Shown here one piece after another: positions 1 through 64,000 of a DNA stretch of 64,000 bases (positions are counted from its first letter, which is position 1; each line of letters starts with the position of its first letter). Source of the stretch: Phoronis australis (taxonomy: Eukaryota; Animalia; Phoronida). A program made the translations under genes and the position numbers. A model generated the notes under the pieces. The model did no database searches. It saw nothing but the letters and a program-made list of their open reading frames with translations, and was not told the DNA's origin. The stretch covers positions 62,001-126,000 of the forward strand of contig NMRA01000378.1 of the NCBI GenBank assembly GCA_002633005.1. The letters are read 5' to 3'.

Positions 1-537
1 AGCTCTCACACTGGTAATTGTCAAATGGATGATGGCGGAGAGTAAGCATTTTGGAAAGTACCTGATAACAGTAAAACTTTGGGATACCAGGAACTGTCTA
101 AAACCAACCCACACAGTGAAGTTTGAGAACGCAGATTGTGTAAAATACAAAACGCTATCAAAACTGCCATCAGAAAGGATACGTCAGCGACAACATATGG
201 CCCCTAAATTAGCGCCCGAGGAACCACGAAAATTATTTCCAAAGAGCCCTTTCATTCCATTGAGTACTAAACAATACGCTGAAAGAAAAGTAACAGATGT
301 TTTTAAAAACCTTCTTTAATCAAATTAAACTACATGAAATAGAGCAACACTTTCAAAGAGCATCGTAAGAGATAATTAAAATCACTGTATCGACGAGATC
401 ATCAAGCTACTACATGTATATGCTGAATGTCAACAGTAGTTTCCTGTTAGTTTTAATACATGTACATATCAGTATCAGATTCGTCACTGCTACTCCAGCT
501 TGATTTGGCCCGCTTGTGTCGTCATAGCCCATTTCCT

Positions 538-930
538 CTACCTATTGATCGGTTTGGTTTTCTTGTAAAAAACTAGCACCTTCAAAAAGGAAATAGGAAC
601 GGTAGATCCACAAAACCATTCGGGAGTGTAATATCCATCTTGTACCTTCCAACCGTAGGTGAGAGGATCCAAACCGTTTCCCGGCCGGATTGGCGGAATC
701 CACTTGACCCCAGAGCAAAGCAACACAATGGGCTCGTTTGAAATTGTTCAATAGTGTCTTTCGGCAAAGAGGAAGCAATGCGCAGTCAATCTTCTTGATG
801 TTGGACATCGGCTTTTTCTGAAATAAATAGTGAAAAAATTTTATTGACGATTGTCCAAAAGCTGACGAACAAAAACACAAAACCTCACCACCATTTACTG
901 TTTTTAGGTATGACGTGAAACTAGGCCTTT
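538..930 (-). pseudogene. Frameshifted C-terminal remnant of an unclassified invertebrate transposon-type protein
   Basis: Overlapping ORFs 542-880 and 538-726 join across a frameshift to give LLPLCRKTLLNNFKRAHCVALLW...GLDPLTYGWKVQDGYYTPEW. This resembles the LPPx..L..H..RA.Y...W...P..YGW...P.W tail common in repeat-derived invertebrate proteins (recalled, not searched). Confidence 0.45.
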
Positions 931-1049
931 TGGTTTAATACTATGAGAACATTTGCAATTATTTTTGTTGCTTTTATGAATTATATTTTATCAAGTACAG
1001 TTATTACCTTGTTTGTTCTTCCGGTCATCTCGGTTAATTTCAGATATCT

Positions 1050-1470
1050 CGCTTCATGGACTAGTCTAGCTCAAATTTTGATGGCATATCATGGTTGAGA
1101 TTGTTGGGGGTTTCTGCCGGGCACAACCCAGAGTGTATTTTGTTCATCACAGGGGTTTTAGTGATCTGTGATATGTATTGAATCATATGGAATTGGTTTT
1201 GTCTGGTACCTCGAATGTATGTGCTAGCTCATTTTTGGGGGTCATTTTTTGATTTCTGCCGGACCCATACCAGAGTGCAATTTGTCTGTCATGGGTCATT
1301 TGGTGTGCAGTGCGGTACTATTGTTTCCTTTTAAATCAGTTTTGACTGGTACCTCGAATATCTAATCTAGCTCATTTTCTGGGCCTTTTGTAAGGCCCCC
1401 AGGGGTCACACTCAGAGTACATACTGAGGTGGACTCTAAATGCTCCCGTGGTCAGATGTTGGTACCTCGT
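1050..1470. repeat. Degenerate ~130-140 bp tandem repeats, probably subterminal repeats of the element above
   Basis: Recurrent blocks ggtacctcg (~1205, ~1348, ~1461), ctagctca and tttctgccgg...cagagtg. Confidence 0.55.
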
Positions 1471-1507
1471 TCACCTATGCTAAGGGCTCTGGGCTGCCGG
1501 TCTATTG

Positions 1508-1690
1508 GCAGACTCCGTGGTGTAGTGGTTAAGGTGCTGGACTCGAATTATCTGTAGTTTCAGAAGTCGTGGGTTCCAATCCTGCCGCGCACAAAAAATC
1601 ACAGCATGAGTGTACCACGTATACGTGCTCGTTCTTCTAAGAACGCGGGAACACCTGACGATAGCCGGAGAAGAGACCGACATAGTTGTA
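1508..1690 (+). mobile_element. tRNA-derived SINE
   Basis: A box TGGTGTAGTGG (~1518) and B box GGGTTCCAATCC (~1571) in a tRNA-like head without a clean cloverleaf. The head is followed by a body that recurs at 12306-12385. Confidence 0.65.
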
Positions 1691-3373
1691 ATACGCCACC
1701 ACCTCAGAGCGGTTTTAGGAAGTCATTAGGTCACAGTTGGCTAACAATAACATCAAACATGTATATATTTGTCGAGTTTAGGGCTACCAGTACCTGTGTA
1801 GTCTATAACAGTTTTACCTTTATTTACAGTTACAAAGCGGTCATTCTAGTTTTTTATCTATAGTTTGTCGATGATTCATGATGCATGGACTGTTTTAAAA
1901 GTGCCCTGTGGTTGGCTGCTGTGTTCATACATGTATCTTCAGTTAGGTAATAATTGGTCTCGCGTGAGAGTTGATATTTCATGCTATTGGTAATGTCGCT
2001 GTTCCTTTAACTCATTGTATGCGAGGTTCGCTAGCCAGTTCGGGGATGATTCGACTCGGCAAGTTCTATAGGAATTCTCCATGCTCGCGACACCGAAATG
2101 TATGTCTATGGCATAGGAGTGTTTGGCTGGAGGAGATCCAACTAGGGGGTCTGAACCCCCCCTCGCTCATGCCTGCCGGGGCTAATCTGTATCCGGTAAC
2201 TGACTTCGTGTCAGGGACGAGCAGCTGAAAAACTAGGACACCTACCATTTAGAAAAAATTCACTTCAGTGGTCATTGAAGAAAAACGTGTCAATTGATCC
2301 ACAGGTCTGCACATGTATTTAAGTTAGAGAGCCAGCAGATTCCTCATTTAACGTCGACACAATTTAAATGCGCCATTTGGCCCAAATTAAGCAACCCAAG
2401 TGCGTCTATGATAATTTTTATGATGCTTAACTCGACCCTAAATTATGCTACACGTAGCACTTGGAAAGAACTTCCACAAAAAATTAGTTTTATAGGATTT
2501 GTGTTAGAAACATTCACGCTTTTAAATTTAAAGGGGTTATTTTCATAAACTCTCAGTTGGCCCAAGGCCCTAGGCGGAATTAAGGGGTGGAGGGCAAGGA
2601 GCATAACCTACTCCTACGGACACACCCAAAATTATAAAATGCAAAAAAAGAAAAAAAATACACCAGTATATGCATTTTTAGGCGTTACGCACCCATCTGT
2701 ACATAAGAAAATGTTTGGCTCCTGTCCTGTGAATGCTCTGCCTTTTTCCTTTGAAAATTGTGGGTGCCCACTCCAGCAATGTTCTAAATCAGCCACTGAA
2801 CACACCCTTTCTGAGATAATTCTGCAATAATAGCAAAGTTTCGGAAAGAAACTGGCCATGGAAAAACCCATAGTGAATAGCGTTTCCCTTTATGAGTGTG
2901 CTGGGTGCCCGCTTTCTGAACTCATGATCGTGGGTTCGAGTCCCAATGGGCGACACTGCCAGACCCTTGAGTTTAGGTGCTTAATTCTCTGCTCTTTTTC
3001 CGCTACACAGATGTCGATGATGTTTTTAAAAAATTCTAACCTTCCAGTTGCGCCTTGCTCATCGTGGAGAGTGACAGTTTTTCAAGATTGGGCCAACTTT
3101 GCAGTAGAAAACTTAGAACGATAACATATTGTACCGGTTCGATGTCCAAGGTTTCAAAGAAAAATAATGAATGTCCAATGAATTTTATACAATCTTGTAT
3201 TAAAAGATTAAAATCGAGTTCAGGTAACATAGAATACGAGGCTGGGGGACAAAAAAAATTGTTCTTCTGTATACTGAGAGAACCTTGGTTTAAGTATGCA
3301 GTTTTTTAAACAGTCAAGTAGTCTACATGAAATTGGTCTCTGAAACTCTCTGTTGTACACTTCACGCGTGCCG

Positions 3374-4674
3374 TCAACCACATTGATCCGATGACGCTCT
3401 AACCGCCGCTGTGCACTCTAGCCCAACGTCAAAAAATGCCAGAGCAATGTCTTTCTCAGAATATCGCTGAGATTTTGCCGCGTCCAACACGCCACAGACA
3501 GCCTTTGCCATCCCCGTACATCTCTTCCACGACATGACATTAGCCAGCCAAAACACTACATATGCTCTCTTAACACCCCAACCCTCTCTAGTAGCCAATT
3601 TGTAAAAGGCTCTGTTGAAAATTCCAGAGGTGTAGTGGATATCTATGGAATCTGAATAATCCCGGAAATGGGATTTCGATTTGCCGTCGATTCCTGGCGT
3701 GTCGAAATAACGCAATGCATCCAAAGCGCCACCTTTCTTTATCGACCGAGCGACTTTCCAGTCAACTTTACCGTTTAAGTAAAATTCCAATGCTTCACCC
3801 GAGATATCTGCGAAAGATTCTGAAATTGCACCAGATTGTAACCGGTTTTGTAAGCGGGAAGTTTCCAGTATAAATGCGTGTGCCATTTCGTGACCAACGA
3901 CATTTTCATCAGTCATGGGATGGAAAACTGTGTGGCCGTCCCCCAGGAAAACAGACTTTGAAGGAGGGTCGTACCGTGCAATGTCAAGCTTGTCGCCAAA
4001 ATGAACTCTGATGGTTATTGGAGGGCTCAGCACAACTCCTCTTTCAAACCACGCTTGGAACATTTCAAACATTTTTGTCCCGTGGTAATGGGCGTCGTTG
4101 ATTGGCGACCTGCCACCATTTATTGCGTCCGTATTGCCTGTAGCGCACGTATACGTGTGCGGCAAGGTGTTGCTCGTCTCCGACGTGAACTTGTTGTGGA
4201 CGAGGACTACTTTTGAATTCGACATGACGCACTGTAACGCTCGGCCCTCTGACACGTCTAGAAAACCTTTCTTCTGTCCAAAATAATACTCCCCAATCTT
4301 GTCATTTCCCCCTATCCCCATTGCGTTCAGTCTCAAATCACCTTCTCTCCACAAGCCAAAGACAGCAATGGTCACTGCGTCGACCCAAACGGTATACAAG
4401 AAATTATCAACAATCACCTTGCGTTCCCTAATAACCCCAGAAATTTGAATTTCGTAATATTGCCGAACAACCGAATCATTGCGCACATCTATCGATAAGT
4501 TGAAGTCATTCACTCTCCTCACACAAGGTCGCCGTAGTCCAGTCATCAGCAGTTTTACCACAGCATATTTAGCTGCCCTTTTGGCCATGTAGCGCGGTGG
4601 TAATTCAGATTTTGGCCTGAGATGCTGAAGGCCTACGAACAAGGTGCCGTACACGTTGTCTGTTAAAATTTGTC
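3374..4674 (-). CDS. M4 protease copy 1 terminal exon (PepSY-like region plus catalytic domain)
   Basis: Acceptor tatgtttcag|GACAAATT; open frame to TGA at 3374; HExxH plus downstream Glu. The paralogues diverge upstream of this acceptor. Confidence 0.92.
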
Positions 4675-7600
4675 CTGAAACATAAATGTTCATATGTATC
4701 TTAAAAATTTTGCAGATCCTCTGTTTCTTTATGTACCGAATTGGAACACATTTCAAACTGAAGGGTAGAAGTAAAGCTCGAGAATTTGAGTTCAGATTCG
4801 AAATGATAGCTTTAATTGGGGTCAAACAGAGCAAACTAGAGTTAGAAAGTCGTCCGCTGATTCACACCAACCATAATACAGCCATCATGGATTATGTTTG
4901 AATTGAAGCAGAACACAAATAACTAAAAACCATTCGACCGAGCACAGACTAGACACCCAGGCCTTATACACGATTTGCTACTGTGGGAATAAATCTACAC
5001 AAAAATGATGCTCTATAGTCACCGCAGTAACCGTTCTGCACATTTCAAACTAATATTATTACTTTGAAACTGTATGGCTCAGCAAACCTGTCTGACACTC
5101 GGACAACAGAGGTGTGCATGTATGTCTCACCAAACAGGACCTTACAGGAACTGTGAAACTATGAATCTCAACAAACATGACCTTATTTTTACAGTGAAAC
5201 AAACGAGGCTTTACTTGGACAATACAACCGTAGGACTCAGCAAACAGAACTTTAGTTGGACAGTGAAGCTGTCGTCTCAACAAACAGGACTTTACTTGGA
5301 GAGTGAAACTGCCCAGTAAACATGACAGCATTGGCCCAGTACTGGATATCTGTTGCTTGATAGCGCTTGTACCGTATACCGATTTACGTTTCTGGGCCAC
5401 TAATGGCCCAGTACCGTCCAACGACACTAACCCAGTGAACCCTTCCCTTACCGGGTCGCCGGTATTGGCCCCATATCGCTTGGCCGGTAAACACAGACTT
5501 GAACACAAGAGGGTAGTTTGACGCTTATCCACAGGGGGGCCAGGCTTACTATTTTTAACGCTAAAAACTTTTAAGTTTTCTTTAAAAAATCACCATCAGA
5601 TGTGTGACAATAAAACTTTTCAATTTTCATAAAAATTAATTACCAGCAGCTGTATTACAGTGTAATTTTATTTTTTAAAGAAAACTTTCCACCAGAAGAC
5701 CCTCATGAAAAAACCGCCATTTGAAATTTCCCTTGAAGAGCACTTGCCTTGTTTAGCGATTTTCTACAGTTTGAAACCAGCGTTCGTAACAGAATAGTGA
5801 AGGATTTTCACAGTGAACTTCAGATAAGTTTCATATTTGTTCACTTTGCATGCAGTGTCTGTAGAAGTAATACAAAACATGATTTATACCACAGACATTC
5901 TCAGCTTCTGATCGTCTCCAATACGAATGTCTCAACAGACATCTCGCTAAAATAAGACTTTAATTAGACAGTGAAACTGCATGTGCCAACAAACGTCGCT
6001 TTGGAAATGAGACCTTACTTGGACAGTGAAACTGTATCTCGTAATCCTCACACCTCTTCCCTTTTTTCTGGTCCTTATTCAGACAAACAATGCCGTCCAC
6101 CGGACTACATTTTATGGCCAGTAGATTTGGAGGAATCCCGGTGTCAGCGGTGAATTTGCTATACTTCTTTCCCTTAACACGGCACACAGCGTAATCCGGC
6201 GTACCTCCATTACACACATTCATTCCACGTCGCTGAAATGATGCAGTGGTTGCATACATGTAAAATCTGAATGCTAGTTACGGCTGAATGAGTGCATGTT
6301 ATAGTGAACTGGAGAAATTGGAGCCCCACATGTAATTATAGTCATTTAATATAATCGCCACGTTTCAGATTTAAATTGATAGTCATCAGTCTCATGAATT
6401 AAGCGAACTTCATTACTCCTTGTTTTCGAATAACGCTGTTCAGAAAAATGATCGCCATCACCGGAGTTTCAGCGCTATTCTGCGAGAGAAGTACTCTCAG
6501 GTATTTTGAATGGAGTTTCCCTTGACTGCCTAAAAGGCTTGCTCAAGACGGTGCGTTCTTTGTGAGGAGGCCATTGATACTTCTGCGAGAAACTATTTTC
6601 GTTTAGGCAATGAGCAGTCAAGAGTAGAAATGATTCCGAAACAGAATACACACTTCAGCCAAGATTGTCCGTCAAACGAAATTGACGTACATGTAAGTAT
6701 GCAATTATCTTATTTTCTCAACAGGAAGCATAGTCCTGTGTATTTATTGTGGCCAAGTCTCACACCTTGGTACAAAAAATGCACTATCTGTGGAAAGCAA
6801 TCAGAAGCAGCTTACTCGCATATCTTTTATTCTTTCACAGTCTCCGATTCCGTCTGGTGTATCTATACTAGTGAAAGTGGTCCAGTAGCCTATACAGGAA
6901 GCAAATCAAGTTATAATTTATATTCGCCATATGTCTCGAGTAAAATACTTGTGTCACAAGCTCGTTTCCATTGCTGAAAAGGGTACCGAGGTTGGCCAAA
7001 TCAAGTAATTTGTTTTTACAGACTAAAAATTCAAAGAATATTGGTTGAAAATAAGGTACAATAAGTAAAAAATATTAATTTCTGGCCACACAAGGAAAAA
7101 ACGCAACACAGACGTAGATTCGAGATGGTGACAAAAGTGATGGGAGTTAGTGGATGGGTAAGAATAAAATATTTAGACAGGTATGTCGGTGTATCTGACA
7201 CAAGGCAATAGAACTGAAGCAACAAACAAAAGAAATTTCTTTAGTCACGTGTCAGTCATCAGCCTGAAGAATAAACGACGTATCCGAATTGAGGAAAGGG
7301 TATACAAGAGAAAGGAGTCCCAGTATGTTGAAAAGTGGAAATGCTAGTTGTTGCACTTTCACTGCGCATTGAAGCGCGTAAATGTAATCCTCTGTGGTAT
7401 CAAATTGTTGAATGGTCGTTTACGAAAACGAAAATACATTTTCAAATACACCTGATCAGGTGAAATACTTACAAATTATTTTCATTTTAATTATCTTATT
7501 TCTGTACGCACAACAAATAACGAGTTTAAATGCTGACATGTACGTTTTATTTACCAATTGGCCGTCGTAATTTAATCTAGGGTTAGTAAACTAAATTGTC

Positions 7601-8543
7601 AAAACAACTTTGACGTTTCACAGTTTCGCGCCGGGTACGGCTCTCTGGTTATATGCAGGTATTTACTCAACAATTTACTCATGCAGGTACCTTTTCGTAT
7701 TGGCACGAATATTGAAGCGTCCTCCACTCTCGTGTCTAGGTAGTATTGGTGAGCTCGGCACCACGTCTGATTATTCAGGACTATGTCCTCGCTAAGCTTC
7801 ACTGTGTTGTTCAGTCCAAGGTCGAAATAGTCGTTAGGGTCGGGCGACACGACATTCTTCTTGATGAGTGAAGCCGCGCTGCGACTGTAAGCGGGATAGC
7901 GGTACTTCCAACCCCTCGCACGTAACCCACCTGCAAAAAGGCCACTAAATGGAGCGTGTTTTCGTTTGACCGTATACACTGTAGGGACAACTTTAGTTTG
8001 TTCAAAAAGCAAAAAAATGCACCCGTAAATCTGGCAAGCGATGTAACTTCACTCTGCGTGTTAAACTTAACTGCATAACAGGCAACCAGTACATAAATGG
8101 GACCAAACAGGTGCTAACTGTTTTAAGTTTCTTTATTTTTTTAAGACGTGTATAGTACTTGTATACGTTCAAATTCGAATGGACGCACGCTCTAACAGTC
8201 TCGTTAAGTAAACGCTCTTTCGCGGTGCACCCACCAATGCATCATCAGCATTACAAACTAAGAACGATAGAATTTGATACAAAACAGACTAGTGAAATAA
8301 GTTGTCTTTTTGCCCAGACTTCTATGCTCTTTATCAAACGTCCAATCACAGCAGTGAATACAAGCAAGAGCGAACGGAACACACGAGTTCACTGAACTAT
8401 GCCCAAGAAAGGTAGCCGTTGCTACACCACGCCAAGCTCTGGTACAACTGCAACTCATTGTACACGTAAACATTTTTTTTCTTTGCAAACATCTTCGCAT
8501 ACTTACACGTTAACAAAATGTATATGCAGAGTGCTCGCGCCAT
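3374..8543 (-). CDS. Secreted M4 (thermolysin/vibriolysin/LasB-like) zinc metalloprotease, copy 1. Exons 8507-8543, 7691-7930, [6816-6889, 6019-6232], 3374-4674; 525 aa, or 621 aa with the WxxW cassette
   Basis: All junctions are GT-AG and in frame. Signal peptide MARALCIYILLTCGLRARG; FTP motif CRAHQYYLDTRVEDASIFV; mature start GIGGNDKIGEYYFG; SPINDAHY; HEMAH; GAISESFAD; ALRYF; IHYTSGIFNRAFYKLA; WGVKRAYVVFWLAN. Copy 2 has identical exon sizes. Confidence 0.85.
5059..6040. repeat. Degenerate ~40-bp minisatellite matching the WxxW exon donor junction, interrupted by a ~600-bp insertion (~5310-5923)
   Basis: Repeated variants of caaacaggac-(c/t)ttacttggacagtgaaactg-ctcaa at 5059-5310 and 5925-6040. 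The same array occurs at 20660-20940 and 21680-21760. Confidence 0.6.
6019..6232 (-). CDS. WxxW (Mucin2_WxxW-like) domain, C-terminal exon, copy 1
   Basis: catttcag|CGA...CCAA|gtaagg; encodes VCNGGTPDYAVCRV...KCSPVDGIVCLNKDQKKGKRCEDYEIQFHCP, the six-Cys WxxW pattern. Confidence 0.8.
6816..6889 (-). CDS. WxxW domain, N-terminal exon, copy 1
   Basis: gtatag|GC TAC TGG...ATG CGA|gtaagc; encodes GYWTTFTSIDTPDGIGDCERIKDMR (WTxW/F...D.P...GD.E motif). Not visible as an ORF in the supplied track. Confidence 0.75.
7691..7930 (-). CDS. M4 protease copy 1, FTP propeptide exon
   Basis: tttgcag|GTGGG...CGAAAAG|gtacct; 240 nt, phase 1-1; contains RAHQYYLDTRV, matching the FTP RxxQxYxGxxV motif. Confidence 0.8.
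8507..8543 (-). CDS. M4 protease copy 1, first coding exon (signal peptide)
   Basis: ATG GCG CGA GCA CTC TGC ATA TAC ATT TTG TTA ACG T|gtaagt; conserved in copy 2. Confidence 0.75.
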
Positions 8544-10020
8544 CGACAGTCGATTTGAGACAAAATACTTGTCCAGATTATTGCTTATGTATGTCCCTTC
8601 ACCCTGGTAACTGCAGACATCAATTTTAATTCATTGCCACACATTTGCGTCAGACGTGTAATAACTTCTGCTTAAAATAGGTAAAGAGCGGGAGACTGTC
8701 GTCCACAAGCGTCGCATAGACTACGATGAACACTCTGATCTTTGTTTACGATGTGAAATAGTCAAGTAGATCGCATTGGTCGTCAGTGTAGCAATGTGCT
8801 CCTGTTACTGAAAATAAGTAGGCCAGTAAACGTTTTTCAATGGCAATTGAACACACGCGGTGTGTCATGACGCATATTTATCTTGAACATTGATGCGGCG
8901 GTGCGTTGTTTAGCTTTCTATATTTGCAATACAAAAGAGTAACCAGATGCAGGCTGAATTGGGTTGGAACTCCTTTTTTTAACCGTAGCAAGGTACCAAC
9001 AATATGCCCTTGAATTTATCTGTACCTTGATAACTACTGACTCGCTGTAATAAAAACATATAGGAAGGACACTAAAAATCAGTATGCTCAGGATTTTGTA
9101 CTGAAATATGCATGGAACTCTACGGAATCATTTTCGAACAAATCTTTAGATAACTTATTTACCCCTAATCTAGACTCTGGGATGCCGGGTCCCCGACAAA
9201 GTTGATCAGGCTTCGGCCACCTGTTGTCTCGCTGTAACCATAGCCACGACGACGCTTGTTCAGCTGATCTCATCACTGTCTGAACCAAATTCTTGACACT
9301 TTCCTGATACCTAGGAACTTCATCAACCTCCACATATGCTGCTCCCGATGCCCTTTACATCGTACTTCCAACCAGTACTGAACAATCATGGGAAAGATTC
9401 GCATACTTTAGCGTTTTCCTCTCGTTGGAATTATATATAAACAAAAAAGAGCGCTCAACAAAGGAACAGCGTTATCAGAAAATCTCAAATAACTCGAAAA
9501 GTAGACGTCCTAGCGTAAAATGGAAACCATCTTCTGAAAGCCCGATCAAAATTCTATATAAACTGATGGTATCGCTTAATTCCGTAAATTTTTCGAAAAA
9601 AATGAAATTTTGCGTTTTTTTTAAGAAATTCCAAGTCAAATAACTCGAAAACGGTAAGTCTGAGAAAAAAATTGTTACAGGCCATTTGAAAGATTATACT
9701 TCAAAGAATCTACATGCAAAAAATCACGTCTTTTTCTCTTCCCGTTTAAAATTGCACTCCAGACAAATGAAAATGGGTCAGCATGCGCCATATCCGCCAT
9801 CTTGAAAGCAACTTCCGGTTTTCGCTCGTTACTCCAGAGATCAAGGAGACCGAGGTAGACGATGTAAAGTCATCTAATATGACTAATACAATTACAAGTA
9901 ATAGATATTGAATAAACATAAATAAATAAAAAATGATCTCTGGTAAGATGGGCAATAAAAAGCGCCACAAGAGATTTTGTAAGACAGCTCATGCGTATCT
10001 TGATTTATCTGTCGCAGGGC

Positions 10021-11155
10021 AATATCTCACTTGCAAGTTTCTCGTTAGTCAATGTGACGTCACCGGAAAAGGGGTAAAACTCGCCATATTGCTCTTGTTT
10101 GGCCCCGAGTCTTTGCTACACACACTAAATTTTACTGGAGTTCTTATAGTGAATTTTACGCTTAAAACGTTAACACAACTTAAAGGATGGTAGGTGGATC
10201 GTGGAATAACTGTGAATGGACGAAGAAAATGTGAACTTGATATGTTGAGCGAAGCTGTGAACGGGCTGAAATTGGAACTCAACCTGGTCTAGGCCTGAAT
10301 GCCGCAGGCACACAGGGGCGATAGTTTATCCCCATAAAAAGTTACTCACTTCAAAATACAGCAAATAAAATCAAATGAAATATGCATATGCGCACATGGA
10401 GTTATAATTAATTAAAACATACCCTGACTCTGGTTACAATTTAGTCTACAAATAACTTGAACCTATCCATGAAAACCTCGCGGTTCGCTCAAGTTTCTCT
10501 TACAGGGCCCCATTTTGAGGAAGTTACGTGAAATCACGAACAATAAGTCCAAGGAACACAAATCTTACAAATTCACTTGATATGTTCTCATGTTATTTTG
10601 CAAGTGTCACGCGCCAGGTCTCGCGCTTCACCCAGTCTCGCGCTAGCCTTTGCCTCATACTCACCTGACCAGTTGAACTACTTTGTGGTTATCGCGCGCG
10701 CGGTTTAAGTTAACAGTAACCACAATGTGGAGTTGGAATTCTTCGCCAAAGTCACCTGAATTCCCGTAGCTATGCTTCATCGAAGATATGTTTAGAAGCA
10801 GAGAGGACCAATGGAGGAAGTAAGCGCCTTTTTAGGTGACAATTTTAATAGATGTAAATGTATTCTTGACGTGGTGAAAACTTAATCAGTGAGCGGATTT
10901 CGCCTATCGCCCGTTTAAAATACACGAAACGAAATTAGTACAAAACGCGATAGAACGTATTGTAGTGCGAATCTGAATTTCATTTGCCATAACAGCAATG
11001 CTTGTTTGTCATTTTTCGAACTATAAACGGCCAAAAAGTGGAAAAAATAACAGAATACACTCTGCTAACGTATTGGGCAAATGAGCCAAACGACAAGCTT
11101 TTGCCCCACTTCCCGTGACGTCACAGTTATTGTTATAAACTCGCAAAGGACTATT
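10021..11155. mobile_element. Non-autonomous DNA transposon with degenerate ~60-bp terminal inverted repeats
   Basis: The left end aata...ttgcaagttt...tgtgacgtcaccggaaaaggggtaaaa is the inverse of the right end ttttgccccacttcccgtgacgtcaca...aaactcgcaaa...tatt. The paralogous site near 26520-26530 is empty. Confidence 0.55.
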
Positions 11156-12240
11156 TAGAATCACTAGCTGTCCACGTGCAACTGCAGCACAGCTAAAGCT
11201 TTGGCCGGGACCTCCTCCGCTGCACACTAGGTGGCGCAAATACTCGTAGGATAAGAAAACTCGACGCTGTTCGTCAAACTTTAGAAACTCGGCCCTTTTT
11301 ACGGCACATTGTAATTTATTAACAGATTTATATAAATGTTGTCGCCAAGAAGCCCGTTTTCTCAGGGAGCTTGTTCAAAAGTTCTTATATTGTGATTAAT
11401 TACCATATAATAATTTAGCGATGGCTTCACGGTAATGAACCAATAAATACACAAAACGTGCTGAGAGTGGCGTAGATGAAGTAACATCCCAAGAGACATT
11501 ATTCTTCATCGCAGTGAGACATGGTTATTTCAAGAGGTTTACCCTTTTCCGTAAGCCGTTAGTGGGCCCAATATCCCAATATTGGTGAAAATGTGCCTGC
11601 ATTACAATATCAGGAAAGATGTTAAAGACATGGACGGCGCAGCACTGAAATAAGTGGGGTTCTATAGTCCCCAGCCCGCTATGTTGCGCAGCACTGATGT
11701 AAGTGGGAAGTTACAGTCTTCCAGCCCCCTATGGTGAGGGGCCCATGATAGAGGCCTAGAACGCGAACATCAAACTACAATTCATAGCATTATTGAAAGT
11801 GGGTCTCCACCAGTGAAAAAAGGAGTGAGCCCGTTCACCAGGTAGTTTTATGGTTTGTTCGTCAAAATGAATTTCTGTTGATGTCAAAGTATATTTCTCC
11901 TAGTTTTAAATTTCAAAAACTACGTATACACGTATGTCAACCGCTCGTCACTGCATCCATTTTTCTCGCATAAAGTGAAGCCCGTCTCCTTATTTGGTAT
12001 GGCAAGACATACATGTAGTCACGACACATTTTCCTTGACCGGCATTAACGTATAATGTAAACAAAACAAGAGCGATCTGAAGCACACGCCAGTCCGATTA
12101 AAAAGCAATTCACGGAAGTTCTAACTGAAGGTATCGCAGTATTCAAATATATTATCAAATGCATTAGGAATTCTTTTTGGGAAATCGCTTACTTCACTTT
12201 TTGCCTCATACTGTTCTGTCGATTATATATTGTCCGAAGA

Positions 12241-12385
12241 AGGATTTGAACCTCCGACTTCTGAAACTAAACATATTTTGAATCCAGCACCTTAACTACA
12301 ACTCTAAAAAATCACACCATGATGAGTGTACCACATATCCATGCCCGCAGGAACACCTGGCGATGGCCGGAGAATAGACAGACCG
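12241..12385. mobile_element. Rearranged copy of the tRNA-derived SINE (head inverted relative to body)
   Basis: 12241-12300 is the reverse complement of the head at ~1525-1583, whereas 12306-12385 matches the body at ~1595-1680 on the + strand. Confidence 0.6.
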
Positions 12386-13054
12386 AAACGTCGTGACTGT
12401 GGAAGTAGTCAAGAGGTCGGTGTGATAGTGGCATGATATACAAAGAATTTTCCGCTAAGGGAGACTCCGACAAGCTCCCATTTTCGATTGGATTCAACAT
12501 GTCTCTGCACTCATCAGAGGTCATTTTCGTTATTTTTGCATCTGCCTCCCTATCCTACAAAGTGTGTTCCTATTGAGATGGTCACGACTGGCCTAGGTTT
12601 TCTGATGGGCCACGCCTCTATACTAGCTTCCCGAGTGCCTTTTTTGCCTGTGCCGCAAGATCTACCAACTTCTTTACATTTTTAAGATTTGGTGTATGCG
12701 CTCCAACTGAGGAGAGCATGCTCAGAATTAAATTCGGGACATGTCTGACTACTGTGGCATCCTCTGGTGGCATTTTATGGTTTTCATGTGGTTCTACACC
12801 TACCAGCTTTATTCAAGCATGAAATTTGGTAATTAGATGTCACAGAAACGGCAGCGAAAGCCTTGCTGTGCCCGCTAGTGTTATTTTTATTTTATAATTA
12901 TTGGGGACAAATAAAACAACAAGAATAATAAATATTTTAAGTTGTATTGGGAATTTCAGGGTCACAGCTCTACAAATAAATATTTCACAGAAGGAACCAG
13001 ACGTGTTCCTTAATTACAAGAGATAACACACACATTTCCAATACCCAAAGTGTA

Positions 13055-13255
13055 ATTGAGTATCGGATACTAAGTGGTACAGGTTAGCATAGTACCAAAT
13101 GGGTACATAATACTAAATGGGTATTGGCCGATTGCTTACCGAGGGTCGAGCAAAGCGGCAAATTCAATAACGATGTACCAAGTGGGTACAAACTGCCAAA
13201 TGGGCAAATATCATATAAAGTACCAAGTGGGTGCACCAAACAGCCAACTGGGCTA
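13055..13255. repeat. Degenerate short repeats of gtaccaa(a/g)tgggtaca
   Basis: About six copies of ccaa(a/g/c)tggg with gtac flanks. Confidence 0.5.
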
Positions 13256-15025
13256 TAACAACCTGCAAAGCAGGTTCCGGACAAGTTGAGTGAGCAGACC
13301 AGCCGGAGTGATAAAGAGATTTTGTAAGGAACGTGGTGCTGTGGCTCAGTATGTGCCACATGGGCAGGGTTGTTCATGGATGAACAATCCTGTCCACCGT
13401 TGAACACCCCAAGTTAAAAACATACCGGTAGTTGTGCAGACACGGGTGCATTTTATGGCTCTGCGTTGCTTTTGCTTTTACATGACAAAAAACTGTAAGG
13501 TGATGTGATGAGATGGTTTCTTTTTTACTTCTTTTGATCACAATTTCGCACATTTGTTACCCCGAGATTCCACTCTGTCAATCACTTTTAAGTTTGTGAA
13601 CTAATTTGTCCTGTTCAAACCTTGACTGATCACAGCCAAAGGCAAAGGCTGCTGGTTACAAAATTCCTATGAAATAATAACTGTACAAACATATCTTTTT
13701 GTGTGTTCCAAGTCTGAGTTTCCATTGATATTAAAAGATAAGACACGTAACTTCACCATGATATTCTTCCTGATACCTCACTCAAAATAATTGAGTTTCT
13801 TGTAGGCTGTCTGAATTCCAGATTTTGAAAAGGTCAATAGCAATGACAGTGCTTTAAGCGTATTTTAATAACTGGTATAAAAGTCATCGACCTTGTTGCA
13901 GTGAATGGCTGGCAGACAAAGGAAGTTCTGTCGATTGGTAATAAAAACAGCAAAAACACAATAGACTTCGTTGAATTATAGCCAAGTCAATCCCCGCTAA
14001 CGTTATCAAATAAGCCGTTTCGGCCGTAAACACCATAATGTCCCCAATGAATAACATTAAGCGTAGATGCATAAACTGTCACTTTAAATCATTGAGGGTC
14101 TCATAATTTGATGTGCTCACACATGATGGCGTTTCTTCACGGGAGTCGCAATATCTTTCACCAGCAAATATAATTTTTGGGACGAAACCTGTAAAAGTTC
14201 AGCTTCTTTATGATTTGAATTCATATAGAAGTCTGGGATATTCTCATGCATGACGTACATGTACATGTCATCGACAAATCTTTGTATTTAGCCAAAAATT
14301 TACCAAGTTGTAGACTTGAAATGAGTAAAACTTTACACATTTCGAAAAGAGGAAGCATGGAAATTTTGGTTTTTTAAATTTATTTCAATCTGTCGTAAAT
14401 TAGGTCACGTGTCTTTATCAAAATGTAACAAAAAGAAAGGAATGTCGTAGCAAAATTGTATTCAGTAACAGGAAGGAATGTCAAAAACCCTGCCAAAGTT
14501 TTTTTATCTCCAAAAGTGGATCACACACGGTTTGGCAAACAACATGCATGTAGACGCAATTTTAGATGCGTCTGAACGAAACTCTTTATACGTGTAGGTA
14601 CTGTTTCTGCAACTACACCAAACTAACGAAAGTAGGCAGCGTATTAGACGTCTTCGGTGTAACTACATGATAGCGACTCCAAGGAGGTCACCACCATGAG
14701 TCGCCAACTAATATCGGGAATGATTATGTGGCAAGTTGACTGTCGTTTGACTGGTTTCATGGCAGTAGGACTCTGCTAAGTGCCTCTGAACTTCTGTCAG
14801 TTTGTACCAGAAACCTGTGAATTAGGTACTTCGTAAGAACATGTACTTTCCCCTAGCAACTACTGTAGGTTCCGCGCCTTCCAGTGGTACTCTACGTTTA
14901 AAATTGAATGCCACCCGATTTACTTAGTTTTTTACCGTTTTAATCGGTATACATGTATATCCACATCACTTCGTATACAGTCGATCTCACCTCGTCGAAA
15001 GATGTCGCGTTAACCTGTAAGGAAG

Positions 15026-15250
15026 GTGAGTACACGAAGCAGCGACGTCAGTGGTTCTTACTGTAAGCCATGTGTGTGCGGACATGGTGTGGCGTATTGT
15101 TCCCGCTTGTGTGAACCACTGATGAAGCAGTGTGGAAAGCGGGTATATCGCTTTTTTCGATTTCCTCGAGAACCCGAAATGCTTTGGAAGTGGTTCCCAG
15201 CAGTAAAGAACGAAAAGTTCGCCATTAATACCAAGTATGAGACCGTGAAA
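15026..15250 (+). pseudogene. THAP-domain-like fragment of a DNA transposon
   Basis: Cys-rich start followed by YRFFRFPREPEMLWKWFPAVKNEKF, matching THAP F..FP......W...V. The terminal C..HF is missing. Confidence 0.5.
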
Positions 15251-15279
15251 TACATGTTTCTCCTTATCTATGGCCGGGA

Positions 15280-17470
15280 CTATCCTGTTTCAAAATGAAT
15301 TATTCTCACCTTAACCAATGTTTACATAAAATTGAAACAAAGTGCCAAAGTATGTCTAAGTAGATGCAATTTGTAATGGCATAGGAGTGTTCGTGCTTGC
15401 AAATGTTTTGAGGAATCGACAATCACGGAATAAATCATACTGCGTTATAGGCGTCAGATGTAAATTGACCGACTTGTGGGCGCATGCTAATTATGTGTTT
15501 GCTGACAGAAAGCTGCTGTGCTATGATCAGATGTTAGGGTAATCTTTATTTGGATATACATGTGTGTGTGTGTGTGTATTTATCCCAGGCGCGTTGAATC
15601 TGTCGAGGGAAATACGGACATGTAATAATGTTTTCCGTATTCACCTCCCGCACTACTTCAACAGTGATCTCTGACATTGAAGGTTTAAAAGGTAGGTCAA
15701 TGTCGATTCGACGTCGTTAGCCGGTTAGATCATCAAACTTTCGGCAAGTAGTTTAAATACAATTGTAGCAGTATAAATACCACTCAACATGCAACCAAGT
15801 CTCAATCGTAACATCTGGAACAGGACTGTTAATTATATTACAGTTCTGTCTCAGTTTTCAATTTCTATACAGTACACTGACAAGGCCTATGTATTAGACA
15901 CCGGTGCCCTAAAGTCGTGAATATAAGCTAAAAAGCAGCTGATTGTCATACTACCCAATGTCCTTTAGCAACTGCTCATGCGACGTCATGGACATATATC
16001 AGCCTTCACAAATATACGTGTTTTGCCAATCTTAACCCTTGCAACTCAGGCACTGATTCCTCGACAATATCAAACATTGTTGTCACTGGCCATGACAGCA
16101 CCCCGATACTATCGGCGACAGTATTACACGAGCAACAACGACGACCGCCCCAGCAACACATGAATTTTTCCACGCTACAGAATTCGTATCCAGCCAGCTA
16201 GCTGTATGAACAGACTGTCGTATATTTAGTTTACAGCTTTCTACCAAGGCTACAGAATCCGTAGAAATGCGACAACGTATCTGCAACAACGCATCAACAG
16301 GCATATTCGCCGGAGCTGTCATCAACGACAACAGTGGCACTTTTGATATCTTCGAGAAAAAAATGGACGACGTGTAGGTTACGCGCTCCGGTCAATGACC
16401 TAGTTTCATGAATGAGTGCACTCGATGAGGATTTTTCAATGTTATGAATATTCTTGTTATTTTTTTTCGAAATATGATACAAGTTCAATGCACAATAACT
16501 GTCGTTTTCACACTTTTTATCAATTTTAAGTAATAAACCGTTACATTTAAAGTGTTTTCTTTTACTATAGTAAGTTAGCTTTTAAAAATGTCAAAGGATA
16601 TCAACCATGTTCATAAACTTTAGCCAGAGACTGCTGGTTCGACTTTGCAGAGACAACTCTGATTTTATGTTATTTTTGATTATGGAGAATTGTAGTTGGC
16701 CATGAAAACATAAACATTACAATTAATTTAAGGCGTGAGAACATAACGTTTTAGTATAACCTGCTTGATGACTGACTCGTTCGTTAGGCTTTTGTTTGGT
16801 CCTCCGGGTGAATAGGATGTTTTCTCCACTCAGCCCTAAAAAAAATGTCGTACGCACACCTTCTTTAAACGCGGTTCAAAACCAGGGTGGTTCGCGAGAC
16901 GCATTTGCGCTTCTCCAAGAATTCGTTTCACTTGCAGATTTCGTGGCAGCCAAAGGCAAGTGTCAGTCGTTCCATTATCATGCAGTTAGCTCACTGACAC
17001 CATGACAAGTCATTCGGTTTTCGGTACTATTCATATGTTCCGTCTGGTGCACGTCCACGGAGTCTCTCTATTATTTCTTGATCAGTGTATTCCTTTAAAC
17101 CTAACAATCGACCGGTGAAGTCTTCGTCGAATGAGCACTCACCTAAGTCGGGATTGCGAGTTGCCAGGTTGACGTTGATATTGTGTGTTCAGTCTGTTTC
17201 AAAATTAATTATTGTCACTCTAACCAATGCTTATATCAAACTGTAACAACGTCTGTCTCATTAGATGATTGCCAATGTTTTGAGAAGCCAGCAATGAATA
17301 AATCACTGCGTTACTGGCTTTAGATGCAATAAACCGCCTAATTGACCGGGCACCGAGGACGTGTGAGCGCATGCTAATCCAGTGTTTGCTGACAGAAAGC
17401 TGTTGTGAAACAATAACTCCATTTTGTACCCTATGGTCAGATGTTTGGGGAATCTTTATTTAGATATTCA
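15280..17470 (+). repeat. Diverged ~280-bp direct repeats (15280-15560 and 17190-17470)
   Basis: Shared tttcaaaat.aattatt, taaccaatg, gcgcatgctaat..gtgtttgctgacagaaagctg and aatctttattt.gatat. Confidence 0.65.
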
Positions 17471-18985
17471 TATACATTATTTGAATCATTGTTTCTGTAA
17501 ATTTTTTTGCCCTGTCGGTTCTGTGGAAATGTAACTTGACTTCGCGGACGCCGACGAGCTAGTAAGTATATTTGCAGTTTCGCGGCAAGTTCACCAAAAT
17601 GACCAGTGTGCACATTTTTTCATTGCCCCACTTGTATAGTCTTTTCGTGACTGGAAGCTTAGTTTACAACTTTGGGTGGTTTATGTTCGTGATGTCTTCA
17701 GTCCGGCCGCGATGGGCCTGACCGGGGTCCGAGCCACTGGCCGGGATAACAAGCGTTTTGTGTGTTTAGAACTGAAAAAAATCGTAAGTGTAAATTACAA
17801 CACGCAGCTACCTCGGTATTTTCTCCTGTCTGTATTTTGCAGACTAATAATTTGAATTAATCATCAAACAGACCCCATACTCCCGCGACCGGCCTTGCGA
17901 TAAATTGGCCTTCCGAACTTTGTAGGCTACGGTACCCTACGTTCAAGTACCTAAAAATCCGTCACAGCGAAATAAAACTAACACGTTTAATAACTCGATG
18001 TAATTTTAAGGGTTTTACATCGAACTTTGGTGATTTATTGGTGTAAAACGATGAATTCAGGCGATTAGCTGACACCAGTAAGCGTGTTGTAACCTGCTGA
18101 ACACACTGCATTAGAACCTCTGACGTCATTGGTTAATTTCAACGCCTCCGTCTGCCGTCAGGTGCTAGCCAAAAGAGCTGAACTTGCTGTTGTCGAGTAG
18201 AACTACTCGGTCTAAATTGATACAAAATAGGTTTGTTTTGGGTAGTATTCTCCTTTAACATACTTAACATTACTGCTACTTGTGATTCATTGCCCCAATT
18301 CGGTAAAATCGATGTCGCAAATTTTGTGAAACTGAATTATCGACAGTCAGATACTGTATGAGATCGCATGGGAGCAAACACGGTTCTGGAAAAGAAAATA
18401 TTCTAGTAACGCCTAAAATTGCCTAGATGGCGTCCAGAGAGGTCCTTCTAAAACGATGTTTCGGTGAATGTTAAAGAAAGTTAGGTAATTTATACAAATC
18501 TTCATAACACACTTCCCAATTGCAAAACCTAGATGGGCTGGCCCGTGTGTGTGCACGAAGTGAATGTCTCGAGCTTTGGTGTTTAATTTTCTGCTTTTTC
18601 CGCAATAAATCTCGGTTACGGATTCAGAACCTAGATCAAGTGATATTTTTTAATTTTTTAACCGTCCAGTTGCGCCTTGCTCAGAGACACTTTTTAAAGA
18701 TGTTGGATTTGGGCCAAATTAGCAGTACAAAATTGAAAACGATAACATTGTACGATGTCCAAGGTTTCGAAAGAAAATAACTGATGTTCATTGAATTTTA
18801 TACAATCGTGTATTAATAAAGTCAAATCGGATACGGGTAACATAGAATGCGGGGCTGGGAGACAAAAACTCGTTCATCAGTATGCTGAGTGAACCTTGGT
18901 TTTACGTTTGCAGTTTGTTAAACAGTCAATTAGTCTACATGGAATTCGTCTCTGAAACTCCCTGTTGTACAAATCACACGTAACG

Positions 18986-20286
18986 TCAACCACATTGATC
19001 CGTTGACGCTCTATCTACAGCAGTGCACTCTAGCCCAACGTCAAAAAATGCCAGAGCAACGTCTTTTTCAGAATATCGCTGAGATTTTGCCGCGTCCAAC
19101 ACGCCACAGACAGCCTTTGCCATCCCCGTACATCTCTTCCACGACATGACATTAGCCAGCCAAAACACTACGTATGCTCTCTTAACACCCCACCCCGTTT
19201 TAGTAGCCAATTTGTAAAAGGCTCTGTTAAAAATTCCAGAAGTGTAGTGGATATCTACGGAATCTGAATAATCCCGGAAGTGGGATTTCGATTTGCCGTC
19301 GATTCCTGGCGTGTCGAAATAACGCAATGCATCCAAAACGCCACCTTTCTTTATCGACCGAGCGACTTTCCAGTCAACTTTTCCGTTTAAGTAAAATTCC
19401 AATGCTTCTCCCGAGATATCTGCGAAAGATTCCGAAATTGCACCAGATTGTAACCGATTTTGTAAGCGAGAAGTTTCCAATATAAATGCGTGTGCCATTT
19501 CGTGACCAACGACGTTTTCATCAGTCATAGGATGGAAAACTGTGTGGCCGTCCCCCAGGAAAACAGACTTTGAAGGAGGGTCGTAACGTGCAATGTCAAG
19601 CTTGTCGCCAAAATGAACCCTAATGGTCATTGGGGGGCTCAGCACAACTCCTCTTTCAAACCACGCCTGGAACATTTCAAACATTTTTGTCCCATGGTAA
19701 TGGGCGTCGTTGATTGGTGACCTACCACCATTTATTGCGTCCGTGCTGCCTGTAGCGCACGAATACGTGTGCGGCAAGATGTTGCTCGTCTCCGACGTGA
19801 ACTTGTTGTGGACGAGGACTACTTTCGAATTCGACATGACGCACTGTAACGCTTGGCCCTCTGACACGTCTAGGAAACCTTTGTGCTGCCCAAAATAATA
19901 CTCCCCAATCTTGTCATTGCCCCCTATTCCTATTGCGTTTAATCTCAAACCACTTTCTCTCCACAGGCTAAGGACAGTACTTGTCTCTGCGTCAACCCAA
20001 ACGGTATACAAGAAAGTATCAACAATCACCCTACGTTCCCTAATAATCCCACAAATCTGAATTTCGTAATATTGCCGAACAACCGAGTCATTGCGCACAT
20101 CTATCGATAACTTGAAGTCAGTCACTTTCCTCACATAAGGTCGCCGTAGACCCATCGTCAGCAGATTTACCACAGCATGTTTAGCGGCTTTTTTGGCCTT
20201 GTGACGCGGTGGTAATTCAGATTTTGGCCTGAGATGCTGGATGCCTACGAACAAGGTACCGTACACGTTGTCTGTTAAAATTTGTC
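18986..20286 (-). CDS. M4 protease copy 2 terminal exon (PepSY-like region plus catalytic domain)
   Basis: Acceptor tatgtttcag|GACAAATT, HExxH, stop at 18986. Confidence 0.92.
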
Positions 20287-23200
20287 CTGAAACATAAATG
20301 TTCATATGACTCAAAATAATTTCGCAAAATCCTTTGTTTCTATGTACCAAACTAAAAAAGTATCGTAAGTGTAGATGTAAAGCTCGAAAAGTAGAATTCA
20401 GATTCTAAAAGATAGCTTTAATACTGTGGTCAAAAAAGCACACTAGATTTTAGAAAGTCATCCACTGATCCACACCAACCATAACACACAGAACAAAATT
20501 TTGTATTGAATTAGAACACAAATGACAAAAACTATTCGATAGAGTACACAGATTAGACTTCAGGCTTTACATACGATTTGCTACTGTGCGAATAAATCTA
20601 CACTGAAATGGTGCCCTATAGTCGCTGCAGTAACAGTTCTGCACATTTCAAAATAATATTATTACTTTGAAACTGTATGGCTCAATAAACAGGTCTATAC
20701 TACAATAGAGGTGTATATGTATTTCTCATCAATCAGGACCTTACTGGAACTGTGAAACTATGTAAGTCAACAAATAGGACTGAATTTTTGAAGTGAAACA
20801 AACGGGGTTTTACTTGGACAATACAACCGTACTGTAGGACTCAGCAAACAGAACATTAGTTGGACAGTGCTTGGGAAGCTGTTTGTTACAAACAGGACTT
20901 TACTTGGAGAGTGAAACCGAATGTCTCAACAAACATCTCGCAAGAAATTAAATGTAACTTGTTAAATGCATTTATCGTCATTATTTTGACATTTGTCTCT
21001 TTAGTTTGATACTAACCCTTAGGGTTTATTTTGCATTACTCATCTCTATTTATAGCCTCAAGGGCCTACTTTTGTATTCATACAAGTCTCTACGCGACAC
21101 CTGATTGGTCGCCCATATTTCCTTTGTTCAGTTCAGCCTGGTCTCTCTCATTCAGCCACCTACCTTGTCGTCTACAAGACCTACGTTCGTTCTCTGCGTT
21201 TTTCCCCCACCCCCCATACCGGGTGTCGGTTCCACTTTCTCTTTTCTCCTAAACATTTCCTGTTAGGTTTTTTCAATTTTTGTGTTCATGTTCTGTACTT
21301 TTCCTTTACGCCCTTCAGGCAGTTCTTTTGTTTTGGTTCCCTCTTTCAGGGCTATTCATTGTACACGCCGGTGGGTGTTTTGTCCATGCCCATCTTGCAG
21401 AGTCTTAGTTAGTTTTATCTATTTACGTCATAATAAATGACATTATTCNTGACTCACAATAGAAGCCTGATAAGAGTGAAGGTGGATAAATGCGGTGTTC
21501 CTACAGTTTCTTGTTTTAGTGGATGTGTTCACGACATGTCCATGCCCATCTTGCAGAGTCTTAGTTAGTTTTATCTATTTACGTCATAATAAATAACATT
21601 ATTCGCAATCCTCCTCTGGTTTTACTCTGCAACATAGCTCGTGGCTTACCCCGGGCAAAATAGATTACGATAAATAAGACTTTACTAATTGGGCAGTAAA
21701 ACTGCATGTGCCAACAAACGTTTCTTTAGAAACGAGACCTTACTTGGACAGTGAAACTGTATCTCGTAATCTTCACACCTCTTCCTTTTTTTCTGGTCCT
21801 TATTCAAGCAAACAATGCCATCGACCGGGCTACATTTTATGGCCAGTAGATTTGGAGGAATCCCGGTGTCAGCGGTGAATTCGCAACATTTTTTCCCCTT
21901 AACACGACACACAGCGTAATCTGGCGTACCTCCATTACAAACGTTGATGCCACTTCGCTGAAATGATGCAATTGTTGCATACATGAAGAAACTATAGCAT
22001 TGTTATTTTGCTGGTTCTAACTTGAGGCAAATGAAGTAAAATGTGACTGCTAGTTACAGCTAAATGAGTGCATATTATAGGGAAGAACTTGTAGCCCCCA
22101 GACACAATATATAGTCATTAAATAAAATCGCCACGTTTCAAGATTTCAATTGATTAAATAAAGGCGAACTTCATTTCTATTTGTTAATACATGTAAGTCA
22201 ATTCAGAAAATAATCGAGATCACCGGAACTTTAGCACAGAGAATACTTTTGAAGGATGATTCTCTTGACTGCCTAAAAGGCTCGCACAAGACAGTGGATT
22301 GTACACCATTGATAGTTCTAAGAGAAACTATCTTTGTTTAGGCAATAGTCAGTCAAGAGTAGAAATGATTCCATGACAGAAATGCACTGTCCAACCACGG
22401 TTGTCGTTACGACGCCAAAGCCGGCAAAGTCCGTCAAACGAAATTGACGTAAGTAGGTAGACTGTAACATACAGTGGGTACCTCGAGAGTAACCACTGAG
22501 CTTGTTTTAACCCTCTTGAAGAAAAGTTTGTATTGGTCAGAATAAGAATAGATTTCAACGGAAACGTGTAAACAGGAAATATAACAAGAAACTTTGGAAA
22601 CTGTAGGCCTCTTCTTGCATGGGGTGAATCGTCCGAGTACCGTGATAACAATTATCTAATTTCCTCAACGGGCCAACTCTCTCTGAATGATATAAAAATA
22701 TACTATTTGTGGAAATAAATCGGAGACATCTTACTTGCATATCTGGTATTCTTTCAAAGTCTCCAAATCCATCTGGTGTATCTATACTCGTGAAGTTGGT
22801 CCAGTAGCCTACGTGGGAAGAAAATCAGGTTATAATCCATAGTCAGTCCCGAGTAAAATACCTGCGTCACAACCTCGTTACGAGAGCTGAAAATGCGACC
22901 AAGGTTGTCAAAATAAAGTTCACTTATTATGACAGAACAAAAACACAATAAATGTTTGTGAAACTAAGATAAAATCAGTAAAATATAATAATGTCTGGTA
23001 AGATCAGCAATAAAAAACCCACACAGAGTTACAAGGTTGTGACAAAAGTGACGTGAGGTAGTGGGCAATCGAGTAACACTGAAATGTTTAGACACGTGCG
23101 TCTGTGTAGCTGACACAAGACAATAGAACTGAAACATGTAAAAGCAAACAAAAGACATGTTACAGAATTGAGGAAAAAGGGGGTACAAGGGAAAGGAACT

Positions 23201-24354
23201 CATATGTTCATATCAATCTATTGAAAAAGGGAAATAATATATGTTGCACTTGCGCTGTACATTAATGCACGTACAGGAAATTCTCTGTCGTTCCAAATGG
23301 TTTGATGGTCGCTTACGGAAACGGAAATACATCTTCCAATACACTGATCAGGGAAAATACTTACAAATTATTTTCATTTTAATATCTTATTTCTGTACAT
23401 ACAACAACATTCACCAATTGGTCACCGTAATTTTATGTACCGTTGTCATAACAATTGTGACGTTTCACAATTTCCCAACGTGTACATGTACCTTTTCGCA
23501 TTGACACGAATATTGAAGCGTCCTCCACTCTCGTGTCTAGGTAGTATTGGTGAGCTCGGCACCACGTCTGATTATTCAGGACTATGTCCTCGCTAAGCTT
23601 CACTGTGTTGTTCAGTCCAAGGTCGAAGTAGTCGTTAGGATCGGGCGACACAACATTCTTCTTTATGAGTGACGCCGCACTGCGACTGCGGGCGGGGATA
23701 TGGTATTTCAAGGCCCTCGCAGGCAACCCACCTGCAACATGACCACTAATTTAAATAGAGTGTGTTTTCATTCGACCGTATGCACTGCAGGGACAACTTT
23801 TGCTTGTTCAAAAAGCAAAAATGCGCACGTAAAACTGCCAAGCGATGTAACATCACTCCGCGTGTTCAGCTTAATTGCATAACAGGGAGCCAATACATAA
23901 ATGAAATCAAACAGGTGCTTACTGTTTATTGTTTCTTTATTTTTTGTGTCGAGTACTTGTAAACGTTCAAATTGGGATTGAGATTTACTCATGCTCTAAC
24001 ATTCCTGTTTAGTAAACGCTCTTTTGCGGCAAACCCACCAACGCATCATCAGCACAGCTGAGAACGTTAGGGGTTCAGTGATACAATACATACCAATGAA
24101 CTAAGTTGCTTTGTTACCCCCACTTCTATGCTCTTTATCAAACCTCCATTCACACCAGTGAGTGAATACAAGAACCAGTAAACTGAACACACGAGTTCAC
24201 TGAACTGTTTCTACTTCGGAAAGGTAGCCGTCGATGCTCCACGGCAAGCTCTAGCTGGTGCAACGGCGTCTCATTGTGCACAGTATTTCTTCTTTGCAAA
24301 TATCTTCGCCTACTTACACGTTAACAAAATGTATACGCAGACTGCACGCGCCAT
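18986..24354 (-). CDS. Secreted M4 zinc metalloprotease, copy 2. Exons 24318-24354, 23492-23731, [22735-22808, 21744-21957], 18986-20286
   Basis: Same exon sizes (37/240/74/214/1301 nt), GT-AG sites and motifs as copy 1. Starts MARAVCVYILLTCGLPARA; has HEMAH, GAISESFAD and VHYTSG; no stops. Confidence 0.85.
21744..21957 (-). CDS. WxxW domain, C-terminal exon, copy 2
   Basis: catttcag|CGA AGT GGC...CCAA|gtaagg; six conserved Cys; CEDYEIQFHCP. Confidence 0.8.
22735..22808 (-). CDS. WxxW domain, N-terminal exon, copy 2
   Basis: acgtag|GC TAC TGG...ATG CAA|gtaaga; encodes GYWTNFTSIDTPDGFGDFERIPDMQ. Confidence 0.75.
23492..23731 (-). CDS. M4 protease copy 2, FTP propeptide exon
   Basis: gttgcag|GTGGG...CGAAAAG|gtacat; 240 nt. 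Confidence 0.8.
24318..24354 (-). CDS. M4 protease copy 2, first coding exon (signal peptide)
   Basis: MARAVCVYILLT followed by T|gtaagt. Confidence 0.75.
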
Positions 24355-25487
24355 CGATCGCCGATTCGAAACAAAATACTGGCCCAGACTATTGCTTATG
24401 TATGTTCCTCCACCCCGGTAACTGCACACATCAATTTTAATTCCCTGTCATACAGCAATGTACATTTGCGACAGACGTGTAATAACACGTGCTTAAAATA
24501 GGTGAAGAGCGGAAGACAGTCGTCCGATGTGAGTTATCCTTGTAGATCTTGTCGGTCGCCAGTGTATCAACTCAAAAGTGGCCCTTTTACTGAAACTACG
24601 TTGGTCAATTATTTCTCCCAATAAACGTTTTTTCAATGGCAATTGAACACACGCGGTGTTTCATGAAGAAAATTTATTGTCCCGACGCATGCTTATCTTG
24701 AACATTGATGCTGCGGTGCGTTGTTTAGTTATCTAATTGCAATACAAAAAAGTAACCAGATGTCAGCTGAAATGGGTTGGAACTCCTTTTTCAGCGTAGT
24801 CTGGTGCCAACCACAATCCCTTGAATTTATCTGTACCTCGATCACTACAAACGAGCACTCGTTGTAATAAAACATAAAGAATGGACACTAAAATCAGTAC
24901 GCTAAGAATGTTCTACTGAAATATGCATGGAGCTCTACGGAATAAGTTTCGAACAAAATCTTTGAATACTTCTTTCATTTGATCACATTAAATTTCCTTG
25001 GAGTGGAGACTTGACGAAGAATCCCCAAAACAACATCACACCTTTAAGCCGGCTAAGTAACGACAAGACAGACGCACTTTGCACAGACCTGGATTTGTTT
25101 TCACGGACGCTCTTGAAGCAATACCGAACATTTATTTTCGAGCGCAACGGATAGTTTTTTGAGCTCAGTGTCAAATTAAAGGTAATTATACTCTGATTTT
25201 GTATTAGGTGTTGTTTATAACCAAAGTATCAAGGGTTGCTGGTTTCTAACGTGCGTGATTTCATGGGTGATAAACGTGTGGTCAATCTGAAATCTCCGCC
25301 AAACGCCGAGTGTATGTTGTACTTCAAAAAAGAGTAGCACACAAGAAGAAAATAATCATTGGTACATGTAGGTCTACCACCGGAATATCACCAGGGCCTA
25401 GTGTCGTGGCACCGGCTAAGGACAGATCTCAGTAGTGATGTCGAAAAAGGAAAGATTAGAGAGATTCTAAGTTTGGCAGATGTAAAT

Positions 25488-25602
25488 ACATGTATATACA
25501 CATACAAAGACAGATGCACACACACACACACATGCACACATACACACACATTCACACACGCACCCACACACAGACACACATATATATGTATATATATACA
25601 CA
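25488..25602. repeat. Compound (CA)n/(TA)n microsatellite
   Basis: Directly visible. Confidence 0.9.
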
Positions 25603-26016
25603 CGTGACACAATTCAACCAATAAAGACGGTAACTGAGCCGAGAATCCACACAATGTGATAATGAGGACACAGCAGAATAGCTTACATAAAAATTTAATA
25701 CTTAAAAATATATACTTTCTTCTTATAGGATCTTGAGGCGTTATGGACATTCGATCAAACATCGTTTCTTTAAACTTTGGGGCGTACTTCAAACCCAGTC
25801 TCTCGCCCATTATAACCAGTTACGCTATGCTTTGGCATTACTGTCTCTAGATTCATGATCAACATGCATGTACATGTCCCGAGTAATATTAATGAAAAGA
25901 AGACCGATTACAAGTAATAGATAGTGAACAAACATCAGTAAAATAAAAAATGCTAGTCTCTGGTAAGATGGGCAATAAAAAGCGCCACTAGAGATGTTGT
26001 TAGACAGCTCATGAGT

Positions 26017-26491
26017 GACCCGTTCCAAACGCCGTAACAGCATTCAAGAGCCTACTAAATGCAAGACGTTACATGCTTGCAGCACACTGTAATATATTAC
26101 TATAATACATTATATACCGTAACACTCTTCAACGAGTGCCACAGTGCCCACAATGAGACGGCATTTTCTTTGAGCAAAGAAAACAAGTTTGAAGTCGCGA
26201 GACGTAAGAGCTCTGAGATAGCGGTACTTTCATCTGAGGCTGCCATTTTGTAAATTCGGCCCGAAATACAGATTGCTGCTAGTCTCGAACCTGAACTTAA
26301 GCGAAAATCTTGGAAACAAGAGTAAACAGACTTGATCCTGGAGCTCACTGAAAAACGAATGTAGGACTCGTTGAAGAGTGTTACGGTGTGTAATGTATTG
26401 TAGTAATACAGTATAATACAGTGAGCTGCAAGCATGTAACGGCTTGCATTTAATAGACTCTTGAATGGTATTACGGCGATTGGAACGGGTG
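26017..26491. mobile_element. MITE with ~130-bp terminal inverted repeats and a 7-bp TSD (catgagt)
   Basis: 26017-26145 is the imperfect inverse of 26360-26491. catgagt occurs at 26010-26016 and 26492-26498. The paralogous site near 9990 (gctcatgcgtatc) is empty. Confidence 0.85.
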
Positions 26492-26589
26492 CATGAGTAG
26501 CATTCTTGATTTATCAGTACGCACTGCGACTTAGAATCACTGGCGGTCCACTCGTGAGGGGCCTCTGTCTCCGCATCTGCTGGATTACA

Positions 26590-29500
26590 GCACTAGTCTA
26601 GCGGTAGTCCAAGGAAAGATGTTTTTAAGGACATTTTTATTATTTTTCATCTATTTTGACCCATAGTGGACATCGTTCTGTTTCGTAGCACAGGTGCATT
26701 TTTGTTATTCATATACCCGTAGGCTAGCGTTCAACTGAACTCTCACCAAAACTGCTGGGAGGGCACTTGATTACTGAACTCAAAGCCTAGTTCGAGTTGT
26801 TGTCACGAAAAAATAAACAGCTAATGAATTACTTTTTGATGAGAACCTCTAGTATACACTTCGTCTGCAGAGTTAAGGAGGCCTCATTTTGTAGTTGTTC
26901 AAACACGATACTTAGATTTATGAATCTTTAAAAACAACATTTTTGTTTTTTTTGTAAATGTGATGGCCACTTTTTGCTAATATACCAGACTTGTTACCAT
27001 ACCACAGCTTAGTAATCATCCTACGTTTAAGATTAAATGCAAACTACCTTTATGCAATGAAACCACAAAAAATATGAAGTTCATCAGAAGATTTGCCTTG
27101 ATGGTGCACTGAATAACGGCCATTATTCCATGCGTTAACTTTGACTTTTGGAAACAGCCTTGGACCTACTTGAAGCTAACTGCTTGCCTAGGATAAGATG
27201 GGTTTTTGCCTGAGGTACGAACCTGATTTTTTAATCAAAATAATTTGCTCGAAGATTAGGAAACTATAAACAGTGCTATCGACTTGACATAATTTACTTG
27301 GAGAATACAATCAGTTGTGGTCTACTTTTCATTTGGCGGTATTTAGCACCAGGCAGAATAAAAATATCTGCGAATCTTCACTGATTTTGTTCGAAATATC
27401 CTGAAATCTATGGCATCGTACAGAAAATTTGACTTGAAGGTAAATATTCAGCTTTACATGAACGTATCGGATCAGTGGCCTTGTCAGTTTTCAAGTGAAG
27501 ATGAACCCGGTGTGGGGTTCTTTGGGTTTTCGCCTGGCTCCGAAATACTTTTCCTCGAACACTTATTTTTTCATCGTCGCAGCTTTAAAAATTCCCAATG
27601 CATGAACGTACGATTCTAAGCTGAAAAGTACCGCCTGTTTTCTACGTCGAAGCCCTTTCGGAAAGTGCAAAAACGCTCATCAATTCCACCAGGAACGTCG
27701 TTTAGCAACTGTGTATTTGCCTCTTACATCTTGTTTGTTTGTCGGTTATCACGTGACTTTTCGCAAGGACGCAGCGCTTGCGATAGGTCAATTTCTTTGA
27801 CTTGGCTGCTATGACAAACCACGCGGAAGTGACGTGAGCACTGGAAAAATCCACAGATTTCATCAAACTTTGTATCTTTTGCTCACTCAACTCTGGCTAC
27901 ATTTGTATAACGATATGTGCATTATTTAGAGGGGGTGGTTTGCTCATAAAACTGGAGGAAGAATTTTTGGTGTTTTTCTTGATGTAGAAATTTCAAATTT
28001 AACTTTTACAAAAAATAGGACTTCTAACAAAAAAATTAAAAGTTCTTCGTCCCGATTCTAAAAAATCGACCATATTTTCGTATATAAATAACCTTCACAC
28101 CCTTGGTAAGGACTGTCCTATGTGAGCATAGACAGGTGTGCCGTCCATTCTGCGTGTTGTGAATTGACCTATCGCCAGGATTATGACGGACGGCTTAATT
28201 GACCAGTCAGAACGCAGCATTCTTGGCACACCTTCGTCTGCGTTGAAGCTGCTATTTTACCCGAGAAACCACACGTAGTCGAGTAAAACTCACTTTAGTC
28301 TATAGCTCAAGAAATTGTCCGCTAAGAATGGGGAAAAGGTGTTGATATGGCGTGTGTATCACCGACAGCCGTTATGCTGCTCCACTGAGAAGAATATCCC
28401 GTCATTTTTTGGCATGTTCTAAGCCGAAAGATGATGTTGAAAAGCGTTAAAATGGATCAAACTGTACGGCCACACGAGCAGCTGAACTTAGCGATGTTGC
28501 TTGATAACTCGAAGGCTATAGTAAACACAAATATATTAGTTCCAAGATACAGTGTACGTACTTTTCAGCTTGGTGGCTATGGTGCAGGGCTATCTCAGAT
28601 TCTGACTCCCGAGTTTCCTACGTCTGACCGCCTTTTTCTCGGCACCTGCTCGGGATCTCAACACTCTAGCGGTAGTCCCCGGAATTTGTTGTTTTCAAGA
28701 ACATTTTTGGTTTATTTTTTATTTATTTCAACCTAATGGACATTATTTTGTTTCGTATCAGAGGTACATTTTTGTTATTCATAAACCGTAGGCTGGCGTT
28801 CAACTGAACTTCTCTCCCTGTCAAAATTCAGAGATTCGATCGGCACAGGGAAGGGCACTGGATTACTGTCGGAACTCAAAGCCTTCTTGGTCGAGCTGTT
28901 GTCACAAAAAATAAACTGTTGAACTACTTTTTGACGTGTACCTCTAGTATACACTATGTCTGTAGGGTTAGAGAGGTTTCATTTTGAAGTTGTTCAAACA
29001 TGATATTTAGATTTATGAAGCTTTAAAAAAGAATTTGAGTTATTTTTGTAAATACATGTACCCTATTTTTGCAACTAACACACCAGATTCGTAATCTTTT
29101 GTAACCATACCACGACTTAGTGATCATGCTACCTTCAAAATGAAATGAAAGCTACCTGTATGGAACTGAACTACAAAAAAATGCCAAGTTCATAAGAAGT
29201 TAGGCTTAATTTAAATGTCTTATTGGTGCAAACGGACAATTCCATAGGCGGATTTAGGGGGGCAGGGGCCCCAGCCCCCCCTTGACTGCCGCAAGGAAAA
29301 TGAAACAGCAAGAGCGTGAGGAAATATTGAGTTCAGTAACTAGGACCGGTAAAGGAAGAGGGGGGCTCAGACGCCAGATCGCGGCGGAATCGTGTTCCTG
29401 TTTTTTTAGTCCACCGATAGATTTTCTGAACAGAAGTTCCAACGGTATACATCCCTGGCCCCTGCAACTTTCGGGCCGCCTGTACACTATACAATTGCAC

Positions 29501-30178
29501 TTTGCCCAATTCCACGAGGCAACATATGTTGGCCCCCCTGTGGTATCCTAGATCCGCCACTGAATTCCAGACATTAATTCGACTTAGACACTGCCCTAGA
29601 CCTACCGGAGCTAACTGTTAGTGGCCAGGACGAGATGAGTGTGTACCTGAGCTATAAACCTGAATTTTTTATCAAAATATTTCTTTACAAGATTAGAAAA
29701 GCGTAAACAGTGCTATCGAGTCGACCTTTTCAGAGACTATAGTGCATGTGTTGTTTGTAATCTATGACTTACTTTACTCCAGGAGTCCCACCAGTTGTAA
29801 CCTACTTTTCATTTGGCGAAATTTAGCAGACGACAGAATAAAAATATCGGTGAATCTTCACTGATTTTATTCGACAGATCATGAAATCTATGGTTACGTA
29901 CAGATAATTCGACTTTAAGGTACATACCCAGCTTTACATGAACATATCGTATCAGTGGCCTTGTCATTTGTCACGTGAATGTGGCCCCGAGGCCGGGGGG
30001 TTCTTCGGATTTTCGCTGGCTCCTCAAGCACTTATTTTTTCATCGTCACCTTAACAAATTCCCATATCATGAGCGTGCGATTCACTGTTGAAAAGCATCC
30101 CCTCTTGTCTCTGTCGACACGTTTTCAAATAGTACAAAAACACTCATCGATTCCACCAGGAACGTCGTTTAGCGCCAG
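26590..30178 (+). repeat. Diverged direct duplication of ~1.2 kb (A: 26590-~27850; B: 28665-30178, continuing at 43652-~43760)
   Basis: Colinear similarity from tctagcggtagtcc to ttccaccaggaacgtcgtttagc. The continuation gtgtatttgcctct.acatct lies at 27711 in A and 43651 in B. Confidence 0.8.
29243..29562. mobile_element. CA..TG MITE (GGCGGAT-type termini) with a 5-bp TSD (aattc)
   Basis: cataggcggatttagg ... cctagatccgccactg, with aattc on both sides. Absent from duplicate A. Confidence 0.75.
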
Positions 30179-30728
30179 CATAGACTATAGATAGAGACTG
30201 ACAACTCCCGTTAGAGCGCGTTGCGCATGTCGCAGGCCACGGGACATAAGCACTAACGATTAGAGGGCGCTGCACACGCAGGATAGAAAACTATCCTGGT
30301 TCCCGGGCCTCACAAGCTGACGTCACGGATTGCTTGTGAAGGCCCAGGTACAGCGCACTAGAACGATGGTTTTCATTGGCTGTCAGCTGGCAATTTTTAA
30401 ACCAGGAAGTTTTCTCTGCGCATGCTGACATCCGGTATTACGTTATCAGGTCGCTAGGTGTCGCGAGAGTAAAAGTTATTTTGAGACTGGGTCGAGTTTG
30501 CGGTCGGGGGGAACTCTCTGGTGAGGTAGCTGTTTATATATTGTGATATTACCAACAAACTGTAGTAAAATCATGTAATTATCGATTCCTTACTAGGAAA
30601 ATAAACATGAATTAACAATGGCTTCACTCTTTTCACTTGGCATTTTTTCAGTTTCATTGTTTGAATGCTTTTTATGAATTGAAAACGTCCCGAAATCCTG
30701 TATCCTCCCCTGCTGTAAGATCTTACAG

Positions 30729-30887
30729 CAGGGGATGGTCCAGGATTTTGAGTTAGGGGGCAGGGGCAAGGGCAGAGTATTTTGCCCGTCAGACATTTGC
30801 ACCCCCAAACTGCTAAATGGAATCTGGGAGAATTTTAGGCAGGGCCATGACCCCCTTGCCGCCCCCACTTCCCCCTATCCGTCTCTG
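30729..30887. mobile_element. Short CAG..CTG MITE with a 5-bp TSD (tacag); related inverted copy at 42729-42891
   Basis: caggggatggtccagg ... ctatccgtctctg, with tacag on both sides. Confidence 0.65.
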
Positions 30888-33800
30888 TACAGTGTTAAAG
30901 TAAATACTGCTGGCACCCAATTTCCACCACTTCGCAGCCTACACAGTATTCGCCCCCTAGAACACCACAATTTTCGACCCTGCAGGTAGCCACAATTCTC
31001 AAGCTACACCCCCCACCTTGTTGAAATACTAATTTGTTCTTCCCCATTTCCCTTTTTGAGGTGGTACCCCGCACAACTTGAGGGTCCTAAGCCATTCAGA
31101 TCACTTTGGGTATATTCGGGGCCTCAATTTTCTCATTGGAGGTGAATTTAACCTGCGTGATTATCAAACTTAGTGGAAAATGATTGGCCATAAAGTTCGA
31201 GCATGCACTGAAAACATTAACTTCCAAGGGCATCCAGAACACCTTGGGTGTTTTCGTAACCTCAAATTTCACCTAATAGGTGAATGCTCTCTGCATGTGT
31301 GCGGACTTCAGTTTGCCTATTATTGTCACGATTGCAAATCACATGACTTGCCATATTTTGGATAACGTTCATCTCCGAGAGGATATTTGAGGGTACGAAA
31401 ATACCTGAAGTGTTTCTAAGAAAAATTTGTACATGCAAATAGGAAAATAGCTGAGGTGCTCCGGATGTTCTGAGGGTAAATTTGTAGCTAGAAAATACCG
31501 AGAGGTGTTCCAAATGGGCCCTAACCTTCAATTTTGTGCATAATCGAGTACTAGAAGAATCTCCACCCATTTAGACAGTGGTTAAAAAAAACATTCTGTT
31601 TGTGGTCCGAGGTTTGGACTTCAATAAAATTGCAGCCTAGTGTTTCAAATGCACAATCTTTTTATAACAGCTAATGCTAACAAATGAATCCTTTCGTAGT
31701 AATTCTTGTACAGCTGTTGTTTTCACCCATTAAGCTTGAAGAAGTCGGCTCAGAGATTCCTGTTGTCAAAAATGAGTCTGGTGTCCAAGGTTTTAAAAAT
31801 ACAGGTATCGTATTAAAACCCCTATTGCAGCAGTAAAAAGGTACCACTGGCAGTGTTTTTAACTTCCAGAGAGAAACCTGTTGTATTCATGGGAAAAAGT
31901 TTGCTGTGGTAGGGTTTTTTTCAAGCACCATTTTGAAGAGAAATTGTTTGAGAAGAATCACCCAGTTGAGGGTTGTGTCTTGTATAAACCTGTGGGAGTA
32001 CCCCCTTGGAATGGTTTTAGGAGGGTACTCTGAAAGCCCAAGGATGGTGGAATGAACCCTATCCCTATACCTAACAATGTGAGTTGAACATCTTGGAAAG
32101 TACAAGCACAATTGTTGATTTCAGAATGCGCTTATCAGATGGTGTCTTCTAGCTTCCAGATTTCCTTCGAATTAAATCCCTTAAAGTTGCTTCTTATGTG
32201 AAAAAGAATAAATTTTGATCTGAACAAATTACCACTATATGCAGGAATTGGAATGACTATAAGAGGAAAATTTTCCAGGTGATCTATCATTTCACAAATA
32301 GGCTTGTGTGATAGAAATATTTTTGTGTTGTAAAATTAAACTGAAATAAATGTTTTTGCATGAATCAAGCCAAAAATGATGACAAAAAGAAGCTGGAAAT
32401 CAAATAAAAGGAAATAAAAACAAAAAAAAAGAAAATTCCAAGCCCTGTATATATCCGTCTCAACTTGTTCCTTAGTGGACTTGGAAGAATTCAAACTTTG
32501 TTATTGCTCAAAGCCATGGTTATTGCACCAGGTCTTAAGCAATAAGAAACTATCCGTTCAACCGAAGCCAATATACCACATGTAATCTCAGTAAGGAACA
32601 GTACAAGATCAAGAGTCTAATCACGAGCACACACATGAAGATTGACATCAGACACTATTATCCAAATCCAATGCCAATCGTCATGTGAGTGCTTGTGATT
32701 TTTGCTAATTTGGCCAAAAACAACATTGTTTGTACCAGACCAATCTTATATTGTTACATGACAGTTCTAAAAAGAGTTTGGATAAATAGCAGCTTGAAAA
32801 ATGGTACAATTTGTGGATAAGGAATGTCAAAAGGGTTCATTTTTTTCAACACAGTTTAGTACAGATGTTTTATTATTCTCCACATAGCATTTAAATGCTT
32901 TTTGGGTTAAACAGATTCTAGCCCAGTCTTGTATAGATTGATTTAAAACCCTGAGAAGGGATTATGCGATCATGTTTTGGGAATACACCTCTAGAGTGAA
33001 ACTTTCAATCCAAATCGAACTCGAAATTGTTTTTGACACTTCTAGTCCACTTCCTTGCGAGATCAAGATAGTGCTTAATGACCACTAGATTCGAGCTAAA
33101 ATGTGAGTAAAAACTCAAGATTTCTAGTAAAACCTCGAACTCAGACTCAAACTTTTAGCTGTAATGCAGGGATCATTAATTGCCATCAATAAGTACTCAA
33201 GCATAGAATAAAAGAAACTTATCTCAAATTCAAACAAAACTAGAATAGAAAATAACAAAAATAATTCTGAGTAAAAAGTTGAAACCCAGGGTCCAGGTGT
33301 TAATTTTATAATGGTTTATGCTTTCACAAGGCAGTGAATGTGCAACTTGAATGGCAGTCGGGTCTTTAGTAACCTATTCCCATGTAGCAACACTGGTGTA
33401 GTCAGAATTATTCAAGAGGTTGCTAAACTTGAAATTGTTGGCAACCAATGACTGTATTGTGAGGCAACTTGGAGGCACTGCATGAACAGGGGACAGGGAC
33501 AAGGAAGCTTGGCAAGAACAAAACTGAAATGAGTTTCTATCAGGGGAAGGGTTTGCAATGAGGAGGGGATTGCCCTGTTGTGCGCCCACGGCTATGTTAA
33601 TGCCCAGACTTAGTACTTCAGTCTATCGCTAAACTAAACCATAATTAGTAATTAATACATCAGCAAAATAAAGTTTCCGATGGTTAGATAAATTTCTTGG
33701 CATGTTGTGTGTTTCGTAGCTTATGAGTATACTATTTCTGGGAACACATTAATGATGTCAACGTGAGGGTGTTTGCCAGTGCGAATGTTCTGAAACATTT

Positions 33801-34781
33801 CACACTGCCCAACTCTTGCCACGAGGAGGCCCCCTCAGTATAATTTTGAAAAACTGTTCGAAAAGACCGAAATGTTGACTAAAATCACTGCTGTATTATG
33901 TACATCATAACCACAAGAATGAAACACTAGCATGTTGCTCAAAACACTGAGCAAAACATAATGGTAATAGTAACATACAAGGCACCCCCACTTTGAGAGC
34001 CAGTGTTTTCTACTGTACAACAGGAACCTGTTTTTCACTGAGTAGCAGGGGTTAAAACTTGTTCTCAAAATTTGGATTGCCAGTGAGTGACTATTGCCTG
34101 AATAACAATCCAACCCAAGTAACACACAAGAAACCGTCAATTTGGGTTTAGTGACCTAGCTTGAAATCTTTGAAGTACCCTGAGCTCCCAATTTTGAAAT
34201 GTGAGATGTTTTTGCAACTAGTAGTCATTTTAACGAACCAGGTTTTTAAAGTTCGTTTGCATACAATGTCTAACTCCAGGATGCTTTGATTACAGCGAAC
34301 CTTAGTAGATTCAGAATGGTTCTGAGATCTTGTTTTGCAATTAGACTGAAATTAATAGCTGATTGTTGCAAACTCTACAACACTTGACATCATGTGAACG
34401 TGGAAAGCAAAAATGAAACAGTCGAAGAGTCGGGGTCCAGGAGAGAGGAGACTTGCATAGATTTCATATGATCAAATGTGACACTCTGACCAGTGACTCG
34501 GGCATTGCAAAATTCACCATGAAAGGGTGAATTTCCAAATAAATTCCACACAAAAATATTTACTTTTTGGTTGTAACTGTATAAAATAACCCATTTTAGC
34601 ACCAAAAACCACGGAAGGTTTCAGATGCAACTGAAGTTTCTTGTTTTAAAAAGAATACAGCCCAGAGAGCTTTTTGCTGAAATTCAATTCCCTGTAACTT
34701 TGCATAATTATGTTATCAGAAAATTTGACTCTTTCATTGAGGCTCTCACCAAAATGGGTCAGTTTTAATCACTGTGCCAAT

Positions 34782-37700
34782 GGGGCTATTCGGAAAATCC
34801 ACAATCACTAGAGGGCGTGCGTGTACTAGTGGTGATAGATTAACAGCTTCGATTTCGCGAGCCCTTTAAATACATGGTGAAATGGCTTGCAGCCGTGCCA
34901 ACTGAATCTGAGATTGCGTAAAAAGGGTGCTTCTATGAGAGGAAGTGAGCACGACCTCATACAAAGGTAAGGTTTGTGATCATTTTAACGATTATTACAT
35001 GATTATTCTACCGATGCCTGTTAACTGAGGCACTCGCCGATGTCGACTTCGCGGCAGTCAGTCGCCAGCCAGAGTCTGGTTAATCTTTGTATGTTGTGAT
35101 ATGTGATACGATACTTGACGTAGCAATCGGGATCTTTTCGTACATCAAAGCATTATTATTGTTTGGAATGATTTCTAAAAGTTTATCAGTGACAGTTACA
35201 TCAACCAATGCTGAATATTTATGCTGTCAACTCGATACAGGTTAATGAGTTAAGATTACAATCCAATCCCAATGGCAAAGGGTACGTGAGTGATAAATAT
35301 CCATTGCATTAGACTATTTGTTTACTCCCTATCATGTCTTCTGGAAATCTATTACACGTTGAAATGGAAATCTATTACGTCAGTTTTCACGTAACCTTTG
35401 GTTTTTAGGTTTGAAGGCTACTACCGTGCAGAGGAGATATGCATCGCTTCTGCACCGTCCCTGAATGGACAAAAATTGGTTTTTAGCATTTGACTGCAGC
35501 TAACCAACAAGATCTTCCCATCCAGTACAGATCTGTTGTCAAAGCCTACTTTCAATATTTGAGACAACGAACAAAGCCTTTGAAAAGGAACAGCTATTTT
35601 TAAAGTCATTTTGTTAAATTACTTATTCAGGTCCCGAGGGGGGATTGTCATGGGGGGGTTGTAATATTTGGTACAACTGAATATGTGGAAGTAACAGGTA
35701 ATGCATGTTTGGAGAAAAGAGCATGGTGAGGTAATTTTTAACCTTCACGAAGTCCCTTCAAGTTGATTTCATGAAACTGTTTTGCTACTTGTATCAATTG
35801 CAAAACCACGAAAATATATTACATTTTCCGAATTCACAGTGACTGAATAGCCTTAGCCCATGCCTTGAAATGTTGCAAGTCGTTATAAATTCAAATGACT
35901 GCCATTTTTGTGAAAATTGCATTTTTGATTGTGCCTTATTATTTGTAATTACTAGTACTCTTAAACAACAGAAAGATTATCCATCATTTTTAAATGACCC
36001 AAGTCTTCATATCTTCTATTAGAAGAAAAATTAAAATTAGTCTGAGAAACGGTTCCCTCAACCTTAGTCTAGAAATATGCTTGACAGACCCATGAACCTA
36101 TAATCTGAGTTTAAAATTGCTGAAAGTATCAAAATTAAAAAGGCTTGAAAATGGGTAACAAAGGTTTGAAGTTGTCTCAAAAAACTTGTATATTTTACAG
36201 ACGAGTGATGCTTTAAAGAATTGTTATGGCTAGGGATAAAAAATAAAGACACAGTTTTATGCAATACTCATTATATACACTCTTGGTTTCTGAAAATAGT
36301 AATTATTTACTTTTATGTGAAACTGTAGACCGATCACCACATATTTTTGAAAAACAGGGATAACATATTTGTTCCAGGTTCAGTGACATTTTAAGGCCAC
36401 TTCAAGCTGTATCATAGACAAGCTTTGTTACTCCGTTCTCTTCCCACAGCACTTCCACACACCAGCAGTGCTGCATGGCACAATGTGCAAGTCAGTGGTC
36501 CTGGAGAAATGTGAATCGCAGTACTAAGTTACCATAAGACAATGTGCCAGTGGAGTGTCTGTGTATCCAGACGAACTATATCTGACTGCTACACAAATAA
36601 GCCTTGTTGGTGAGGATGCCCTTTCATAGGCAATGAGTCATGTGTGGACAATAGCTTATTTCCTTTCCTGGAAGAAACATGAGGGACTGAAGCTAAAGAA
36701 GACCTAGTAACACTCTGGTCTAGCTCAGAGTCTGATTTTGGGCTCAAAACGATTCAAGTGATATGCTGCTGTGTTTACCTTCAAGGGTCTAATTGTGGAT
36801 GTTATTGAGGCTGAATGAGGTTACATGAAAGAAAGCCACGTGTTGAAACTGGACCTTTTTTACAAGCGCTTCTATAGGCCATTGAAACTAGAACCCAGTG
36901 AAATGAAAGCCAAAAGCTGAGTGACATTAAATTTTCCTTTCAGAAGAAAGGCTTTATACTATTGGTAAAAACTTTTCAATTTGGTACAGATTATGGGGAA
37001 ATGACATTCAGTGACTGCATCGATTGTCTCATTGTATGTTTTCAATTGTAGCTAGCTGGATAAGAATCTGCTATGCACAAGATTCGAGAATAAACAATTA
37101 TCAGTGTATTTAAAAACAAATGGCAAACTGAAAAAGCACAGAAAGAAACAACATTGCGAGGGAGTCCATAATCAGGCATATCAGGTGCTGAATTTCTGAA
37201 TTACGTTCAATTCTCTCAGGTTATTGCTGAAGGATTGCTTTTCACTTTGTCCAACGGTGAAATAGATGGTCAGGCGGTTGGTTTCAGTTGTTTTTTCTTG
37301 CCTGTAACAGAATAGAAATATTAGCAAATTGTAAAAGAAAAGACAAGACAAAACTACTTTTGTAAGGCAGAACATACTTGACATTTCATCTTCATGTTTA
37401 TGTGTAGAAACTAATAACCTTTGTACCCAAGTCTTATTTAATATCTGAATTAAAATATGTGAAACAGGCTAAAAGTGATTTAACAATGTGTATTTTTCAT
37501 GACACTTAAAATGTGCTTCTGATCTCAACAAGTAAAATTCATTCTAGGTGTCAATTTTTTTCCAATGCAATGTTACGACATTTACTGAATTAAGGCTTAT
37601 TCATGTTAATTCGATAACTGAGCTGGTGGTCCTGGGGGTGGGGTCCACGATAAAATAAGGAAACTCACTCATCTAGAGAATTTTATTGGAAACAGCATAG

Positions 37701-38280
37701 TTTTGAAGAGAAACTGCTGTGAAAAAGTCACTCTTGACTTCTGTGCATCACGTACCATACACCTCTTATTTTGGGAGCACTCCCACCCAGGACAATATGA
37801 ATATGTGCTGCTAGCCTACCCGGCATCGGGTGAGTTTCCAAAAAGAAACACTTAGTTCCACTCAATAAAACTGTTATTCAGTGGGGTAACTGGTGGGGAT
37901 AACATCACCGAACGATGTTGATAGAAACTGATTGCTAAAAACTTACCAAGTAATGTTGTGTAGTCTCCGAATGGAACTGCATAGTCATAGACATAGAGCA
38001 CACACGGGGCTTCAGCATCCACACACTTTTTGTCAGTTAGTTGACCCTGTTGACCGCAATTGTCCACGAATATAGTAACCTTAGGTCTTTTGGGAATTTG
38101 TGGCCACCTGTCGAAGACTTGCACCAGGGAAATTAGCAGTAATAAGGCTTAGCGCGACGACGTATTTTGATAAAAATTCCATCTTTTACCAGTTGTTCAC
38201 ATGCAGACAGCCACGCATGCGCAATTCAATCACCACTAGTACAGCAGCGACACCGCGAGGAGAATTCTCCGAATAGCCCC
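34782..38280. mobile_element. ISL2EU-like DNA transposon (degenerate), copy 1
   Basis: TIRs GGGGCTATTCGGA(A/G)AAT with AT on both flanks. The + strand has a SAP-like remnant (LRKKGASMRGSEHDLIQR, ~34900-34966) and YqaJ-exonuclease-like remnants (AVLHG, LYLTAT..LVGED, LKLKK, VFTFKG; 36380-36900). The - strand has a THAP remnant (C.FPWC...HKFPKD...W...VNR; 38000-38150). Confidence 0.75.
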
Positions 38281-38686
38281 ATTCAAAAAAGGGTGAGGTT
38301 TTATCTTGCTGACTATACAAAAGAGTGTGTATAATCTTAATTTCACAGCAACAAACACCCTCCGAAATAACTGAATACTCTGTACGACTGTAGGATGGCA
38401 GTCAGAGGCACTGCTGAATGGCACTGCTGAATGCCACCACTACAAGCGATGTCAGTCATAATAAAACTATTGCTAGACTGGTTATTGTTTGTGTGTTTAG
38501 GACCATTGACTCTATTTTTATGCTCCTAACTTCTGTGTGTAGTGACAAGTGTGCCAGTGTATTATACATTACAATGACAATGTCATAAATAGCAGTATTT
38601 CAGCATATATCCTTATCTGACCCAATTCAACCTTCACGGTAATCACGGGAGCTTACATAACATACATGAACATGTTAACATACGAG

Positions 38687-39574
38687 TAGGCAATGACCAG
38701 AGGCGATGCAGCTCCTATATTCGCTCCATATGCCGGAAGCTTTTCGGCGAATTATGCCTCACACTGGGTAAAGCATGAAAGTCACGTTGTTATAAATACC
38801 TTTTGCGTATGGAGGGACACCTTAGGAGGTTGGAGGTGGGTTTAATTCCTTCCAACTCGAACAAATACTCCGGTTATCGAACTTTTTTTCGAGCAGTCAC
38901 TCATTCAGTTCCCAAAATCGTGAACTCACCATTTTTATAATGCACACGCTCCAATTTTTACCGCGCTCGCTAAGTGATGTGACTTCATGACCTTATTGAC
39001 CTCAATCTTTAAATAGGGCAAAGGTGAGCAATTGCGGTCTTGTCAGTCAAATGTTCATTTCCAAAATGCCACCACTACTTGTCTTTAATTGGTGTTACTT
39101 GAAACTGATTGTATTTCAATGAATTATTGTTTGTATTTGATAAAAATAAATGCTGTTGATATGACATTTAATAGTCTTTGTGCACATATTTGACATGTTA
39201 ATGTTTAACAACACGGCAAATGCACGGCTGGTTCCCGGCAGCACGTACGCAAAGGGCGAGAACTTCAGCTTTCAAAGTTCGCCTGTAGGACCGCAACTTC
39301 TAACCTTCGGCCTGGTTAAAAGAATGAGTACATCATATCTCTTGGCGTGCGCCGAGTGAAAATGTTGAGTTCACAATTTTGGGACTGCTCGAAGAAAAAG
39401 TTTGATAACGGGAGTATTTGTTCGAGTTGGAAGGAATTAAACACGTGGACAACCTGACTTCGATGTTTTAATCGGAGCGAGGCATAATTTGCCGAAAAGC
39501 TTCCGGCGTTTGGAGCGCCTATTAGGAGTTGCATCGCCTCTGGTCGGGCCAACAGAGGCGATGGTCATTGCCTA
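38687..39574. mobile_element. Mutator-like foldback/MITE with ~250-bp TIRs and a 9-bp TSD (acatacgag)
   Basis: TAGGCAATGACCA...TGGTCATTGCCTA ends; long inverted arms 38687-38935 and 39360-39574; TSD at 38678-38686 and 39575-39583. Confidence 0.85.
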
Positions 39575-42500
39575 ACATACGAGAGGGTGTGCTCTGAAAA
39601 GATCGAGGCAATGCCCCGTGGCCATGACGCACTCAGCTACTCCTTTCCCGCTATTCAGTGCTATAGTGTGCCTGGCCCTAAAATGACTTGTTGTGGATGG
39701 CCTGCTAATCAGCTAATGCTAATGGTTATCTCTTGGTCTTACACAACTTATTTCGTAGAAAAATCACATCACTTCAGAATACAACATAGTATACAAGATA
39801 ATAATTATCATTAAATGTTTCGTATACGTTACTGCTGATGTATTCCTTGACTCGTTAGCTTTGAAATGCGGGAGTTTGACGAAAACAGAGAGATTTAAAC
39901 AGCTGTAAATCCATCGACATTACTTTGCTGGAAGTCGCCATGTTGGTGAACTAGTTTGACTTATTATTCAACTGACCAATAGAATGCCTTGTTTCTTGAA
40001 ATCGGAACAGCCAATGCTATTCCAAGAATGCGTATGGAAAAGTGCGCTGTAGCAGACCCCAACCAACCTCGAGGGTCAGTGCAGGAGACTAGATAGAAAA
40101 CTTCCGGTTTTATGAAGCTGTCGTTCCCTCGTTTCAAGATTTGGTAAAGTAATTAGTCGAATTGCTCGATTTTTGGAGTGTTTAAGACTTGTAAAAATAA
40201 AATGCGTATACTGTTCTCTGTCATGTCATTTAAAACATTCACAAGATAATTCAGACATGTTATGAGTTATTAACGTCAGAAACGTCTTCAGCTGATTTTC
40301 CCGTGTTTATCATTTACACTTACGCAGTCGCATCAGCTGATTTTTTTGTTGCAATTAGTATTGATGTTTGTTTAAATTGAGTACCGTACAAATCGGCTCA
40401 TAATCATGGGCACAAGTATTAACCAACAAAAATGAATTTGTAACAATGTTACACAATAAATATTTGTAATTCACACACACTTTGTTCCATTTGCAAAACT
40501 TGAGTGTCAAAAACTTGTGTGTCAAAACCTTGCTGTCACTACTATCATAGGCGAAAAGTACATTGTAAGGCAACTTCTAAACATAGCTACGATTATGCAA
40601 AATTGGTTCGATACATGACACTTGTTGCTGTTAACAATCTTTATTCCATTCCGTTCTCGTCAGAACATTGGTAAAGAAACTGACCAAGAGACGACAAACT
40701 ATATTTCGAAAATACTTGTTTCATCAAGTGGAAATAAAATGACTCAGTAATACCACCACAAAGTAAAAGCTAATCAAATATGCAATGGTACACAGCAGGT
40801 GTGAAATACTGCAAGGACTGACAAATGGAGGGGGTAACAAGAATGTCGAGCTAACAAGTGCAGCATGACCCTGTTTGCTGCTCATTCAAAATGGGCTTCG
40901 TGAATGTAATCGAAAAGGACTCTCAATATTTTCAATATCGCATTGAGCGTGAATGTTTAATTGCCACAACAGAATCAGTGCCACTATTGAGTAGTGGAGA
41001 TAACCAGCGATTGAATTGAAAGCGTCAAAATTTGGAAGGACCAGTTGGCACTGTAATTTTCTTTAGGGTTTTGCGACCCGAACAGATATTCAATGTTCGA
41101 AAGGAAACTTGTATAGTATATTTTTATAAATTAAGTTTTTGTACTTTATACACAGTGAAGGGAATTCAGTTTAAATTGTTATATTTTTGCCTGCAGAAGA
41201 AAAAAGTTACATGTATAACATGAAATGAAACCACCAACTGAAACAAAATACAAAATTTGAAATAGAGAACATGAGAGGTAAAGATTCGGGTTATGAAAGG
41301 TGTTCTGTCAGCCTTATTTTTAGTGGTTATCAGATAGCACAGAACACACAAAATAGACATTTTTCATTTTTTTTATTTTCCCAGTTCCAATGAGTAAGTA
41401 ACAGGGGTCTGGGATTCCCCTACCTTACTTTACAATTGGTAAGTGAAAAATGACAACACGAATATGCAATGGGATTTTTACAATAACAAAGAGGAAAAAA
41501 ACATAACAACATTACATAAAGTGTTGCATACATTTCTGAGAACGAATACAAAAACACCCTATGTTTTACAAAATAGAGCTGTCAGAGCAAAGTAAAATAC
41601 AAATTTCATCAGAAACACTTCAATAGTCTAAAATGGTAGCTTTAGCCATTTATATATATTTTTGAAATATATTTTCGAGTTTCTTAAATTTTTTCAGCCT
41701 CAAAAATAGCCTTTTTTCAGGAAATAGCACCCAAAAATTTCAGGCCACAAAAATATCAAGTTTAGACGACTATGTTTGGGAATCCATAGCTTACTGTGTT
41801 GCTAAAACAAGATAGAGTCCTTAACATGTAGGTTAACAACATATCGTCACCAAACCACTTTTAAAACGACAAAACACTTAAAGAATTACCATGGTTCGGC
41901 GAAAATATTTTTTTTTGTTCCAAAATATTTCAAAACAATTCTAAAAATGAAATTGGTGTAACAAATGTTTTCAAAAATAGCAAAAACCAGAAACCTAGTT
42001 TTTTCATATTATTTTGTCATTTATTAAAAAATCTTTGAGGTTATTCGAATTATTCATTTTTCCCCAAGTGAGATCAATGTTTTCACAATCTTAAGTTACG
42101 CATAAAAATGGTCATGTGCATTTTTAATTAAACAAAATTAAATTGGACAATAAAATTTCAATGAAATTTAAATCAATTTTATTCCTGTCAAATAATATAA
42201 GAATTGAGAGGCGTTGTGTTATTGACAATCCAAAAAGAGCATACTCGTATTCTTAACGGTTTTGATGTACTGCAGCCTTGAATAAACAATTATTTTAATG
42301 CAAAATATATTTTTTTAAAAATGAGACTGATCACAGCACCACAAGGTAGAAAACATGTAACAAAATTATTTTTGAAGAAAATAGACTGAATCTATCCCCA
42401 AAACTTAAGTTAAATTGAATTTTAATAATATTCTGTACTGTTATAATGAAAATATTTCACCAACTTGGGTCACTATGTAATTTAGGGAAGTTTTGACTGA

Positions 42501-42728
42501 TTCTGTTTAATCCATTTGACCAAACAAATTTGAATTCAGTTTTAACCCTGTAAAGGTGGTCTGCATAGTTCTTGAAACTGACTGAATTTACCTTTTTGGA
42601 AGAGTATACTTGCAGGATTTTTCCAGGTTAGAAATTGAAAAGGCATTAAATTAAAAAAACTACATTTTCCCATACTTTTATCAAAAAAAAAACAAATAAA
42701 AGTGTAGATGTTTTTAGTAGTTTAACAT

Positions 42729-42891
42729 CAATAGCGGATTTAGAGGGGGGCCAAGAGGGCTACACCCCTCCTAAAATTCCCCCAGATTCCACGATTTGGC
42801 AGATCGGGAGTGCCAATGTCTGAATGACAAAATCCTGGCTAATACAGCTCTGCTCTGGACCTCCTAATACAAAATCCTGGATCCGCCCCTG
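42729..42891. mobile_element. Short GGCGGAT-type MITE
   Basis: caatagcggatttag ... ctggatccgcccctg; related to 30729-30887. Confidence 0.55.
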
Positions 42892-44706
42892 GATATACAT
42901 ATCATTAAAATCAGTTCAGTAACGGCCATTTAGCAAACTGAAAATTTATCCATTTATCCCCTTCTCAAGTGCTGCAGTACTTCGATTTTTAAAAATATTC
43001 ATGAATTACCCCATTTTTTGAAACGGATATCAATATAAAGAAGGAACTTTAAATATTTCGATGGCATATTTTTCATTTTCCACCACTTTTCATCATGCTA
43101 ATATATATGAGCTTCTGAAAATCATGAAAAATGGCAAAATTTCGCTCTTGCTGAATTTTGGATATATTGATAAACCATGGCTTATGTATTGTAAACATAG
43201 TGTCGAATGAGAAACTGCATTTAGGTGGATCCAAAGTTCATACAAAATCACAAAATTCAAACTAAATTTCATCGTAAATGACTGAGAATTCAACTGGTGA
43301 AAAGAATTATCCATTTAGCTCAACCTTTTCTTTGGGCCAAACAAACTCCTCGATTCCTGTGTTGAACTGTGCCAGCAAGCGGGACGATCAACAACTTGTC
43401 AAGTTAATTCCGACACGTTTCGTACCAATAATCCGGCTTGAATGGTTCGCGATTTAGTTTGCATTAAACACAACAAATTAATTTCAAACTCAAAAATTTG
43501 CTTGACGTGCGTGAAATAAAAAACAAATTTCACCTTCGTCACTACGCTTAGCCATGAGACCGGAAGTTTTGAATCCTGCTCACGTACTTTTGCGTTAGGC
43601 CGCGAGACTTCACGGAGTCGCGAATCTCTTTACTAATATCTATGGCGCCAGTGTATTTGCCTCTGACATCTCGTTCGAATGTCGGGTATCACGTGACTTT
43701 TCGCATAGTGGCGGTGCTCGCGATAGGTCAATTTTGAACTCAAGGTCGTAAGCAAACGTCCCGTGGAGTATGAAAATACAGTTGAAGTCCGTGCAAAGAT
43801 TTGGAATTTGGTTCTGATTGTTTCTGGAACTTTTAATGAGTTTTGTTTGATAGATTAAATTTTCACGCGCGTTCAGCACGACCGCGGTTTCACGTGACTG
43901 AGATTTCTGAAGCTGGGCCTTCAACCAAAGGTGAAATTTCACACTTCAGAACTTAGGACCATGACAGCGTTTTCCCGTTCAGTGACTTTACCAGACGAAG
44001 GGGGTTCTGAGCGAGTGACAACATGTAGCTTCTTTGTTAACTGCTGAAGACAGTCTGTTATGACAGCAGGCTTACTGTATAGCAGACCGCGTGTGAATAC
44101 AATCAAACCCAGAGTGAATTGATACATTCAGAAAGAATAGAATATCGTAACTTCGGTTGCAGTTGGGCGATTTTGGCGATTCAAAAACTAAACACGATCG
44201 CCATTTAACGAGGATTTCAGAACTGCTATTGGTTTATGTTCAAATATGTTGTAACTTAACTTTTATTTTTAACAGCACAGCCCAGTCAGACTAGATAGGA
44301 TCTTATTAAAGATTACAGTGTAGAACAATTATCGAACAAATTTTGAAGAAATACTATGGAAATAGCCAAAACAGAGGCTTCATGATTCGGTTCTCTGGTA
44401 CTGGTTGATAAATGGTTTTAGTAACTGAATCGTGTCACAGATAATATAAGAATCTTCACATTAGCGCTCTCAACTGGAGCAAGAAAACGACTTCTCCCTG
44501 ACACTCGACTCAGGTTTGGCGGTTCGTGACAGAAATTCGCTGCTTCACATAGTGGTTCAACAATTTACACGAATACAACACAGGAGTAAATTCCACAATC
44601 AGCTATCTTTCTTTGACTAAGTTCATTCGTATAGTTTAGCTTTTTGATATCGGCTGGTTTCGAAATTCTCCCGCTTTATCATTCACAGCCACCGACTAGT
44701 GCAGAC

Positions 44707-45400
44707 GCGTATTCTTCATCGCGGTGGGACATGGATATTTCAAGAGGTTTGTCTTTTCCCGTAAGCCGTTAGTGGGCCCTTTATCTTACATACATGTATC
44801 GGTAAAAATGTGTCTGCATTATTATATCAGGAAAGATGACAAAAACATGGGCGGCGCAACACTGAAATATGGGTTGCTATAGCTCGAGCCCAGCCCGCTG
44901 TGGTGTGCCGCCGATGAATCAGGCCTGTAACGCGAACGGCAGACTGCAATTCATAGCACATTGAAAGTGGTTCTCCACCAGTGAAACAGAAGTGAACCTG
45001 TTCACCAAGTAGTTTTGCTGTTGGTTCGTAAAATGAATTTATGATGATGTCAAAGTATTTTCTCTTAGTTTCAAATTTCAAAAAATTATATGTCAACTGC
45101 TCGTCGCTGCGTCTATCTTTCTCCCATAAGGTAAAGCCCGTCTCCTTATTTGGTATAGCAACACATAGACATGACACATTTCCCTCGTCAGGAACAACTG
45201 ACCATTGACCTATAATGTAAACAAAACAATCATATGGCGACCTGAAGCAGGTGCCAGTCCGATTAAGAAGCAATTGCCGTAAAATCTACATGTAACTATT
45301 TAAAATTAGTCATGAGGTTATCGCAGTAGGCCCATTCAAATATATTCTTAAATGTACTTGGAATTCTTTTTGGGAAATCGCTTGCTTCACTGTTTTGCCA
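44707..45400 (-). pseudogene. Second copy of the decayed coding-like segment at 11490-12210
   Basis: Colinear similarity; acceptor-like tttgtttacattatag near 45210; frameshifts relative to the other copy. Confidence 0.35.
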
Positions 45401-47287
45401 CATTCTGTGCTGTCGGCCTCCACATGGTAAGCTGCCTTGTCAGTAGCTCTGATTTGTCGAAGGACTGTGAGCGCATGCAGGTATTTGTCATGAGTGGGAG
45501 GAAGATTAGAAACTTTGTGGTGAACACAGATTTTTTCCTCGGCGTATATTAAAAATCATATCGTGGATTTTGTGATTGTTCGTGGAGATTCCCTCAGAGG
45601 GAAACTGAGCAAAATCTGCAGTAGGCGCTGCAAGATGGTAGTTTCAGCATTTGTTCCATGCTTTTTTAAAACCACGTTCATAGCAGTAGGTTCATACCTC
45701 CCGTCGGCGTATTACATGTGATCCATAGGTGGCGTTGAACGCCTGTCCACCAGAGACTTGATCAACGTCAGGCGGAATAGCGAATTTTAATATGGCGCGT
45801 CTACTTCGAAAATCAGTAATTGGCCTGAGAGCTGGAAAAACGAAGGCCAAGGGAACGCGTAACAGCAAACCACGACCAAATGAAAAATCAAATAATTGCT
45901 CCCCTAGCGATCACGTTTTATATTCACTTAGCGTTGTGTATGCATCAATGATGTGGCTCGCATACAAAATAAAAAATGCATTTGTTGATCCTTTACTTTT
46001 TACCAACAAGCATTTACGACTAAAATGCCACATTTGTTTGTGCAAATGAAAAATAAACATTTTCAAATATTAAACAGGTACTTCGAGAGGAAAGATATAT
46101 AGAAATTAGGAAGTACTACAAAACGGCTTACAAATAAGTAGCGGTAAAAATATCCACCATGCATCAAGTGTCAGAGGAGACAAAACTGAAGGCACTTTTT
46201 TGAACAACTGAAAGTAGTTGACATTCGCTGGAATCCAGAAGTGTGTCATTTCCATGATTTGAGTAAACATACAATAAAACTGCCGTTTATCGAATGGATT
46301 TAATTCCACGAAGGAGCTTTAGGTTGCATGGCTGCGGAATGTAGAGGGTCGATTATGCGCTGCCGCTCCTTTCAGACGTTGCTTTTATCGCCGATTATGC
46401 TCGATAACAAACATTGAAATAGAAAATGTCAAAGCTTTCTTCTGATTTGATTTAGGGTAAAAAGATAGACACCGGGAACTGCCAGGTTTAATTAAAGTCC
46501 TACTCTCAAACTGCCCATACGGTTCCAGTATCCGAAAATACTAACTACATAAAATCTTATTTTCGAAACCCTTTCTTTATATTCTTTCGCCTTTCTTGCC
46601 AAAAGCGATTTTTGAACAGTATTTGACTCTTCTCTCTGAGCGTATGATTACCGGTTGTCATCCGTTATTTCCGTACCCACATTTCCGGCTCATCAGTTCA
46701 GGAACTTGTCCTGAAAGCCGCCATTTTCCCCTTGTAACTGAATGTGCTATCGCTTGCTCGAAAAGTCTTCATTTTGTTTTGTTAGTAACATCTCGTGATT
46801 CGTTTGCATATGTAGTGTATTGTTAGTGGTCGTTGATGTTTTTTGGAATGTTACGCGTACTTAGTAGGTTAAAATAGCATTGGTGTTTAGTTCCTTACGT
46901 AGGCGGGTCGAACCTAGGAACCAATATGGGTCGAACCTATTTTTTTCGTTTTTTTTTCTCGTTTTGAAAAAGTACTTTGCTATCATCGGAAAGGTAGTGC
47001 ATTCTACTCAGTAAAAATCGAAAAAGTATCAAAACCGGGGCAAGCAGTGTAAAGTTATTGCAAGTTTGTGGCGAAATTTGGGTCACTTTGTTTAGATCGC
47101 GTCGGCCATATTGGAGGACAGCGGGATAAGTTACGAGTTTAAAACTTTGTGTAAATTGTTTTCGCCAACAAATTACGGTGAAATTTAGTTAGACATATCT
47201 TTACTTACTATTCTGCACGATTTAACAGTGTTCACCCAATTTCAGCCTCGCAGTTGTTACTCATTAAGTGATAAATGAGCTCACAAT

Positions 47288-50200
47288 GGGGCTATTCGGA
47301 AAATCTGCAACAACTAGAGGGCGTGCGTGTACTAGTGGTGATAGATTAACAGCCTCGATTTCGCGAGCCCTTTAAATACATGGTGAAATGGCTTGCAGCC
47401 GTGCCAATTGAATCTGAGATTGCGTAAAAAGGGTGCTTCTATGAGGGAAGTAAGCACGACCTCATACAAAGGTAAGGTTTGTGATCATTTTAACGATTAT
47501 TCCATGATTATTCTACCGATGCCTGTTCACTGAGGCACTCGCCGATGTCGACTTCGCGGCAGTCAGTCGCCAGCCAGAGTCTGGTTAATCTTTGTATGTT
47601 GCGATATGTGATACGATACTGGACGTAGCAATCGGGATCTTTTCGTACATCAAAGCATTATTATTGCTTGGAATGATTTCTATAAGTTTATCAGTGGCAG
47701 TTACATCAATCAATGCTGCATATTTATGCTGTCAACTCGATACAGGTTAAATTTGAGTTAAGGTTACAATCCAATCCCAATGGCAAAGGGTACGTGAGTG
47801 ATAAATATCCATTGCATTAGACTATTTGTTTACTCCCTATCATATGTCTTCTGGAAATCTATTACACGTTGAAATGGAAATCTATCACGTCAGTTTTCAC
47901 GTAACCTTTGGCTTTTTAGGTTTGAAGGCTTGTACCGTGCAGAGGAGATATGCATCGCTTCTGCACCGTCCCTGAATGGACAAATATTGGTTTTTAGCAT
48001 TTGACTGCAGCTAACCAACAAGATCTTCCCATCCAGTGCAGATCTGTTGTCAAAGCCTACTTTCAATATTGGAGACAACGAACAAAGCCTTTGAAAAGGA
48101 ACAGCTATTTTTAAAGTCACTTTGTTAAATTACTTATTCAGGTCCCGAGGGTGGATTGGCAAGTGGTGGGTTGTAATATTTGGTACAACTGAATGTGTGG
48201 AAATAACAGGTAATACATGTTTGGGGAAAAGAGCATGGTGAGGTAATTCTTAACCTTCACGAAGTCCCTCCTAGTTGATTTCATGAAACTGTTTTGGTAC
48301 TTGTATCAATTGTAAAACCACAAGAATATATTACATTTTCCGAATTTACAGTGACTGAATAGTCTTAACTCATGCCTTGAAATGTTGCAAGTCGTTATAC
48401 ATGTACATTCAAATGACTGCCGTTTTTGTGAAAATTGCATTTTTGATGGTGCCTTACGATTTGTAATAACTCTTAAACAACAGAAAGATTATCCATCATT
48501 TTTAAATGACCCAAGTCTTCATATCTTCTATTAGAAAGAAAACGGTTCCCTCAACCTTAGGCTAGAAGTATGCTTGACAGACCCATGAACCTGTAATCTG
48601 AGTTAAAAATTGCTGAAAGTATCAAAATTAAAAAGGCTTGAAAGGTTTGAAGTTGTCTCAAAAAACTTGTATATTTTACAGACAAGTGATGCGTTTAAAT
48701 AATTGTTATGGCTAGGGATAAAAAATAAAGACAGTTTTATGCAATACTCATTATATACACCCTTGGTTTCTGAAAATAGTAACTATTTACTTGTATGTGA
48801 AACTGTAGACCAATCACCATGTATTTTTGAAAAACAGGGATAATATTTTTGATCCAATCTGGAGTACTTAATTATTCATATTTCAATATTTGTTCCAGGT
48901 TCAGTGACATTTTAAGGCCACTTCAAGCTGTATCATAGACAAGCTTTGTTACTCTGTTCTCTTCCCACAGCACTTCCACACACCAGCAGTGCTGCATGGC
49001 ACAATGTGCAAGTCAGTGGCCCTGGAGAAATGTGAATCGCAGTACTAAGTTACCNNNNNNNNNNNNNNNNNNNNNNNNNNNNNNNNNNNNNNNNNNNNNN
49101 NNNNNNNNNNNNNNNNNNNNNNNNNNNNNNNNNNNNNNNNNNNNNNNNNNNNNNNNNNNNNNNNNNNNNNNNNNNNNNNNNNNNNNNNNNNNNNNNNNNN
49201 NNNNNNNNNNNNNNNNNNNNNNNNNNNNNNNNNNNNNNNNNNNNNNNNNNNNNNNNNNNNNNNNNNNNNNNNNNNNNNNNNNNNNNNNNNNNNNNNNNNN
49301 NNNNNNNNNNNNNNNNNNNNNNNNNNNNNNNNNNNNNNNNNNNNNNNNNNNNNNNNNNNNNNNNNNNNNNNNNNNNNNNNNNNNNNNNNNNNNNNNNNNN
49401 NNNNNNNNNNNNNNNNNNNNNNNNNNNNNNNNNNNNNNNNNNNNNNNNNNNNNNNNNNNNNNNNNNNNNNNNNNNNNNNNNNNNNNNNNNNNNNNNNNNN
49501 NNNNNNNNNNNNNNNNNNNNNNNNNNNNNNNNNNNNNNNNNNNNNNNNNNNNNNNNNNNNNNNNNNNNNNNNNNNNNNNNNNNNNNNNNNNNNNNNNNNN
49601 NNNNTTTTTTCCAATGCAATGTTACGACATTTACTGAATTAAGGCTTATTCATGTTAATTGATAACTGAGCTGGTGGTCCTGGGGGTGGGGTCCACGATA
49701 AAATAAGGAAACTCACTCATCTAGAGAATTTTATTGGAAACAGCATAGTTTTGAAGAGAAACTGCTGTGATAAAGTCACTCTTGACTTCTGTGCATCACG
49801 TACCATACACCTCTTATTTTGGGAGCACCCCACCCAGGACAACATGAATATGTGCTGCTAGCCTACCCGGCATCGGGTGAGTTTCCGAAAAGAAACACTT
49901 AGTTCCACTCAATAAAACTTTTATTCAGTGGGGTAACTGGTGGGGATAACATCACCGAACGATGTTGATAGAAACAAATTGCTAAAAACTTACCAAGTAA
50001 TGTTGTGTAGTCTCCGAATGGAACTGCATAGTCATAGAGCACACACGGGGCTTCAGCATCCACACACTTTTTGTCAGTTAGTTGACCCCGTTGACCGCAA
50101 TTGTCCACGAATATAGTAACCTTAGGTCTTTTTGGGAATTTGTGGCCACCTGTCGAAGACTTGCACCAGGGAAATTAGCAGTAATAAAGCTTAGCGCGAC

Positions 50201-50327
50201 GACGTATTTTGATAAAAATTCCATCTTTTAGCAGTAATGTTGTTTACATGCAGACGGCTACGCATGCGCAATTCAATCACCACTAGTACAGCAGCGACAC
50301 CGCGAGGAGAATTCTCCGAATAGCCCC
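47288..50327. mobile_element. ISL2EU-like DNA transposon, copy 2 (spans an assembly gap)
   Basis: Same TIRs and AT flanks, and near-identical to 34782-38280, but with different flanking DNA. Confidence 0.8.
49055..49604. other. Assembly gap
   Basis: Run of N; corresponds to ~1 kb (about 36534-37555) of copy 1. Confidence 0.98.
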
Positions 50328-53300
50328 ATTACCGTTGGACTTGTCTCGTTTCTGGCGGCACCGACAACATGGCGACTTTTGCTGAACTGAAAGGCATGTT
50401 CAATCGGCTACTTTGTAATTTGTGAAGATTTAACGTTGATACATTTTGACAAACGTTGCTACAAAAAGAAACTTTGTTCAATTTTCGTGTTTTTTGTGCA
50501 AAGATATAAGATATAAGATGTATTCGAATTATTTTACTGTAAATTTCCCATTCAGGTGATCTTACACTAAGCTAAAAAAATAGTTGAAATGTTTGACTGT
50601 CAACTGCTGTTCAAGACTTGATTTGGTGTCACAAGATGATTCAAATTTTTCTAAGTTTTAAGTCTCAATTGCTTTCAAGTCATGTTTTGTAACTTATTTC
50701 TTCTTAATTCAGGTTATCAAGTCAACAATATGAATAATCTTAATTTGAGAAATAAGCTATGTTGGATTGTGAAGCTTCAAGCCTCTAATTCTTGTTCCTT
50801 GCAACTTCATATTTTTTAAATGACGCTTGTCAAATTCTGGTGTAAGGAAACACTATTCCGTCACCATGGTAATAGTTACATGTATGTCCACTTTCATATC
50901 ATTGAAACTGTTGCTGTTGAATAGTGTTTGTAATGCTAAATGTTGTAAAGTATTGTGCATTTTAAGTTACTTATTATGTTAAAAGTTTTAATCATTTTGG
51001 GTTAATGAATAAAAAATGATAACATGTTGTATAGGACTTGTCATACTTATGTGGTCGAACGAGCCCCCTGCCTCAGTCACAGAAGCACGAATTCCGAAAA
51101 AAAGTAGAAAATGAGACAATATTCCACTAGAAGACAGGAAGTACCAAAATTTAGGAGTCTCAGTGCAATTCATAGCTCTGAACATACCCACTGAATCTTA
51201 TAGTAAAAGATAGACATTCCCAAAAATTCCAGCCCCCCCTCCATTCTTTTAGGTTGATGCGCTCATACAAAGTCTGGGTAAATCTCTATTGAAAGCCAAC
51301 AACTTTGCACAGTTCGCCAGAAGTACCCAAGTTCTAAGTAAACCTCGTTTGAGTGAGCGCTGTGGCCAGCGACCAGTTAGGCCTAAGGGTAGCCTTGGCG
51401 CAAAGCTGTATAGGCCTCAGTACTAACAAGCTGTATTTTGACGATAGCCTTCACTGGTAGCTGGTGACTGAGGCTAACTAAGGTCTGCCGCGGCAGTGTG
51501 ACACAGGACTAACCAGCCCGTAATTTCATGCAAGTGTCTGAAACTACCCTTGAATATATGCAGCATTTATGATTTGACCATTTTACTTCGACAAAACAGC
51601 TTGCAACCGCATGCATTTACCGTTCGCCAGTGTCTGGTCTCGATCCGATCCGCACCGGGTCCGATAGGCTGCGGTCCCGAGTCTGGCAAAATAATTTCTG
51701 TCAAAATTTATTCGCCACATTTCTTCAGCAAATTCGATAAAATTGTCCGTAGTTTAATTTTATTAAACTTAAGGCGAGCTGTCGATTATTTTATCCCCGT
51801 TGCTGGCTGGTAACAGTACAGGCACTGCTCCAGTCGCACTGACGGCGTTTTCTCGGCCTGGGTTCCTGAATGAATTGTACTTCCGGGGTCGCGGCAAGTT
51901 CAAAATGGCGGTGTTTCTTCGGGTGCGAATCGTGAGTGGCGCGTTCATTTAAATTTTTTTCGAGTACGGATCGTGTATTAGTTATGGGGCAGGTACTTCT
52001 TGGATCCTTATAATGTCCTCTAACCATGTAATAAGGGTTAACAACTCGTGAGAAAAGGACTTTAAATCATTATTGATGCCGTCAAAACATGGAAAAATAA
52101 GAAACTAGGAAATCACCCTTACATAATATTTTTTGCTTTGAAAACCTTGATAAATAAATCCGAGATGATGGCAGACGGTATTGCCATAGTGATGGGATGT
52201 ATGTGTGAGAGTGGCGAATGTCACTTTGCTACTGACTTGACATGAGGTTTGTGTCAAGTGTGTTTTCTGGTTTAAGCTATGCCTCTACACCATCTTAACC
52301 ACATAAATTCCTAATGTGACACTATCTGGGATCAGCCACTGAATCGCTTTAGGCCTATATTATGTACCACCATCGCGTGCACTTTTAGCGTTGAACGCGA
52401 CTGAGAGGCAGTATGGCAGTTCAGAACTGTGTTAGCCTGTGCGTGTGTGGGGGAGACGCAGAGAGAGTGCACTTCTTAAGATCTTAAGGGGGCTGCTTTC
52501 TTGGGAGGCGGAGTTATTTTTTGTGAGGAAGAGTGCTCTTTTGGGAGGAGGTATTTGCATGGGTTGGGGGGTGTCCGACACGGCGTTGCACTTATACGCA
52601 ATTCCATATACCATGATTAACACGCCATCAAGACTGTGTGGAAATGGCCGCACTCGTCAGTGTCTAAGTTAAAGCCCACTCGATCAATGACATGTCTAGT
52701 AATTTATGGTGCTCTGAGTCCTATTTGACCTGTGTGTAATCGAGAATGAACTTGGCCTAAAGGGATATTTTTTGGTTTAATTTACGGCTGAAATGCTTTT
52801 TGAGATTATTATTGTAGGCTACTGGATAAACTTTTTGCATTTACGAGCTTTGGCCAGAGCTAACAAATCCATTGTGTTTTTGTGATTTTATACCAAATCG
52901 CCAATTTTGTCGTTGCCTGGCAAAACGTTTGTTGATATCATGATACTAGGTGACTTTACCATTACGCTTAAAATACTCAATTGACATCAAGACATGGAAC
53001 ATCATTCAGCGGCCCAGCGTTCGGCTGTTAAGATAGTTAGATTTCGCGATCCTGCTAATTTCTGTAAAATCAATTTTTCGGACAGGATTGATGTCTCTTT
53101 AACTCGTTGCCGGGTAATTTGTACATACAGGTTGTACACTGTATGTAGGCCTATATACGGAGCAAGTTAAAGCGGTCCAAAAATCATGCGAAAGCTGAAT
53201 TCCTCGTCAAAATAGTCTTTCCTCGTAACCGAGAATAAAGAGGAATAAATTGTGACTAAGCCGTTCCCTATTTAGAATTCCTTCCCCTTTGTAGTTGTTA

Positions 53301-54475
53301 CCCTTAGGATTAGTCGCCATGACAGGTAAAGCGATATAATGTCTGATTACTTTTGTCTGATACTGTACTGGATTTTCATAAAATTTGACACACAGAATAC
53401 TTATGGCGATTACACTTTTTCTTTTTCCTATGAAGTCTAAGTAATATGCCCCCCTAGTAGTGTTCCATCTGCAACACCGCTGAAAGGATCATTTCAAAAC
53501 TTTACAGGTATGTTGTTGTTTGCATGAAGAAGATTGATGTTGATTGTTAACTGGTCTATCTTCTGTGGTGCCTGCCATATAGCAATTTACATGTAGCTTT
53601 CTTAATGTATCCTTCTATATCGACCAAGCTCCATGATGCATTTTCATGATGCATGTACATGACAAATAGTTTTCTGTTAACGGAGACACCGACAAACTCC
53701 TATTTTCGAATGGATTCAACATGTTCTACACCCACTACAGACTGAGGTCCTTTTCATTATTTTTGTCACCTGCCTCTCTGTCATCCAAAGCCATGAGTTC
53801 CTATTGAGATGATCAAGGCTCTTTAGCTTCCCGAGTGGCTTCTTTTGCCTGTGCCGTAATATATACCAACTTCTTTAATGGACATTTGTAAGATTTGGTG
53901 TATATGTAGCCTACATGTATGCGTTCCAACTCACAGTGAGGAGAGTATGCTCAGAATTAATTTCTGGACGTGTCAGATTACTGTGGCATCCTTTGGTGGC
54001 AATTTAGGATTTTCATATGGTTATACATCTACCAAATTTCTTCATGCATGAAATTTGGCAAACAGATGTCAAGGAAACCGAACGGCAGCGATTGCCTTGT
54101 TTAAGATGGATGAGATGTATGCTGCGCCCCCTAGTGTTATTTATATCTTATAATTAACGATACTTAAACGAACACCACAAGCTAGAAACACTGTTAGTGG
54201 TGCAGTCATAGGTGCATTTTATACGATGCTTGTACACGATGCCAAGAAACTTATGTGATGAGATGGTTTCATTATATTTCTTTTGATCACCATTTCGCAC
54301 ACTTGTTGCCCCGAGATTCCACTCTTGTCAATTAATTTAAAGGTGGACCAGTGGTGAACTAATTTGTCTTGTTCATATCTTGAGTTCAGGCAAAGGCTGC
54401 TGGTTACATTTCTATGGAATAAAAACTGAGGAGATGTCTTCGAGTGTATTGCAACTCAGTTTCCATAAATATATA

Positions 54476-55054
54476 CTCAGTGTAATGATACATGTAAGAC
54501 ACGTAACTTCACCACGCTACTCTTCCGGAAACCTCACTCAAAATAATCGAGCTTCTTGTAGGCAGTGTGGATTCCAAATTTTGTAAAAGGTCAATAGCAG
54601 TAACAGTGGTGCTCAATTGTGGACAATTTTGGACTCAGATTCTTTTACAACAAAGCAGCTACAATTATTTTTTGGAAACCCGGCCAATGGGGCGTCTTGC
54701 ACAGGCTAACAAGCCCGCAAGAAAGAAAATATTTTGGGGAAACTAGAACCAATTNACAGATGTCAAGGAAACCGAACTCAGTGTAATGATACATGTAAGA
54801 CACGTAACTTCACCACGCTACTCTTCCGGAAACCTCACTCAAAATAATCGAGCTTCTTGTAGGCAGTGTGGATTCCAAATTTTGTAAAAGGTCAATAGCA
54901 GTAACAGTGGTGCTCAATTGTGGACAATTTTGGACTCAGATTCTTTTACAACAAAGCAGCTACAATTATTTTTTGGAAACCCGGCCAATGGGGCGTCTTG
55001 CACAGGCTAACAAGCCCGCAAGAAAGAAAATATTTTGGGGAAACTAGAACCAAT
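54476..55054. other. Exact duplication around a single N (haplotype or assembly artefact)
   Basis: 54476-54754 is repeated at ~54777-55054 after the N at ~54755. Confidence 0.8.
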
Positions 55055-56619
55055 TCGAATTTAATCCCACGCGCTTGCCAATGCACTCCCTGTCGCAAAC
55101 AGAGAATTGACCAACACAAATGAGGTTACGCCAAGAATACTTGGCTCCCGACCCCTCTGTTTCCTTAGACTCTGAATATATTCGGAAAATACAAATCTCA
55201 AATGTGGATTTCCACGATTGTTTTAAGAAAAATGAGGCAGTCGCTAATACGAAGTTGCGCGACGGAACAGCACCAGAGACAAAATAACGTGTGAAAGATG
55301 ACACGAACACTGAATCGGAAACTTGAATAGAATAATGTGACCCACAAGCCCCCCCCCCACACTCACCAATAGATTACAGACCTTGTGAAGAAATTAACTT
55401 GTATGCACGTCTCTTAAACCAATCCCCGCAATACACCATGTTCTCCACACTCTGCTACCATTCAAGTGTTCTGAGAATTGGTAAAGGATTTTCGTATCCC
55501 AAATGGCATTCGCAAATTTTTAAGTCAATTTCGTTTATTCACCCCACACAAAAATGTAAAAATAAAAAATCAAAGGCAAAGTAGATACAAAAACTTTAAT
55601 GTCAAAAATCCTAAATGCAACCAAAACGCCGAAACGCAGCGCGGTTGTCGCTCAGACGAGTGAGCTGTTAACATCATTGTCCAAAATGGAGTAGCTCTCG
55701 TGCAGTGCACATGTATATGAAAACCTCACGGCCGCAACTAGCCTACCTACACGTTCGCCGACCCATTAGTTCTACACCAGTGCAGCGCCCTGTAATGGTC
55801 GTCTGTTCTGCACCGGCAATGCACTCGAGCAGACTAATAAAACCGCAAAACATTGTGATGGATGAAACGCAAGATTCTACACATTTGGCCACTCAGATTA
55901 CCCTTGATGTATGTCTGCAGGACCACTATTTGGTTTCGGTTAGCGTCATGTGTCATAATTCAAGGATCCCGTTAAGATGACACCCTAAGACACGAATCTG
56001 TTCTCTTCAGTTAAATCACTTGCAGAACACCGTTCCATGGACAAAATTGTTTTGTGAACTGTCTATAAATTAACTGAACAAGCCACCCCCCCTTGAACAG
56101 GTAATTGGGCACTTTTTCTTTCCGTACACTTGTGAATGTCAGTTTGTGTGTTTAAAACCGCTCACTCAGTTGCAAACAAGTTTAACAGTCCCATTAGCCA
56201 AAACTGACCAGTGGGTAGCAGTGCTTGGTCAAGGATAGCTGCCAAATAAATAGCAAGATGCAGCAGCGCTTCAAGCCAACTCATTCTCAATAAGCAATGA
56301 TGGTTCTATTCAAGCAATGCTCCAGCCAACGAGTGCTACGTCACTCAATCATGCAAACTGGGAATGAGCAAGGAAATACAAACAAAGTTAAATGTTATAA
56401 TTTTCTTGTCATGGCCAATGTATATACATAAAAAATCTCAAGAACCGAATCCGCATGTGAAGTCGTGCACAACAGAGGTTGGTATCAAAAGTTGAAGTGT
56501 GCTAGGCGATCAAGGTACATGATAGAATAAACTGTACACGAACGTCAACAAAGCACACCAAGGCGGACAACAATGGTGGACGAGGGAAGAGCATTCACTG
56601 ACGTCTGTCCTGCATACAT

Positions 56620-62318
<5,699 letters not shown>

Positions 62319-64000
62319 TTATGGAAAATAGTTTACCCGTCAACCAATTTACCCCTTGATCAGAAAAGTAGATTGCTTCTGCTAATTCCACAAATATAAT
62401 AAAAAAACACGAGACTGATTTCATAGCTTTACTAACCATCAGGGGGCGCCAGTGTGACAAGGGGCCCACGTTATTTAACTTGCTGCAGGTATTTGTATCA
62501 ATTTAGTCCACATTATTTCTCTAGGGACACCTAGGGAATTTCTATTTCCCATTGCTAATAAATGATTTTGTTCGTCAGGACTGTTGTAATTCGCAACCCA
62601 AACCACCAAAGTGGCAATGTTAAATACAGTATTCGCCGTAATAACCGCCCAGGGCGCTTAGAAAAGTTTGGTTCAAGGGGGGCGCTTATTATAACCAAAG
62701 GCGGTTGAAACCTTGTTTCCGAAACGGATGAAATCAGAAGCTAAGATTCATCAAATTTACGCTCTGTGACGTATCTGTAGTCTATGAAAGACTTTCAACA
62801 TAACTGTGGTGCATTGCTATCAAACTTTGCTACTCAATTACGATCATTTTACAGAAAATTGCGCTGAAATCCCAGGGCGAAAACTCACAGACTGACTGCC
62901 TCGAAATCGCAGTCTTCAATGCTTGAATAAAAATAGTTTCGACTCAAGCAAGTTACCTGAAATCTTCATTAGTTTTCTAACGTCTCTAAGACTTTTTTTA
63001 AGTTCCCGTGGAGTCTAGATTAATGGCAGGTTTAAGTACAAACCTGTGCAACATCGTGCCATCTACATGTATGATAGGCAACACGGCGAGAAAAATTTCT
63101 GGACGAACACACGTTGTTGTCACGTGATGTTTGTTTTGAAGTTAGTCTGCATTTGTGAGTAAGCGAGCATGTGCGTGTCACCAGAGTTCATTTGCCAAAG
63201 CAGTCTTTTGGCCAGAGCCACGCAATCTAACGAGCTAGATATGCATTGATTGTGTCTAAAGAAATTTGCACAAGCAGTGGACCTAAACCAGAGCGTGCTT
63301 CATTCAGCACTTGCCGGTCTCATGTGCTAAAAACGTTCAACATTTATCTCAGTAAGGCTCATATTAGTCACCGTGTAGCTGGATGCGTACGTAGATGTAA
63401 CTATCTGACAGTTATTTTTCGGTGTAAGGGTGTGTAAGCATTCACTGTCAGTTGTCATTTTATCGGATATCCCTCTTAAGAACACCAATTAAGGTTAATC
63501 AAACAATCTATCTCCTAAATAACGCAAACATATTTTGTAGTATTAGAAATTGTCGGAAATTAGTGCCAATATTCATTTCTTACCGATGTTATGCTACCCG
63601 TTTCATGAATGGATAGTTCCCAAGTAATGTCTTTGATGACATGTTCATATATGTAGCGCGCGCTTCCCGGCCACGTGCGTTTAACACAGAGTTATTTTTA
63701 TTCGTGAGACAGTCGATGTGTCTGTACTGAAAGGTCAGACCATAGTAGGACACGGTTGTCGCGAGAGAAGCAACGCTGTTGCGTTCTTTTTGAAGCGCTG
63801 TGTTACTTTGATGTGTATAGTCACGGCTAAATACAAACGTAGCACTGCCGCTGGTGGTCTAGAAGACCCGTGCAAAAATTTTTTGATAAATTGAAGACGT
63901 TACTGTAGCCGAGTTTTAGGACTGTAGGTACGTCATTGTTCGCACGTACACGTTCATGGAGTATGCGCTTATTTCAGCAAAGTCTGAAAATGAGTGGGAG

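Follow-up and report, generated by a model that had tools for sequence, protein, structure and literature searches.

Tandem vibriolysin/LasB-type protease genes of a phoronid, with a mucin-family domain inside the propeptide

How does a secreted protease of bacterial type come to be encoded by spliced, duplicated genes of an animal, and what might it do there? The question is raised by two genes of Phoronis australis, A and B, found in a 64-kb stretch of DNA that was analysed as a whole and is called the window below.

Each gene has five coding exons (Table 1), as given by RNA junction reads for gene A and by alignment to A for gene B. Both lie on the minus strand, gene A from an ATG at 8543 to a stop at 3374 and gene B from an ATG at 24354 to a stop at 18986. 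The encoded proteins are 621 residues long and identical at 562 of the 621. Intron phases are 1-1-0-1, and exons 3 and 4 total 288 nt. A preliminary description of the locus had proposed two intact multi-exon genes with the catalytic region on a single exon of 1301 nt. Both points hold, since the frames are free of internal stops, the introns are GT-AG, RNA joints agree and the last exon measures 1301 nt in either copy. A three-exon model, although in frame, is ruled out by the RNA joints, which give five exons.

The RNA-seq check suggested at that stage found spliced reads across all four introns of gene A. Junction reads for introns 4, 3, 2 and 1 number 23, 33, 40 and 3 (12 more with one variant) in X2, 3, 5, 6 and 0 in X3, and 8, 10, 7 and 3 (+1) in X4, and a single X1 contig runs through exons 1-4 and across their joint with exon 5. 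First mates are confined to one strand in exon bins, and several intron bins have zero depth. None of the joints listed for gene A skips exons 3-4. Genes A and B are intact, spliced and expressed; expression of B was read from B-type bases in RNA reads aligned to gene A, and reads of both types occur in X2, X3 and X4. The signal peptide is predicted from hydropathy and is short, with a peak of 2.6 in residues 1-15.

Table 1. Positions of the two genes and of the repeated units within the window
Feature	Position	Strand	Content	Evidence
Duplicated unit, copy A	3018..9160		~6.1 kb including flanks and introns	self-BLAST to 18641-24975, 73-87% identity, three blocks
Gene A exon 1	8507..8543	-	37 nt coding; start codon and a brief hydrophobic segment, predicted signal peptide	intron 1 junction reads; hydropathy
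Gene A exon 2	7691..7930	-	240 nt; N-terminal M4 propeptide (FTP-like), aa 13-93	RNA reads; propeptide profile
Gene A exon 3	6816..6889	-	74 nt; first part of CysD/WxxW, motif W-x-x-F	joints 6888-7690 and 6232-6816 in X1-X4
Gene A exon 4	6019..6232	-	214 nt; remainder of CysD/WxxW	PF13330, 35.8 bits; joint 4673-6018
Gene A exon 5	3374..4674	-	1301 nt; FTP remainder, PepSY-like region, M4 catalytic domain, stop	Pfam; propeptide profile; LasB comparison; structure model
Duplicated unit, copy B	18641..24975		~6.3 kb	self-BLAST; intron identities 74-84% over aligned bases
Gene B exon 1	24318..24354	-	37 nt	B-type base at matching place in 10/14 X2 reads
Gene B exon 2	23492..23731	-	240 nt; FTP-like	propeptide profile, 11.5 bits alone
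Gene B exon 3	22735..22808	-	74 nt; first part of CysD	aligns with gene A in the same phase, with GT-AG ends
Gene B exon 4	21744..21957	-	214 nt; second part of CysD	PF13330, 32.0 bits; B-type bases in 29/35 and 35/43 X2 reads
Gene B exon 5	18986..20286	-	1301 nt; M4 catalytic domain, preceded by PepSY-like region	Pfam; LasB comparison

The catalytic domain is recognized by Pfam. Peptidase_M4 (PF01447) and M4_C (PF02868) score 55.5/89.3 and 53.5/90.6 bits in the two proteins, over the curated cut-offs. Three motifs had been named earlier: G.GGN.KIG.Y and SP.NDAHY are present, and the third departs by two substitutions, with I in place of V and T in place of S. The HExxH of gene A lies at 3892-3878. 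H450, E451, H454, E474, D478, R510, D533 and H535 correspond to LasB H140, E141, H144, E164, D168, R198, D221 and H223. We take H450, E451 and H454 to be, in both copies, the HExxH zinc site, E474, 20 residues further along, the third zinc ligand and H535 the catalytic histidine. The Asp168-Arg198 pair is needed by LasB (PMC4376888).

Sequence scores are 232-173 bits for LasB, MCP-02 and ProA (LasB 232) against 84-41 bits for thermolysin-type enzymes (thermolysin 58). The predicted structure (pLDDT 89) finds its best fold match in vibriolysin MCP-02, with a TM of 0.96 on the target, and fold-match E values are 1e-31 to 1e-28 for the LasB/vibriolysin group against 1e-18 or weaker for thermolysin-type enzymes. 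The ProA equivalog model gives 210 against a cut-off of 900, so the protein is not a ProA equivalog. These comparisons assign the phoronid protease to the vibriolysin/LasB subgroup of family M4, with an intact zinc site.

The substrate-binding region has changed. Ile, Arg, Tyr and Asn stand where LasB has Asn112, Tyr114, Trp115 and Tyr155 (Asn112 is Ile420 and Tyr155 is Asn465), and 257 other relatives show Ile at Asn112 and Arg at 114 in no case and Asn at Tyr155 in two. Asn112 and Tyr155 are usual, not defining, subsite residues of M4. Because the substitutions at 112, 114 and 155 are nearly absent from relatives, the enzyme may have little activity and may not cleave itself.

FTP and PepSY-like regions had also been described upstream of the M4 part. 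Pfam confirms the M4 part and finds no FTP or PepSY match in the separate exons, but the propeptide regions are recovered by a purpose-built profile of 253 M4 propeptides. With the CysD exons omitted, this profile scores 35.7 bits in B and 24.0 in A (best of 200 shuffles, 6.2). The propeptide is interrupted at profile position 88/89, and no position is missing. Exon 2 alone scores 9.6 bits in A (positions about 40-88) and 11.5 bits in B, and has no match among solved structures. A self-cleavage site is predicted at R303/L304, near 4330 in exon 5 of gene A, with Leu at the predicted P1' in both copies. In vibriolysin the propeptide serves as chaperone and inhibitor and is removed autocatalytically (PMC3831164).

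What breaks the propeptide is a domain of mucin type. Its 96 residues come from exons 3 and 4 and make up a mucin CysD (Pfam PF13330, Mucin2_WxxW) inside the FTP part; exon 4 alone exceeds the cut-off of 22.4 bits in both genes. The first Atlas match for the exon-4 domain is to the same family (0.92), with recognition under the Atlas threshold. The second Trp of the motif is replaced by Phe, and cysteines number seven in A and eight in B, six of them common to both; neither copy has the WxxW motif and ten cysteines of MUC2. The match to the MUC5AC CysD is weak (E 0.019), and the single-sequence structure model of exon 4 has a pLDDT of 45. The insert is classed, on its residues, as a domain of the Pfam family Mucin2_WxxW rather than as a MUC2-type CysD. 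A Mucin2_WxxW domain is absent from all 317 proteins gathered as M4 relatives. Longer proteins that contain the exon-4 domain were also sought; five candidates emerged, none significant, which is weak evidence. The Pfam assignment and PMC4948705, which reports CysD from Bilateria, point to a metazoan origin of this interval. CysD is described as dimerising non-covalently, with five disulfides in that of MUC2 (both PMC3195396), and as binding mucin VWD/C8 (PMC7599080).

The preliminary description had held that introns were gained in the N-terminal part of the gene. This fits intron 1 only; introns 2-4 flank and split the inserted animal domain, which suggests a chimera formed by exon shuffling. 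Both genes encode a bacterial-animal chimeric protease of predicted function. The finished chimera, CysD included, was tandemly duplicated, as proposed: a unit of about 6 kb is repeated, with introns 74-84% identical. The dN/dS of A against B is 0.22 overall, 0.14 in the catalytic part, 0.14 in the CysD and 0.46 in the PepSY-like part, values from one sequence pair that point to purifying selection on both the bacterial-type and the CysD intervals. The central claim of the preliminary description, that a bacterial-type protease is now a spliced, expressed and duplicated animal gene, is upheld by the RNA joints, the LasB scores and this pattern of selection.

The nearest exon of calmodulin (56619-56649) lies 32.3 kb from gene B, which agrees with an earlier figure of about 32 kb; the linkage is by scaffold only, across a gap of 550 N (49055-49604) between the protease genes and calmodulin. 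GC3 is 0.49-0.50 in the protease genes and 0.46 in calmodulin. The animal transposons mentioned earlier are weakly supported, by a THAP-like fragment of 19.3 bits (below the Pfam cut-off of 23.9) and by dispersed repeats in the window; no transposon family was found among 150 other open frames scanned there.

Relatives had been expected in other marine invertebrates, and LasB-type M4 proteins are indeed annotated in Lingula anatina (XP_013384835.1, XP_013378819.1) and Haliotis asinina (XP_067678922.1, XP_067678923.1; "hemagglutinin/proteinase-like" and "neutral protease-like"). Best matches overall have 33-45% identity, and Lingula is equally high at 44%. In a 33-row tree, which leaves gene B and 24 other rows out of a 58-row set, the phoronid gene groups with the bacterial-type proteins P0032 and P0151 (support 95/90), and the Lingula/Haliotis rows are not its sister. 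Its branch is long, 1.64 against a median of 0.47. A quick tree of all 58 rows gives the sister group P0032 and P0151 an SH-aLRT of 80. In an AU test, placing the phoronid gene outside all other LasB/vibriolysin members has a p-AU of 0.25. A GTDB scan with P0151 returned one locus, matching its repeat region only, and 112 pattern matches in metagenome contigs included no relatives. A bacterial origin of the protease is well supported, and acquisition from a bacterium is likely.

The history of the locus could still be read differently. One old transfer, common to Lingula, Haliotis and others, may have been inherited vertically with many losses, so that the CysD insertion alone is particular to this lineage. 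This is rather unlikely, although the animal relatives exist, with Lingula at 44% identity, and the phylogeny, for all its bacterial-type neighbours, stays compatible with a single clade of the phoronid gene, two animal rows and nine eukaryote-like rows (p-AU 0.353, not rejected; the eukaryote-like rows were chosen partly by a missing NDAH His and may include protists). The free tree, however, puts animal and eukaryote-like rows in at least three groups and joins two animal rows in 0% of 200 bootstraps. The phoronid proteins also keep the NDAH His, found in 242 of 257 other rows and absent from three animal rows of Lingula/Haliotis type, and share the motif H-[HY]-G-x-K with only four other rows. 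An artefact, either alleles assembled side by side as A and B or bacterial contamination, is very improbable. The window does contain an assembly gap and, at other places, near-duplicate sequence, which would allow for it, but the copies have a dS of 0.21 and introns of unequal length, their similarity ends at the edges of the 6-kb unit, no N run lies between them, and A-type and B-type reads appear together in X2, X3 and X4. Contamination, a concern raised earlier, is excluded, as the reads are stranded and spliced, and GT-AG joints to an animal domain are impossible from a contaminant.

The evidence leans towards spliced and expressed animal genes of vibriolysin/LasB type, likely acquired from a bacterium, in which the CysD is predicted to anchor the still inactive precursor in mucus. 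The process would start with the entry of a bacterial pre-pro-protease gene into the germ line. A CysD module of two exons, bounded on either side by phase-1 introns, would be shuffled into an FTP loop, the flanks staying colinear, and the whole chimeric unit would then duplicate. The secreted protein would be folded with the help of its propeptide and inhibited by it, as in vibriolysin. Before cleavage, the CysD may bind mucin, so that mucus serves to store the enzyme or to deliver it; self-cleavage at R303/L304 would free a 318-residue protease from the CysD-bearing propeptide. The protease could act on proteins trapped in mucus (food, microbes or mucus itself), mucus feeding being assumed, with a substrate range that may have changed because Asn112 and Tyr155 are replaced.

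Two other functions can be imagined for a gene of this origin, both improbable. The enzyme may be weak or dead and stay whole, acting as a binding or decoy protein attached to mucus. The three near-fixed subsite residues that have changed and the long branch would fit this, but the zinc ligands, catalytic Glu, His223 and Asp168-Arg198 pair are all kept, the catalytic part has a low dN/dS, and Leu stands at the predicted P1' in both copies. Alternatively, and with much the same small probability, the CysD may be a passenger that a propeptide loop tolerates, the propeptide being discarded, and the enzyme a plain secreted digestive protease. The vibriolysin propeptide is removed, and Thr-rich inserts in the Lingula/Haliotis relatives indicate that inserts near the propeptide/mature boundary are tolerated; yet the dN/dS of the CysD equals that of the catalytic part and is below that of the PepSY-like part, six cysteines persist in both copies, and exons 3-4 are included in all joints listed. 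A broader form of the preferred reading is put forward tentatively: marine animals may have domesticated vibriolysin-type proteases, with which the bacteria around them cut mucus and tissue, several times independently, and exon shuffling of the CysD, a domain that cross-links mucin, into the inhibitory propeptide may here have produced a zymogen built into the mucus gel, released on activation and with a new substrate range.

The locus gives an exon-by-exon view of a bacterial secreted protease rebuilt in an animal by introns, insertion of an animal domain and duplication. It is relevant to what CysD does outside mucins and to the number of times animals acquired LasB-type enzymes, and it raises the questions of whether CysD targets a zymogen to mucus and which substrates suit an M4 site that has lost Asn112 and Tyr155. 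In a full-text literature search, LasB-type proteases of marine invertebrates were the subject of no title or abstract; they apparently form a wider, undescribed set. Peptidase and protease are unmentioned in the main texts of PMC13389597 (as is mucin) and PMC4729200, and protease terms are absent from the eleven amphioxus transfers of PMC13350694.

LasB (pseudolysin; PDB 1ezm, 8cr3) and MCP-02 (PDB 3nqx), which we take to be members of MEROPS family M4, are the closest known systems. They share the pre-pro layout, the FTP-/PepSY-like propeptide, the zinc and catalytic residues and the fold of the catalytic domain (TM 0.96 on the target, 36-38% identity), and LasB, like the phoronid protein, is without a C-terminal PPC domain. 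The phoronid genes differ in having four spliceosomal introns and the 96-residue CysD.

The mucin CysD (MUC2 CysD1; MUC5AC, PDB 8ov0) resembles the insert in its length of about 100 residues, its conserved C-terminal cysteine pattern and the Pfam score over cut-off. It differs in its second Trp, which is Phe in the insert, in its greater number of cysteines, and in sitting between PTS repeats rather than in a protease propeptide.

The Lingula and Haliotis proteins belong to the same protease subgroup, with two near-copies per species (44% identity over 247 residues for Lingula, 38% over 303 in another pairwise comparison). They are without the WxxW domain, keep Asn112 and Tyr155, and have unrelated Thr-rich inserts.

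The HGT-chimeras of arthropods (PMC13389597) likewise combine a non-metazoan interval with a metazoan one in a single reading frame, on a contiguous mRNA and under purifying selection, and the phoronid genes show the same: intervals of two origins in one frame on one mRNA, with signs of such selection. That screen covers arthropods only, whereas in the phoronid the animal module lies inside the bacterial domain, on exons of its own.

Both tandem genes, A and B, encode LasB-type M4 proteases with a mucin-type CysD domain in the propeptide. The domain is encoded by exons 3 and 4 of five. Exon 4 alone matches the Pfam family Mucin2_WxxW (PF13330) at 35.8 bits in gene A and 32.0 bits in gene B (cut-off 22.4), and exon 3 encodes the start of the domain, with the motif W-x-x-F instead of WxxW. 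According to PMC4948705, Mucin2_WxxW is the CysD domain of mucins and is found in Bilateria. Without exons 3 and 4 the propeptides score 24.0 and 35.7 bits against a profile of the propeptides of 253 relatives (at most 6.2 in 200 shuffles), and the flanks join at profile position 88/89 with nothing lost. Since the flanks are colinear, a 96-residue module with phase-1 intron borders was inserted into the FTP region, at what the alignment suggests may be a turn between strands. Because both copies carry it, the insertion is older than the duplication. No CysD-like domain was found in 317 collected M4 relatives (best hits of 4697; best E 1.1) or in any of 16 scanned with Pfam.

The preliminary description called the genes intact and multi-exon, and RNA bears this out. 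Reads from four runs in two studies (X1, contigs; X2-X4, raw reads from one study, sampled at about one fifth of each run) were aligned to gene A at 88% likeness. They give four GT-AG joints and hence five exons; a three-exon, 525-residue model built from sequence alone was dropped. Joint reads in X2, X3 and X4 number 23, 3 and 8 for intron 4, 33, 5 and 10 for intron 3, 40, 6 and 7 for intron 2, and 3, 0 and 3 for intron 1, with 12, 0 and 1 more carrying one variant base. One X1 contig covers exons 1 to 4 together with the exon 4-exon 5 joint. First mates over exon bins are confined to one strand, which fits a stranded library and transcription from the minus strand. Several of the intron bins have zero reads. 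An exon 2 to exon 5 joint, skipping the CysD exons, is absent among the joints listed (threshold 3 reads, alignment to gene A). The spliced frames are 621 residues long with no internal stop, in intron phases 1, 1, 0 and 1; the exons of gene B match these in length, and its introns too have GT-AG ends.

Intron 4 of both genes contains decayed repeats similar to the end of exon 4 with the adjoining donor site, five in A and two in B (up to 6 mismatches in 25). None of the joints listed from reads on gene A uses them. Loose-ended reads, some on both strands, pile up on four short intronic or flanking stretches, which are dispersed repeats transcribed elsewhere.

Thirteen exonic read variants were checked, drawn from 40 shown of 188: eight have the gene B base, and five, all in exon 2, fit neither copy. 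B-type bases make up 40/49 and 35/43 in X2, and 1/10 and 2/11 in X3 and X4. As the 33 intron 3 joint reads of X2 exceed the roughly 8 A-type reads there, B-type transcripts splice at the same joints; they could derive from gene B or a further copy. A tract of exon 2 is identical in both genes (equal length in 21 of 2000 codon shuffles), and many X2 reads match neither copy at three places within it. The assembled haplotype may have undergone gene conversion, or there may be a third copy. A second identical tract was also seen.

Features of the window, in window coordinates
Feature	Position	Strand	Remark
Gene A	8543-3374	minus	
Gene B	24354-18986	minus	
Duplicated units (~6.2 kb)	3018-9160; 18641-24975		enclose A; B
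Identical A/B tract, exon 2	7704-7826		123 nt
Second identical A/B tract	3456-3559		104 nt
Exon-4-end-like repeats, intron 4	5139-5313; 5957-5981; 20738-20921		~40 bp
Loose-ended reads	5312-5419; 5768-5825; 5890-5924; 2904-2972		
THAP-like fragment, between A and B	15014-15295	plus	under Pfam cut-off
Gap	49055-49604		550 N
Stretches resembling gap flanks	34778-36533; 37556-38283		91%; 96%
Calmodulin exons	62.3, 59.9, 59.3, 56.6 kb		
Candidate last calmodulin exons	59358-59328; 56649-56619	minus	AG acceptor each
Tandem repeat, 451 bp unit	60261-61234		calmodulin intron
Tandem repeat, 301 bp unit	54475-55055		

The window has a GC content of 39.8% and 553 N. Calmodulin had been placed about 32 kb away; the distance holds (32.3 kb from gene B to the nearest exon), but the gap intervenes. 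The likeness of the gap flanks to two other stretches points either to copies of a repeat or to haplotype duplication. The two candidate last calmodulin exons encode nearly the same final nine residues (fourth, Thr versus Lys) before a stop, and are possibly alternative terminal exons. GC3 is 0.49-0.50 in genes A and B and 0.46 in calmodulin. The introns of calmodulin, together with the CysD domain, suggest a bilaterian host.

The best 150 hits among 1.84 billion representatives share 33-45% identity, and a word search among proteins of 237-756 residues gave five relatives, none close. Thirty relatives were looked up; those named include Vibrio, Shewanella, Zooshikella and Rhodanobacteraceae, along with the animals Lingula anatina and Haliotis asinina. 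Animal LasB-type M4 genes are thus already in automatic annotation, and a bacterial-type M4 protease as an animal gene is less unique than first claimed; the unusual part is the chimera with CysD.

An acquisition nested within Proteobacteria had also been proposed. A bacterial origin is well supported: the LasB subgroup matches far better than any other group of bacterial M4 enzymes, and eukaryotic spread is patchy. In a tree of 33 rows (LG+C20, 308 columns), taken from a 58-row set without gene B and 24 others, two relatives with bacterial TSP3 repeats, P0032 and P0151, are sister to gene A (support 95/90), whose branch is long (1.64). The Lingula and Haliotis proteins stand apart from gene A and from one another. 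Neither a single clade uniting all the animal rows and all the eukaryote-like ones, the latter assigned by tree position and motifs (p-AU 0.353), nor gene A outside all other LasB-type rows (p-AU 0.249) was rejected. Thirteen LasB-type M4 relatives (P0121, P0218, P0281, P0292, P0302, P0124, P0135, P0138, P0192, P0114, P0062, P0031, P0190) resemble the proteins of Lingula and Haliotis or fall in a group with them. PPC domains occur in several, and the thirteen are probably an undescribed set of putative eukaryotic families.

The structure, splicing and selection of the genes are shown by the data. Each gene ends in an exon of 1301 nt, with Peptidase_M4 and M4_C above Pfam cut-offs. Among solved structures LasB scores closest (232 bits), with PlM4P, MCP-02 and ProA; thermolysin reaches only 58 bits. 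A predicted exon 5 model (77 sequences, mean pLDDT 89) has TM 0.95-0.97 on target to MCP-02 and LasB. In LasB numbering, the zinc ligands are all retained, and so are Glu141, His223, Asp221 and the Asp168-Arg198 pair; LasB mutants of this pair are inactive according to PMC4376888. Asn112 is replaced by Ile and position 114 is Arg (each in 0 of 257 other rows), Trp115 by Tyr (4/257) and Tyr155 by Asn (2/257). These four positions serve in substrate binding and transition-state stabilisation. Set between these changes and the retained residues, with a dN/dS between A and B of 0.14 in the catalytic region (0.22 overall, 0.46 PepSY-like), a weak or dead enzyme appears unlikely.

M4 enzymes favour a hydrophobic P1' residue, and R303/L304 of the gene A protein, aligned with the LasB cleavage site, is a predicted site of this kind. 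The protease would be secreted, and its propeptide may aid folding and inhibit until cut off, by analogy with the vibriolysin propeptide, described as a folding aid and inhibitor that is later removed (PMC3831164). Because CysD would depart with the propeptide, it would act before release. CysD domains are reported to form non-covalent dimers (PMC3195396) and to bind calcium and mucin VWD/C8 modules (PMC7599080). The simplest role, keeping the zymogen in mucus, is somewhat favoured. That CysD is a passenger, lost with the propeptide yet with a dN/dS of 0.14, is improbable.

A full-text search (titles and abstract openings, outside subscription papers) found neither animal M4 proteases nor an M4-CysD fusion as the subject of a paper, and the main texts of PMC13350694 and PMC4729200 contain no matching terms. 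The M4-CysD gene belongs to the general class of HGT-chimeras, which PMC13389597 describes from arthropods.

Follow-up and report, generated by a model that had tools for sequence, protein, structure and literature searches.

The nearest described relatives of the enzyme part of the locus presented here are the bacterial elastase/vibriolysin-type proteases of the thermolysin family (M4). According to PMC3831164, the vibriolysin propeptide acts as a chaperone or inhibitor and is cut autocatalytically, with attachment occurring via the C-terminal domain. The other part of the locus belongs with the CysD (Mucin2_WxxW) modules of gel-forming mucins. CysD of MUC2 forms non-covalent dimers (PMC3195396), and MUC2 CysD1 is described in PMC7599080 as binding two calcium ions, making quaternary contacts in the filament and being needed for assembly at low pH. 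The module appears with Bilateria and was lost in hexapods (PMC4948705). Since public annotation already includes M4 proteases of other invertebrates, a bacterial-type protease in an animal is not in itself the new part. In the current study, two tandem genes of Phoronis australis were found to encode an M4 zymogen with a CysD module placed inside its propeptide, and the cassette was found joined to the protease exons in transcripts of one of them.

Gene structure and genomic context

The window (the whole 64-kb stretch of DNA that was analysed) has a G+C content of about 40% and reads as animal nuclear DNA. It carries two collinear gene copies, A and B, about 15.6 kb apart (Table 1). Their identity is 87% around the last exon and 72–77% across the upstream exons and introns, from which they are taken to be tandem paralogues; no further matches to either gene were found inside the window. 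Each copy has five coding exons (37, 240, 74, 214 and 1301 nt) separated by introns in phases 1, 1, 0 and 1, and all eight introns of the two copies have GT-AG ends. Both genes encode, in order, a predicted signal peptide, a propeptide and a thermolysin-family (M4) domain, the signal peptide being called from the hydropathy of gene A exon 1 (peak 2.6, residues 5–13). The coordinates and phases that the original prediction gave for exon 2, the two cassette exons and the start of exon 5 of gene A, exon 1 being absent from that prediction, proved exact. So did its statement that the reading frame is kept with or without the cassette, which spans 96 codons (74 + 214 nt) with phases 1-0-1.

Table 1. 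Coordinates of the features found in the window
Feature	Position (nt)	Strand	Description
Gene A	coding 8543-3374	minus	open frame of 621 residues
Gene A exon 1, coding part	8507..8543	minus	contains the start codon and a hydrophobic segment predicted to be a signal peptide; phase 1 at its end
Gene A exon 2	7691..7930	minus	N-terminal propeptide, most of diverged FTP motif; ends in phase 1
Gene A exon 3	6816..6889	minus	74 nt, phase 1-0; taken as CysD N-terminal part
Gene A exon 4	6019..6232	minus	214 nt, phase 0-1; body of CysD/Mucin2_WxxW module
Gene A exon 5	3374..4674	minus	1301 nt, intronless, starts in phase 1; last FTP strand, PepSY-like unit, M4, stop codon
Gene B	coding 24354-18986	minus	open frame of 621 residues
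Gene B exon 1, coding part	24318..24354	minus	placed by tblastn and GT-AG check
Gene B exon 2	23492..23731	minus	diverged FTP part, 10.6 bits on propeptide profile
Gene B exon 3	22735..22808	minus	74 nt
Gene B exon 4	21744..21957	minus	214 nt, CysD body, PF13330 31.0 bits
Gene B exon 5	18986..20286	minus	PepSY-like unit and M4, frame intact; Pfam
Calmodulin gene, last two coding exons	59952-59710, 59357-59329	minus	EF-hand matches; canonical, spliced, animal
THAP-like segment	15014-15295	plus	weak THAP-domain match below cut-off, between copies A and B
Local duplication	34778-38283 vs 47284-50330		91–96% pair
Local duplication	26561-27706 vs 28630-30173		70–74% pair
Tandem array	54475-55055		exact 301-nt units
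Tandem array	60261-62071		exact 451-nt units

The remainder of the window includes local duplications and tandem arrays, in the open frames of which Pfam gave no match. The THAP-like segment is probably a transposon remnant. Rfam and tRNA searches of the window gave no matches.

The CysD module

The 214-nt exon alone matches PF13330 (Mucin2_WxxW) with 34.6 bits in A and 31.0 bits in B, above the cut-off of 22.4, so the mucin-type WxxW domain named in the original prediction is present in both copies. The matches cover positions 47–88 and 32–88 of the 88 in the profile. PF13330 clusters were also the first matches among Atlas features for this exon, at a recognition score below the mark of that tool, and its best match in the PDB was MUC5AC (8ov0), which is weak (E 0.019). 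Six cysteines are common to the module of A and B.

The 74-nt exon alone has no Pfam match. It contains the eponymous motif, which reads W-x-x-F and not W-x-x-W in both copies, a detail in which the description of a full WxxW domain needs correcting. The same exon carries an acidic D-x-P-x-G-x-G-D-x-E stretch, presumably the calcium-binding start of CysD as judged from family motifs, and by position and this motif it is taken as the N-terminus of the module.

Site of insertion in the propeptide

The propeptide is strongly diverged. Pfam FTP (PF07504) and PepSY (PF03413) gave no match up to an E-value of 1 in exons 2 and 5 of either copy. With a profile built from 149 propeptide sequences, exon 2 aligned at the FTP position with 8.5 bits in A and 10.6 bits in B, where the best of 1000 shuffles reached 4.6 and 5.0; the FTP exon that had been proposed upstream of the cassette is thus recovered by the custom profile and not by Pfam. 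Smaller profiles separated it less well: with 69 rows and hhalign exon 2 was not separated from shuffles, and with 87 rows 2 of 1000 shuffles scored above exon 2 of A. With the cassette deleted computationally, exons 2 and 5 formed one uninterrupted alignment to this profile, scoring 17.9 and 29.1 bits, and shuffling the exon-2 part of the cassette-less form 1000 times gave at most 6.4 and 15.6 bits.

In the relative P0001 the Pfam FTP match spans residues 59–104 and the insertion point aligns to about residues 92–97, which would mean that CysD splits FTP at its last hairpin turn. The cassette is therefore inside the propeptide, as originally predicted, but the alignment puts it within FTP itself rather than between FTP and PepSY. 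This turn varies in length among 39 bacterial relatives. The spacing from FTP to the maturation motif is 234 residues here. In the 125 of 165 proteins that have both motifs it has a median of 133 and does not exceed 197, and so none of these 125 measurable proteins has a comparable insert.

Downstream of the insertion, exon 5 is modelled as a helix and four-strand PepSY-like unit, which matches the propeptide chain of MCP-02 (3nqz_A, E 0.011), followed by the thermolysin fold. Exon 2 folded alone reached a pLDDT of 44, and a prediction of the complex between exons 2 and 5, run without alignments, scored 0.18 against a mark of 0.34.

Transcription and splicing

RNA data comprised three raw-read runs (18–19% of each read) and a contig from a fourth run, with splice joints being listed only from 3 reads per run. 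The reads over the exons of gene A lie on one strand. All three joints that tie the cassette into gene A, and for which the original prediction had proposed a check, occur in each of the three raw-read runs: 7691>6889 with 40, 6 and 7 reads (53 in total), 6816>6232 with 33, 5 and 10 (48) and 6019>4674 with 23, 3 and 8 (34). The first intron (8507>7930) is spanned by 15, 0 and 4 reads, representing two alleles, and also in contig X1. A 724-nt contig from the fourth run extends from exon 1 of gene A into the catalytic exon 5. Allelic differences were seen at nt 7793, 7800, 7807 and 3448 (run X2 and contig X1); three of the four change a residue, and one of the four removes N54, a context residue of the N53 glycosylation motif.

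Reads placed on gene B carry the letter of gene A at all 21 listed coding differences, with a few per site showing the letter of B; most of them belong to A, and the junction between the two CysD exons of B is not among the listed joints (threshold 3 reads per run).

Since the cassette is symmetrical, skipping it would keep the frame and restore an uninterrupted propeptide, and the original prediction had raised the idea that activation is switched by alternative splicing. Such a switch would alternate a canonical zymogen with a form that is anchored or slow. The runs available gave inclusion only. At the same threshold, the skip joint 7691>4674 of gene A was listed in none of the four runs and its counterpart on gene B was not listed either, while the inclusion joints of A have 23–40 reads in the deepest run. 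With no skip reads at all, the share of skipping would be at most about 7% (95% upper bound); this bound rises to about 13% with two unseen reads and to about 23% with six. With inclusion well covered and no skip junction listed, the splice-switch idea is unsupported, and splicing of the cassette in gene A looks constitutive. Phase symmetry is expected from the way in which such a cassette would arrive, and does not require regulation; a switch of this kind must be considered very unlikely indeed.

Selection on the two copies

A and B differ in the 214-nt exon by 14 synonymous and 6 replacement changes, exactly the approximate counts given in the original prediction, and the formal calculation bears out the purifying selection proposed from them (dN/dS 0.10; Fisher p 2e-6). 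Both CysD exons together give 0.155 (p 2e-6), the 74-nt exon alone 0.33 (not significant), exon 2 0.24, the mature protease part 0.144, and the PepSY segment 0.59, which is not distinguishable from 1. All of these values come from one paralogue pair, and they are rough because of this and because exon 2 bears a sign of gene conversion. The sign is a run of more than 100 identical bases (7691-7825 vs 23492-23626) in genes with a synonymous divergence otherwise of 0.16–0.37, which suggests gene conversion. The CysD cassette is under purifying selection and about as constrained as the mature protease (0.155 vs 0.144).

Constraint of this type could also arise if the insert were a passenger tolerated at a permissive turn and constrained only to fold. 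Variation of the turn length in relatives is in keeping with such tolerance, and an unfolded cysteine-rich insert would harm secretion, so that some constraint is expected from that alone. However, precise loss in frame by skipping is possible and was not seen, and the dN/dS of the 214-nt exon (0.10) is below that of the adjoining PepSY segment (0.59). A mere passenger is accordingly rated very improbable.

The catalytic domain

Peptidase_M4 and Peptidase_M4_C were matched above the Pfam cut-offs in both copies (55.5 and 89.3 bits in A, 53.5 and 90.6 bits in B). The best solved relatives of exon 5 are Pseudomonas pro-elastase and MCP-02, and alignment to solved relatives predicts that the mature enzyme starts at L304 (site R303|L304); CysD would then lie entirely in the portion normally cut off. 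The protein ends just past the catalytic domain and, unlike many relatives, has no C-terminal PPC domain. A model of exon 5 built from 40 rows adopts the thermolysin fold (pLDDT 75; Foldseek E 1e-24 to MCP-02), and leans toward the bacterial relatives because the alignment is mostly bacterial.

Residue equivalents (Asn112, Trp115, Tyr157, Arg203, His231) are given in thermolysin numbering. The HEMAH motif and third zinc ligand are present (H450, E451, H454, E474), as in all 157 other M4 domains compared, and R510 and H535, the equivalents of Arg203 and His231, are kept and are the same in 156 of the 157. The remainder of the substrate-contact set is changed: the Asn112 position is Ile420 (Asn in 142 of 157), Tyr157 is Asn465 (Tyr in 150) and Trp115 is Tyr423 (Trp in 149). 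The Asn of GxxNExxSD is also altered, and of 106 columns with at least 95% conservation across 146 loci, 36 differ here. The incomplete contact set lowers the case for activity like that of bacterial M4 enzymes, not the case for homology. With these changes, self-maturation and even proteolysis become uncertain, and proteolytic activity of the gene A product, as judged from its residues, is plausible and not assured.

The gene may therefore no longer encode an effective protease, the product being an uncut, secreted zinc-binding scaffold or peptide-binding protein in which CysD serves for adhesion or cross-linking. The altered positions would fit this, as they include ligand contacts in thermolysin, where Asn112 and Tyr157 hydrogen-bond the ligand (PMC5571745). 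The Asn is retained in all 12 animal or animal-like homologues and the Tyr in 11 of them, and the branch of A and B is long. Several features stand against this: both copies keep the three zinc ligands and the catalytic Glu, as well as the equivalents of Arg203 and His231; the zinc-site segment is identical in A and B; dN/dS is 0.14 in the mature domain; and a hydrophobic residue occupies the predicted P1' position. On balance a non-proteolytic product is judged unlikely, though by no means far-fetched.

Relatives and origin

A HMMER protein search with no length limit returned 4697 matches, of which the best 150 have at most 45% identity. The sources named among 30 of these best 150 include two animal clusters (Lingula anatina, Haliotis asinina) and four marine bacteria. 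Word-index protein searches gave five and one bacterial-type relatives, and none with the CysD exon. PF13330 was absent from the 30 of 168 homologues that were scanned with Pfam, and a search of 154 homologues with a weak CysD profile made from two sequences gave no match (best E 0.92).

Bacterial-type best matches at such modest identity would be compatible with an assembly artefact or with bacterial contamination. Contamination and misassembly are refuted by the spliced RNA reads over gene A, which are strand-specific; the GT-AG introns, the collinear paralogues with diverged introns and the calmodulin gene on the contig point the same way, and the chance of an artefact is negligible.

The animal or animal-like M4 proteins comprise P0096 and P0155 (Lingula), P0144 and P0164 (Haliotis), P0086, P0032, P0063, P0115, P0122, P0125, P0135 and P0138. 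They are varied: some carry PPC domains or two ShK domains, and some have Thr-rich linkers close to the maturation site. No literature on these animal M4 genes was found within a partial coverage of journals and in main texts.

In a tree of 40 rows these 12 proteins are spread over more than one group, and A and B join, on long branches, two proteins with bacterial TSP3 repeats. The branch of A and B is long in all three trees that were made. None of the three identified a bacterial donor, and a count of rare residues held in common did not single out the sister rows. M4 proteins with bacterial TSP3 repeats (P0033, P0151 and P0158) deviate in the Asn112 and Tyr157 regions and group with A and B. 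Constraining A, B, Lingula and Haliotis to be together was not rejected (p-AU 0.30), and a common origin with the Lingula and Haliotis M4 genes is neither shown nor rejected by these comparisons. The protease part of A and B is likely to be bacterial in origin.

Possible function and significance

The reading preferred here, tentatively and with slightly less than even confidence, is that gene A gives one mRNA for a protein of 621 residues in which CysD interrupts FTP, probably loops out and would hold the enzyme, while latent, in mucus or matrix up to the loss of the propeptide. The animal lineage would have acquired an elastase/vibriolysin-type M4 pre-pro-protease gene from bacteria, and a two-exon CysD cassette with phase-1 ends would have been shuffled into a phase-1 site at the last hairpin turn of FTP; the symmetrical phase-1/1 cassette fits the exon shuffling suggested in the original prediction. 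The sampled transcripts of gene A include the cassette, which is under purifying selection in A and B alike. In the protein, FTP and PepSY are predicted to fold together still and to serve as chaperone and inhibitor, CysD forming a side lobe that may bind mucin-like polymers non-covalently. Since CysD lies upstream of R303|L304 and there is no C-terminal PPC domain, anchoring would be limited to the zymogen or to the cut propeptide-enzyme complex. Loss of the propeptide would free a protease that is probably less active than bacterial M4 enzymes or narrower in its action. Two points count against a mucus anchor in A and B: the function of CysD is known from vertebrate mucins, and the module here has W-x-x-F and six shared cysteines where MUC2 CysD has five disulfides.

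CysD could instead act inside the cell, in folding, in calcium- and pH-dependent packing or in sorting of the zymogen into mucin-type secretory granules, with no anchoring after release. The position of the module in a part that is normally discarded is consistent with this, as are the calcium binding and low-pH filament assembly of MUC2 CysD1 (PMC7599080). Such a role is, however, compatible with anchoring in mucus and differs from it only in the place of action; taken alone it appears distinctly unlikely. A further elaboration of the preferred anchoring of the latent enzyme, speculative and improbable as it is, would turn the inhibitor into both a mucus anchor and a trigger: a zymogen stored in the gel through CysD, poor at self-maturation owing to its altered active site, might be freed by the cut of another protease, for example a bacterial M4 enzyme favouring the hydrophobic residue at R303|L304. 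If true, this would be a microbe-sensing protease switch made from a captured bacterial gene.

In this locus, as transcripts confirm, an animal extracellular module sits within a motif of a probably bacteria-derived enzyme, and the insertion point can be read to the codon. It indicates that a captured zymogen can be rewired via its propeptide instead of its ends, and marks a site in the M4 propeptide that tolerates a whole domain. The product is also a small natural protein with which to ask what invertebrate CysD modules bind, and the locus points to a group of invertebrate M4 proteases.

Comparison with known systems

Genes A and B share with the elastase/vibriolysin subgroup of M4 (Pseudomonas pro-elastase, MCP-02; PDB 8cr3, 3nqx, 3nqz) the order of signal peptide, FTP, PepSY and catalytic domain, the HExxH motif with its downstream Glu, the G-x-G-G-N start of the mature part, and the fold. 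Unlike these, they are spliced animal genes with FTP split by a 96-residue insert, lack PPC, have changed equivalents of Asn112 and Tyr157, and have a propeptide too diverged for Pfam FTP and PepSY. The proteins of Lingula anatina (XP_013384835.1, XP_013378819.1) and Haliotis asinina (XP_067678922.1, XP_067678923.1) are likewise bacterial-type M4 zymogens in animals, and some invertebrate M4s also have animal-type additions, such as Thr-rich linkers near the maturation site or, in P0086, two C-terminal ShK domains. In contrast to A and B, these and P0086 have an intact FTP, no PF13330 and a conserved Asn112 equivalent, and their additions lie at or after the maturation site, whereas that of A and B is inside FTP.

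The inserted module resembles the CysD (PF13330) of gel-forming mucins in its length of about 95 residues, its richness in cysteine, its acidic N-terminal stretch and its Pfam match above cut-off. It differs in having W-x-x-F, in occurring as a single copy in an enzyme propeptide, and in lacking a PTS or VWD context; the modules of A and B have six cysteines in common, compared with the five disulfides of MUC2 CysD.

The closest parallel for the fusion as such is found in the arthropod HGT-chimeras (Kapoor et al. 2026, PMC13389597), which combine foreign and animal segments in one frame and one mRNA under purifying selection. The main text of that survey contains no occurrence of thermolysin, peptidase, protease, mucin or exon shuffling. 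A CysD nested in the FTP of an M4 zymogen was not found in protein searches or in literature covering part of the journals without supplements. In gene A one transcript joins both parts, and both are under purifying selection as measured in one paralogue pair. The chimera of an animal extracellular module and a bacterial-type zymogen that was originally proposed is thus a transcribed gene with PF13330 and M4 domains. HGT-chimeras as a class and invertebrate M4 genes are already known. In contrast to the arthropod cases described in that text, the animal module here lies within a motif of the foreign gene, and it is this nesting of CysD in FTP that appears to be new.
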